A stretch of DNA of 52,571 bases from an uncultured Chromatiaceae bacterium (GCA_945787615.1 CALZJI010000062.1:1-52571); one strand, 5' to 3'. Counted from the stretch's first letter, positions 1-52,571 are shown. Notes: generated by a model not told the origin, from the sequence alone. Numbers and translations are program-made.

Positions 1-959
1 AACTAACCGGCGTGTTGAAGGTTCCTGATCAATCGGATGCTCCCTTGGTACTGGACCTTGAGCATTTCTACCTAGAAACGCTACCTCATGGCGAGTCGTC
101 CACGATGACAGATCCGCGGACGTTGCCACCTATTCACGTGAAAAGTAAGCAATTTTCCTTAGATGAGATGAACTTTGGGACGTTGAATATGGTTACGACA
201 AGAATTCCGACCGGATTACGCGTTTCGAGTTTGTCAATGGAGAACGGGCCAACGCGTATAGAAGCGCAAGGAGATTGGGTCGTTGACGCGGGTGAGCAAA
301 CGTCGTCACTTAACATAAACCTAGACAGCGCGAACATGGGACAAACTCTTGCTGTACTTGGGTATGCGGACACCATTCATGAAGGAACATCGCGAGCAGA
401 AATCAGTGCGAGGTGGTCGGGCGCGCCGGGCGATTTCTCAATGGCGCGTTTAAACGGGCATGTGCAACTGAAAATTGATAATGGCCGATTGCTGGAGGTG
501 GAGCCTGGAGCGGGTCGCATTTTCGGCTTATTGAGCTTGCAAGCGTTACCGAGGCGGCTAGCCTTAGATTTTAGTGACTTCTTTGCGAAAGGATTTAGTT
601 TTGACAAGATTAGGGGGGGGTTTACGATTGAGGACGGTAAGGCGCATACGGATAATCTGACTATGGAGGGTCCCGCCGCTTCCGTGTCGGTAACCGGTCG
701 TATTGATCTCGCCGAAAAACGCTACGATCAACGGGTCAAGGTTGTTCCTAACGTAACCGCACCGCTTCCGATAACTTTCATCGCTATTGGGGTTGTAACA
801 AATCCGGTGGCGGGTGTTGCCGCATGGCTCGCCGAGAAGTTGATTCGCAAGCCGGTAGGGACCATCACCCAGGTGACCTATAATGTCACTGGATCGTGGG
901 ACGACCCGGTGATAGAGCGGGTCAGCCGTGCGGATCTCACGACCGAAACAACCGAGTAA
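1..959 (+). CDS. yhdP: YhdP/AsmA-like envelope protein, C-terminal ~315 aa only. The 5' end lies outside the window.
   Basis: Frame 3 is open from base 3 to the TAA at 957-959, so the GTG at 12 in the track is not a real start. The segment GAGRIFGLLSLQALPRRLALDFSDFFAKGFSFD is typical of the YhdP family C-terminus. The yhdP-nit-tldD-pmbA order matches known synteny. Confidence 0.75.
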   Translation, partial: LTGVLKVPDQSDAPLVLDLEHFYLETLPHGESSTMTDPRTLPPIHVKSKQFSLDEMNFGTLNMVTTRIPTGLRVSSLSMENGPTRIEAQGDWVVDAGEQTSSLNINLDSANMGQTLAVLGYADTIHEGTSRAEISARWSGAPGDFSMARLNGHVQLKIDNGRLLEVEPGAGRIFGLLSLQALPRRLALDFSDFFAKGFSFDKIRGGFTIEDGKAHTDNLTMEGPAASVSVTGRIDLAEKRYDQRVKVVPNVTAPLPITFIAIGVVTNPVAGVAAWLAEKLIRKPVGTITQVTYNVTGSWDDPVIERVSRADLTTETTE

Positions 960-1160
960 TATTGCTCCGGTGGAGAGGTTGGAGAACGTGTTTCACGTCA
1001 GTGGGTCTTATGAGTAATCACGTATCGCGTTGCGCCGGAATTCTCGGCAAACTCCGTCAAATACCTCACCGCGTGTGAATGTATTGGATAAGAATTTGCT
1101 CATGTTGAGAATTTAGGCTACGGCTAAAGTAACTATTCAGCCCAATTAAAAAGTGAGTAT

Positions 1161-1280
1161 GTAACTGTTCAGATTGCCCCTGATGTGTTCGAGTACAAAG
1201 AGAAAACGCGAAGTTTACACGTGTAAATGAGCATTTTTAACGCCGTAATCGGGCAAATCAGGGGCGAGCCGAATAGTTAC
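1161..1280. repeat. 120-bp palindromic element with 24-bp terminal inverted repeats (type 2)
   Basis: GTAACTGTTCAGATTGCCCCTGAT at 1161-1184 matches the reverse complement of 1257-1280 (GTAACTATTCGGCTCGCCCCTGAT) at 20 of 24 positions. There is an internal TTTACACGTGTAAA palindrome. Extra half-sites occur at 1129-1143 and 1397-1406. Confidence 0.45.
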
Positions 1281-1423
1281 CGGCTAAACAGCAATAAGTG
1301 CGAAGAATACCGTTAAATGGTATTCTCGTAGGTGTAGGCTAATTTGCTGCGAGTCGGTTATTTAGTCATAAATCGTAGAGTTGTTAGCGGATGTGGTAGT
1401 TACCGGATAAGGGTGAGAGTAGT

Positions 1424-2251
1424 ATGGCGCGTGTCGCAGCGATTCAGATGGCATCGGGTCCGAATGTAAGTGCGAACCTCTTAGAGGCGGCAAGGCTTGT
1501 TGGTATGGCTGTTGACGGTGGTGCGAACTTGGTGGTTTTGCCTGAAAATTTTGCCATCATGGGTATGTCCGAGACCGACAAGATTGATATCCGCGAGCCT
1601 GATGGAAATGGGCCGATACAAGAATTTCTTGCCCAGCAGGCAGCAAAACACGGCGTTTGGCTCGTCGGCGGGACTATTCCTCTGGTTGCTGATCAGAAAG
1701 ACAAGGTGCGGGCGGCGTGTTTGTTGTTTGACGAGGCGGGAAATCGCATTGCCCGTTACGACAAGATTCATCTCTTCGATGTTTCTTTGGATGAAGGGGA
1801 GGAAAAATACGACGAGTCTCAGACTATCGAGCATGGCAAGAATGTTGTCGTTATCGATACACCGTTCGGTAAGCTTGGCTTAGCTGTCTGTTATGACCTT
1901 CGGTTTCCAGAACAATTCCGCCACATGCTGGAACGCGGTATGGAATTAGTTGTTGTGCCGTCGGCTTTCACCGCGATAACGGGGCGTGCGCATTGGGAAG
2001 TGTTAGTACGCGCGCGCGCTATTGAAAACTTATGTTACGTCATCGCGGCGGCACAAGGCGGCTACCACGTGAACGGCCGGGAAACCCACGGTGACAGTAT
2101 GATTGTTGACCCGTGGGGCGTCGTGTTGGATCGCTTACCACGTGGCTCGGGGATTGTAAGCGCCGAGATCGACGAGGAACGGTTAGTTAACACCCGGCGG
2201 AACTTCCCCGCCATCGCGCACCGAAAGCTAAGTTGCGGCGAAGTGGGCTAA
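1424..2251 (+). CDS. Carbon-nitrogen hydrolase (nitrilase superfamily, Nit/omega-amidase-like)
   Basis: 275 aa. The catalytic E-K-C context is present: VVLPENF, YDKIHLFD, LAVCYDLRFPE. The position between yhdP and tldD is as expected. Confidence 0.85.
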   Translation: MARVAAIQMASGPNVSANLLEAARLVGMAVDGGANLVVLPENFAIMGMSETDKIDIREPDGNGPIQEFLAQQAAKHGVWLVGGTIPLVADQKDKVRAACLLFDEAGNRIARYDKIHLFDVSLDEGEEKYDESQTIEHGKNVVVIDTPFGKLGLAVCYDLRFPEQFRHMLERGMELVVVPSAFTAITGRAHWEVLVRARAIENLCYVIAAAQGGYHVNGRETHGDSMIVDPWGVVLDRLPRGSGIVSAEIDEERLVNTRRNFPAIAHRKLSCGEVG

Positions 2252-2517
2252 GGTGAAACGACTTGCTAGCGTACATAACTGCTCAAAACCGATTACAGGG
2301 AAAGTGCGCGCCACTTGCCCTTTAATGTTGATCGGGCTGTGGTCGTCGGTCTATAGTGCGGCGAAATGATTTGCGGGACAAAAACTTTGACAACCCCGAT
2401 TGATTGCCCATGAAAGGACCATGCGAGATAGTATAGATCGGGATTATAGATCAAGAGGGCTGATTCTTATTCAGTCGAAATAGGACTTTGGCTTATACAT
2501 AAGTATGTTTTCCGTTT

Positions 2518-2678
2518 AGGGCCGCGGAAATAAATAATTATCCAAAGATTGCGCCGGGTTTTGGCTCAGATTCAAGGCGCGACAAGGGGCCCATAATCGC
2601 TTTATGTAACCCTTGCCGCAACACAGAGGCTGGGCCAAAAGACAAGCAAGATTGGATGATTATTTGTTTCCGTGGCCC
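2518..2678 (-). mobile_element. MITE-like hairpin element, full-length copy A (161 bp), inverted relative to copies B and C
   Basis: Termini are GGGCCGCGGAAATAAATAATTATCC ... GGATGATTATTTGTTTCCGTGGCCC. It aligns end to end with 5817-5975 and 18399-18555 in reverse complement. It is flanked by TTA on both sides. Confidence 0.85.
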
Positions 2679-2959
2679 TTACGTGAAACGGGTGTTAGCG
2701 CGTGCGCTCGCCGTCTGTGTCGGTCTGGCGCTTTGATAGCTTGAGAATTGGGCCAAAGGTATAAATAGTACAACTGTATATGTTCGCGTGAAATACGCTA
2801 ATCGGGGGGCGTCGATGGGTGACGTCCACGTGTCTTCGGCAATTGAGCGCGCGAAGCTATGCGGCTTTATGGTGTGGTCTTACATTGGTCTACCGTTCTC
2901 GTGTTTGATCGCGCTGAGTGATAATAGGCGAGCAGTTTTTTCTAAAGTGGTTGCGGATT

Positions 2960-4405
2960 ATGAGCGATACATTTGACATTGCACGTGGGTTACTTTTAGA
3001 TTCCGGCAATTTAACGGAAGGTCAGCTCCACGATGTACTGGGGCAGGCGTTAACCCACTCTATTGATTATGCAGATCTGTACTTCCAGGTGAATCGTCAT
3101 GAGTCATGGGTGTTAGAAGATGGCATTGTAAAAGAAGGTTCCCACGGTTTGGATCGCGGCGTAGGCGTAAGGGCGGTGAGCGGCGAGAAGACCGGTTTTG
3201 CCTACTCTGACGAAATCACGCTGGGCGCATTGACCGATGCTGCAACGACGGCGCGTAATATCGCGCGCTCGGGACAGGAAAAGCGCGTCCAAGCATGGGC
3301 TGCGTCCCCACATCCCATGCTGTATGAGCCCGTTGACCCCATTGGTACCCTTACGGAGCATGATAAAGTTGAGTTGTTGAGTCGGTTGGATGCCGAGGCG
3401 CGAAAGCAGGATCCGCGCGTTAAACAAGTCATTGTGAGCCTAACAGGGGTGCATGATGCGGTCTTGGTTGCGGCCAGCGACGGGACGTTAGCAGCCGATG
3501 TCAGGCCTCTCGTGCGTTTAAACGTTAGCGTTGTCGTGGAGCAGGATGGACGACGTGAAGTCGGATATACGGGCGGCGGGGGCCGTTACGGCTACGACTA
3601 TTTTCTCGCTGGTGAGCGGGCTACAGGGTATGCGCGCGAAGCCGTCCGCCAAGCGTTGGTTAATCTTCAAGCCCGAGAGGCGCCGGCGGGGACGATGAAT
3701 GTTGTTCTTGGGCCTGGCTGGCCCGGCGTTTTGCTTCATGAGGCGATTGGGCACGGGCTAGAAGGCGATTTTAATCGCAAAGGGACGTCTGCATTTTCCG
3801 GTCGCGTGGGCGAGCGGGTGGCGTCGGAGCAATGTACCGTTGTCGATGACGGTACCCTGCCCAACCGGCGGGGTTCGTTAACGACGGATGACGAGGGCGT
3901 GCCGGCCCAGACTACCGTGTTAATCGAGGACGGTATTCTGAAAGGTTATATGCACGATAAACTCAATGGGCGCCTTATGGGTGTAACCTCGACGGGAAAC
4001 GGTCGTCGTGAGTCGTACGCTCATCTGCCTATGCCGCGCATGACAAATACCTATATGTTAGCGGGGCGGTATGACCCGCAAGAAATCATCGCTTCAGTGG
4101 ACAAAGGGCTCTATGCGGTCAATTTTGGCGGTGGACAAGTGGATATTACCTCAGGTAAATTTGTATTCTCCGCCAGTGAAGCTTATGTTATCGAGAAAGG
4201 TAAGATCAGTTATCCCGTCAAGGGTGCAACCCTCATCGGGAACGGACCAGACGTGCTTACTCGAGTTACAATGGTGGGTAAAGATTTAGCGTTAGACGAA
4301 GGTGTCGGGACGTGCGGGAAAGAGGGGCAAAGTGTTCCCGTTGGCGTCGGTCAACCCACGCTTCGTGTCGACGGTTTAACGGTAGGCGGGACAACGGGCG
4401 GTTAA
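2960..4405 (+). CDS. tldD: Metalloprotease TldD
   Basis: The [11 protein letters not shown] zinc motif is present and the whole length looks TldD-like. The ATG at 2960 ([13 protein letters not shown]) is preferred over the track start at 2918. Confidence 0.9.
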
Positions 4406-4424
4406 AGGCGAGTGGAAGAGAATA

Positions 4425-5747
4425 ATGTCGGATAGATCGCAATTGGAAGGACTGGTCAACCAACTCTTAGATGAAGCGAAAGTTCAGGGCGCTACAGCGG
4501 CTGAAGCGGATGTTAGCCTTGTGACGGGTTTGTCGACGACCGTTCGTTTAGGCGAGGTCGAGACCATTGAGCACAATCGAGATCGCGGTTTAGCGGTAAC
4601 CGTCTATGTTGGTCAACGTAAAGGCTCGGCGAGCACCTCGGACTTTAGCGCATCGGCCGTCAAGGAAGCCGTTTCTGCGGCCTGTGGGATTGCGAGATAC
4701 ACGGCAGAAGACGGGTATGCAGGGCTTGCGGATCCAGAGCTTATGGCCTATGAATATGCGGATTTGGATCTGTATCATCCATGGGATCTTAACGCCGAGC
4801 ATGCCATCGAGTTGGGTCAAACGTGTGAAGCGGCGGCCCGTGATTTTGACAGGCGTATAACCAATTCAGAAGGCGCCAGTGTTTCCATGCATGAAGGCGT
4901 GCGCGTGTACGGTAACAGCCATGGTTTCGTTGGCTCCTACCCCACGAGCCGTCATAGTGTTAGTTGTTCCGTTATCGCCCAGGAGGGTGAGGCTATGCAG
5001 CGGGATTACTGGTACAGCACCACGCGGTCTGCCGAGGATTTAGAAGGCGTTGAGTCGATCGGTAGCCATGCCGCAGAAAGGGCGGTTCGGCGTTTGAACG
5101 GACGCCGCCTAGCCACCTGCCAGTCGGCGGTTGTTTTCGCCGCAGAAGTGGCGAGTAGCTTGTTATCTCACCTAGTGGGGGCCATACGCGGTGAGAGTTT
5201 GTACCGCAACGCCTCATTTCTTGTGGATAGCCTAGGGCAAAGACTATTTCCGAGCATCGTTAACATAAGCGAACAACCCCATTTAACAAAAGCACTGGGT
5301 AGCGCGCCGTTTGACGCCGAAGGTGTACTGACCAGTTCACGGGAGCTGGTGAAAGACGGCGTACTTCAGGGCTACGTTTTGGACAGTTATTCAGCGCGTA
5401 AGCTTGGCATGCAAACCACAGGCAATGCGGGAGGCGTTCACAATTTAATCATCGAGCCGGGACGTAAGGATCTAGCGGAAATGCTAAAGGAAATGGATAA
5501 TGGGTTGCTTGTCACGGAACTAATGGGGCAGGGAGTCAATAAAGTAACAGGTGATTATTCTCGCGGCGCGTCGGGATTCTGGGTTGAGCAAGGCGAGATC
5601 CAGTATCCTGTTGAGGAATTTACGATCGCGGGCAATCTTCGTAATATGTTTTTAGGCGTACGAGAAATCGGTCGGGATGTTGACTTGCGCCGCAATGTTC
5701 GTACAGGGTCTATCCTCATTGAGGAGATGACCATTGCTGGCGCTTAG
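4425..5747 (+). CDS. pmbA: Metalloprotease PmbA (TldE)
   Basis: 440 aa, a TldD paralogue that lacks the HExxxH motif. It lies immediately downstream of tldD. Confidence 0.9.
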   Translation: MSDRSQLEGLVNQLLDEAKVQGATAAEADVSLVTGLSTTVRLGEVETIEHNRDRGLAVTVYVGQRKGSASTSDFSASAVKEAVSAACGIARYTAEDGYAGLADPELMAYEYADLDLYHPWDLNAEHAIELGQTCEAAARDFDRRITNSEGASVSMHEGVRVYGNSHGFVGSYPTSRHSVSCSVIAQEGEAMQRDYWYSTTRSAEDLEGVESIGSHAAERAVRRLNGRRLATCQSAVVFAAEVASSLLSHLVGAIRGESLYRNASFLVDSLGQRLFPSIVNISEQPHLTKALGSAPFDAEGVLTSSRELVKDGVLQGYVLDSYSARKLGMQTTGNAGGVHNLIIEPGRKDLAEMLKEMDNGLLVTELMGQGVNKVTGDYSRGASGFWVEQGEIQYPVEEFTIAGNLRNMFLGVREIGRDVDLRRNVRTGSILIEEMTIAGA

Positions 5748-5816
5748 CGTTACCGGTGTGTATCGCTAGCTCGTTTGTGTCGCCAAGCGTGATTGCGGGC
5801 ATAGGTGGGGGGGTTA

Positions 5817-5975
5817 GGGCCACGGAAAAAAATAATTATCCAACCTTGCTTGTCTTTTTGCTCAGCTTCTGCGTTACGGCAAGTGGCGCATATTCCAATA
5901 TGCGCCACTTGCCGCGCCTTGAATCTGAGCAAAAATCCGGCGCAATCTTTGGGTAATTATTATTTTCCGCGGTCC
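5817..5975 (+). mobile_element. MITE-like hairpin element, full-length copy B (159 bp)
   Basis: Sequence runs GGGCCACGGAAAAAAATAATTATCCAACCTTGCTTG ... CAATCTTTGGGTAATTATTATTTTCCGCGGTCC. The central hairpin CGGCAAGTGGCGCATATT-CC-AATATGCGCCACTTGCCG is a perfect 18 bp. It is flanked by TTA/TTA. Confidence 0.9.
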
Positions 5976-6268
5976 TTAAACAACACGGTTCGCAAACGAA
6001 CAGGGATGTGCTCAAATAATGACTTTACCAACGGTGGCGTGGGAAAATGGCTTCCTCGGGCGCGGTCATGTTAGGCGACCTAGGGGCGTATGTTTTTGTG
6101 ACCATGCTGACTAACGCTACCTCCACGTGGCGCTCTCTTTTTTTCAGCGATTAACTGATCTGCGTAATCGCCCTTGTTATTGTGCGCGTTCGGCACGTTC
6201 TGGAAGCGGTTGGTCGAGATGCGCTTACAGACGTCGCAAGGTTACTGAGACAGTAGGTTTAGTGGGCA

Positions 6269-7105
6269 ATGTCCGATTTTGACGGCAACGGTTGTGTAGG
6301 AAACGGTGATGCGCTTGTGCGGATTCGTGACTTACGTTTTTGTCACGGTCCTCGCGTTATTCTCGATGGCGTGGATATTGATATTCCCCGCGGTAAGGTG
6401 ACGACGATCATGGGGCCGAGTGGTACGGGGAAGACGACATTGTTGCGCCTTATCGGCGGGCAATTAAAGCCCGAAGCGGGATCTATCGTTGTCGACGGGA
6501 AGAATGTTCCAACGCTATCACGTAAGGAATTGTATCGTTTGCGGCGGCGAATGGGGATGATGTTTCAGAGCGGAGCGTTGTTTACCGACCTTTCTGTATT
6601 TGACAATGTTGCGTTTCCACTCCGCGAGCATACAGAACTACCAGAAGAAATCATTCGCGATTTAGTGTTGATGAAGCTACACGCCGTTGGCTTGCGCGGC
6701 GCACGCGATCTGATGCCCGCTGAATTATCGGGTGGGATGGCAAGGCGTGTTGCTTTGGCTCGAGCGATTGCGTTGGACCCGATGATGGTTATGTATGATG
6801 AGCCGTTTACCGGGCAGGACCCGATAACCGTGGGTGTTATCATGCAGCTTATTCGGCGGTTAAATGATAACTTGGGCCTGACGAGTGTCGTGGTTTCACA
6901 TGACGTTAAGGAGGTTTCCGCAATCTCCGATTGCATATATTTAATATCCAATGGCGAGGTCGTAGCGAAGGGTGGACCGGATAAATTGAAGTCTTCCGGC
7001 TCCGCGTGGGCGTATCAATTTCTGAATGCGCAACCTGATGGGCCTGTTCCGTTTCATTATCCAGCGGTCGGTTATAAGGAGGACTTAATGGCTGATGAGT
7101 CGTGA
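6269..7105 (+). CDS. mlaF: Phospholipid ABC transporter ATP-binding protein MlaF
   Basis: Walker A GPSGTGKTT and the ABC signature LSGGMARRV are present. It heads an mlaFEDCB gene order. Confidence 0.9.
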   Translation: MSDFDGNGCVGNGDALVRIRDLRFCHGPRVILDGVDIDIPRGKVTTIMGPSGTGKTTLLRLIGGQLKPEAGSIVVDGKNVPTLSRKELYRLRRRMGMMFQSGALFTDLSVFDNVAFPLREHTELPEEIIRDLVLMKLHAVGLRGARDLMPAELSGGMARRVALARAIALDPMMVMYDEPFTGQDPITVGVIMQLIRRLNDNLGLTSVVVSHDVKEVSAISDCIYLISNGEVVAKGGPDKLKSSGSAWAYQFLNAQPDGPVPFHYPAVGYKEDLMADES

Positions 7106-7331
7106 GGGGTTGTCGCGTCATTGTGAAAACGTAGTATGTCAGACATCTCACTTTCGCATGGTTTATTTCGATGGCCGGGGAGTACCGATTTGCTGACGAA
7201 TTTCTATAGAATCGATCGTTTGTGCAGCTGTAGGTGTAGAGAAACGTTGCGCTGTCAAATCTATGTTGGCTCGCAGTTTGCTTAGGCGGTTGGAACGATA
7301 AGTGCATCTATCATGATAATTAAAGCTTAGG

Positions 7332-8114
7332 ATGTTGAACTGGTTGCAGTTTCTAGGTCGCGGTGGGCTTGATTTTTTTGAGCGACTGGGGCGTGGCCAT
7401 ATGTTCATTGTGCGTGTTTCGGCGGGTTTGCCGGGATTGTTTTTGCAGCCAAGACTTGTAATTCAGCAGCTCTTTTCCGTGGGTGTGCTCTCGTTACAAA
7501 TTATTGCCATTTCGGGACTGACTGTTGGCATGGTGTTGGGACTACAAATGTATAACACGCTTGTTGACTTCGGGGCGGAAGATTCCCTCGGTCCTGTTGT
7601 GGCGTTATCGTTAGTGCGTGAACTCGGCCCCGTGTTAGCGGCATTGCTCTTCGCGGGGAGGGCGGGATCGGCACTCACAGCAGAAATAGGCTTAATGAAA
7701 GCGACCGAACAACTGTCTGGAATGGAGATGATGGCGGTCGATCCCATAAAGCGCGTCGTCGCGCCCCGCTTTCTGGCGGGCGCAATTTCGTTACCGCTAT
7801 TGGCGGCGATCTTCAGCGCCATAGGGATATTGGGGAGTTATTTTGTCGGTATCGGTCTTTTGGGGGTGGATTCCGGAGCATTTTGGTCCCAGATGCAGGC
7901 AAAAGTCGATGTGCAAGAAGACATATTAAATGGCGTCTTAAAGAGTATCGCGTTCGGCGTCGTTGCAACGTGGATCGCCGTATTTGAAGGCTATGATGCG
8001 GTTCCGACAACGGAAGGCGTGAGTCGAGCTACAACGCGAACCGTTGTTCACACTGCTTTTGCCGTGCTTGGATTGGATTTTGTCTTGACGGCGCTTATGT
8101 TCGGAGGCGAATGA
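7332..8114 (+). CDS. mlaE: Phospholipid ABC transporter permease MlaE
   Basis: 260-aa polytopic membrane protein in the MlaE position. Confidence 0.9.
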   Translation: MLNWLQFLGRGGLDFFERLGRGHMFIVRVSAGLPGLFLQPRLVIQQLFSVGVLSLQIIAISGLTVGMVLGLQMYNTLVDFGAEDSLGPVVALSLVRELGPVLAALLFAGRAGSALTAEIGLMKATEQLSGMEMMAVDPIKRVVAPRFLAGAISLPLLAAIFSAIGILGSYFVGIGLLGVDSGAFWSQMQAKVDVQEDILNGVLKSIAFGVVATWIAVFEGYDAVPTTEGVSRATTRTVVHTAFAVLGLDFVLTALMFGGE

Positions 8115-8115
8115 A

Positions 8116-8580
8116 ATGGCTAATCAACGACTTACTGAAATTGCCGTTGGGGTGTTTATCGCTATTGGATTGGCGGCATTAGTGATGTTGGCGATGAAGG
8201 TGAGTAACATCAGTGCACTAACGGAGCGTGACGGATATGAAATAACGGCTAAGTTTGAGAATATCGGTGGATTAAAAGTCAGAGCGCCGGTGAGTATGGC
8301 TGGCGTGCATATCGGTCGCGTCATCGGCGTCACTTTTGAGCAAGAGACCTTTACCGCCGTGGTAAAAATGCGGATTAGGGCGGAATACGACAAGTTACCC
8401 CTCGATACGTCGGCCGGCATCTATACGTCTGGTGTTCTCGGGGAGAGTTATGTGGGTCTAGAGGCCGGTGCGGAAGAAGAAAACCTGATAGATGGTGGTG
8501 AAATTACTCTCACACAGTCCGCCATGATTTTGGAGCAATTGGTGGGTCAGTTTTTGCTCGACAAAGCAGCAGACGAGTAG
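8116..8580 (+). CDS. mlaD: MCE-domain protein MlaD
   Basis: It has an N-terminal TM anchor and an MCE core (GLKVRAPVSMAGVHIGRV). The start lies 1 nt after the mlaE stop. Confidence 0.85.
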   Translation: MANQRLTEIAVGVFIAIGLAALVMLAMKVSNISALTERDGYEITAKFENIGGLKVRAPVSMAGVHIGRVIGVTFEQETFTAVVKMRIRAEYDKLPLDTSAGIYTSGVLGESYVGLEAGAEEENLIDGGEITLTQSAMILEQLVGQFLLDKAADE

Positions 8581-8726
8581 TTGACAGATTTTTCCCGCGG
8601 CAATGCATGCTTTTATTCTGTTTCTACGTATTATCACTTATAATTGGGCATCGTTGCGCATAAACGAGACTGAATTCAGTCGTTACCCTATCCATCATCT
8701 ATCATCGAGGAAACGAACGGTAATTA

Positions 8727-9341
8727 ATGAAACGTTTTACTGGACTGTTGTTATTGGTCCTGTCTATCTCAGCAACGCATATTGCGTCGGGAGCGGTACA
8801 GTCGGCCGAAGAACTGGTGAAGCAAACGGCCGAGCGAATGTTGTCCACATTGCGCGCGGAGAACGACGCACTGGAGCGTAATCCTGATCGGGTTTACGAT
8901 TTGGTCAACGAGATCGTACTGCCTCACTTTGATTTTCCACGTATGGCGAAGCGCGTACTGGGCAAACACTGGCGTAAGGCAACACCTCAGCAACGGAGAG
9001 AATTTACAGAGGCTTTTCGGGATTTGTTGGTGCGAACGTACACCAATTCATTAACCGAGTACGCGGAGCAGGAGATTAACTATCTTCCTCTGCGCGCGAA
9101 GTCAGGCGCAAAGAATGTGACTGTTCGTTCCGAGATAGAGCAACCGGGTAGTACGCCCATTGATGTGAGTTACCGCTTAGGTTGGGTTAGCAATGAGTGG
9201 AAAGTCTATGATGTGTCCATCGAAGGGGTGAGTTTAGTGACCAACTATCGAAGCAGCTTCTCGCGAGAGATCAGCCAGGGCGGATTGGGTGGTTTGATTG
9301 ACGAACTCGCGCGTCGTAGCCAGCAACCTCCCAATGACTAA
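8727..9341 (+). CDS. mlaC: Periplasmic phospholipid-binding protein MlaC (Ttg2D family)
   Basis: 204 aa with a signal peptide. The segment FDFPRMAKRVLGKHWRKATPQQRREF is typical of MlaC. Confidence 0.85.
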   Translation: MKRFTGLLLLVLSISATHIASGAVQSAEELVKQTAERMLSTLRAENDALERNPDRVYDLVNEIVLPHFDFPRMAKRVLGKHWRKATPQQRREFTEAFRDLLVRTYTNSLTEYAEQEINYLPLRAKSGAKNVTVRSEIEQPGSTPIDVSYRLGWVSNEWKVYDVSIEGVSLVTNYRSSFSREISQGGLGGLIDELARRSQQPPND

Positions 9342-9639
9342 CGCAAAAATTGAATCGATAGATAATGGCGTTTGCCGGTTATCGGGTGAATTGGGTTTTT
9401 CCGCGGTGCCTAGGGTCTGGCGCGACTCGGAGCGACTGTTTACGGGATCGCGGCACGTGCTCATTGATCTGGGTGGCGTAACGCGCGCCGACAGCGCGGG
9501 TTTGGCTTTGCTCATCAGCTGGATCCGTATTGCGGAAGAAAAAAAAATATCAATTAAATTCAAGAATATACCTGGACAGTTGTTGGCGATCGCGCGGGTA
9601 AGCGGCGTCGAGGAAATGTTGCCTCAGGACCTCACTTAG
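9334..9639 (+). CDS. mlaB: STAS-domain protein MlaB
   Basis: About 100-aa STAS-like protein. The ATG at 9334 overlaps the mlaC stop, so it is preferred over the track start at 9298. Confidence 0.7.
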   Translation: MTNAKIESIDNGVCRLSGELGFSAVPRVWRDSERLFTGSRHVLIDLGGVTRADSAGLALLISWIRIAEEKKISIKFKNIPGQLLAIARVSGVEEMLPQDLT

Positions 9640-9949
9640 CGCCGTGCCCACCTTCCCGCGGAACCTTAGCCCGCATTTCTCAGATGATCTCGCAGGGATT
9701 TGTTTCCACGGCAATTTCTGGACGGATCGGCATAGTTGCGCTACCTCCGACTGATAAAAATTGCGAGATGAAACGCCTCGGTGCCCTATTGTGGGGTGAA
9801 TAAAAAGCGATAGCGAATTGCAGAATACAGGCGAGAATAAAATGGACTTTTAGCGGATGTGTCTAATTCCAGTGTATAATTCCCTAAAAAGCCCGCGACG
9901 GCGGGTTAACCGAATATCTCTACGCGTACACAGAGCTTATTTTCCCTAA

Positions 9950-11218
<1,269 letters not shown>

Positions 11219-11273
11219 GGGCGTGAACGGCGAGCAGCTAGATAACAGATAACGTGCGAAGTTAAACCAGTCG

Positions 11274-11918
11274 ATGAATGATTCATTAACAATCGCAGTG
11301 TCTAAGGGGCGTATTTACAAAGACGCTTTGCCGTTGCTGGCCCACGCGGGCATTGTACCGAAAGATGCAGACCCAGAGGCCAGTCGCAAGCTGATCCTTG
11401 AAACAAACCTGCCTACCATAAAAATAGTGATTATTCGTACCGCAGATGTTCCAACCTTCGTGGAATACGGCGCTGCAGACCTAGGTATTGCGGGCAAAGA
11501 CGTCCTAATGGAGTACGGTGGCGAAGGGCTTTATGAGCCATTGGACCTAGAGATCGCCCGATGTCGGTTAATGGTGGCCGGTTTCCCATCGACCTCTTCT
11601 GATGGTTGCCGTTTGCGTGTTGCGACGAAATACGTTACGTCCACGCGACGCTATTATGCGGCGCAGGGAAAACAGGTGGAAATAATCAAGTTATACGGGT
11701 CCATGGAATTAGCGCCAATCGTGGGTTTGGCCGACGTGATTGTGGATCTCGTCGATACAGGAAATACGCTGAAAGCGAACGGCCTTTTACCGCTGGAAAC
11801 GATCGCCGATATCAGTTCGCGCCTTATCGTAAATAAAGCCTCCATGAAAATGAAGCACCGTCAAGTTAAAACACTTGTCGAGCGGATGGCGGAGGCCGTT
11901 GAATCAGCGCGCCTCTAG
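11274..11918 (+). CDS. hisG: ATP phosphoribosyltransferase, short form (214 aa)
   Basis: The length and sequence fit short-form HisG, which implies a HisZ partner encoded elsewhere. It is the first gene of the his block. Confidence 0.9.
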
Positions 11919-11975
11919 TAGGTCCATATTAGACGTGTAAAAGCATGATCAAACGTTAAAGGAACGAGGAAGGCA

Positions 11976-13283
11976 ATGGCTAAGGTAAAGCGACTTAGAT
12001 CGGCGGCTGCGGATTTTTGGTCACAACTGGAAGCGCTTCTTGCGTGGGAGGCCGTTTCGGACCAATCTGTGGAGGGCACCGTACGAAACATTCTTGCCGA
12101 TGTCCGTTCTCGCGGTGACGATGCGGTTATTGAGTACACAAATCGCTTCGACGGGTTACAGGTGGATTCGGCGGCGGATCTGGAGGTCTCTCACGAACGC
12201 TTAACTGAAGCGCTTAAACGAATACCGGCAGACGAGCGTGAGGCGCTGGAGTACTCAGCTGAACGACTGCGTTCTTATCATGTTCACCAGAAGTGCGAAA
12301 GCTGGTCCTATACGGAAGACGATGGCACGATGTTGGGGCAAAAAGTAACGGCTGTCGATCGCGCCGGACTTTATGTTCCTGGGGGCAAGGCAGCATATCC
12401 CTCTTCCGTGCTCATGAATGCGATTCCCGCTAAAGTAGCGGGAGTGTCCGAGTTGATAATGGTCGTGCCAGCGCCAAAGGGTGAGATAAATGATTTAGTA
12501 TTGGCGGCGGGGAAGATCGTGGGTATCGATCGCGTCTTCACTGTTGGCGGCGCTCAAGCCGTCGCAGCATTGGCCTACGGGACGACCACGATTCCCAGGG
12601 TCGATCAAATCGTTGGGCCGGGTAACATTTACGTCGCAACGGCCAAAGGGATGGTTTACGGTGCCGTTGGGATCGACATGATCGCCGGGCCTTCCGAGAT
12701 TCTCGTTGTTTGTGATGGCAGAACAAATCCGGATTGGATTGCAATGGATCTGTTTTCTCAAGCGGAGCACGACGAAGATGCGCAAGCGATTTTAGTGTCT
12801 ACCGATGAAGCTTTTTTGGACAGCGTTCAGTCGAGTATCGATCGTCTATTGCCGACGATGGAACGTGAAGGGCTTATTACGGCTTCACTTGAGTCGCGTG
12901 GCGCACTAATTAGTGTTCGCGATTTAGATGAAGCGGTTGAGGTGGTAAATTACGTCGCGCCTGAGCATTTGGAGTTGTCTGTTGAAGATCCCCAGCGGTT
13001 GACAGAGAAAATACGCCACGCAGGCGCTATTTTCATGGGGCGTTACACAGCGGAGGCGATTGGTGACTACGTTGCCGGTCCTAATCATGTGTTACCGACA
13101 TCGCGTACTGCGCGATTTTCATCTCCGCTTGGCGTTTATGACTTCCAAAAGCGTTCCAGTCTGATAATGTGTTCGGCCAACGGTGCAGCAAACCTGGGCA
13201 AGTACGCGTCCCAACTTGCGCGTGGGGAAGGATTGACCGCTCATGCGAGGTCTGCGGAATACAGGCTGCCTTCGGAGAAATAA
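11976..13283 (+). CDS. hisD: Histidinol dehydrogenase
   Basis: 435 aa with typical HisD segments, including [14 protein letters not shown] and APEHLEL. Confidence 0.95.
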
Positions 13284-13459
13284 GCGTTTTACGTCGTAGA
13301 GCATTGTGCGAATCCATCGATTAATGTGGTTCCTAGGGTGGTACTCCATTATTCCAGCGACTGTGGTTTATGCGTCCACCCATGGCTATATTCGGCCTTC
13401 TGGGAGGCAGGCGCACCTGCATCAATTATCGTCAAAGCAACGATTAGTAATTTTAAGCC

Positions 13460-14545
13460 GTGTCTACACAAATTGACTTGATAAGACGATGGGTACGCCC
13501 AGAGGTACGAGGTCTAAAAGCATACCACGTGCCTAACGCGTCGGGTTTGATAAAACTAGATGCGATGGAGAATCCCTTTAGCTGGCCCAAGGAGTTGGTT
13601 GAAGAGTGGTTAGGGTCGCTGCGCGAAGTAACGTTGAACCGTTACCCTGATCCTTCTGGTAAGGACTTGAAGCTGAGTCTGCGCGAAGCAATGGCTGTGC
13701 CTGAAGACATGGACATTCTTTTAGGCAATGGTTCTGATGAACTCATTCAACTTATTCTAATGGCGGTGGCTGGGGCCAATACAAAAGTACTTGCGCCGGC
13801 GCCAACATTTTCCATGTATCGAATGATTGCCACGTTTGTGGGTATGGAGTTTGCCACTGTACCGCTATTAAACCATGATTTTTCGCTGGATCTGCCGGCA
13901 ATGATCGAGGCAGTCCAGGTGATGCAACCCGCCGTAATCTTTATTGCTTATCCAAATAATCCTACGGGCAATCTGTTCGCTGAGCATGATCTTTGTGCCT
14001 TGCTTGAAGCCGCGCCCGGGGTGGTTGTGCTGGACGAGGCTTACCACGCGTTTGCTGACAGTAGTTTTCTGTCGTACCTGAAGCGGTACGATAATTTGTT
14101 GGTGCTGCGCACGTTGTCAAAAATGGGCTTGGCAGGTCTGCGGATAGGTACGCTGATTGGCGCGCCAAGTTGGCTGGCCGAGTTTGATAAAATACGCCTA
14201 CCTTACAACATTAACACGCTCAGTCAAGTTAGCGCGCGATTCGCCCTTGCGCACCACGATGTTCTGAAACAGCAAACGGAGATCATTTGCGCCGAGAGAA
14301 CAAGGCTGTCGGAGCGCCTCGGAGCGCTAAACGGAGTTATAGTTTACCCCAGCTGCGCAAACTTTATTCTGTTTCGCGTCCCGGAGGGTCGTGCACAGAG
14401 CATTTTTGACGGTCTTCTTAACAGAGGCGTGTTAATAAAGAGTATGCACGGCAGCGCCACGCAGCTTGAAAACTGTTTGCGTGTCACGGTCGGTACACCA
14501 CACGAGAACGATTCTTTTATGGATGCATTAACCGCGGTGCTTTAA
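13460..14545 (+). CDS. hisC: Histidinol-phosphate aminotransferase
   Basis: 361-aa class II aminotransferase with the PLP lysine context LRTLSKMGLAGLRIG. It uses a GTG start. Confidence 0.9.
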   Translation: MSTQIDLIRRWVRPEVRGLKAYHVPNASGLIKLDAMENPFSWPKELVEEWLGSLREVTLNRYPDPSGKDLKLSLREAMAVPEDMDILLGNGSDELIQLILMAVAGANTKVLAPAPTFSMYRMIATFVGMEFATVPLLNHDFSLDLPAMIEAVQVMQPAVIFIAYPNNPTGNLFAEHDLCALLEAAPGVVVLDEAYHAFADSSFLSYLKRYDNLLVLRTLSKMGLAGLRIGTLIGAPSWLAEFDKIRLPYNINTLSQVSARFALAHHDVLKQQTEIICAERTRLSERLGALNGVIVYPSCANFILFRVPEGRAQSIFDGLLNRGVLIKSMHGSATQLENCLRVTVGTPHENDSFMDALTAVL

Positions 14546-14613
14546 GGTTTGGAACGTGTTCATGAAATATTTTATAACTCAGCGCGACGTCATTATAAAA
14601 TAGGAGTAGATGG

Positions 14614-15207
14614 ATGGCCGATCGCAAGGCTAACATTGCACGCAACACGCTGGAAACTCAGATTGAAGTTAGCGTTAACCTCGACGGCACGGGTGTCGGA
14701 GAGCTTCGGACTGGCGTTCCTTTTCTCGATCATATGCTCGATCAGGTTGCGCGCCACGGTGTCATCGATCTGAAGGTCGTTGCCAGCGGGGATTTGCATA
14801 TTGATGCTCACCACACAGTCGAAGATGTTGGTATAACGTTGGGCCAAGCTTTAAGCAAGGCGTTAACCGATAAAAAGGGTATTCGTCGCTACGGTCACGC
14901 CTATGTGCCGCTGGATGAAGCATTGTCGCGCGTGGTTATTGACTTGTCGGGACGGCCGGGCCTGGAATATCACATAGAATTTCCTCGTGCTAGGATTGGT
15001 GAGTTTGATGTAGATCTTTTCGTGGAATTTTTCAGAGGATTCGTTAATCACGCCGCCGTGACGCTGCACGTCGATAACTTACGCGGCACTAACGCTCATC
15101 ATATCGCGGAGACCGTATTTAAGGCCTTTGGGCGCGCTTTGCGTCAGGCCGTCGAGCTGGATACGCGTCAACAGGGCGCGCTTCCCTCAACGAAAGGGCA
15201 GTTGTAA
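14614..15207 (+). CDS. hisB: Imidazoleglycerol-phosphate dehydratase (monofunctional)
   Basis: 197 aa with IGPD motifs ([31 protein letters not shown]). Confidence 0.95.
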
Positions 15208-15211
15208 ATTT

Positions 15212-15868
15212 ATGACTACAGTTGCAGTCATCGACTACGGAATGGGAAACCTCCATTCGGTGGCGAAAGCCTTACAGTATGTCAATGCTCATGCCAACGT
15301 TGTTGTGACATCTGAGCGGCGGGAGTTGGAGCAAGCGAACCGCGTCGTATTTCCCGGTGTCGGTGCGTTACGGGATTGCCTAAGCGCTCTACGGCAGCGC
15401 GATATGGAACCGACTCTTCGTAAGTGTTTGGAGAATAAACCGGCCCTGGGGATTTGTCTCGGCATGCAAGCGTTGCTCGATTTCAGCGAAGAAAACGACG
15501 GCACCACAGGGCTCGGCGTCGTGCCAGGAAAAGCTCTGCGCTTTAAGGAGCAGACTGATCCATGCTCCAACGACGAACGGTTAAAAATTCCCCATATGGG
15601 GTGGAATCAGGTGCATCAAGTTAGGCCGCACCCGTTGTGGGAAGGTATACCTCAAGCTAGCCGTTTTTATTTCGTACACAGTTACTATGTCGTTCCCGCT
15701 GCCGCCAGTGTCGTGGCGGGAGAGACGTGCTACGGAACGACATTCGCCGCGGCAATTGCGAGGGAAAACTTGTTTGCCGTACAGTTTCATCCAGAGAAAA
15801 GCCAAAAACATGGTTTGCAATTGCTCGCTAACTTTCTGCGATGGGATGGAAATGATTCGCTTAAGTGA
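15212..15868 (+). CDS. hisH: Imidazole glycerol phosphate synthase, glutaminase subunit
   Basis: The sequence contains MTTVAVIDYGMGNLHSV, GICLGMQ and VQFHPEKS. The ATG at 15212 is preferred over the track start at 15128, which overlaps hisB. Confidence 0.9.
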   Translation: MTTVAVIDYGMGNLHSVAKALQYVNAHANVVVTSERRELEQANRVVFPGVGALRDCLSALRQRDMEPTLRKCLENKPALGICLGMQALLDFSEENDGTTGLGVVPGKALRFKEQTDPCSNDERLKIPHMGWNQVHQVRPHPLWEGIPQASRFYFVHSYYVVPAAASVVAGETCYGTTFAAAIARENLFAVQFHPEKSQKHGLQLLANFLRWDGNDSLK

Positions 15869-15983
15869 CAAGGCATCGGTTCTACGACGGAGCGTGCTTG
15901 ATTTCATTGCGCTGCGCGGTTAGTCGTAACGACAGTGGATTAAGTACGGATGAGAAATTAAAAACGCGCCGAGAGGACAGGAC

Positions 15984-16718
15984 ATGTTGTTGATTCCAGC
16001 GATAGATCTTAAAGATGGAAAATGCGTGAGATTGCGCCAAGGACGGATGGAGGAAGTCACGGTATTTTCCGATGATCCCGTTGCGGTGGCTGAACGGTGG
16101 GTAAAGTCTGGCGCCCGTCGCCTTCACATCGTAGATCTGAATGGCGCGTTTGCCGGTAGGCCGGTAAATGGCGGCGTTATACGACGAATTGTAGAGGCGT
16201 TTCCTGACGTGCCCATCCAGGTGGGTGGTGGTATTCGCGACGACGACACCATAGAAGCGTATATGGAAATTGGCGTGCAATACGTCATCCTTGGGACTAA
16301 GGCCGTGAACGCGCCCCATTTTGTCGCTGATGCATGTTCGGAGTTTCCCGGTCATATCATCGTTGGATTGGATGCAAAGAATGGCAAGGTAGCTATCGAC
16401 GGTTGGTCTAAATTATCAAACCACGACGTTATGGATATCGCCCAGCGTTTCGAAAAAGATGGCGTGGAGGCCATCATCTACACCGATATTAGTCGCGACG
16501 GTATGATGTCAGGTGTTAACGTAGAATCTACCGCATCATTGGCTAAAAGCTTAAGTATTCCCGTTATCGCATCGGGGGGCATTACCAACCTCGACGACGT
16601 TCGCTCCTTGTGCGAAGTGACCGAGGATGGGGTCATGGGGGCGATCGTGGGCCGCGCGTTGTATGAGGGTACCATCGATTTAGCACGTGCTCAGCAGTTC
16701 GCGGACGGGTTAGTTTAA
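15984..16718 (+). CDS. hisA: ProFAR isomerase
   Basis: The N-terminus [17 protein letters not shown] and a (beta/alpha)8 HisA pattern are present. Confidence 0.95.
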
Positions 16719-16789
16719 CCTGAGGGCTCGCGTCAAAATTACTTCACATGGTACGGTTGAATTAAAATCTACAGTTCAGTTGAATCGCT

Positions 16790-17563
16790 ATGGGTCTTGC
16801 GAAACGTATTATTCCTTGTTTAGACGTGGACAAGGGCCGCGTCGTAAAGGGCGTTAAATTTGTGGGTATTAGGGATGCCGGTGACCCCGTTGAGGTTGCT
16901 CGTCGCTACGACGAGCAAGGCGCCGACGAGCTGGTTTTTCTAGATATCACGGCAAGTCACGAAGATCGCGAAACCCTCGTGCATGTTGTCGAGGAGGTTG
17001 CCGGGCAGGTGTTTATCCCGTTGACGGTGGGCGGCGGTATTCGTGGCCTTGATGACATACGGAGGATGTTGAGCGCTGGGGCGGATAAGGTTGCGATTAA
17101 CACGGCAGCTGTTGTGAATCCTGAGTTTGTCAGGGAGGCGGCCGAGCGTTTCGGATCACAATGTATCGTCGTAGCGATCGATGCTAAGCAGGTTAGCGCG
17201 TCCGGAGAGCCTAAACGTTGGGAGATCTTTACCCACGGAGGTCGCAAGCCGACAGGCTTGGACGCCGTTGAGTGGGCGCGAAGAATGAAAGATTATGGCG
17301 CTGGCGAAATTTTGTTGACGAGTATGGATCGTGATGGAACCCGAGGCGGTTTCGATCTGGATCTAACGCGAGCGGTTTCCGAGGCGATATCCATTCCCGT
17401 TATTGCCTCAGGTGGCGTTGGGACGCTTGATCACCTCGTGGAAGGACTGACGGTTGGAAAAGCAGACGCCGTTTTGGCGGCCAGCATTTTTCACTTTGGC
17501 GATCACACCGTGCTCGAAGCGAAACTGAGGATCCAGGAAGCAGGCGTCGAAGTGCGGGTTTAA
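16790..17563 (+). CDS. hisF: Imidazole glycerol phosphate synthase, cyclase subunit
   Basis: The sequence contains [20 protein letters not shown] and [10 protein letters not shown]. Confidence 0.95.
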
Positions 17564-17641
17564 GCAATGAAACGTTGGAGTGCTGCGGCTAACGAATGTT
17601 TTGAGGCCAACGGTCGCTTGTTTTTCTCACTGTAGCTAGAG

Positions 17642-18046
17642 ATGTTAAACGACGCAATCAAAGTCCATTGGTTGGATGAGATAAAATGGAATGATGACGG
17701 CTTGGTGCCCGTTATTACGCAAGAAACGGTCACGGGGAAGGTGCTGACGCTTGCTTGGATGAATCGCGAATCGTTGGCCATGACGGCTGAGTTGAGGCGA
17801 GCGGTATACTGGTCTCGGTCTCGACAAAAATTGTGGCGTAAGGGGGAGCAGTCCGGTCATGAGCAACGGGTGCTCGATATCCGTCTAGATTGCGACAACG
17901 ATGCGGTGCTGTTAGAGGTGGAGCAGGTGGGTGGTATTGCTTGCCATACGGGGCGGCACAGTTGTTTTTTTCAGCGTTTGGACGCGGATGGCTGGGTGTC
18001 CGTAGAGCCTGTGATTAAAGACGCGTCGCAAATTTATAAAAAATAG
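17642..18046 (+). CDS. hisI: Phosphoribosyl-AMP cyclohydrolase
   Basis: 134 aa with [17 protein letters not shown] and [10 protein letters not shown]. It is a separate gene from hisE. Confidence 0.9.
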
Positions 18047-18071
18047 TGTTCCTATCAGACGGTTGATTCCA

Positions 18072-18398
18072 ATGAGTGATATTTTAAAACGCTTGGCAAT
18101 CGAGCTGGAGTCCCGAAAGGATGCTGCGCCGGACTCTTCCTATGTCGCATCGCTTTACCGCAAAGGATTGGACGCCATCCTAAAGAAAGTCGGCGAAGAA
18201 GCAGCGGAAACAGTGATCGCTGCGAAGAACGATGACACAAGTCAATTAATCCATGAAATGGCGGACTTATGGTTTCATTGTCTCGTTTTACTTGCTCACC
18301 AAGGGCTCGGACCACAAGACATATTAACCGAACTGGAGCGGCGATTTGGCGTATCCGGGCATGACGAAAAAGCGTCACGCAATAGCGCCTCCGAGTAA
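18072..18398 (+). CDS. hisE: Phosphoribosyl-ATP pyrophosphatase
   Basis: The sequence contains [24 protein letters not shown] and DLWFH. The ATG at 18072 is preferred over the track start at 18063. Confidence 0.9.
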
Positions 18399-18555
18399 GG
18401 GCCACGGAAAAAATAATTATCTAACCTTGCTTGCCTTTTCGCTCGGCTTCTGCGTTTCGGCAAGTTTTGCATATTACATATGCACCACGTGCCGCGCCTT
18501 GAATCTGAGCAAAGATCCGGCGCAATCTTTGGATAATTATTATTTTCCGCGGTCC
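18399..18555 (+). mobile_element. MITE-like hairpin element, full-length copy C (157 bp)
   Basis: It starts at the base after the hisE TAA. It is colinear with copy B and flanked by TAA/TAA. Confidence 0.9.
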
Positions 18556-18768
18556 TAAGGTCGCTGTTAAGACCCATTTCGCACTCGCGGAAGGGCCATT
18601 TGCCCGACATCCTCCGTGTACGCTGCTGGTGTAGCAGTCTACGGGTCCAAGGAGATGTGCCGGTTAGATCCCCGAACTTTGGTGGCGATTTCTCGAAGTG
18701 GCCACGATCTTGGCCTTCAGGTACGTGTTCTTTGCGCGTTGGCGCCGTACGTAGCAAAATCAGACGCA

Positions 18769-18777
18769 TGGTATACT
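18769..18777 (+). promoter_or_regulatory. Candidate extended -10 promoter element (TGgTATACT) upstream of tatA
   Basis: TGGTATACT lies about 90 nt upstream of the tatA ATG. No convincing -35 is present. Confidence 0.25.
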
Positions 18778-18864
18778 GATGAGTTCTGAGATGACGGACG
18801 GTGCTGTAATCTAATGCTGTTGTGTTAAACCGTATATGTAATGTGGTAATGCTGGAGAGCGACG

Positions 18865-19113
18865 ATGGGTATAAGTATTTGGCAGCTATTAATAATCCTT
18901 GTGATTGTATTGCTATTGTTTGGCACCAAAAAACTGCGTAGCATCGGTTCCGATCTGGGCGGTGCGGTAAGGGGGTTCCGCGATTCGGTGACCGATAAAG
19001 ATAAGGACAAAGAGACTGAGGCAAAACCTGTAGAAAATAAATTATCCCACGATGAAGCGGAGAGGGTAATCGACGGCGAAGTCACGAAGCAAGAAAACGA
19101 AAAAGTCCGTTAG
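18865..19113 (+). CDS. tatA: Twin-arginine translocase subunit TatA
   Basis: The N-terminus is [32 protein letters not shown]. Confidence 0.9.
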
Positions 19114-19119
19114 CAAACG

Positions 19120-19494
19120 ATGTTTGATATCGGTTTTTGGGAGTTGGCGGTCATCGCTGTTATTGCTCTTTTAGTGGTGGGTCCCGATGAGTTTCCGACG
19201 CTGGTACGCAATGCAACCCGGGGTCTCGCTAAAATACGCCGTTTTGTGGGCTCGGTGAAAGAAGATCTTGAGCATGAGATCGATAAAGCGGACGAGCTCA
19301 AACGGTTGATCGCAAAAGAGACTGACATTGCAAAACTGCACGAGGCCCTTGATGAGGTCAATGGCACAGTCGCTGCTCCAACCAAACACCGCACTCAAGT
19401 AACCTCCGAGCAGAGCCATGAATCCAATGAGAAGCGGTCCGCTGAAACGGCGGAAAAGCCGAACGATGTTCGGCCGAATATTGGGTCAAAATAA
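19120..19494 (+). CDS. tatB: Twin-arginine translocase subunit TatB
   Basis: The N-terminus MFDIGFWELAVIAVIALLVVGPDEFP is followed by an amphipathic, acidic tail. Confidence 0.8.
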   Translation: MFDIGFWELAVIAVIALLVVGPDEFPTLVRNATRGLAKIRRFVGSVKEDLEHEIDKADELKRLIAKETDIAKLHEALDEVNGTVAAPTKHRTQVTSEQSHESNEKRSAETAEKPNDVRPNIGSK

Positions 19495-20287
19495 GCGACA
19501 ACCTGACCCTAACCAGCAGCCCTTTGTTGGTCACTTAATCGAGTTGCGCGACCGGTTGCTGCGAATAGTTCTGGTCGTATTGGCTCTTTTTTTAGTGCTG
19601 ATGCCCTTCGCCAACAGCCTGTATAGCGCGTTGGCTGAACCCCTCATGGAAACGCTTCCGGCGGGTGCGACGATGATCGCCACTGAGGTTGCTGCACCTT
19701 TCCTCACGCCGTTTAAGTTTAGCCTCGTCTTCGCTATTTTCATTTCCATGCCGTTTGCGTTGTACCAGATCTGGTTGTTTGTGGCGCCGGGTTTATATAT
19801 GGCCGAGCGTCGTATTGCGCTTCCTTTATTGATAACCAGCTCTGCTCTGTTCTATCTGGGTGTGGCGTTCGCCTACTACGCTGTGTTTCCTCTCGTGTTT
19901 GGGTTTCTTACGAGCTCAGCGCCGGAGGGTGTTGCCGTCATGACGGATATAAGCCGCTACCTCGACTTCGTCGTCAAACTTTTTTTCGCTTTTGGATTGG
20001 CGTTCGAAATCCCGGTAGCGACCGTAGTGGTTGTTTGGGCGGGTATCGCTACCCCCGAGAGTTTGGCCAAAAAGCGTCCTTATGTCATCGTAGGGGCTTT
20101 TGTTGTAGGTATGCTGTTTACGCCGCCTGACGCAATTTCGCAGACGCTACTCGCCATACCGATGTGGTTGTTGTTTGAGGTTGGTCTGGTTGCCGCCCGC
20201 AAATTGTTGCCGACGCTGCAAAAGGCACAAGCAGCTGATTCGGAGACAGACAGCGCCCAATCGGATTCCGCTGCGGACAAAGACTAG
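19466..20287 (+). CDS. tatC: Twin-arginine translocase subunit TatC
   Basis: The HLIELRDRLL motif and six TM segments are present. The start is uncertain: the ATG at 19466 is chosen, and the track start at 19418 overlaps tatB more deeply. Confidence 0.85.
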   Translation: MFGRILGQNKRQPDPNQQPFVGHLIELRDRLLRIVLVVLALFLVLMPFANSLYSALAEPLMETLPAGATMIATEVAAPFLTPFKFSLVFAIFISMPFALYQIWLFVAPGLYMAERRIALPLLITSSALFYLGVAFAYYAVFPLVFGFLTSSAPEGVAVMTDISRYLDFVVKLFFAFGLAFEIPVATVVVVWAGIATPESLAKKRPYVIVGAFVVGMLFTPPDAISQTLLAIPMWLLFEVGLVAARKLLPTLQKAQAADSETDSAQSDSAADKD

Positions 20288-20470
20288 CCTGCGTTGCTCA
20301 CAGGGACGCGTGACGCTCGCGCAGAGAATTATTAACTATTAACAACCTCCCTGTGGTTTCCCATATGGCCCGACGGGAGAACCACAAGGACGTGGCGAAA
20401 AAATTCGCTCCTGGCGATTTTATGGTTTCAAGAATGTGAAGTTGTTTTGGCGCCAGCCCAAACGCGAAGT

Positions 20471-21655
20471 TTAGTTTCTAGCCCTTGGTTTAGGCCGCGA
20501 GCCTACCACGGCTTCAATATCGCGTTTTTTTTGTTTTTGCGTCACCGTTAGCGAGATTGAATTTTTTGGCGCAACGCCCGCGATAACGTTAATCAGCTGT
20601 CTTGAGTTGCTGATTTCTGCCTCGTTGACGTGAGTAATGACGTCCCCCGCTACAAGACCGGCCTCTTCAGCAGGCCCGCCGGGCAAGACGCCCGCGATGA
20701 TCACGCCTCTTTCAGTGTCTAGGTTGAACGATTCCGCGAGCTCGGGTGTTACGTCTTGAACTTCGATCCCGAGCCAGCCCCGGCTTACCCGGCCGTGTTC
20801 TATGATCTGCTGCATTACCATTTTCGCAAGGCTAACGGGTATGGCAAACCCTATCCCCTGAGAGCCTCCAGAGTCAGAGAATATGGCGGTATTTATGCCC
20901 ACTAAATGCCCTGCCGTATTGATTAAGGCGCCTCCCGAGTTGCCTGGATTGATCGCAGCATCTGTTTGGATGAAATTTTCAAACGTACTAATGCCTAGCT
21001 GGCTACGACCGGTGGCGCTTACAATGCCCATTGTTACTGTTTGGCCGACACCAAACGGGTTTCCAATGGCAAGTACCACGTCGCCGATATGGAGTTCTTC
21101 CGAACGTCCTATTGTAATGCTATGAATGTTATCCTCGGGTATCTTCAGTACCGCCAGATCCGTCTCTGGGTCAGTGCCTACCACGGTTGCTTTGGCGCTG
21201 CGCCCGTCGCGCAGGGCGACGAGTATTTCGTCTGCTTCGGAGATAACGTGATTATTGGTAAGCACATAACCGGCTTCACTTAAAATTACCCCGGAGCCCA
21301 GGCTATTCTCCAATCGTTGTCTGGGGCCAAGAATGGGGCTGTCTCCAAAAAAGCGGCGAAAAGCAGGATCGTCGAAGAGTGGGTGTGGCTGTCGTGTAAC
21401 AACCTTTGTCGTATAAATATTCACAACGGACGGCGCAGCGTTTTCTACGGCCGGGGCATACGAGGGCGGGGCGAGAGTACCCTGGGTAAGGGTCGCTGAT
21501 CGTCGGATCTCCTCGTCTGGCTCCGCTTCCTTAATCTCTACGACCGGCCTAGATTGCTGTTCGTCGGTTTCAAAAATCATCATTAATAAGAAACCGGCGA
21601 CTATACCGACGGCAAGTCCTTGTACTACATATGGTATGAGTTTTCGTATCTCCAT
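20471..21655 (-). CDS. S1C serine endoprotease with one PDZ domain (DegS/AlgW-like)
   Basis: It has an N-terminal TM anchor, a His/Asp/Ser context (TNNHV, DLAVL, GNSGGAL) and a single C-terminal PDZ. Confidence 0.85.
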   Translation of the reverse strand: MEIRKLIPYVVQGLAVGIVAGFLLMMIFETDEQQSRPVVEIKEAEPDEEIRRSATLTQGTLAPPSYAPAVENAAPSVVNIYTTKVVTRQPHPLFDDPAFRRFFGDSPILGPRQRLENSLGSGVILSEAGYVLTNNHVISEADEILVALRDGRSAKATVVGTDPETDLAVLKIPEDNIHSITIGRSEELHIGDVVLAIGNPFGVGQTVTMGIVSATGRSQLGISTFENFIQTDAAINPGNSGGALINTAGHLVGINTAIFSDSGGSQGIGFAIPVSLAKMVMQQIIEHGRVSRGWLGIEVQDVTPELAESFNLDTERGVIIAGVLPGGPAEEAGLVAGDVITHVNEAEISNSRQLINVIAGVAPKNSISLTVTQKQKKRDIEAVVGSRPKPRARN

Positions 21656-21777
21656 GGTGCTGCTACTCTAACACACCTAAAATAGAGTCGTCTTTAGCTT
21701 TGTGGATTTTACGCTTCCCTTAGCGACGACAAGCAGCACCTTCAAATATTGCAACAACATGGTAGGGAAAGTTCGAT

Positions 21778-22533
21778 ATGGTAGATCTTTATGCGTTGAG
21801 CGACTACGCCAACAAAGTCTTGGAAGTCGACAAGTTCGACGATTACGCCCCAAACGGTTTGCAGGTAGAAGGCCGGGACGTGGTGCGCAAGCTGGTCAGC
21901 GGTGTAACAGCGAGCCACGCATTGATCGAAGCGGCCATCAAGGCGAAAGCGGATGCGATATTAGTTCATCACGGATATTTTTGGAAAGGAGAGGACCCGC
22001 GCGTCATTGGCATGAAACAGCGCCGGCTGCGTTCGTTGCTAGCAAATCAAGTCAGTTTAGTGGCTTATCACCTGCCGTTGGACGCCCATCCAAAATGGGG
22101 AAACAACGTCCAGCTGGCGATACGCCTTGGGTTCGATATCGCCGGTAGGTTCGGCCGGGGCACTGTGCCCCTTGCACTGCACGGCACCGTTTCGCCGTCG
22201 CAATCGCCAGAGAAGCTAAAGCATTTGTTGAAGCAACATTTGGGCCGAGAGCCGCTGCTCGTGAGAGGGGGGGGTAATGAGGTCGTGCGAATCGGATGGT
22301 GCACGGGTGCTGCGCAATCGTATATAGAAGATGCGGCTGCACTTGGGCTGGACGCCTTCATAAGCGGGGAGGTGTCGGAGCCGACTTATCATATCGCGCA
22401 AGAAATGGGCATTCACTACTACGCTGCGGGTCATCACGCGACGGAGCGGTTTGGGCCCCTAGCATTTGGGGATCACCTTGCGCGACATTTCGGTCTCGAG
22501 CATGAGTTTATTGATATTGAAAATCCGGTTTAA
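21778..22533 (+). CDS. Nif3-family dinuclear metal centre protein (YbgI-like)
   Basis: 251 aa with DAILVHHGYFW, YHLPLDAH and GHHATE. Confidence 0.85.
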   Translation: MVDLYALSDYANKVLEVDKFDDYAPNGLQVEGRDVVRKLVSGVTASHALIEAAIKAKADAILVHHGYFWKGEDPRVIGMKQRRLRSLLANQVSLVAYHLPLDAHPKWGNNVQLAIRLGFDIAGRFGRGTVPLALHGTVSPSQSPEKLKHLLKQHLGREPLLVRGGGNEVVRIGWCTGAAQSYIEDAAALGLDAFISGEVSEPTYHIAQEMGIHYYAAGHHATERFGPLAFGDHLARHFGLEHEFIDIENPV

Positions 22534-22925
22534 CGCTGTGGGCTAAAAAGACCTCAGCTCGCTCCTATTTTTCGCCAACGGTCTTTGCGCTTGCTCGGTA
22601 ATTGCTCCTGTATTACTCCACCCTACCACGTACATCGATGTAGGCGTCCTTTATTGCGCTCTCGCTTACACACTTCACAAAGGGTGTAATGGTTCTCGGA
22701 GCGACGCTCCATTGGCGCTAATGTAAGACGGTATGGCATCGTCTCAAAATCGGCATCCAAATTTGTAACAGTGGAGGACCTCAGTCAGGAATTGATCACA
22801 CGCGGTGTCAGGTTCCTCACGTTGAGTTGCGAAGATCTATAGTCTCAGAAAATTAAAGGTTTGCGTTTTTTGTGGCTGGCCGGTGCAAGTTCACGCGGAT
22901 TTACGAGGAAGTGCCTGACGAGGCA

Positions 22926-22955
22926 TTGACATGCTGCGCGGGTTTGGTCTACGAT
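22926..22955 (+). promoter_or_regulatory. Candidate sigma70 promoter TTGACA-N18-TACGAT upstream of the act operon
   Basis: The -35 TTGACA is at 22926-22931 and the -10 TACGAT is at 22950-22955. This would give a leader of about 300-350 nt. Confidence 0.25.
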
Positions 22956-23263
22956 TCAAGCACTATATCTCTTAAAAATAAATAAATGCATTTAGTAAAT
23001 GCGGATAAGTAACTAGAACCAACAGTGGGTCAGAGGTATCGCTGGTTTTAGAAAAAAGCAGGGGCATGGTCGCTAACAGCTTTTTCTGTTTTCTTTGGGG
23101 GGGTGCTTGACTAGGGTGTCGCGTAGTTTAGTTCCGTAGTTCGCATCTGTATGAGCCGCTCGAAAAATGGTGGGGCGCGCTTATCGTTACGTTGTGGAAA
23201 TTTAGGTGTTCTCCCTAGCGCCCCTTTACGAGGGCAATAACTAAAACCGATGTAGAGGGTGAA

Positions 23264-23911
23264 GTGCCGTTAATTTATCGCTTTAAAGATGGAAGGGCGT
23301 TCTCGGAAATGAAAAGATATTCTAATCGTCTTTACGAAGGGTTAAAAAGAATCTCGTTAGGTTCAGCGGCACTGCTGGTGGTGTTTGCCGCGGTGCCAGG
23401 TACCGGTTGGGCTGAAGTGCCAAACGCCGTTGCGCCGAAGGGTGCACACGCGGGAGACGACGTTCCTCAACCCATCGAATTTCCGCATGACGTGCACGCG
23501 AAAATCAATCAGATCAACTGCATGTACTGTCATACTTATGCGCGCCGAAGCAAGGTGGCCGGTATTCCGCCAACGAGTAAGTGTATGGGTTGCCACACCA
23601 TTATTGCGACCGATAAGGAGCGCATAAAGAAGCTCACAGAATATTGGGAGAGCAATCAGTCTCCGCCATGGAAAAAAGTGCACGATGTGCCCGATTACGT
23701 TCACTTCACCCACGAGAAACATCTTGACCGTTTTCTATTTAGTAATGAGGGGATGGACGTAGAGCGGGTCTCGGAGGTGTGTGCCTTCTGTCACGGCGAG
23801 GTCAAAGAGATGACCGTGGCGAAGAAAGTCAAATCTTTGAATATGGGATTCTGTCGGCGTTGCCATGAGGCCAATGATGGGCCTTCCGATTGTTGGAAAT
23901 GCCATAAATAG
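23264..23911 (+). CDS. actA: Alternative Complex III pentahaem cytochrome c subunit ActA
   Basis: Five CxxCH motifs are present (CMYCH, CMGCH, CAFCH, CRRCH, CWKCH), with an N-terminal hydrophobic anchor. The GTG at 23264 has an AGAGGG Shine-Dalgarno sequence. An alternative ATG lies at 23309. Confidence 0.8.
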   Translation: MPLIYRFKDGRAFSEMKRYSNRLYEGLKRISLGSAALLVVFAAVPGTGWAEVPNAVAPKGAHAGDDVPQPIEFPHDVHAKINQINCMYCHTYARRSKVAGIPPTSKCMGCHTIIATDKERIKKLTEYWESNQSPPWKKVHDVPDYVHFTHEKHLDRFLFSNEGMDVERVSEVCAFCHGEVKEMTVAKKVKSLNMGFCRRCHEANDGPSDCWKCHK

Positions 23912-23981
23912 AGCGCGAGGCTGTTTGAGGCTTTTCACAGCTAGGTTTGACGACAACAGACTAATCACAAGGTGACTTGTT

Positions 23982-26201
23982 ATGAGTGGTAACGATATCA
24001 ACCGCAGGAATTTTTTGAAGGTCATGGGCTGGGGCGGCGCAGGTGTCGCTCTCAGCGGATGTGACATGCCGACGACGGTTACGCTGGAAGAAGGTAAAGA
24101 AACAGTAGTTTCTTATATCATGCCGGAGGAGTACGTTATCCCCGGTCAAGGCGTTTATTTCGCATCGACGTGTCAACAATGCAGTGCGGGTTGTGGTGTG
24201 CACGGGCGGGTGCGCGAAGGCCGTGTGTTGAAGTTGGAAGGGAATACGGAATCACCCATCAACACGGGCAAGCTATGTCAGATGGGTCAATCCGGTGTTC
24301 AGGCCCATTACAATCCGGACCGCATTCAAAAGCCGATGCTGCGAAAAGGCGGAGCGTTGGTCGAAGTAACGTGGGAAGAGGCAGCGGCTGCATTAGCGGA
24401 TAAAACCGGAAAAGATTCTTCGTTGAACGGTGGCCGAGCGGCTTGGCTTACCGGTACAGTGAGTGGTCACCAATCTGTGCTCCTACAGGCTCACCTTGAG
24501 GCGCTGGGTTCGTCTCGCCATTACACCCATGAAGTCATCAATAATGCTGTTGCGACACAGGTGAACCAAGACATGTTTGGTGAGGTTCAGCCAACCTACC
24601 ACGTGACAAAAGCGAAAGTCGTGCTGTCCTTCGGCGCCGACCTTGTGGGAACCTCCATGTCCCCCGTTCACTTCTCGCGCGAGCACACTAAGTTCCGCTC
24701 CGCACCGCGCGGTGTATTGATCCAAGTAGAGCCTAAGATGACGTTAACCGGCGGTAACGCCGACCTTTGGATCGCCGCGAAACCCGGAAGTGAAGGCGTA
24801 CTCGCCATGGGTATCGCCAACGAGTTACTGGCTAAGCATGGCTTGAGTGGCGACGCCTTACCGGGCGGCTTAAGAGATTCCATTGCCAGTTACAATACGG
24901 ATAAAGTGGTTGAGATCACGGGCGTAGCGAAAACTAAGATTGTGGAGGTTGCTAAGGTGCTGGCCGAGCGGTCGCCTAGCCTCGTGTTAACCGGCGCTTC
25001 TACTGAAGCCCATGAGCACGGGTATCAGTCCGTTGCGGCGGCGATGATGTTAAACGTAATATTGGGTAACATCGGTAAAACAATTACATCGTCGGGAGAA
25101 TTTCCGTTTCCACAACTCACGGCCAAGCGCGGTGATATGAAAGGCCTTCTAGCGTTCGCGGAGCACGCTGACAAAGGAGAGATTGACGTAGCCTTCTTTT
25201 ACGGTGTAAATCCTGTTTATACGGCGCCGAAGTTTCTAAACCTTGAGCAGAAACTGGATAAGATTCCGTTTAAAGTTGTGCTTACCCAATTCTACGACGA
25301 AACGGCGAATCGCGCAGATCTCGTGCTACCGCTGGCCTCGGCGTTGGAAGATTGGGGTACTCACGTTCCCGGCTACCTACCGGAGGATAAGATTATTTCC
25401 ATGCAGCAGCCCTTAATGGAAAAGCTCTACAAGGAAACACACGGTTTGGGCGATGTACTGCTCTCATTGTTGAAGATGCGTAAGCCCGAAGAATACGAAG
25501 GCTTTGCCGACTACTATGCATTCCTTCGCGAAGCTTTTGCGGCGATTCCCTCCGACCACAAAGGGGGCGTAGGCGACGAAAAGTTTTGGATGCAAGCCCT
25601 GCAATTCGGGGTCATCCCCGTCAACGTCGCTGAACGATCCATCAAGCCTACTCCGATCGAAGCCGATTTGCCGGCACTAAAGGAAGATATCTCGTATCCT
25701 TTTTACCTCGTACCGTCGGCACATCTCGGATTATGGGACGGCCGGCACGCGAATCTACCGTGGTTACAAGAAGCCCCCGACCAGATAAGTAAAGTCGTTT
25801 GGGGTTCGTGGGTCGAAATGCACCCAAAGACGGCGGCGCGGTTGGGGGTCGAGAATGGTGAATTTGTTCGGGTCGAGTCGATGCAGGGTTCGATTGAGGC
25901 CCCGCTGTATACGCATAGGGGGATACATCCTAACGCTGTGGCCGTACCCCTCGGGCAAGGACACGAAGAATACGGTCGCTATGCGAAAGGGCGCGGCGTT
26001 AACCCGCTTAAAATTCTTAATCCGGTTACTGACGAAAAAACAGGTGAACCTGCGTTGTACGGAACCCGTGTTCAGGTTGCAAAAGCACCTTTCGACGAAA
26101 AACAAAAAATGGTTCGATTTGGTGGTAGCGAGACACAGGTGGGTCGTAAGCTAGTCGCAAGCATAACCGCTGACGTGTTCAATCGCACCGAAGGAGCGTA
26201 A
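23982..26201 (+). CDS. actB1: ACIII molybdopterin-oxidoreductase-like subunit ActB1
   Basis: 739 aa with a twin-arginine motif RRNFLK and a complex-iron-sulfur-molybdoenzyme fold. It is encoded separately from the FeS module. Confidence 0.8.
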   Translation: MSGNDINRRNFLKVMGWGGAGVALSGCDMPTTVTLEEGKETVVSYIMPEEYVIPGQGVYFASTCQQCSAGCGVHGRVREGRVLKLEGNTESPINTGKLCQMGQSGVQAHYNPDRIQKPMLRKGGALVEVTWEEAAAALADKTGKDSSLNGGRAAWLTGTVSGHQSVLLQAHLEALGSSRHYTHEVINNAVATQVNQDMFGEVQPTYHVTKAKVVLSFGADLVGTSMSPVHFSREHTKFRSAPRGVLIQVEPKMTLTGGNADLWIAAKPGSEGVLAMGIANELLAKHGLSGDALPGGLRDSIASYNTDKVVEITGVAKTKIVEVAKVLAERSPSLVLTGASTEAHEHGYQSVAAAMMLNVILGNIGKTITSSGEFPFPQLTAKRGDMKGLLAFAEHADKGEIDVAFFYGVNPVYTAPKFLNLEQKLDKIPFKVVLTQFYDETANRADLVLPLASALEDWGTHVPGYLPEDKIISMQQPLMEKLYKETHGLGDVLLSLLKMRKPEEYEGFADYYAFLREAFAAIPSDHKGGVGDEKFWMQALQFGVIPVNVAERSIKPTPIEADLPALKEDISYPFYLVPSAHLGLWDGRHANLPWLQEAPDQISKVVWGSWVEMHPKTAARLGVENGEFVRVESMQGSIEAPLYTHRGIHPNAVAVPLGQGHEEYGRYAKGRGVNPLKILNPVTDEKTGEPALYGTRVQVAKAPFDEKQKMVRFGGSETQVGRKLVASITADVFNRTEGA

Positions 26202-26204
26202 AAA

Positions 26205-27059
26205 ATGTCACTGCAGAATATTCTTACTAACTGGTCACAATACCGCAAAGGCCACGAGCAAGGCGGTTTCCACGACTACGAGCACATGTGGGGCATGGCG
26301 GTCGATTTAAACAAGTGCATCGGTTGTAATGCCTGTTCCGTAGCGTGCTATGCCGAGAACAATCTCGGTATCGTCGGGAAGGATCGATTCGAAAAAGGCC
26401 AAGGGATGCATTGGATGCGTATCGAGCGGTATTGGGACGAACCGAATCTTGCTCCTGGCGTGAGTGAAGAGTTTCCGAGCCGCGGCGCCAGTTTCTTGCC
26501 GATGATGTGCCAGCAGTGTAACGCGGCAACCTGCGAGCCGGTTTGTCCGGTGGCGGCTACCTACCACACCCCCGACGGATTAAATGCTCAAGTCTATAAT
26601 CGCTGTATCGGTTCACGATACTGTTCTAACAACTGTCCGTACCGATTGCGCTACTTTAACTTCTATTCCTATTATGACTGGTCGTGGCCGGAGCCGCTTA
26701 ATATGCAGTTAAATCCCGATTTGTCCGTGCGTGATAAAGGTGTTATGGAAAAGTGTACGTTCTGTGTGCAACGTATTCGGGTGGCAAAAGATACGGCTCG
26801 TCGTGAAGACCGAAAAGTAGCCGACGGGGACGTTTACCCCGCGTGTGTACAAACGTGTCCAACCGATGCGTTGGTGTTCGGTGATATGCTGGACCCCGAA
26901 AGCAGCGTTACTAAATTGTGGAAAGCCCACCAGGTTGAGTTGGGCAAGACTAAGCAGCACAAGGACAACGAAGAGTTGCGGGGTTATCGAATATTTGAAG
27001 GCTTAAATACTGACCCATGCGTCATGTACCTCGAGCGCGTTCGCGAGGTAGAAGTATAG
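26205..27059 (+). CDS. actB2: ACIII iron-sulfur subunit ActB2 (NrfC/PsrB-type four-cluster ferredoxin)
   Basis: Cysteine groups are present: CIGCNACSVAC, CQQCNAATCEPVCP, CIGSRYCSNNCP, CTFC..CVQTCP. Confidence 0.85.
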   Translation: MSLQNILTNWSQYRKGHEQGGFHDYEHMWGMAVDLNKCIGCNACSVACYAENNLGIVGKDRFEKGQGMHWMRIERYWDEPNLAPGVSEEFPSRGASFLPMMCQQCNAATCEPVCPVAATYHTPDGLNAQVYNRCIGSRYCSNNCPYRLRYFNFYSYYDWSWPEPLNMQLNPDLSVRDKGVMEKCTFCVQRIRVAKDTARREDRKVADGDVYPACVQTCPTDALVFGDMLDPESSVTKLWKAHQVELGKTKQHKDNEELRGYRIFEGLNTDPCVMYLERVREVEV

Positions 27060-27130
27060 AAGCTTTATACACCGTTTTCGAAGATCAGGTTGAACTTTAG
27101 AACAAAAAGCCTAACGTTCCGAGGGGCAGT

Positions 27131-28567
27131 ATGAAAGACATTAACGAAGACATTAAATGGGCACAGATTAACAAGGATGTGCTGCGGAGCATGGAGAATC
27201 CGCGAATGGGGTATTGGGTGGCCGTGGCTACCTGTATAGCCATGGTCGGTTGCGCTGTTCTAGCGGAGATATGGCAGTACCGCTATGGCATGGGTTATGC
27301 CAACCTGAACTGGCCGCACATGTGGGATCTCTATATCGCAACGTTTATCTTTTGGATTGGCATGAGCCACTCGGGGACATTGTTATCAGCAATTCTCCAT
27401 ATCATCCACGCCGATTGGCGTAAACCGATATATCGTTTCGCCGAGGCGATGACCACATTTTCATTGATGACTGCTGGCTTATTCCCGCTTATCCATCTCG
27501 GGCGTTTGTGGAACATGTATTGGGTGTTGCCTTACGTGTCCGATCGCGGTATCTGGCCCAATTTTAGGTCGCCACTGGTATGGGATGCTTTCGCCATCGG
27601 TACATACCTAACCTCTTCAGCATTGTTTCTGTTCATCGGGATGATCCCCGATCTGGCCATTTGTCGTGACAACGCGCGGGGCTGGCGTAAAAAACTCTAC
27701 ATCGCGCTGTCCTTAGGTTGGCGAGGTGATGATCGGCAATGGCGAAACTTCCGTAGGACCTATCTGCTAATGGCATGTTTCCTCATTCCATTGGCCGTAT
27801 CCGTTCACTCAATCGTATCGTCTGACTTTGCGATGTCGATTATGCCGGGCTGGCACATCACCACATTCCCGCCGTACTTCGTGGCCGGTGCGTTATATTC
27901 GGGTTGTGCGGCCATCATCACCTTGTTCGTGCTACTCCGTTATTTCTTCCGATTTGAGGAGTACATGACGCTGTCGATTTTAGAGAAGACATGTAAACTA
28001 ACGTTCGCCATCGCCATGGTGTGGACGTACTTGAACCTGATCGAGTTTGCTTCCACGTGGTACGGTCACGACGTCGCTGCCAAGGAGGTTTTACTGGAGA
28101 AATTCTACGGTCCCTACGCGCCTTACTTCTGGATGATGATGTTCTGCGGTTCGGTCATGCCGTTTGCGCTAGCGTTTAGAAAGCTTCGGCGGCATATACC
28201 AACCATGTTCGTGGTGTCGCTGTTTTTAAACCTGGGTATGTGGCTCGAGCGGTGGATGATTGTGACGCCTACGTTGGCGAATGCCTATCATCCTATCGCA
28301 TTTGATACGATGTGGCCGAGTATGATTCAGTGGGCCATTGTGTTCGGCAGTTTCGGCTGGTTTGGCTTGTTGTTCTTAGTGTTTGTAAAAGTCTTCCCAT
28401 CCGTTTCTATGTACGAGGTTAAGGAAATGGTTTATCACCGACGTACGGCGGCGGGTAAAGATCCTGAGGTAGTGCTGCATCATCCGCATCGCAGATCCGA
28501 TGACGAGCCGGAACCAAGCGGCGGTACACCACCACCATCGGGTACACCAGGATTAGAAGGAGCGTAG
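27131..28567 (+). CDS. actC: ACIII quinol-interacting membrane subunit ActC (NrfD/PsrC family)
   Basis: 478-aa polytopic NrfD-like protein with a Pro/Gly-rich C-terminal tail. Confidence 0.85.
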   Translation: MKDINEDIKWAQINKDVLRSMENPRMGYWVAVATCIAMVGCAVLAEIWQYRYGMGYANLNWPHMWDLYIATFIFWIGMSHSGTLLSAILHIIHADWRKPIYRFAEAMTTFSLMTAGLFPLIHLGRLWNMYWVLPYVSDRGIWPNFRSPLVWDAFAIGTYLTSSALFLFIGMIPDLAICRDNARGWRKKLYIALSLGWRGDDRQWRNFRRTYLLMACFLIPLAVSVHSIVSSDFAMSIMPGWHITTFPPYFVAGALYSGCAAIITLFVLLRYFFRFEEYMTLSILEKTCKLTFAIAMVWTYLNLIEFASTWYGHDVAAKEVLLEKFYGPYAPYFWMMMFCGSVMPFALAFRKLRRHIPTMFVVSLFLNLGMWLERWMIVTPTLANAYHPIAFDTMWPSMIQWAIVFGSFGWFGLLFLVFVKVFPSVSMYEVKEMVYHRRTAAGKDPEVVLHHPHRRSDDEPEPSGGTPPPSGTPGLEGA

Positions 28568-28569
28568 CG

Positions 28570-29097
28570 ATGAAGAAGTACAAAGTCATGGGGCTATTTA
28601 GCAACTTTAGAGAAGCGTTCAACGTCGTTGAGGAGATAGGCGCTCAAAAGATCGCTGGCTTGACGGTGGATGACATTACAACCAAGTCGCCCATCGAGCA
28701 CCCGGAGATCGACGAGATACTCGGTCAGCGGCGATCTCATGTGCCTAAGTTCACGCTATGCGGCGCTCTTTTTGGAATGACATTTGGATTTCTTTTCCTT
28801 GCGTCTGCCCAGGCAACCTTTCTGGTGCAGCCGCAAGGTGGGAAGCCGGTGGTGCCGTTGCCGTCGAACATCGTTCTGACGTATGAGTTGTTGATTCTGT
28901 TTGGCGTGCTATTTACGCTGACGGGATTTCTTATAACGGCGCGGATGTTTACCAAACGAAGCTCGATATACAGTGAGAACGTGGGTATCGATCAAATCGG
29001 TATCGTGATTGAGGTCAATGAGAATACGATCGAACCCGCTAAGGCGCTCTTAAAGGCGCACAAAACACTGGAAATTCGCGAAGAGGTTCTGAAATGA
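28570..29097 (+). CDS. actD: ACIII subunit ActD (DUF3341-like)
   Basis: 175 aa with a soluble N-terminal domain followed by two TM helices. The operon position fits ActD. Confidence 0.75.
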   Translation: MKKYKVMGLFSNFREAFNVVEEIGAQKIAGLTVDDITTKSPIEHPEIDEILGQRRSHVPKFTLCGALFGMTFGFLFLASAQATFLVQPQGGKPVVPLPSNIVLTYELLILFGVLFTLTGFLITARMFTKRSSIYSENVGIDQIGIVIEVNENTIEPAKALLKAHKTLEIREEVLK

Positions 29098-29654
29098 AAC
29101 GAATAGGATTAATAGCGGCGGTATGTTTGTTACCCCAAGTTGCTCTGGCTTGGCCGTGGTCAACGGATATGGTAAATCAACCGAGCATTAAGCCTCAGGA
29201 AATCGACAATTGGTTTGAACAGATGCCCGCTTTCCCCGCGCGCTCGGTACCGATACAGGGGATGCCAACAAAGGTTGCGAACCGGGAGGAAGCTAAGACG
29301 CTGGCCAATCCGATACCCGCAACCGAGGAATCCCTTAAGAAAGGCCGAACACTGTATCGTATCTATTGTGCTGCGTGTCATGGGCTGACCGGAAAGCGCG
29401 ATACGCCAGTTGCAGATAAGATTGGAGCGATAGATTTAACCGACGATTACGCGCAAAGTATACTCACTGAGGGTTGGATTTTTGGCACCATAACGTATGG
29501 AAGCGTCATCATGCCAGCCTATGGCGCGCCGGCCGGTAATGCGCAAAAACGCGGGGCCAACGACTTGACCGTCGAGGAACGGTGGCACGTCGTGAACTAC
29601 GTGAGAAATGGGTTGGTTAAAGAAGCGTCCGTTCGTACGGCGGCAGCGGAATAA
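29094..29654 (+). CDS. actE: ACIII monohaem cytochrome c subunit ActE
   Basis: It has a signal peptide, an MVNQPSIKPQE motif and a single CAACH. The start overlaps the actD stop (ATGA). Confidence 0.8.
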   Translation: MKRIGLIAAVCLLPQVALAWPWSTDMVNQPSIKPQEIDNWFEQMPAFPARSVPIQGMPTKVANREEAKTLANPIPATEESLKKGRTLYRIYCAACHGLTGKRDTPVADKIGAIDLTDDYAQSILTEGWIFGTITYGSVIMPAYGAPAGNAQKRGANDLTVEERWHVVNYVRNGLVKEASVRTAAAE

Positions 29655-29688
29655 CTTGGTACTAAAACAATAATACCAGAGGGTTATT

Positions 29689-30747
29689 ATGGAAAACTTT
29701 GGGAATTGGTCCATCTTAACGACGAATTTTCTGATCGTTCTTTATATCGCGCTTAACGGGGTGACGCTCGCGTCGGTATTGCACCTTTGTAACGGGAAGT
29801 GGCGTTTTAAAGTGCGACGGATCGCGGTGGCAATGGCGTCGCTTTTTCCGCTAGCGTTTATTTTACTTATTATCGTCTTGGCAAACGGCGAGCACACTTT
29901 CCTCTGGATGGCTGAAGCGGCCGATGGCGGAGCTCACGGCGCCGGTGGTGAAGAGCATCACCTACCAGGCTGGCTGAACTACGACTTCTTGGTGATGAGA
30001 GAAATCATTGGTTTCTTCATTATCGCAGGATTGTATACGTTGTTCATTAAATACCAGCATGAGAGCGAAATAGATAGCTCGTACGCGGCTCAACGGCGGT
30101 TTAGAAATATTGCGCTTTTGATACCGTTCTTCTACGTTACTTATGGAAGCATGGTGGCTTGGGACTTTGAGATGACGCAATTCGCCCAATGGCATAGTGC
30201 GAGCTATGCATTCTACCATTTCCAAAGTAACTTCATCATGTTCCTTGCGTTCTTTACGGTGCTCCTGTTTTTCTTGAATCGCTCGGGCAAGTTGGTCAAA
30301 CCGATAGAGCCGTATATATTTAACTATTTAGCTCAATTTATGCTGGGTATGACCATCTTGTGGACGTACCTCTATTTCACGCAGTACCTCATCATGTGGT
30401 ACGGTCGGTTACCGGAAGAAATGAATCGTTACGACGCGATGATGTTGGATGGATTCGGTCCTCTGTGGTGGACGTTCCTTGCGATGAAGTTCATTATTCC
30501 GTTCTCGACATTAGCGATTACCCCAAATCGTCATAATCCGCCAGTTATCGTGGCTGTGGCATGTAGCATACTGATTGGAACCTGGCTTGAGAGATACACA
30601 TGGATTGCGGGATCCGTGGACAGCCAGTACTACCACTTTCCGATGACGTCATTTACGGATATCGCCGTTACGGTAGCCGTTTTTGGGGTGGCGTGGTTTA
30701 TCTGCAAGTGGACATTTACACGCTACGGAATCATAAAGGCTTCGTAA
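29689..30747 (+). CDS. actF: ACIII second NrfD-like membrane subunit ActF
   Basis: 352-aa polytopic protein and the last gene of the operon. Confidence 0.75.
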   Translation: MENFGNWSILTTNFLIVLYIALNGVTLASVLHLCNGKWRFKVRRIAVAMASLFPLAFILLIIVLANGEHTFLWMAEAADGGAHGAGGEEHHLPGWLNYDFLVMREIIGFFIIAGLYTLFIKYQHESEIDSSYAAQRRFRNIALLIPFFYVTYGSMVAWDFEMTQFAQWHSASYAFYHFQSNFIMFLAFFTVLLFFLNRSGKLVKPIEPYIFNYLAQFMLGMTILWTYLYFTQYLIMWYGRLPEEMNRYDAMMLDGFGPLWWTFLAMKFIIPFSTLAITPNRHNPPVIVAVACSILIGTWLERYTWIAGSVDSQYYHFPMTSFTDIAVTVAVFGVAWFICKWTFTRYGIIKAS

Positions 30748-30810
30748 TAACAACAATAACGAACGATCATCTGAGTCCTCGCGACTTGGTATGGTCTGTA
30801 AACCGTCGAA

Positions 30811-30842
30811 AGGGTGTAGCTGTCGTTACACCCTTTTTTTTT
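30811..30842 (+). terminator. Rho-independent terminator of the act operon
   Basis: The stem AGGGTGTA / TACACCCT has an 8-nt loop and is followed by a run of nine T. Confidence 0.8.
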
Positions 30843-31091
30843 GGCCGAAAAGGCACAACGCAGGACCATCCGGTGACGAGCCCGTGTTTAGCACTTCGAA
30901 CCCCGAAGGTTTGCGGTACGAATTTGCTTTATTGCGGAATTCTTGGGAGGAGAAAAAGGGGTGCGCTACGTCCGACTGATTGAACTTCTGAGAGGAATAA
31001 ACGCGATGCCCCGTTTTGGGTTGGGGAACGAGCGCGGTGTGAATTAAAAAAGATGAGTGAGCTTGACGCTTAATAAAATCGAGGATCAGTT

Positions 31092-31550
31092 CTACGTTAC
31101 TCTCCCGCCACTCACGGTTGCTACAGTAACAAGCCCCAAAATTAAGTTAATTCCGACTTGGCGTCGAATACGGGCTAGGTGGTTGGCGGCCTCGGAGATG
31201 TCTCCTCTGGTTAGCGCTATTTTCAGTTGTTTATAGAGTACGAAGTATACGTATAAGAAAATACCCATCATTAAAAAGCCGAAAACCTGCATTAACTGAA
31301 TGTAGAGGCTAGCGCTCGCGACGCTGCCGAAATGATTAAAAACGATCCAGTATCCGCTTATGAGGAGCACGACGATACATAACCATACCCATCTGAAGAA
31401 ACGCGCGAAAGTACCTGCCCAGAGTTGCAGGCGGGACGGAGGAGGTAAATCTACCGCGGCCGGTCGTAATACCTGGTAGGCGAAAAACATGCCTCCTACC
31501 CAAATAGTGGCAGCGACTACGTGAAGCGTAAGACTTAACGGGTGTAGCAT
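31092..31550 (-). CDS. Small four-TM membrane protein, CopD-family-like
   Basis: 152 aa. The N-terminus LHVVAATIWVGGMFFAYQVLRPA resembles CopD-type proteins. The function is not established. Confidence 0.45.
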   Translation of the reverse strand: MLHPLSLTLHVVAATIWVGGMFFAYQVLRPAAVDLPPPSRLQLWAGTFARFFRWVWLCIVVLLISGYWIVFNHFGSVASASLYIQLMQVFGFLMMGIFLYVYFVLYKQLKIALTRGDISEAANHLARIRRQVGINLILGLVTVATVSGGRVT

Positions 31551-31561
31551 TTCGTCACTCC

Positions 31562-32473
31562 TTATGGTTTGGTCGATGGTTTTGGGTTCGTGCTAATCCC
31601 CACACCCGATGCATGACGACGTAACCACCCGATAATGCGTTGTGCCAGCGCGTCGTTGACGCCGGAAAAATCGTGATCGGCACCCGGGATCACAATCTGA
31701 CGGAAAGCGATAAACCCAGGTTCGTCAGCAAACGGTGAACGAGTAAAGCCCGAACGCCGTGGGGATTCGAGTCGTTGTTGTTGAGATGCGTTAGAGCCCG
31801 ACTTCTTAGCGGCCGTAAGCCGTGTTCCCGCGGTCGTGGTGACCGCATCTAAATCCCGCTCGCCATAGATATCTAAGATAGGTAAAGTAATGCGTTCTAG
31901 ATGGGTTGGTATGAATAGCATCGGATCCCAATCTTTATTTACGATCATGCTTATCCCTATAAACGCGGTAACGCCACTATTGGGCGTATTGGCGAGGAAG
32001 GCCGTGGCAAGTGCTGCGCCGGTTCCGTATCCTATTAAAACGATGTTTTCGATGCTCTTTTCTTTTAAATAGTTAATACCCGAGCTAATAATGGCCGGTG
32101 TTGTTTGCAGCAGTTGTGGTGAGGGTGTGCTTGAGGCTTGATTGATTAGGCCTGGGATGTGTATGGATAAGGTCGCCCAGCTGCGTTGCGGTAACGTTGT
32201 TCGAAGCGGCGCGATGACTTGCGGCCAGTCGGGATGCGTGTTGATATCGTGGAGCAAAATAGCGCCTCCTGCCATGGTTCCCGTGACGTCGTCGTTGAGA
32301 ATCCCGAAGAGTTTCTGGCCGTTTACGTCGAGCCAAACGAGCCTCCCATTAACAAGCGATGCTTGTAGGTGCGCGACAAGTTCATCTTCGTTTATTCGCG
32401 GTTGCTGTGCCAACGATGACGACACATGCAAAACGGCCAAAACTAACATTGCATAGGCCCATGATTTCATCAT
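31562..32473 (-). CDS. Secreted alpha/beta-hydrolase-fold protein (DUF3530-like)
   Basis: 303 aa with a signal peptide (LAVLHVSSSLAQ). The elbow-like segment VLIGYGTGAALA lacks the serine. Confidence 0.45.
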   Translation of the reverse strand: MMKSWAYAMLVLAVLHVSSSLAQQPRINEDELVAHLQASLVNGRLVWLDVNGQKLFGILNDDVTGTMAGGAILLHDINTHPDWPQVIAPLRTTLPQRSWATLSIHIPGLINQASSTPSPQLLQTTPAIISSGINYLKEKSIENIVLIGYGTGAALATAFLANTPNSGVTAFIGISMIVNKDWDPMLFIPTHLERITLPILDIYGERDLDAVTTTAGTRLTAAKKSGSNASQQQRLESPRRSGFTRSPFADEPGFIAFRQIVIPGADHDFSGVNDALAQRIIGWLRRHASGVGISTNPKPSTKP

Positions 32474-32538
32474 GGGAGTGTGTTATCGCGAATTGGGGTC
32501 CGTTGTCAAGTTAGCGTTCGTTAGGGTACGGAAACTAA

Positions 32539-32629
32539 GGGCCGCGGAAAATAATAATTATCCAAAGATTGCGCCTTGAATCTGAGCAAAAAGACAAGCA
32601 AGGTTTGGATAGTTTTTTTTCCGTGGCCC
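32539..32629 (-). mobile_element. MITE-like element, internally deleted or rearranged copy D (91 bp)
   Basis: Both termini are intact (GGGCCGCGGAAAATAATAATTATCCAAAG ... GGATAGTTTTTTTTCCGTGGCCC), but the central 70 bp are missing. The flanks are TAA and TTA. Confidence 0.8.
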
Positions 32630-32890
32630 TTAGCCCGCCAAACCCAGCCCCTGACTGCTTCTGTTCCGTGAATTTGTTGTAGTATAATTGCTAAGGGTAT
32701 TCGTAACCCTATTTACCTGGACTCAGGTTCTAGACCTACCGTTTAAGATGAAAATATTTTTGTAATCAGGTAGAGTTTCGGGTTCAGTTTTGAGTGGTCG
32801 GGATTCAGTATCGATGACTTTACGTATGTTAGCTAGATGCGGGTGAGTCCGTGGCCAAGCCGTCCATCAATTTAAGGTGTGAGAGAAACT

Positions 32891-33565
32891 ATGCCAGATT
32901 ACAAAATTGCGCCGTCTATACTGTCCGCGGATTTTGCGCGGTTGGGCGAAGAAGTTACGAACGTGCTGGAAGCCGGCGCGGATATCGTTCATTTTGACGT
33001 TATGGACAACCATTATGTGCCCAACTTAACCATTGGACCGCTTGTATGTGAAGCGTTGAGGAAACACGGTATTTCGGCCGACATCGATGTTCATCTTATG
33101 GTGAAACCCGTCGATCGTATTATCCCTGATTTCGCCAAGGCTGGTGCAACGTACATTACGTTTCATCCCGAAGGGTCTGAACATGTCGATCGCTCCTTGC
33201 AGCTGATTCGTGATAACGGTTGTAAGTCGGGGCTTGTGTTTAATCCTGCGACACCGTTAGATTATTTGAGGTACGTGCTAGACAAGGTAGATATGGTGTT
33301 ACTTATGTCGGTTAATCCTGGCTTCGGTGGTCAAAAATTCATTCCGAACACACTCGAAAAACTGGGCGAAGCTCGAAAAATAATCGACCAAAGCGGCTAT
33401 GACATCCGTCTCGAGATTGACGGGGGTGTAAAGATAGATAATATACGAGAAATCGCCGAAGCGGGAGCGGATACGTTCGTCGCGGGTTCGGCCATTTTTA
33501 GTACCGATGACTATAAGGCCACTATTAACAGCATGCGAGCTGAATTGGCCAAAGTGAGCGGCTAG
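32891..33565 (+). CDS. rpe: Ribulose-phosphate 3-epimerase
   Basis: The sequence contains [28 protein letters not shown] and [12 protein letters not shown]. The ATG is at 32891. Confidence 0.95.
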
Positions 33566-33587
33566 CCTGCTGGTTCGTGAAAGGTGT

Positions 33588-34268
33588 ATGATGTTGAAAA
33601 ACCCACAGATGATACTAATTGACCTGGACGGCACGCTCGTGGACAGCGTACCGGATTTAGCCTATTGCGTCAACGCGACCATGGATCGCCTTGAACGCCC
33701 TCGCTGGAGCGAAGAGAAAGTTCGGGAATGGGTAGGCAATGGCGTTGAGCGACTGGTAAAAAGGTCGCTTGTTGGGCAACTTGACGGCGAGCCAGATGAG
33801 CAGCTCTATAACGAAGGCTTGGCGATTTTTATGGAGGTTTACTCTCACAATATTAGTGGTCGTAGCCACCTTTATCCTGGGATTCTCGAAGGGCTTGACC
33901 AACTTAAAGCGATGGAATTTAGACTTGGCTGCGTGACCAATAAGGCTGCTCAGTTTACTGAGCCATTGTTACAAGACATGGGTATCTACGACTATTTTGA
34001 AGTCATTGTTAGCGGGGATACAACGGCTAAGAAAAAACCGGATCCCATGCCGTTACTCCATGCAGCGGAGGCGTTAGGCGTTGCGCCGACGTCTTCGCTT
34101 ATGGTGGGCGATTCGGTAAACGATGTGACCGCTGCTCGTAGGGCAGGATTTCAAGTGGTTTGTGTACCCTATGGCTATAATCATGGCAACGATATTTGCG
34201 ACGCTGAACCGGATGCGGTTATTGAGACCTTAGCGGCATTACCGCCGTTACTGAAACAAACAGCCTAG
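33588..34268 (+). CDS. gph: Phosphoglycolate phosphatase (HAD family)
   Basis: HAD motifs DLDGTLVDS and VGDSVNDV are present. The rpe-gph-trpE order matches known synteny. Confidence 0.85.
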   Translation: MMLKNPQMILIDLDGTLVDSVPDLAYCVNATMDRLERPRWSEEKVREWVGNGVERLVKRSLVGQLDGEPDEQLYNEGLAIFMEVYSHNISGRSHLYPGILEGLDQLKAMEFRLGCVTNKAAQFTEPLLQDMGIYDYFEVIVSGDTTAKKKPDPMPLLHAAEALGVAPTSSLMVGDSVNDVTAARRAGFQVVCVPYGYNHGNDICDAEPDAVIETLAALPPLLKQTA

Positions 34269-34401
34269 CAATGTCGAATAGCGGATGAGGTTGACACACG
34301 GGGCGAACGCGTTTGGTCGCAGGATTATCTGGAAGCGAGGCACGCCGTGGCAAACTCGGTTATGATTCTGAACGACTGCCTTTGGTAACCTCCAGTTCGC
34401 T

Positions 34402-35898
34402 ATGGAAGCTCTAATGACCCCTCAAGAATTTGAGTCTCTCGCCGCCCAAGGCTATAACCGCATTCCGCTCATGGCCGAGGTGCTTGCCGATCTCGATACG
34501 CCGCTGAGCACCTATTTAAAACTCGCATCTGGCCCCCGCTCTTACTTGCTTGAATCGGTTCATGGCGGAGAAAAGTGGGGGCGTTATTCCATTATCGGGC
34601 TCCCCTGTCGAACGTCGCTCAGGATCTCTGGAAACGATATCGTTATCGAGACCGACGGACAAGCCGTTGAGCGTATCACCGCAGCGGATCCGCTTGCTTG
34701 GATTGAAGGTTACGCTGCCCAGTTCAATGTGTCGACGCTCGACAATTTGCCGCGGTTTACGGGGGGATTGGTTGGTTATTTCGGTTATGACACGGTACGT
34801 TATATTGAACCGCGTTTAAGCCGATCTAAACATCCCGATCCGCTGGGAACACCCGATATTCTTCTGCTCATTTCAGAGGAAGTTGTCGTATTCGATAATC
34901 TACGCGGCAAGTTATATGTGGTGGTGCACGTTGACCCCTCGCAATACGAGGCGTATCTCGCGGGGCGCCAGCGGCTTGACGAGCTAGTCTCACGGCTGCG
35001 ATCGAATAGACCCCAATATGCGTCGACCGAAACGGGTCGCCACGTGGATGAGTCAGAGTTTGTTTCCGGTTTTACCCGAGAGCGCTACCAACAGGCGGTT
35101 GAGCGAATAAAAGATTACATCAATGCGGGCGACGTTATGCAGGTGGTGCTGTCGCAACGTTTGTCCATACCGTACCATGCGCCGCCACTGAGTCTTTATC
35201 GCGCACTGCGCAGCCTCAATCCATCACCCTATATGTTTTATTTTGACTTGGGTGATTTTCATGTCGTTGGCTCGTCGCCCGAGATCCTTGTTCGTCTGGA
35301 GGATGGCGTCGTCACCGTTCGCCCCATTGCGGGAACACGGCCGCGAGGAACGACGGATGAGGAGGATAACGCATTGGAACGGGATTTGCTGGCCGACCCC
35401 AAAGAGCTGGCCGAGCATTTAATGCTTATTGACTTAGGTCGTAACGACGCTGGCCGTGTGAGCGAGACCGGTAGCGTGAAAGTGACTGAGCGAATGGTTG
35501 TCGAGCGCTATTCTCATGTTATGCATATTGTGTCCAATGTAACCGGTAGGCTAAAACCGGGCATGGACGCGATTGATGTATTACGCGCGACGTTTCCTGC
35601 AGGCACGGTCTCTGGGGCGCCAAAGATCCGCGCTATGGAAATTATCGACGAGCTGGAGCCAGTAAAGCGAGGCGTTTACTCGGGAGCCGTGGGCTATTTA
35701 GGCTGGGCCGGTAATATGGATACGGCCATTGCCATCCGCACAGCGGTTATCAAGAACCAAAAATTGCATATTCAAGCTGGCGCGGGAATCGTCGCCGACT
35801 CTATACCGAGTAACGAATGGGACGAAACCATGAATAAAGGACGGGCTATTTTTAGGGCTGTGTCCATGGCTCACGCCGGGCTGGATCGATCATTATAG
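34402..35898 (+). CDS. trpE: Anthranilate synthase component I
   Basis: 498 aa with [14 protein letters not shown] and [15 protein letters not shown]. An alternative ATG lies at 34414. Confidence 0.95.
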
Positions 35899-35927
35899 CG
35901 GTAGACGTAGAACGTATCGATGCAGCC

Positions 35928-36509
35928 ATGTTGTTAATGATTGATAACTACGATTCGTTTACTTATAACCTGGTTCAATACTTCGGCGAGCTGGGAGCTG
36001 AGGTGCGCGTCTACCGGAATGATCAAGTAAGTGTTGCCGATATCGAGGCCATGGGCCCGAATCAGATTGTCATTTCACCCGGTCCATGTACGCCAAACGA
36101 AGCCGGGGTATCGGTTGAAGCCATACAACAATTTGGCGGTACAGTTCCTATCCTTGGCGTATGTCTTGGGCATCAGAGTATCGGCCAAGCGTTTGGCGGC
36201 AAGATAATTCGAGCCAAGGAAATCATGCACGGTAAAACATCGCGAATACATCACCGGGGTGAGGGTGTATTCACGGGGTTACCTGACTCGTTTGAAGCGA
36301 CGCGCTACCATTCATTGGTTATTGACCGCGCTTCGTTGCCGGATTGTCTAACCGTCACCGCTTGGACGGAAAATGAAGAGGGCGGCATAGACGAGATAAT
36401 GGGCGTTCGCCACAACGCATACTCCGTCGAGGGTGTGCAGTTTCATCCGGAATCAATCTTGACGCAACACGGTCATCAATTGTTAGAGAATTTCCTGAAG
36501 ATGGCTTAA
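35928..36509 (+). CDS. trpG: Anthranilate synthase component II (glutamine amidotransferase)
   Basis: The sequence contains [25 protein letters not shown] and VQFHPES. Confidence 0.9.
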
Positions 36510-36661
36510 CCGCGTTTAACATCGGCGACCGCTAGGCAGAGCGAAACGCTATGGTAAAAAACGGTGCATAAAGTTTAAACCACTACAACAAGAATATAGC
36601 CTGTCTATAAATTTGGTAAGGGTTAAAATCGACGCCAATGATGTCGGCGGTAAAGAAATAA

Positions 36662-36863
36662 GGGCTCGCGCAAGAATAAGTTTACATTTTGAGCGTTGAG
36701 GCGCCCGCCTGGCAAGGCGCGAAAACGCAGGAATATGCGCATATTTCAAGTTTTCGCAACGCTACCGCGTCCTGCTCTTGCCCCTTACCTACGTCCATGT
36801 AGGCAACGCAGCCAGGCGGGATGCAGCGATGTTCAAAATGTGAAGTTATTTTTGCGCGAGTCC
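36662..36863. mobile_element. 202-bp palindromic element with ~52-bp imperfect terminal inverted repeats (type 3). Its termini are related to the main MITE.
   Basis: GGGCTCGCGCAAGAATAAGTTTACATTTTGAGCG... at 36662 matches the reverse complement of 36811-36863 (GGACTCGCGCAAAAATAACTTCACATTTTGAACA...) at about 41 of 52 positions. The centre carries AATATGCGCATATT. The flanks are TAA and TAG. Confidence 0.55.
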
Positions 36864-37014
36864 TAGGAGCGGGTAAAACATTGGCGTATGGGCCAATCAT
36901 TGATAGATCACTGAACAAAAGAAAAAAAGCGAAAAACTGCGCTTTCCGTTTTCTAGAAGAGTAGCCGAAGTCCCACGTCGTTGGATACTCAACCAGTCGA
37001 GGAAAAGTCGGACC

Positions 37015-38034
37015 ATGGACATGCAAGCAGCAATACGTGCCGTAACTGAGCAGCGCGACTTGTCATCATCGGAAATGCAAGCCATTATGCGCACCATTAT
37101 GACCGGTGAGGCAACACCCGCGCAAATCGGCGGTTTTCTCATTGGTCTCCGGATGAAAGGCGAAACTGTTGACGAAATCGCTGCGGCTGCACACGTAATG
37201 CGCAATTTGGCTGAGCGTGTAATCGTCGACGCACCTAACTTAGTCGACACTTGCGGGACAGGTGGTGATGCGGCCGGTACATTCAATATATCTACGGCGA
37301 GCGCCTTCGTTGTCGCGGCGGCGGGTGGCCATGTGGCGAAGCACGGAAATCGATCAGTTTCCAGTAAGTCGGGAAGTGCCGATGTTCTAGAAAAGGCCGG
37401 CGTGAAGTTGGACATTACTCCAGATCAGGTCGCGCAGTGCATTCGCGAGATTGGCGTGGGTTTCATGTTCGCGCCATTACATCATAGTGCCATGAAACAT
37501 GCGATTGGACCGCGTCGTGAGATGGGTGTGAGGACGTTGTTTAATCTTCTTGGGCCATTAACTAATCCGGCGGCGGCACCTAATCAAGTGTTAGGGGTGT
37601 TTAGCGACCAATGGATAGAGCCGTTAGCGCACGTTCTTGATAAGTTGGGTAGTCGTCATGTTATGGTTGTGCATGCCGAAGACGGTATGGATGAAATGAG
37701 CATCTGCGCGCCGACGCGCGTGGCAGAGCTAAACGATGGTAAAGTAAGCACATATATCATTACGCCCGAGCAGTTTGGACTATCTCGCGCTGAGGCGGAT
37801 GCTTTGGCCGTGAACAGCGCCGAACAAAGCTTGGCCATTATTAGAGCTATATTTGCTGATAAAACAGGTCCGGCGCGCGATATCGTCGTGTTAAACGCGG
37901 GCGCTGCGATATATACGGCTGGACTGGTGGGCAGCATGGACGACGGTATAAAAAAAGCACAGGGTGTGATAAGTGATGGTAGCGCGGGCGAGAAGTTGGA
38001 CCAACTTGTCACGTACACCAATAGGCTTGGTTAA
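37015..38034 (+). CDS. trpD: Anthranilate phosphoribosyltransferase
   Basis: The sequence contains [18 protein letters not shown] and [18 protein letters not shown]. Confidence 0.95.
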
Positions 38035-38046
38035 GTAAGCGTCGCT

Positions 38047-38841
38047 ATGTCAGCACCTGATATTTTAACTACGATTCTGCGACGTAAAGCAGAAGAAATT
38101 GCCGAACGCTCCACGCGTATTCCTATGAATACCCTGCGCGAACAAGTCACGTTGGTGTCGGCGCCCCGTGGCTTTGTAGACGCAATTAAATCCTCCATTG
38201 TTCAAGGCCGTTCCGCCGTTATCGCTGAAATCAAGAAGGCTTCGCCCAGTAAAGGCGTGTTACGAGCGGACTTTGACCCGCCAGCTATCGCGCGCAGCTA
38301 CGAAGAAGGTGGCGCGACCTGTTTGTCGGTGTTAACCGATAAGGACTTTTTTCAGGGATCGGATCAGTATCTCCGCGCGGTGCGCCAGGCCTGCGCGTTG
38401 CCGATCTTGCGTAAGGACTTTATCGTCGATCCGTACCAAGTATATGAAGCGAGAGTAATAGGCGCCGACTGCATTCTTCTCATCGTTGCGGGGCTTGGCG
38501 ACGTCCAAATGCAAGAATTAGCGCAATTAGCAACGGAACTCAGTATGGACGTGTTAGTCGAAGTTCATGACCGTGGTGAGTTAGAGAGAGCGCTTAAGCT
38601 AAACTTACCCATCGTGGGTATTAATAACCGCGATCTCCGAACCTTTGACACCACCCTTCGGACGACCATAGATCTGTTGAACGATATTCCCCACGACGTT
38701 GTTGTGGTAACCGAAAGTGGTATTCTCTCGCGACAGGATGTTAAGCTTATGCGGGATTACAACGTCCATGCGTTTCTTGTCGGTGAGGCGTTTATGCGTG
38801 CCGCGAATCCGGGGCGGCAACTGGCCGAACTGTTCTTCTAA
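38047..38841 (+). CDS. trpC: Indole-3-glycerol phosphate synthase
   Basis: The sequence contains [29 protein letters not shown] and INNRDLRTF. Confidence 0.95.
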
Positions 38842-38844
38842 ATC

Positions 38845-38870
38845 CCCGCCTTCGTTGCGCGGTTTTTTTT
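38845..38870. terminator. Weak hairpin plus T8 run between the convergent trpC and crp genes
   Basis: The stem is short (CCGC...GCGG) and is followed by TTTTTTTT at 38863-38870. Confidence 0.35.
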
Positions 38871-38890
38871 GTCAATCCTCTACGGTTTTT

Positions 38891-39553
38891 TCAGGCCTGT
38901 GCGCGCAGCTTATCGCGATCGCCAAATACCACGATGGTTTTGCCCTTCACTGAGATCAGATCTTGCTGTTCAAGGTTCTTTAGCACACGGCCAACCATTT
39001 CGCGAGAACAGCCGACAATACGACCTAGTTCCTGGCGCGTAATGCGTATTTGCATGCCATCGGGATGTGTGACGGCGTCAGGCTCTTTACACAAATCCTG
39101 GAGCGTACGCGCGATTCGCCCGGTGACATCCATGAAGGCCAACCGGCTAACTGCGCCGCTCGTACGACGCAAACGTACTGCCATTTGTCCGGCCAGCGCA
39201 AACAAAATATCCGGATCTTCGCGGGCCAGGCGACGGAACTTGCCATAGCCGATTTCGGCGATTTCACAGGCGGAACGAGCACGAATCCATGCGCTACGGT
39301 CCCGTTCGTCGTCGAAAAGACCCATTTCGCCGAAGAAGTCTCCTGGGTTGAGATACGCCAGCACGATTTCGCGACCGCTATCGTCTTCGATCAACACGCT
39401 GACTGAACCCTTCACCACGTAATAGAGCACGTCGGGTGTGTCGCCTGCGCAAATAATGACGCTTTTCGTCGGGTAACGACGTTGGTGGCAATGGGCAATA
39501 AAACGTTCGATTACTGGATTCGACGCGGCCGGTTTAGTTAATATACTCCCCAT
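38891..39553 (-). CDS. crp: cAMP receptor protein (Crp/Vfr)
   Basis: The sequence contains [53 protein letters not shown] and the helix-turn-helix [20 protein letters not shown]. The ATG at 39553 has a GGAAGG Shine-Dalgarno sequence and is preferred over the track start at 39631. Confidence 0.9.
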
Positions 39554-39882
39554 AATACCTTCCTGATGCCCCTGCATTGTTGAGTGTGCTCCTATAACAT
39601 CGGCTGTTCGGGGGGCAAGTTTAGTGCCCATCGGATTTCGTCACAGCGTACCGCTCGGCGCTGAGGGTCTGTCCTGTGTGCTGACGGCCATCGCTGCAGC
39701 TGGCGGCCAAAGCGTAGATGGGGTTTCATCACCGCCCTAAGAGACGATTTGTTAGCCTGAGCAGACAACGCTTTCAGCGCGTGGGAGTGTCGCATTCCAC
39801 GTCAAGGAAAGACCGATGAGTCGAGCTATCCCTATGAATTTGAGAAAAAAATGTTCTAATGCAGATGCGGCGGTGAAGCTGC

Positions 39883-39888
39883 TATAAT
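39883..39888 (+). promoter_or_regulatory. Perfect TATAAT -10 hexamer upstream of the OsmC-family gene
   Basis: TATAAT lies 28 nt upstream of the ATG at 39916. No clear -35 is present. Confidence 0.3.
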
Positions 39889-39915
39889 CCCATCCCTTGT
39901 TTTTGGAGTAGGTTT

Positions 39916-40338
39916 ATGAAGGCACGCGTTAAGTGGGTTGAACACGCAACATTTGTAGGCGAATCGGGTAGTGGGCATGCTGTAGTTATGGACGGTCCGC
40001 CTGAGGCGGGTGGGCGTAACCTGGGTATTCGTCCCATGGAGATGTTGTTACTGGGAACAGGGGCGTGTACGGCTTTTGACGTGCTCCATATACTTAAAAA
40101 ATCCAGGCAACCGGTCACCGACTGCGTCGCAGAAATCCAGGCGGCAAGAGCTGAAACGGAACCGAAGGTCTTTACCACGATTCATATTCATTTTGTCATA
40201 ACGGGTAAGAAAGTGAGCCGCGCGGCGGTGGAGCGGGCAGTGAATCTGTCGGCAGAGAAGTATTGCTCAGCCTCAATTATGCTGGGTAAAACGGCGACGG
40301 TCACTCACGATTTTGAAATCGTTGATGATGAGGCTTGA
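39916..40338 (+). CDS. yhfA: OsmC-family protein (YhfA-like)
   Basis: 140-aa OsmC fold pattern with two cysteines (GACTAFD, EKYCSAS). It is divergent from crp, as in enterobacteria. Confidence 0.75.
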   Translation: MKARVKWVEHATFVGESGSGHAVVMDGPPEAGGRNLGIRPMEMLLLGTGACTAFDVLHILKKSRQPVTDCVAEIQAARAETEPKVFTTIHIHFVITGKKVSRAAVERAVNLSAEKYCSASIMLGKTATVTHDFEIVDDEA

Positions 40339-40468
40339 ATGCTTACCTGAAAATTTACAGCTGGGCATGCGTCTCTACTAAAAGTGAGTGATCCGCATAA
40401 CACCTCTCCGATTTTATAGTGACTTTTCTATGTTGCCCCACAGCTATCAACCGTCCATGAGTAGATTG

Positions 40469-41275
40469 ATGCCAAAGCTTAAATTACACGGGTTTAATAA
40501 CTTAACCAAAACACTAAGCTTTAATATTTATGACATTTGTTATACGCAAACAGCGGAGCAGCGTCGCCAGTATATTGAGTACATAGATAATGCCTATAAC
40601 GCAAAACGGCTGACTCAAATACTTACCGACGTATCTAACATTATTAGCGCTACGATTCTTAACATAGCGCACCAGGATTACGAGCCGCAGGGCGCCAGTG
40701 TCACATTGTTAATTTCGGAGGAACCGATGTTATCGGCGCAGCTTGCTAACGCGGAGGGGCCGGGGCCTTTACCTGATGCTGTGGTCGCCCACCTAGACAA
40801 GAGCCACATTACCGTTCACACCTACCCCGAAAGTCACCCTGACAATGGAATCAGTACCTTTCGTGTCGATATTGACGTGTCGACGTGTGGTCGAATTTCG
40901 CCTTTAAAGGCCCTGAATTACCTGATACATAGTTTCGAGTCCGATATCGTAACCATGGACTATCGTGTGCGTGGTTTTACCCGTGATGTGGAAGGAAGAA
41001 AACATTTTATCGATCATGAAATTACGTCCATACAAAATTACATTTCCATGGACACCAAGGAGCGGTATCAAATGATTGATGTTAACGTGTACCAGGAAAA
41101 CGTATTTCATACCAAGATGATCTTGAAAGAGTACGATTTGGACAATTATCTATTTTCGATCGAAAAGAGCGATTTGTCCGCGCTCGAGCAAAAGCGGATT
41201 AATCACCGGCTGCAGCGGGAAATGTCGGAAATTTTCTACGGTCGCAATATGGGTGAAGATGATTCGATGGACTAG
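40469..41275 (+). CDS. speD: S-adenosylmethionine decarboxylase proenzyme (E. coli-type)
   Basis: [25 protein letters not shown] and [17 protein letters not shown] closely parallel E. coli SpeD. The ATG at 40469 is preferred over the track start. Confidence 0.9.
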
Positions 41276-41371
41276 CCCGCATATTTCAGCAGCGATCGTC
41301 GCGAGGGTGCGTTAGCCTCTATGGGCGGGGTTGCTGGGGGAATGCTTGATGCGGTGACCTTGGTCCCTCTG

Positions 41372-42019
41372 CTAAACGCGGTACGCCGTTCCTGTCATAA
41401 TTTTCGATGACAGGGTCATCAGTGATTTGATGGGTGTTGGCAGCTCGGCTCCCCCCGATTCGATCGCTACCGTGGCATGATGTAGTTCGTCCTCTTTCAT
41501 TTGCTCCAATATGGCTTCGCTCTTGCCTTCACCTTCGGGAAGCTTTCTTAGGTGTTCTTCTAGATGACGAACAACCTGACGTTCTGTCTCGGCGACAAAA
41601 CCCAGGCTCCACTTATCGCCTGCAATCCCAGCGATGGCTCCGATAGCAAATGAACCCAAGTACCAGAGGGGATTCAGCAGGCTGGTATGGCTGCCCATTT
41701 CTTCCACTCTCTGCTGACACCAAGCTAAGTGGTCGTTTTCCTCCAGCGCAGCTTGCTCCATTTTTTGGCGCACCTCCGGTAACCGGGCAGTGACCGCTTG
41801 CCCCTGGTAGAGCGCTTGCGCGGCAACTTCTCCGGCGTGATTGATGCGCATGAGACCGGCAATGTGTCGCTTCTCGCTCTCCGTGAGTTCTCGTTCCTCT
41901 CGCGCATCGCCAGGGTTAGGCCGTCCCGTGCCCCTCGGTTCAGCCAATACGGTTTGAAGCGCATTGCCTGCACTGATAAGCAGCCGATCGAGGGTTGAAT
42001 AGTTTCTCTGATTTCCCAT
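41372..42019 (-). CDS. coq7: Demethoxyubiquinone hydroxylase Coq7 (di-iron carboxylate)
   Basis: The sequence contains RINHAGEVAAQALYQGQ, EENDHLAW and EDELHH. The ATG at 42019 is preferred over the TTG at 42034. Confidence 0.9.
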   Translation of the reverse strand: MGNQRNYSTLDRLLISAGNALQTVLAEPRGTGRPNPGDAREERELTESEKRHIAGLMRINHAGEVAAQALYQGQAVTARLPEVRQKMEQAALEENDHLAWCQQRVEEMGSHTSLLNPLWYLGSFAIGAIAGIAGDKWSLGFVAETERQVVRHLEEHLRKLPEGEGKSEAILEQMKEDELHHATVAIESGGAELPTPIKSLMTLSSKIMTGTAYRV

Positions 42020-42428
42020 GTTTAGAAGATACAAGAACTACTGAGGCGATCGCAAGTACAAGAGCGGTTTTTTTTGTGATGTGGGCGTCATGGTTGAGGT
42101 CTCGGTAAACAGTAACGGACGTACCTTTGCGAAACCGTCTCTATAAAGAGGTCCACGAAAAAACCGCATTACACGCACCAATCCAGCACGCGTTTTAGTT
42201 TATAATTTATTATTAAGATCTGCCTTCTGGAACGTCGAAAGTGTAGGGAAACGTTGAGTTGAATGTGGTAATCAATAATTAGAACCAGCCTCCGGACACC
42301 TGTTTTTCTGCTTTTTATTCCGTTTCGTCAGTCTATTTCCAACCGGGTTAGCTAACAGAACTCGGCAAGTGTTGATGATGATAGGGCGACGGACGCCGAC
42401 CGGGCATAAAACCATACTTTAATAGAGG

Positions 42429-42464
42429 CGATAGGCCGTTCGTCGATAGGCCGTTCGTCGATAG
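42429..42464. repeat. Tandem direct repeat, 15-bp unit CGATAGGCCGTTCGT x 2.4
   Basis: Two perfect units at 42429-42443 and 42444-42458 are followed by a partial CGATAG. Confidence 0.9.
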
Positions 42465-42600
42465 CTTGCTTTACGTGTTAAACGTTTTTTTAATTGTTGG
42501 CGCGTATAAGAGGTGGCAGTAGTTGGAGAGACGAGAATTAAGGCGTTGTTTAATATATTTTTGATGCGAAGTATTTCCCACCTTGACGGCGCCCCTTATT

Positions 42601-42633
42601 AACGTTTAACATTTAGATATATTGTTAAACGTT
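42601..42633. promoter_or_regulatory. Inverted repeat AACGTTTAACAT-N9-TTGTTAAACGTT, a candidate operator upstream of the RHH gene
   Basis: The arms match at 11 of 12 positions and are centred about 96 nt upstream of the ATG at 42713. A third copy, TGTTAAACGTT, lies at 42476-42486. Assigning it a regulatory role is inference. Confidence 0.35.
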
Positions 42634-42712
42634 TCGTTGGTGAAAACGTAGGCGGCTCCCCAAGGGCTAGAAACGTTGTCGCTAACGCGCTCCGAAAAGA
42701 AGGGTAAGTACT

Positions 42713-43180
42713 ATGAAAAAAGCGGAAAACACCATGCGCGAACAGGCGCAACTTCGAGCCGAATCCATGAGAAACAAAGCGATGGCCGCGGCAAAAAAGC
42801 GAAAAGAAGAGTTTCTCGGCGCGAGGGTACCAAAAGAACTGCGCGATAGGGTCATCGAGGAAGCGAAAGAACAGGGTATTTCTGTGTCGATTCTGATCAG
42901 GAAAATTCTTGAGGAAGCCTTTAGTGATCAAGTTAGCGTGTCGAAAAGATACCAACATGGCGCTGCGCAACACAATTCCGTGTCTAGCGAGCGGAATATG
43001 GGGCCAGAGGCATTCCCTTCAGTATTGGGCTGGGAGGAAATCAAGCTAAACAGACAAGTCGCGTGTTCGGGCTGTGGTAGAACTTTGCAGCCCGGCGGAC
43101 AGGTAACGGTGGGTTTATCGGCAACGGGAGGAAGTCCGGTTGTGCTGTGTAATGGCTGTAAAGGATCTATTGAATATTAA
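42713..43180 (+). CDS. Ribbon-helix-helix (CopG/Arc-like) domain protein with a C-terminal CxxC...CxxC zinc ribbon
   Basis: The RHH pattern is FLGARVPKELRDRVIEEAKEQGISVSILIRKILEEAF. The C-terminus is CSGCGRTL-x24-CNGCKG. An AAGGG Shine-Dalgarno sequence precedes the ATG. Confidence 0.6.
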   Translation: MKKAENTMREQAQLRAESMRNKAMAAAKKRKEEFLGARVPKELRDRVIEEAKEQGISVSILIRKILEEAFSDQVSVSKRYQHGAAQHNSVSSERNMGPEAFPSVLGWEEIKLNRQVACSGCGRTLQPGGQVTVGLSATGGSPVVLCNGCKGSIEY

Positions 43181-45488
43181 TTGCACTACTCTAATTCGGT
43201 TAACGCCTTGTGCCTCGCGTTGTTTGCGTCGGCCCAAATTTCGGGTTGGGACGATCATACTATTATGTGCGTTGACGGTATCGTGGGTGGCACAAGGCGC
43301 TGATCAGCGTGCGATCGATGCAGCGTTTGCGGCTAACCCACTGCATTCGCGCGATGATACGTCGAATCCGGCGAGCGATCGTTTGCCGATGCTCGCTCAG
43401 TTGTCGGTGACGGGAACGGGGGCTTTGGGGGAGATGCGCCGCGAAGTTGTGGCGGAGTACGCAACTGAAATTTTGGCTCAGAAGCATGCACAACGTCTGC
43501 GTGGCTCGTGGAGAGATGTTGTTAAGGTCGAGCCGGACGTAAAAAACATGACACGCCTGTATATTGGCCCCTTTGCCAGTCGGGAAGACGCTAATGACGT
43601 AGGGGCTCAGCTACGAGTTTACGGATTACTTTACAAAGTCGCTCCAGGCGATAAGCAAGGTGGTTATACCGTTCGGCTAGGGGCCTATAGAGATGCGTCG
43701 GTAGCAACTCGTTTCCAGCAAGAAGTCAATGAGTTGGAAATCGGTGAGGCGAAAAAAGATCTGGTCGCGGTCACCGTTTACCAGGTGGCGCGTTATACCG
43801 CCCCGGAGCCAGCTCCAGCGGTTACCGAACAAAGCGAAATACCCGTGAGCGGTACGAGTGATCGCGTTTCCGAGGCAGGTGGAATTGTCCCCGGAACGGG
43901 CGCTGCGGCGCAAGTCGTCCCAGGATTGGGGATTGAGGGACTTTTTGTGGAGCCAACCCCGTCGGAGTCTGAGCGACAGATGACCGAACCAAAACCAGCA
44001 CGGGTTGGCACGACAATAGACGTAGTGCAAGGGCTGGGGCTTGAGAGTCTTTTTGTTGATGAGGTTCCCCTTGATGACGACCTGGACGAAGGCGAGCCAG
44101 AAGCGGAAGAGAGATCGAAATTCTGGTCTGATTTGACATGGAGCGGATATTTGAAGAATGAAACGGCCTATCGCTTTCGCGAGCCCCGTTCGATAACGAA
44201 AATTCGCAACATTCTCTACCTTGATGCTCAGTACCCCTTAGTCTCCAATGTCGATCTATATGCGGCGGGTTGGGCGTATTACGATCTGGCTTATGATCTG
44301 TTTAATTACGATACCATTGCGGCTCGCTCCGAGCGAAATGTCGAGGAGCCGCTGGTTTTCGTTGAGCGTTTGGATGAAGAGAAGGACTCCCCGGTAGCCG
44401 AGATTCGGGAATTGTATGCCGACATCTTCTTGGAGGGGTTCGATATACGTATTGGGAAGCAATTCATCGTATGGGGCGTCCTCGAGGGCGTAAGAATCGT
44501 TGATGAGATCAATCCGGTAGATTTTCGCGAGCTCATATTGCCCGATCTACTGGACTATCGTATCCCCTTGTGGTCGCTCAAACTTGATTATTTCCGCGAC
44601 AACTCGACCTTTGAGCTGGTATGGATTCCTGACCTGCGTTTCCACGAACCGGCACCGCGTGGGTCCGAATGGGAGATGTTGCAAGACGTCTGTGCCGCTC
44701 AGTCACCGGACATACTGTGCATAGAGTCAACACCGGAGTCGTGGACGCTGGAAGATTCCGAGATCGGGGTCAAGGTAGATACCTACCTGTGGGATACTGA
44801 GTTGTCCTTTAGTTATTTGTACACTTGGGACGACTTCCCCGCTGTTTTTCGTGCTGTGCGTGTCGATACGACAGATGTTCCGCCGGCTTTCTTTCCCACT
44901 TATACGCGGATTCATATGTTTGGGACTACGGCGGTAAAGCAGTTGGGACGTTACATCGTGAAAGGCGAGTTAGCCTATGTGACCGACAAATACTTTGGTA
45001 CGAGGAACACAGTCGATCGTGACGGTAATGGTTTTCTCGATGACGACGGCGAGTTACAGCGAGACCATATCAGGTGGGGATTAGGTATTGAATTTAACTT
45101 ATGGGGCATGGATATCGCACCAGGAATCACCCAGTGGTACATCATCGATCACGATGATGCGATTATGCAAGACGAATACGACACCTCGGTTAACATCTTT
45201 ACGCGGAAAGAATTTCCGGAGCAAGCCGCCGTGTTTCAATTCTTAGGCATTTATCTTGTCAATCTCGAAGAGTTATTGTTAAAGCCGAAGGTTACGTTTC
45301 AGATAGACGACCGGTTGCAGTTAGGTGTCGGCCTCGACCTGTTTTACGGGCGTAAGTCTGATTTTGGCGCCAACGAGGCCTCGCAATCAGCGACCAGTAG
45401 TTTTAACCCTGCGGCGGCACGCGCACAGTTTCTCGGTAACTTTCACGACAATGATCGGATATTTTTTGATTTTAAATACTCGTTTTAA
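43140..45488 (+). CDS. Outer-membrane protein with two N-terminal SPOR-like repeats, an acidic/Pro linker and a DUF1302-like beta-barrel
   Basis: SPOR-like segments are TRLYIGPFASREDANDVGAQL and YTVRLGAYRDASVATRFQQEV. Barrel signatures are WSGYLKNETAYRF and IRIGKQFIVWGVLEGVRIVDEINPVDF. The C-terminus FDFKYSF ends in an aromatic residue. The start is uncertain: a GTG at 43140 with a GGAGG Shine-Dalgarno sequence, or a TTG at 43224 just before the signal-like RRPKFRVGTIILLCALTVSWVAQG. Confidence 0.6.
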   Translation: MCCVMAVKDLLNINCTTLIRLTPCASRCLRRPKFRVGTIILLCALTVSWVAQGADQRAIDAAFAANPLHSRDDTSNPASDRLPMLAQLSVTGTGALGEMRREVVAEYATEILAQKHAQRLRGSWRDVVKVEPDVKNMTRLYIGPFASREDANDVGAQLRVYGLLYKVAPGDKQGGYTVRLGAYRDASVATRFQQEVNELEIGEAKKDLVAVTVYQVARYTAPEPAPAVTEQSEIPVSGTSDRVSEAGGIVPGTGAAAQVVPGLGIEGLFVEPTPSESERQMTEPKPARVGTTIDVVQGLGLESLFVDEVPLDDDLDEGEPEAEERSKFWSDLTWSGYLKNETAYRFREPRSITKIRNILYLDAQYPLVSNVDLYAAGWAYYDLAYDLFNYDTIAARSERNVEEPLVFVERLDEEKDSPVAEIRELYADIFLEGFDIRIGKQFIVWGVLEGVRIVDEINPVDFRELILPDLLDYRIPLWSLKLDYFRDNSTFELVWIPDLRFHEPAPRGSEWEMLQDVCAAQSPDILCIESTPESWTLEDSEIGVKVDTYLWDTELSFSYLYTWDDFPAVFRAVRVDTTDVPPAFFPTYTRIHMFGTTAVKQLGRYIVKGELAYVTDKYFGTRNTVDRDGNGFLDDDGELQRDHIRWGLGIEFNLWGMDIAPGITQWYIIDHDDAIMQDEYDTSVNIFTRKEFPEQAAVFQFLGIYLVNLEELLLKPKVTFQIDDRLQLGVGLDLFYGRKSDFGANEASQSATSSFNPAAARAQFLGNFHDNDRIFFDFKYSF

Positions 45489-45583
45489 ACGAGCTACGGT
45501 TACCTTGCATAGCGTGCGGGACGCGCTTTTTAATCCTCCTGTGCGTTCGCTAAGCGTAAGCCGATTTTACGAGAGGGAACTTT

Positions 45584-48121
45584 ATGTTAGCTAAACTCTA
45601 TTCGCTCGTCTCGCGCGCACCGCTTGCAGTGGTGTTAGTCGTGTTGGGGGTAACCGTTTTCTTTGCTATGCAGCTCGGCAACCTTCGCTGGGAAACGGAC
45701 GCACGCGTATACATGCCGAAGGGTCATGAGGCCATTGTGTACGATGAGAAGGTCGAGGCGTTATTCGGTGCTAAGGATTCGCTCATTATCGGTATCGTTA
45801 ATGAGGATGAGGGGATCTTCAATAAAGAGACGTTGGCGCGTATCGCCCGCGTTACAGAGAAGGTTGCTGCCCTAGACGGCGTACTTGCCAACCGTCTAAT
45901 CGATGTGGCATCGCTGTCGACCGTCAGCTTGTTTGTCGGTTCAGAAACCGCTATTGGCGCGCAGCGACTTATGCCCGCGGTGCCGACCACGCCAGAGGAA
46001 ATCGAGGCGTTAAAACAAGCCGTTTTCGCCAATGCCGACCTGCTTGTTGGCAACATGGTCTCTGCCGACGGTAAAGCCGCGATGATCCGGGCTAAACTAA
46101 AGGAAGGCAACGATAGTCGTTATCAAACCTATTGGCAAATCAAGGGGATTATCGCTGCCGAAACCGGCGATACGTCGTGGGGCGGCGCGGACTGGCAAGG
46201 CGGCGGTGATTGGCAACAGAATCAGTTGTCACAAAAGAAACAGGACAATAGCAACGAAGGCGGCGCTGAGTGGGACGGGGGTCCAGACGCTGGTGCTGAA
46301 CAAACCGATAGGCCGCAGAGTCCGACATCCTGGGTGAACAAAGAAGCGGGTGAAAGTGAAAGCTATGACACGTTTTTCCTCGCTGGGCGCCCGGTCATCG
46401 AAGTCAGTTCCGGTTTAGAAGCATTGGCCGATCTGAAGTTGATGATTCCCTTATTGCTGGTCGTTATCGCTGTTACGCTGTTCGCCGTTTTTCGAACCCT
46501 ACGCGGCGTGGCGCTGCCTCTCTTTGTAATGGCCGCCAGTATTATTTGGACCATGGGTATGATGGCGGTTCTTAATGTCCCTCTTTACACCATCTCGACA
46601 ATGTTACCTGTCATCCTCGTCGCCGTCGGTGTGGGTGACGGTATTCATCTGTTAAGCAATTACTACGATAACGTATTGCGTGATCCCCATCGGGAAAGCC
46701 GAGACATCGTTTTAGAGGTGATGAATGACCTGGGTCCGCCCTTGATTACGACCTCGTTGACCACAGCGATGGGTTTTCTAGCGCTTTGGTTCGCGGAAAT
46801 GCCGCCTTTTAAGATCTTTGGCCTTTTTACCGTTCTAGGTATTCTCGTTTGTTGGTTTTTGTCGGTCACGTTTCTACCCGCCGTATTGTGTTTACTGAGG
46901 CCAAAAGTTGGGGGGTATCTGCAAAAACGGCAATCGATGCGGGTACGCGATGAGCAAAACCGCTTGGTGAAAGGCCTTGTGCTATGGGGTGACAGGGTTG
47001 TTGAGCGTAAGCGTGTATTTACCATCGGCGTCCTCATTTTAGTCGTGGTCGCAACGTTAGGTGCGAGTCGTTTATATGTTGACTCCAGTTGGATGAGTGA
47101 TTTTCGCGACGACAGCGATGTCGCCGTGGCTAACGATCTCATTAACGAAAAGTTTTCGGGAACCATAACCTTGAACGTCGTCGTGGACGGCAAGCAAGAC
47201 GGTGCCTTGAAATCCCCGGAGCTGCTGCAGGCGATTGAGGCGTTGCAGGAGCATGTCGAGTCATTGCCGTATGTCGGCGACACGCTCTCTGTTGTGGATT
47301 ATCTAAAGAGTATGAATAAAAACCTACATGCGGCTGCGGAGGAGTTTAACGTTCTCCCGGAAACGCACGCGCAGATTGCGGAGTACCTGTTTTTGTTCTC
47401 GATTTCAGGGCGGCCCGAAGAGCTGGACGAAGTTGCGGATTTTGGTTATCGACAGGCCAATGTCAGTGTCCAAATCAAGACGGACCGTACTATGCAACTG
47501 AAGACGGTTATCGACTCTATAAATGAGTTTGTAGAGACTCGTTTCGCGGGCTTGGATGTTGATGTGAATTTAGCGGGGTCAGGAAATAATTCTTACGTAT
47601 GGGCCGATCTATTAATCGATAGCCAAACCTCGGCCATCGTGATCTCAAAGCTCGGAATTTTGATACTGGCTACCTTGTTGTTTCGGTCCTTTATTACCGG
47701 TGTCTTCGTCGTGGTGCCTGTGACCTTAACGACGTTGTTGATGGGTGGGTTTTCTGGATTGTTCAGTATACCGCTTGATGTTTCCACAGTATTGGCCGCA
47801 GGTGTCGCTATCGGCGTAGGTGTTGACTACGCCGTTCATTACATCTTTCGTTACAAACGCGAGTTTAAGGCCACCGCCGATCATCTGCACGCTACCCGTG
47901 CCGCCATGCGCGGCGTCGGAAAAACGATTGTTTTTAACGCCGTTGTGGTAACCGCAGGTTTTTCGGTATTGTTCTTCTCGTTTTTTCCACCGCACGCCAA
48001 GCTCGGCAATTTCGTCGCAGCCTACATGGTCTTAAGTTGTGTAATCGCTCTTCTTATTCTTCCGATTCTCTTTTCGATCGGAAAGAGAAATCATAGTGCA
48101 TCAGTGGCTCAGCGTGTTTAA
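45584..48121 (+). CDS. RND-superfamily exporter of the MMPL/HAE3 (COG1033) type
   Basis: 845 aa. Two six-TM bundles each follow a large periplasmic loop. MMPL-like segments include LPVILVAVGVGDGIHLL and AAGVAIGVGVDYAVHYI. Confidence 0.85.
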   Translation: MLAKLYSLVSRAPLAVVLVVLGVTVFFAMQLGNLRWETDARVYMPKGHEAIVYDEKVEALFGAKDSLIIGIVNEDEGIFNKETLARIARVTEKVAALDGVLANRLIDVASLSTVSLFVGSETAIGAQRLMPAVPTTPEEIEALKQAVFANADLLVGNMVSADGKAAMIRAKLKEGNDSRYQTYWQIKGIIAAETGDTSWGGADWQGGGDWQQNQLSQKKQDNSNEGGAEWDGGPDAGAEQTDRPQSPTSWVNKEAGESESYDTFFLAGRPVIEVSSGLEALADLKLMIPLLLVVIAVTLFAVFRTLRGVALPLFVMAASIIWTMGMMAVLNVPLYTISTMLPVILVAVGVGDGIHLLSNYYDNVLRDPHRESRDIVLEVMNDLGPPLITTSLTTAMGFLALWFAEMPPFKIFGLFTVLGILVCWFLSVTFLPAVLCLLRPKVGGYLQKRQSMRVRDEQNRLVKGLVLWGDRVVERKRVFTIGVLILVVVATLGASRLYVDSSWMSDFRDDSDVAVANDLINEKFSGTITLNVVVDGKQDGALKSPELLQAIEALQEHVESLPYVGDTLSVVDYLKSMNKNLHAAAEEFNVLPETHAQIAEYLFLFSISGRPEELDEVADFGYRQANVSVQIKTDRTMQLKTVIDSINEFVETRFAGLDVDVNLAGSGNNSYVWADLLIDSQTSAIVISKLGILILATLLFRSFITGVFVVVPVTLTTLLMGGFSGLFSIPLDVSTVLAAGVAIGVGVDYAVHYIFRYKREFKATADHLHATRAAMRGVGKTIVFNAVVVTAGFSVLFFSFFPPHAKLGNFVAAYMVLSCVIALLILPILFSIGKRNHSASVAQRV

Positions 48122-49070
48122 TAAAATTTTTGCAGTCGTTCTGGTTCTAACTTGCGCGATCCTCGGTGCTGGGGTCGCGCCGGTGATGGCGCAATCCGAT
48201 TCATTCAAGTGGAGTCTTTCGCCCATTATTGGTGTGCATAGCCCTGTACTCGAGCAATTAAACGAGGAAGCGTTTAAGGCGCCCCTTGTCGGTTTTGGAA
48301 CCATTCGTGGTGAGCCGGATTCGCCAACGGCCGGTGAAAGCTTCGAGATTCCTTTTGGTTTTGATAACGATCTCGATGATATTGGGCTTAATGCTAATGT
48401 CGGTCTTGAGTTTCAATGGGTGCAGAGCACAAAGCACATATTCTTAATGGGGTTGAGTACCTGGGAGGGCTTTACTCAAAACACCGTTCCTGCGCAAGTA
48501 CCCCTACAGGGCGAGTTACGTGACACCGACTATGACAGGCGTGGCAAAATGTCCTATAACGAATTCTATCTCGGCTGGAAATATAATTTCTTTTCTCGCC
48601 CTAATCGATATCGTTTCTACACGCGCGCCACGCTTAATGAATTATTTGATATTGATTTTAGAGAAGAGCATGTTTTCTCTATAAACGGCGGAGACCTCGA
48701 TGGCGTAAAGCGCATTATCGTCGTAAAAGGACAAACGACCGGTACGCTTATGATGCAGCTTGGGTTTGGCGGTGAGTATTTTTTGAAAAAGAATATATCG
48801 GTGGGATTAGAGGCGGGTTACTTGTTTTCTTATCGACCGTTTCAATTGGTTAATACCAGTTCTGATGACGATCTGCAATTAGGTGATGACGTCACGTTCC
48901 ATTTACCCATTCAGCCAGCCTCACGCGATTCGCCGCTAGGGAACATACCCGCCGATACGGATCCCTCTCAGGATTGGACGGACCCGTTGGTACCTTTCCC
49001 GACGCCCCGTGACATGGACTTACGTTTTGATGGTTGGAAAGCCGCGTTTCGTATTACGGTTTATTACTAG
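48096..49070 (+). CDS. Hypothetical secreted protein, probably an outer-membrane beta-barrel
   Basis: It has a signal peptide (FAVVLVLTCAILGAGVAPVMA-QS) and alternating aromatic/polar strands. The C-terminus FRITVYY ends in an aromatic residue. GTG starts at 48096 or 48114 overlap the RND stop. Confidence 0.45.
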   Translation: MHQWLSVFNKIFAVVLVLTCAILGAGVAPVMAQSDSFKWSLSPIIGVHSPVLEQLNEEAFKAPLVGFGTIRGEPDSPTAGESFEIPFGFDNDLDDIGLNANVGLEFQWVQSTKHIFLMGLSTWEGFTQNTVPAQVPLQGELRDTDYDRRGKMSYNEFYLGWKYNFFSRPNRYRFYTRATLNELFDIDFREEHVFSINGGDLDGVKRIIVVKGQTTGTLMMQLGFGGEYFLKKNISVGLEAGYLFSYRPFQLVNTSSDDDLQLGDDVTFHLPIQPASRDSPLGNIPADTDPSQDWTDPLVPFPTPRDMDLRFDGWKAAFRITVYY

Positions 49071-49204
49071 TGCTACGACAATGCAATAGGCGACCTTTTT
49101 TACTGTCTGGAACGACGATAACTACGGCAACGGAAGTGATAAAGAATTTCTTAGACTTTTTTAGTAACAGCGATAGAGCCCGTCGTGCCCGCGGCCCGTG
49201 TCAC

Positions 49205-51952
49205 ATGTTACCCTCAAAACAGAGATTGCTTTTTTCGGCGTTGGCCTTGTTGCTGTCAGCGCTAGTGATCGCCAATAGCGTCTACGCGCAAATGGCGACG
49301 CAGTCACCGCCCACATCCATGGGCCAAGTAAATCAATTAATGGATAAAGGACGGACTGCACTGGATGAGGGGCGATTGCCGGACGCTTTACGTATTTTTC
49401 GACAAGTGCTGCTTATTAAGCCCGATGAGGTTGAGGCCCATTACCGTATCGGATTGGTTTTTTGGCGGCAACGCCAGATTCAAGAAGCATTTGTATTCTT
49501 TAATAAAGCAATCGAGATAGCACCGGAAAATGCATCGCTGCACCTTTCCTTGGCGGGCTTCTACGAACAGGCCTCTCTCTTTGACAAAGCCGTTGAAGAA
49601 TATCGTAAAGTCATTGTCCTGGCGGAAGGCACCGAAATGGCGCGTTCGTCGGAAAAGCGGCTTAACTTGACTCTGGTCAAGCAATACGTGGCTGCGGCTG
49701 ATGTCGATACGGCGTTACAGATTCTCAATTCCTTGCTGGAAGAGTATCCCGACGATCCCCGCGTACTTCAGCACTTGGGGTTTGCCTATTCGCTTGCCAA
49801 GCGGTATGAGGCGGCGGCCGCTATCTATGAAAGCGTATTGGAGAAGGAGCCTGAGAATGATTCAGCTCACATGAATCTGGCTAACGTATATATGAAAATG
49901 GGCGACGTGCCCAATGCGATAACGCATTTCGAGAAGGCCGCGGAACTGTCGCCGCAGCCGTCGCGGCGTACCGAGGCTAAGATCAGGTTGGGGCTTCTTG
50001 GGTCGACGCAGGCGCAGAGAAAGGGTGACAATAAGCTCGCGATTCGTGAACTCGAAAAAGTCTTGGAAATCGATCCGAACCAAGTGACGGCGAGCAACCG
50101 CCTTGCGGCGATACACCGCGAGGAGGGTCAATTGGATGAAGCGGAAGACGTATTACTCGCCGCCATACGATCTACTCCAGAAAATCTTGATGTCCGTCTT
50201 AATCTCGCTTCACTGTACTTAGAGAGCAGAAACGTCGTTGATGCCGTCTGGCAGTTGGATCTTATAATGAGTCAGGGAGCGGATACACCTCAAGCGCAAC
50301 AAGCGCGAGGGATGATGAACCAGCTGAGCGGCACAATGGGAAACCAACTAACGGCGGTAAGGGCCACCGCGAAGCAAAAGAATGAATTAAAACAAACGTT
50401 ATTTATGGACTCGAATAACGCGATGGCTCACTTTAATTTGGGCGGAATCTACATGCGGCAACGTAAGTATGATGAAGCCCAGGTGGCCTTTGAAAATGTG
50501 CGCCGTATCAATCCAAGAATCGCATTGACCTATGTCAATTTAGGTGAAATCTACGCGCAGAAAGGCGAGTTCGCGGCGGCCGCCGATGCATTTGCGACGT
50601 ATATGTCGTTGGAGACGAACTTATCCAAAGTTGAGCGGTTACAGCCTGCGTACGCGAGCGTATTAGGCCAGCAGTTTTACAAGGAAGGGAACTACGATGC
50701 GGCACTGAATTATTTCTCGAGAGTCTTGGAGTTGAATCCGAAGGATAACCTTGCCCGCTTCTATACGGCAGTTATCTATTCACGCCGACTGCAGCTGGAG
50801 GACGCGGTGGAAGCGTACGAATTGCTGTTGGAGACTGCCCCAAGTCATATGGGCGCTAGATCCAATCTCGCCCGCATTTACGAACAATTGGGACAGGAAG
50901 AGGATGCGTTATCGCAATACCGGCGCGTTGCCATGAATGTTGAGGAAGGTGCGGCAAAAGAAACAGCCGACAACAGGATTAAATATCTACAAAGAAGTAT
51001 TAACGGCCTAACGTCCAGTGCCGGTTATTCGCTGACCTTCGACACCAATAACAACCTGAGTGAGCACGATCCGGAAGAGGAGTATTGGTCGAGCCTCAAT
51101 GCTAATTTTACCTACCGGTATAAATACCGCGATGACGTTCGATTAGGTGCGACTTATAGCCCTACCTACTCAACTTATCACATTGGCCAATATGACTACA
51201 TCAATCATAACCTGAGCCCATTTATTGGTTACGGTGATCGGCGTAGTACCTATACCGCGCGGTATACGTATAACAAACTCTCAGGTTTGCTTAATGAGGA
51301 AAGCGTGAGCGAGACTAACACGTTTTCTCTAGACTGGAACAAGGAACTGAACCCGGAAAGAAAATTGCTGCTCAATCTTTCATATCGGAAATTTGAATCG
51401 GCGAGCAGTAGCTTTTTTAACGCCAATACGGCGGCGCTGAGCCTCACGTATTCACGTAATCTTGGCCGCCGTTTGACAGACAGTACGGGGTATACTTTTT
51501 CAAATAACGACAATGAGAATCCGGATAACGCGGATGCTGCGTTCATGAGCCACACGCTGAATTACCAAATTAACAAATGGTTTTCTCCCAAATTCTCCCT
51601 GGGCATAACCGGTTCTGCAAGCCTTACGGACTACCTTAATCCCGACCGATTTGCGGTGCCCGAAGAGAAGCGAAGTAATACTTTTTTCTCATTGAGAGCT
51701 TCGTTTAACTATCGCGTGAATGACCATTTTCGGTTGTTTGGTAATGCCGGATATCAGCAGAATGATTCAAATCTGCCGGTATTTGTTCAAGTTACGGATG
51801 ACCAAGGACGTCCGATCGTCGATCCTGAAACCGGTCTACCGGTATTTAGACCGGTAACGGGAGAGGACCTGATCGGCGTGCCAATACAAAGTGCGTCATT
51901 GGGTTCCTATCAAAAGGTAATCGCTACGTTTGGCCTAGCTGTCAGTTTTTGA
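49205..51952 (+). CDS. 915-aa TPR-repeat protein with a ~320-aa C-terminal beta-barrel-like domain
   Basis: It has a signal peptide (LLFSALALLLSALVIANSVYA-Q). TPR-like repeats continue for about 560 aa and are followed by a Tyr/Asn/Ser-rich region with alternating strands. The C-terminus is FGLAVSF. The ATG at 49205 is preferred over the track start at 49034. Confidence 0.7.
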   Translation: MLPSKQRLLFSALALLLSALVIANSVYAQMATQSPPTSMGQVNQLMDKGRTALDEGRLPDALRIFRQVLLIKPDEVEAHYRIGLVFWRQRQIQEAFVFFNKAIEIAPENASLHLSLAGFYEQASLFDKAVEEYRKVIVLAEGTEMARSSEKRLNLTLVKQYVAAADVDTALQILNSLLEEYPDDPRVLQHLGFAYSLAKRYEAAAAIYESVLEKEPENDSAHMNLANVYMKMGDVPNAITHFEKAAELSPQPSRRTEAKIRLGLLGSTQAQRKGDNKLAIRELEKVLEIDPNQVTASNRLAAIHREEGQLDEAEDVLLAAIRSTPENLDVRLNLASLYLESRNVVDAVWQLDLIMSQGADTPQAQQARGMMNQLSGTMGNQLTAVRATAKQKNELKQTLFMDSNNAMAHFNLGGIYMRQRKYDEAQVAFENVRRINPRIALTYVNLGEIYAQKGEFAAAADAFATYMSLETNLSKVERLQPAYASVLGQQFYKEGNYDAALNYFSRVLELNPKDNLARFYTAVIYSRRLQLEDAVEAYELLLETAPSHMGARSNLARIYEQLGQEEDALSQYRRVAMNVEEGAAKETADNRIKYLQRSINGLTSSAGYSLTFDTNNNLSEHDPEEEYWSSLNANFTYRYKYRDDVRLGATYSPTYSTYHIGQYDYINHNLSPFIGYGDRRSTYTARYTYNKLSGLLNEESVSETNTFSLDWNKELNPERKLLLNLSYRKFESASSSFFNANTAALSLTYSRNLGRRLTDSTGYTFSNNDNENPDNADAAFMSHTLNYQINKWFSPKFSLGITGSASLTDYLNPDRFAVPEEKRSNTFFSLRASFNYRVNDHFRLFGNAGYQQNDSNLPVFVQVTDDQGRPIVDPETGLPVFRPVTGEDLIGVPIQSASLGSYQKVIATFGLAVSF

Positions 51953-51980
51953 TGGTTTTCTAGCCGTTTAACTAAAATTA

Positions 51981-52017
51981 GGGCCGCGGATAATAATAAT
52001 TATCCAACCTCGCTTGG
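51981..52017 (+). mobile_element. Solo terminal fragment of the MITE-like element (copy E)
   Basis: GGGCCGCGGATAATAATAATTATCCAACCTCGCTTGG matches the left end of copies B and C. It is preceded by TTA, and no matching right end is present. Confidence 0.7.
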
Positions 52018-52051
52018 TAAAGTACGCCTCGTTTCGCGTGAGTTGCAGAAC

Positions 52052-52571
52052 ATGCCTGTACCAGAGACTATCAAATCCGAATTCAACGATGTTGTCGCGT
52101 TTCACCGTTGTTACTGTCTCGATATCGCCATGGGTTATCGTGTGGCAAAGGCGCTGATGCGTGAGATGGGCGAGGACATGCGTGACCTTAAACACGTGAT
52201 CGCCTATGCGGGGGCACCGACATGCGCCGTCGATGCAATACAGAAAATAGCCGGTTGCACGCTGGGTAAACGAAACCTTATCTATACCAATACTGGGAAA
52301 TCCGTTTTTGCGCTACAGAATACGCGATCGGGCCGCACGGTTCGAGCCTATGTGCATTATTGGGACACCTTCGATCAACTCGCGTTTCGTGCTCAGCGTG
52401 AAAAAGCGAGCGCCGCAACGACTCCTGGAAAGAAAGCGGAGTTTAAAGAGATGTTAGACGCGAAAATCGAGGAGATTCTAACGACCGCGGAGGGAAGCTT
52501 GTTTAGGATTACCGAGTCGACCATGGCAACGCCGCAAAAGTCGGGAAAATTTATTTCCGAGCGATGTGATT
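52052..52571 (+). CDS. FmdE-family protein, with the 3' end outside the window (not in the supplied ORF track)
   Basis: My own translation from the ATG at 52052 runs to the window edge with no stop: MPVPETIKSEFNDVVAFHRCYCLDIAMGYRV...APTCAVDAIQKIAGCTLGKRNLIYTNTGKSVFAL. The FH..xC..xAxGYR and C.VDaIQ...GCT.GK.NL patterns are typical of the FmdE domain. Confidence 0.7.
   Translation, partial: MPVPETIKSEFNDVVAFHRCYCLDIAMGYRVAKALMREMGEDMRDLKHVIAYAGAPTCAVDAIQKIAGCTLGKRNLIYTNTGKSVFALQNTRSGRTVRAYVHYWDTFDQLAFRAQREKASAATTPGKKAEFKEMLDAKIEEILTTAEGSLFRITESTMATPQKSGKFISERCD

Follow-up and report, generated by a model that had tools for sequence, protein, structure and literature searches.

Analysis of a five-gene cluster in the window (the whole 52,571-nucleotide stretch of DNA that was analysed) and of its relatives indicated that the genes for a DUF1302 barrel, a small barrel and a TPR-barrel protein form a conserved unit, being present together and in that order in 51/51 related loci. 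These 51 were the loci with full downstream coverage, and two different genes served as independent seeds for the searches. A gene for an RND pump lay between the DUF1302 and small-barrel genes in 43/51 loci, and a gene for an RHH-like protein lay ahead in 47/51. The five genes form a co-conserved unit, as a sequence-only reading of the window had supposed. As 8/51 loci were devoid of the pump, the invariant core consists of the three barrels and not of the RND protein. The function that we favour, to which we give a little less than an even chance, is that of an autoregulated operon whose products move a small molecule of hydrophobic or amphiphilic character, be it a lipid, an isoprenoid or something polyketide-like, across the envelope. 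The features of the cluster and its borders were as follows.

42476 to 42633, + strand: promoter/operator region, with three exact copies of TGTTAAACGTT (42476-42486, 42601-42611 inverted, and 42623-42633)
42713 to 43180, + strand: RHH-like and Cys4 protein, 155 aa, cytoplasmic (weak RHH matches, Cys4 conservation)
43152 to 45488, + strand: SPOR-DUF1302 barrel, 778 aa (Pfam SPOR and DUF1302, both above the gathering score)
45511 to 45527, + strand: terminator-like hairpin, followed by TTTTTAAT, within the 95-nt gap between the DUF1302 and RND genes
45584 to 48121, + strand: RND transporter of the MMPL/sterol-sensing-domain type (HAE3-like), inner membrane, 845 aa (Pfam)
48096 to 49070, + strand: small outer-membrane beta-barrel, 324 aa, Sec signal peptide, ending ...TVYY (AF2, Foldseek)
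49205 to 51952, + strand: TPR-barrel protein, 915 aa, signal peptide, ending ...AVSF (AF2, Pfam TPR matches)
52052 to 52571, running off the window end, + strand: FmdE-like gene (PF02663, E 1.4e-26; 203 aa on the source contig)

The five co-directional genes are real: the open reading frames (ORFs), with 43140 and 49034 as alternative starts for the second and the fifth, were concordant with the gene calls of the source contig itself (155, 778, 845, 324 and 915 aa). Homologues of all five were found in the same order on dozens of contigs, so they are not mere chance ORFs, and profile searches sustained the proposed domain content (RHH-like plus Cys4, SPOR-DUF1302, MMPL/SSD, barrel and TPR-barrel). 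The RHH and DUF1302 genes overlap, by 29 nt from the ATG at 43152 that is called on the contig; this overlap had been ascribed to a GTG at 43140, but the codon there is TTG. The RND stop and the small-barrel start overlap, as had been noted, by 26 nt. For the TPR-barrel gene, the ATG at 49205 is the most likely start, giving a clean signal peptide and a 134-nt gap with no overlap with the small-barrel gene. The compactness of the operon, with genes overlapping or closely spaced, counts in favour of export.

Upstream of the cluster, the intergenic region at 42035-42712 has the claimed length of 678 bp and contains repeats, and the remainder of the window was, as described, of a housekeeping nature (Mla, his, trp, tat, an ACIII-like cluster, COQ7 and speD-like genes). 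The downstream boundary had been taken for a MITE remnant; that assignment was wrong, as the region 3' of 51952 is occupied by the FmdE-like gene. This family was also detected 3' of the TPR-barrel gene in three relatives (L023, L009 and L037), and on the source contig a convergent DrrB-like ABC-2 permease lies beyond it. The FmdE-like gene is possibly a sporadic sixth member of the cluster or a mere neighbour. Judged by its sequence, the hairpin in the DUF1302-RND gap could be an attenuator; terminator-like sites in the region were not above chance (14 found versus 13.5 expected from shuffled sequence), and the equivalent gaps of relatives were shorter (15 to 61 nt).

The hosts of the related loci, all uncultured MAGs, were Tenderia-like Gammaproteobacteria and, for a contig with different flanks, Nitrospirota. 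The derivation of all loci from related uncultured lineages, together with the synteny of the flanking DrrAB, tsaD and moaE genes, would fit genes that are neighbours by inherited synteny and have no joint action. This explanation is hardly credible, as the order was kept down to 24 to 37% component identity, including on the Nitrospirota contig, the genes overlap or are tightly spaced behind a predicted common upstream operator, and accessory genes come and go while the core is invariant. A convergent DrrAB-type ABC exporter, for which the DrrA model was passed, was located downstream in 36/44 loci. This neighbour was far better conserved than the cluster proteins (62 to 100% identity) and may represent retained synteny only.

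The DUF1302 protein was the best conserved of the cluster, with a mean column identity of 57%. It matched the DUF1302 model (PF06980) with 66.8 bits against a threshold of 23.2 (E 2.6e-18; nt ~44220-44987; profile positions 89-365 of 541), and the threshold was also passed in relatives. An N-terminal periplasmic extension was made up of the signal peptide, a SPOR domain (PF05036; 38.8 to 41.9 bits versus 21, E 1.2e-9; nt ~43449-43616, 3' of the signal peptide) and an acidic linker, and the C terminus ended in ...FKYSF. SPOR was also found in L004, L006 and L007, and regions resembling the SPOR extension were detected by tblastn in L034, L035 and L036. In the literature, DUF1302 is described as a predicted AlgE-like barrel of 18 strands for which no structure has been solved (PMC13499233).

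Structure prediction bore out the barrels that had been proposed for the other two partners. The AF2 model of the small barrel (pLDDT 92.8, pTM 0.82) was nearly all beta, and a Foldseek search of the PDB returned outer-membrane barrels only (Pla/OmpT, OmpA, OmpW, CarO and FadL), with query-normalised TM values of ≤0.37. No Pfam or NCBIfam family was matched at threshold, the OMP_b-brl match being weak, and the family was restricted to 38 clusters in 5.8 billion proteins and 106 of 1.84 billion representative clusters. The TPR-barrel protein was modelled from an alignment of four sequences (pLDDT 83.6), helices occupying residues 38-599 and strands residues 600-914. On this model, ~16 TPR hairpins would span aa 38-599 (nt ~49316-51001) and a barrel of ~14 to 16 strands would span aa 600-915 (nt ~51002-51949). 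The barrel domain stayed below every Pfam threshold (OMP_b-brl and BBP2_2 were weak matches), had no PDB relative by sequence, and was unrelated to the small barrel or DUF1302 by hhalign. Signal peptides and a terminal Y or F were conserved in both proteins. These results indicated that the small barrel and the TPR-barrel are two new, rare and undescribed barrel families. From the signal peptides, C-terminal aromatic residues and barrel models, all three partners are predicted to be located in the outer membrane.

Fusion of a long TPR domain to a barrel raised the question of a BcsC/PgaA/AlgK-AlgE-type porin system for the export of exopolysaccharide, in which a long periplasmic TPR superhelix is likewise attached to, or works with, an outer-membrane barrel. 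The reported structural likeness of DUF1302 to AlgE (PMC13499233) and the weak matches to BBP2_2 (putative beta-barrel porins) are consistent with such a system. We nevertheless consider it very unlikely. Scores for the curated models were below the cut-offs and came from the TPR part only (BcsC, 53.4 versus 858 bits; PgaA, 47.8 versus 366.65; PrsT, 161.6 versus 312.2), and the barrel domain falls outside all of those families. Flanks with Pfam calls or ORF listings had no gene for a glycosyltransferase, synthase or c-di-GMP receptor next to the locus; the cluster itself has no synthase, and precomputed Pfam calls of four flanks contained, in agreement with the earlier claim, no glycosyltransferase or synthase, nor did they contain a membrane-fusion adaptor. 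The Slam translocators likewise have TPRs at the N terminus and a similarly sized barrel at the C terminus. Slam has two to three TPRs, versus ~16 here, and no lipoprotein cargo gene adjoins the cluster. Identity of the TPR-barrel with Slam was rejected, as SlipAM (PF04575) gave no match in the window barrel up to E 10 and one match among 23 relatives (E 0.0046). TPR_Slam scored 54.6 bits and was one of >40 cross-matching TPR families. The analogies to BcsC/PgaA and Slam that had been drawn from the sequence thus reduced to generic TPR matches and failed the family tests.

Pfam analysis of the RND protein detected MMPL (114.6 bits versus 20.5, in two stretches), Sterol-sensing (53.8 bits) and Patched SSD (42.7 bits) matches. 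The best NCBIfam match, TIGR00921 (HAE3), was sub-threshold at 206.7 bits versus a curated cut-off of 351.9. An equivalog of HpnN (TIGR03480, 109.8 versus 751.85 bits), BstA (26.9 versus 1400) or MmpL3 (21.6 versus 1400) was rejected, and PDB matches were weak and limited to the SSD region (NPC1-like, Dispatched, HpnN and MmpL4/5). The sub-threshold position relative to HAE3 and the large distance from HpnN, BstA and MmpL3 count against export. A Trp/Gly/Gln/acidic low-complexity insertion at the end of periplasmic loop 1 (aa ~196-262, nt 46169-46370) was present, in variable form, in all relatives, whose RND proteins extended to 1180 aa (L097). Lipids are what the characterised pumps of this branch transport (hopanoids for HpnN and PDIM for MmpL7), and AmeD acts on monoterpenes (PMC6394551; PMC11539658).

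The 155-aa protein combines an N-terminal RHH-like domain (residues ~35-70) with a C-terminal zinc-ribbon-like Cys4 (CxxC...CxxC) domain. Its best RHH match was Pfam RHH_5, at 21.3 bits versus a threshold of 26; Arc, HicB and CopG were also sub-threshold, and a PDB profile search gave weak matches (E ~0.1) to the RHH proteins MazE7, AvtR, Arc and DinJ. This sub-threshold assignment by sequence is another point against the export reading. Alignment of 20 RHH-Cys4 proteins revealed invariant residues R30, K31, E32, G36, A37, R38, V39 and P40 and invariant cysteines C118, C121, C146 and C149. The gene was always directly 5' of the DUF1302 gene, frequently with a 4-nt overlap.

Examination of the upstream region indicated that the last two TGTTAAACGTT copies constitute an 11-nt palindrome with an 11-nt spacer, which overlaps a sigma70-like site (TTGACG-18-TAACAT, 42583-42612). 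No exact copies other than the three listed were present across the 52.6 kb. In 23/23 loci, a GTWTAAC/GTTAWAC core was located ≤150 nt 5' of the RHH gene, and its density there was 12.8 per kb versus 0.275 per kb elsewhere, a ~46-fold difference. Paired copies of the motif were almost confined to the regions upstream of RHH genes and were missing from the three loci without an RHH gene that were compared. The presence of the palindrome in 23/23 loci points to an autoregulated operon: the operon probably regulates itself, with the RHH-Cys4 protein as its presumed autoregulator. A conserved upstream palindrome would fit the repeated operator half-sites expected of RHH proteins. In part, the conserved motif may be a mere -10 element.

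Upstream of the core, a LolA_like gene was present in 41/57 loci. The product matched PF17131 at 142.9 bits, and the copy from L001, the sole one scanned, passed the DUF1329 cut-off (27.8 versus 23.1 bits). An O-methyltransferase gene adjoined the LolA_like gene in at least 11/42 loci. A second upstream gene, encoding a protein of ~300 aa with a Sec signal (protein X), was present in 38/57 loci, with three copies in L024; sequence searches gave no Pfam, NCBIfam or PDB match and no lipobox, and a very divergent propeller is possible. In L003, paired operator motifs were also found upstream of X. Neither gene was within reach of the cluster in the window or its clade, and tblastn of the window detected no DUF1329/LolA-like gene, as the sequence-only reading had maintained. 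The window clade has lost or relocated the LolA_like gene and has SPOR fused to DUF1302 instead.

Conservation of the secreted protein X in relatives might point to a protein as the cargo, which is a point against small-molecule export. The three-barrel complex and a LolA_like chaperone might then translocate or anchor X, much as Slam or two-partner systems do, for secretion or surface display, with the RND protein as an accessory. The frequency and copy number of X, its operator motifs in L003 and the retention of both X and the LolA_like gene in all seven gammaproteobacterial loci without an RND gene argue for this explanation, as do the resemblance of the TPR and ~14- to 16-strand barrel to Slam, the TPR_Slam score and the single weak SlipAM match. 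We regard it as doubtful, because the window and its clade have no X or LolA_like gene within reach, X has no lipobox, the window protein does not match SlipAM and its TPR_Slam match is generic, and no MMPL/SSD pump is known to move folded proteins.

Small-molecule export remains the preferred reading, and the following mechanism is proposed for it. The RHH-Cys4 protein would bind the TGTWTAACA palindrome over the -10 element and repress the operon until the Cys4 domain senses a signal. The MMPL/SSD-type RND pump, driven by PMF, would take the substrate from the outer leaflet of the inner membrane, like HpnN and the MmpL pumps. The three barrels would form one outer-membrane complex, from which the TPR superhelix of ~560 residues would extend into the periplasm as a scaffold or docking arm, replacing the membrane-fusion adaptor that is missing from the cluster. 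In most relatives, the LolA_like carrier and protein X would ferry the substrate; in the window clade, with no nearby carrier, the DUF1302 barrel would be tied to peptidoglycan via its N-terminal SPOR domain and long linker. Further points in favour of export are the co-conservation of the genes, the enriched motif upstream of the RHH gene, the MMPL-plus-SSD type of the pump, the predicted outer-membrane location of the three partners, the hydrophobic-cargo context in relatives (LolA_like, O-methyltransferase and DrrAB) and the lack of a membrane-fusion adaptor, glycosyltransferase or synthase in the four flanks with precomputed Pfam calls; the dispensability of the pump to the core counts against it. 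A bolder proposal, which is possible but appreciably less probable, is that the invariant trio is an unrecognised three-barrel outer-membrane machine, with the ~16 TPRs as an arm across the periplasm, that receives hydrophobic cargo from interchangeable feeders (the MMPL-type RND, LolA_like plus X, and perhaps DrrAB), operates with no membrane-fusion adaptor and is tethered to peptidoglycan by SPOR in the window clade.

The closest known arrangement is the DUF1302-DUF1329-BNR(COG4447)-COG1033 RND module (AmeABCD of Castellaniella defragrans, Sama_1588-1591, and Pseudomonas PP_0765/0766 plus PP_2018/2019), which likewise has a DUF1302 barrel and an MMPL/HAE3-type RND with no membrane-fusion adaptor. 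Proposed roles of that module are envelope-component export and monoterpene efflux (PMC6394551; 10.1101/2020.07.04.188060). The DUF1302 and COG1033-type RND genes are adjacent in the window as in the 43 pump-containing loci. The window differs from the module in having no DUF1329 or BNR/Ycf48-like gene; the relatives have the shorter LolA_like PF17131, and no BNR/Ycf48-like (COG4447) gene was present in the precomputed Pfam calls of L001, L003, L004/5 and L031. The cluster also adds two invariant barrel proteins, one of them with the TPRs, and in the window clade the SPOR fusion, and it has the presumed RHH-Cys4 regulator in place of LuxR/AraC neighbours. As most relatives carry the LolA_like gene upstream, the cluster is a variant of a known, unexplained kind. 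The earlier proposal of an undescribed envelope export system hence stands as to a co-conserved unit and falls as to a wholly separate system, the LolA_like gene placing it within the DUF1302/DUF1329/RND theme; export is what we infer. No published description of this gene set was found, which agrees with its not being an already characterised operon.

Other systems shared some of these elements. LppX has a LolA-like fold. Mycobacterial PDIM export (MmpL7, DrrABC and LppX), which brings a very hydrophobic lipid to the outer layer, resembles the relatives in its MMPL-type RND, DrrAB-type ABC-2 exporter and LolA-like carrier (PMC11539658), but this similarity is at the family level and across a different envelope type, the convergent DrrAB of the relatives may be a housekeeping neighbour, the barrels have no mycobacterial counterpart and the adjacent genes include none for lipid biosynthesis. 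An SSD-containing RND also sends a membrane lipid in the direction of the outer membrane in the HpnN (hopanoid) and BstABC (sterol) systems, where BstC serves as a TPR-like partner; barrel partners are missing from both systems, and the scores here were far below the cut-offs of their curated models. In Thalassolituus oleivorans, TOL_3187 and an adjacent porin-like protein similarly link MMPL and LolA-like domains with an uncharacterised outer-membrane protein (PMC6304351), although, compared by description, both domains are in one protein there and expression is alkane induced.

The comparisons with Pseudomonas and Thalassolituus also bear on uptake or processing of hydrophobic nutrients, as discussed for the DUF1302/DUF1329 proteins and the MMPL-LolA-like protein of these organisms. 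Pseudomonas DUF1302/DUF1329 mutants were specifically defective on fatty esters, with Tween 20 discussed (10.1101/2020.07.04.188060), and TOL_3187 and its porin-like neighbour were induced on n-C28 alkane (PMC6304351). Such a role is unlikely for the cluster, as characterised RND pumps transport outward, the hosts, judged by their record names, include Candidatus Tenderia, described as an electroautotroph, and no catabolic genes adjoined the locus in the flanks examined.

DUF1302/DUF1329/RND modules are widespread and their mutants show phenotypes, but a mechanism and a solved structure are still awaited. The cluster places the DUF1302 barrel in obligate partnership with two more barrel families, with a candidate regulator and operator and with exchangeable inner-membrane and periplasmic feeders, and offers testable hypotheses on the composition of the complex and on which parts are core. 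If the three-barrel machine is real, it would be an adaptor-less route for lipid or metabolite export across the Gram-negative envelope and would put the DUF1302 family, long without an explanation, into a defined mechanistic setting. More speculatively, surface chemistry bears on electron uptake in the electroautotrophic Tenderia-like hosts, and an exported hydrophobic molecule might be relevant to it.

Five ORFs in one direction spanned nucleotides 42713 to 51952 of the window. This co-directional arrangement, proposed in the sequence-only reading, was confirmed both by ORF analysis and by the gene calls of NCBI contig CAMYMM010000003.1 (GCA_947259325.1, 83.8 kb), which includes the window and from which the lengths of the five products below were taken.

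Gene 1, + strand, 155 aa: RHH-Cys4 protein; RHH_5 at 21.3 bits against a Pfam cut-off of 26, with Arc, HicB, and CopG also sub-threshold; C-terminal CxxC...CxxC.
Gene 2, + strand, 778 aa: SPOR-DUF1302 barrel; SPOR at 38.8 to 41.9 bits against 21, then DUF1302 at 66.8 against 23.2 (Pfam).
Gene 3, + strand, 845 aa: MMPL/sterol-sensing-domain RND pump (Pfam and NCBIfam scans).
Gene 4, + strand, 324 aa: small barrel; a weak OMP_b-brl match only (Pfam and NCBIfam scans).
Gene 5, + strand, 915 aa: TPR-barrel; many TPR matches, with no family at threshold in the last ~320 residues.
52052-52571, + strand, continuing to ~52663 (13957-14568 of L031, the contig carrying the window sequence): FmdE-like gene (PF02663), 99 nt after the TPR-barrel gene.

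Some details of the earlier annotation were revised. The proposed GTG start of gene 2 at 43140 was actually a TTG codon, and the contig call began at ATG 43152, giving a 29-nt overlap with gene 1. The start of gene 5 was most likely ATG 49205, which yields the signal peptide MLPSKQRLLFSALALLLSALVIANSVYA/Q. The supposed MITE remnant after 51952 had no inverted repeats and was an FmdE-like coding sequence (PF02663, E = 1.4e-26); this family also followed the TPR-barrel gene in three related loci (L023, L009, and L037). The 678-bp intergenic region upstream of the cluster and the housekeeping nature of the remainder of the window were both upheld, and an Rfam scan of the window detected no RNA family. 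A complete MlaFEDCB phospholipid-transport operon (6269-9639) and an alternative complex III-like cluster encoding a multihaem cytochrome and molybdopterin-like and NrfD-like subunits (23264-30747) were also present in the window; no evidence ties either to the five-gene cluster. A terminator-like hairpin with a T-run was located at 45511-45527, inside the 95-nt gap between the DUF1302 and RND genes; the corresponding gaps in relatives were far shorter, and terminator-like sites in this region occurred at a chance count.

Conservation of the cluster was examined in two sets of loci (handles beginning with L) collected in independent ways, with the presence of components scored by tblastn. A search from the small barrel through 185,579 species, each represented by a single genome, yielded 25 loci, all from MAGs, which by record label belonged to uncultured Gammaproteobacteria, including Candidatus Tenderia and groundwater and biocathode bins, and to two Nitrospirota; metagenome contigs, searched with the RHH gene as seed, yielded 80 loci. 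The DUF1302, small-barrel, and TPR-barrel genes were present in that order in all 51 loci with complete downstream coverage, with the RND gene between the first two in 43 and the RHH gene directly upstream in 47, these loci being partly related and not all phylogenetically independent. The genes overlapped or lay a few bases apart in most loci, and the lowest component identities were 49% for the RND, 37% for the RHH protein, 28% for the small barrel, and 23% for the TPR-barrel. One Nitrospirota contig kept the three barrels in different surroundings. Mere synteny as the reason for these genes lying together was considered extremely improbable. These results indicated that the gene cluster is real and that the five genes form a conserved unit, as had been proposed; literature searches on the components found no description of it, in agreement with the view that the set is not an already characterised operon.

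The RND gene was absent from seven gammaproteobacterial loci (L038, L043, L063, L068, L073, L088, and L104) and from L029 (Nitrospirota), in which the small barrel and then the TPR-barrel came immediately after DUF1302. The best curated match of the pump was TIGR00921 (HAE3), at 206.7 bits and under the cut-off of 351.9. A low-complexity insertion rich in Trp, Gly, Gln, Asp, and Glu (aa ~196 to 262; window 46169-46370), apparently disordered and located where periplasmic loop 1 ends, before TM2, was detected in every family member at a highly variable length and produced RND lengths of 828 to 1180 aa. A hidden DUF1329 gene in the extra DUF1302-RND space of L097 and L103 was considered and rejected, as this space held only a longer RND (1180 and 973 aa, respectively). 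A search of plasmid records for a canonical annotated RND relative was uninformative, the best match being a 27%-identical pump from an Acinetobacter NRPS locus.

The barrel predictions of the sequence-only reading held, proteins 4 and 5 being supported by structure models. Proteins 2, 4, and 5 all had Sec-type signal peptides and aromatic ends (...KYSF, ...TVYY, and ...AVSF, respectively). The possibility that they are paralogues was rejected, profile-profile (hhalign) probabilities being 1 to 8%. DUF1302 has been described as a predicted 18-stranded AlgE-like barrel with neither a solved structure nor a biochemical function (PMC13499233). An AlphaFold2 model of protein 4 (34-sequence alignment; pLDDT 92.8, pTM 0.82) was nearly all beta, with several very long hairpins. 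Foldseek comparison with the PDB matched this model solely to outer-membrane barrels (Pla/OmpT, OmpA, OmpW, CarO, and FadL) with a best query-normalised TM score of ≤0.37, and protein 4 is therefore a barrel to which no solved structure is closely related. The family is rare: 5.8 billion proteins contained 38 clusters of it, and 1.84 billion representatives contained 106 at E values up to 1e-3, none of them named. A relative with 22% identity at L030:9977-10912 (Nitrospirota) lay in another neighbourhood without DUF1302 or a TPR-barrel and represents the limit of both the family and its context association.

The AlphaFold2 model of protein 5, built from a 4-sequence alignment only (pLDDT 83.6), consisted of helical hairpins over residues 38 to 599 (~16 TPRs) and ~14 to 16 strands over residues 600 to 914. 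A homologue search with the TPR-containing half was dominated by generic TPR proteins and gave three true full-length relatives, and Foldseek of the full model returned mostly TPR proteins and hence was uninformative on the barrel part, for which a PDB profile search detected no relatives. Longer forms of ~1320 aa, which carried an additional N-terminal region, were observed at L024:10826-14785 and L026:6986-10930. The TPR-barrel architecture raised the alternative of an exopolysaccharide porin; this is very unlikely, as the curated BcsC, PgaA, and PrsT models were not passed and no synthase was seen in the flanks with identified genes. The cluster was not a member of the BcsC/PgaA family or of the Slam family, the features tested being absent.

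The region upstream of gene 1 contained three exact copies of TGTTAAACGTT, with no other exact copy in the 52.6 kb. Two of these formed a palindrome (42601-42633) overlapping a sigma70-like site, TTGACG-18-TAACAT. At 42429-42458, ~140 nt before the palindrome, a 15-nt unit (CGATAGGCCGTTCGT) was perfectly duplicated in tandem and followed by CGATAG. The exact 11-mer TGTTAAACGTT was not conserved in the other loci; a degenerate core, GTWTAAC, was. In 23/23 loci examined, this core (GTWTAAC/GTTAWAC) was present no more than 150 nt before the RHH gene, at a density of 12.8 per kb versus 0.275 per kb in the remainder of the same loci, and mostly as an inverted or tandem pair beside a TTGAC(A/G) box. 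Paired copies were almost confined to this region and were missing from three loci without an RHH gene (L024, L026, and L027); in L003 they were found upstream of the gene for protein X, a neighbour of the cluster in many relatives, as well. The -10 element itself may account for part of the conserved motif. In protein 1, a strand-like RKE..GARVP motif and the four cysteines were invariant in the alignment. Taken together, the motif pattern and these invariant residues support, without proving, a role for the RHH-Cys4 protein as a putative autoregulator of the operon.

Most relatives carried further genes upstream of the cluster. A LolA_like gene (PF17131, 142.9 bits) was detected in 41/57 loci with enough upstream sequence, and the sole copy scanned, from L001, was above the Pfam DUF1329 cut-off (27.8 versus 23.1 bits). 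LolA-fold proteins are carriers of acyl or hydrophobic ligands. Upstream of LolA_like in 38/57 loci was protein X, a secreted protein of ~300 aa (for example, L003:3633-4583 and L012:3608-4558, with three copies in L024) with the conserved motifs YFQTIITD, DESFVR, WVGQ, and FGFxSY and with no Pfam or NCBIfam relative and, by profile search, no PDB relative. The seven gammaproteobacterial loci without an RND gene retained both LolA_like and X. An O-methyltransferase (PF08100 and PF00891), which hints at a methylated hydrophobic cargo, lay immediately before LolA_like in no fewer than 11/42 loci (L023:3332-4342, L014:2997-4007, L025, L037, L057, L062, L063, L065, L068, L085, and L101). None of these three genes was near the cluster in the window's clade (the window, L004, L006, L007, L034, L035, and L036), which instead had a DUF1302 protein with an N-terminal SPOR-containing extension. 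Immediately downstream, a convergent DrrAB-type ABC-2 exporter pair was present in 36/44 loci with room, including the window's contig (L031:14585-15346, just past the window end), L011 (13789-16114), and 34 further loci; the DrrA model was passed (333.8 versus 312.45). As DrrAB was 62 to 100% identical across loci, far above the cluster proteins, it may represent retained housekeeping synteny; alternatively it would be a third transport component, as DrrABC is beside MmpL7.

In the best-supported reading, which we suggest tentatively and at somewhat less than even confidence, the cluster regulates itself and carries a small molecule, hydrophobic or amphiphilic, across the envelope. The analysis directly established the component families, their predicted locations, their obligate association, and the operator-like element. 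From family knowledge, the MMPL/SSD pump would draw lipid out of the inner membrane via the proton-motive force; pumps of this type move lipids, as exemplified by HpnN, MmpL7, and AmeD (PMC6394551, PMC11539658). No membrane-fusion adaptor was present in the cluster, and the ~560-residue TPR region, judged by its anatomy, would be long enough to act as a periplasmic scaffold from the pump to the outer-membrane complex. In the clade without a soluble carrier, SPOR would anchor the DUF1302 barrel on peptidoglycan. The recurrent O-methyltransferase and DrrAB neighbours would fit a small hydrophobic cargo. Against a small-molecule route, the pump was dispensable in 8/51 loci, and protein X itself could be the cargo. 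Secretion or display of protein X by the cluster is unlikely, and uptake of hydrophobic nutrients, which has been discussed for Pseudomonas and Thalassolituus, is slightly less likely still.

Among known systems, the DUF1302-DUF1329-BNR-COG1033 RND module (AmeABCD, Sama_1588-1591, and PP_0765/6 with PP_2018/9) comes closest, and its DUF1302-RND pair recurs in the window. Of the four genes that define this module, two were lacking (DUF1329 was missing and no BNR gene was seen), the place of DUF1329 being taken in the window's relatives by the LolA_like type, whereas two invariant barrels, a dedicated regulator, and, in the window's clade, the SPOR fusion were additional. The cluster is therefore classed as a variant that lies outside the canonical module. 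The O-methyltransferase/DrrAB context mirrors the logic of mycobacterial MmpL7, DrrABC, and LppX. Given the link to the DUF1302/LolA-superfamily/RND theme, the cluster is less novel than a wholly new system would be, and it is a variant of a known but mechanistically unexplained kind. It is valuable for revealing a three-barrel core that is invariant, feeders that can be exchanged, and a clear cis-regulatory element; each of these can be put to a direct test.
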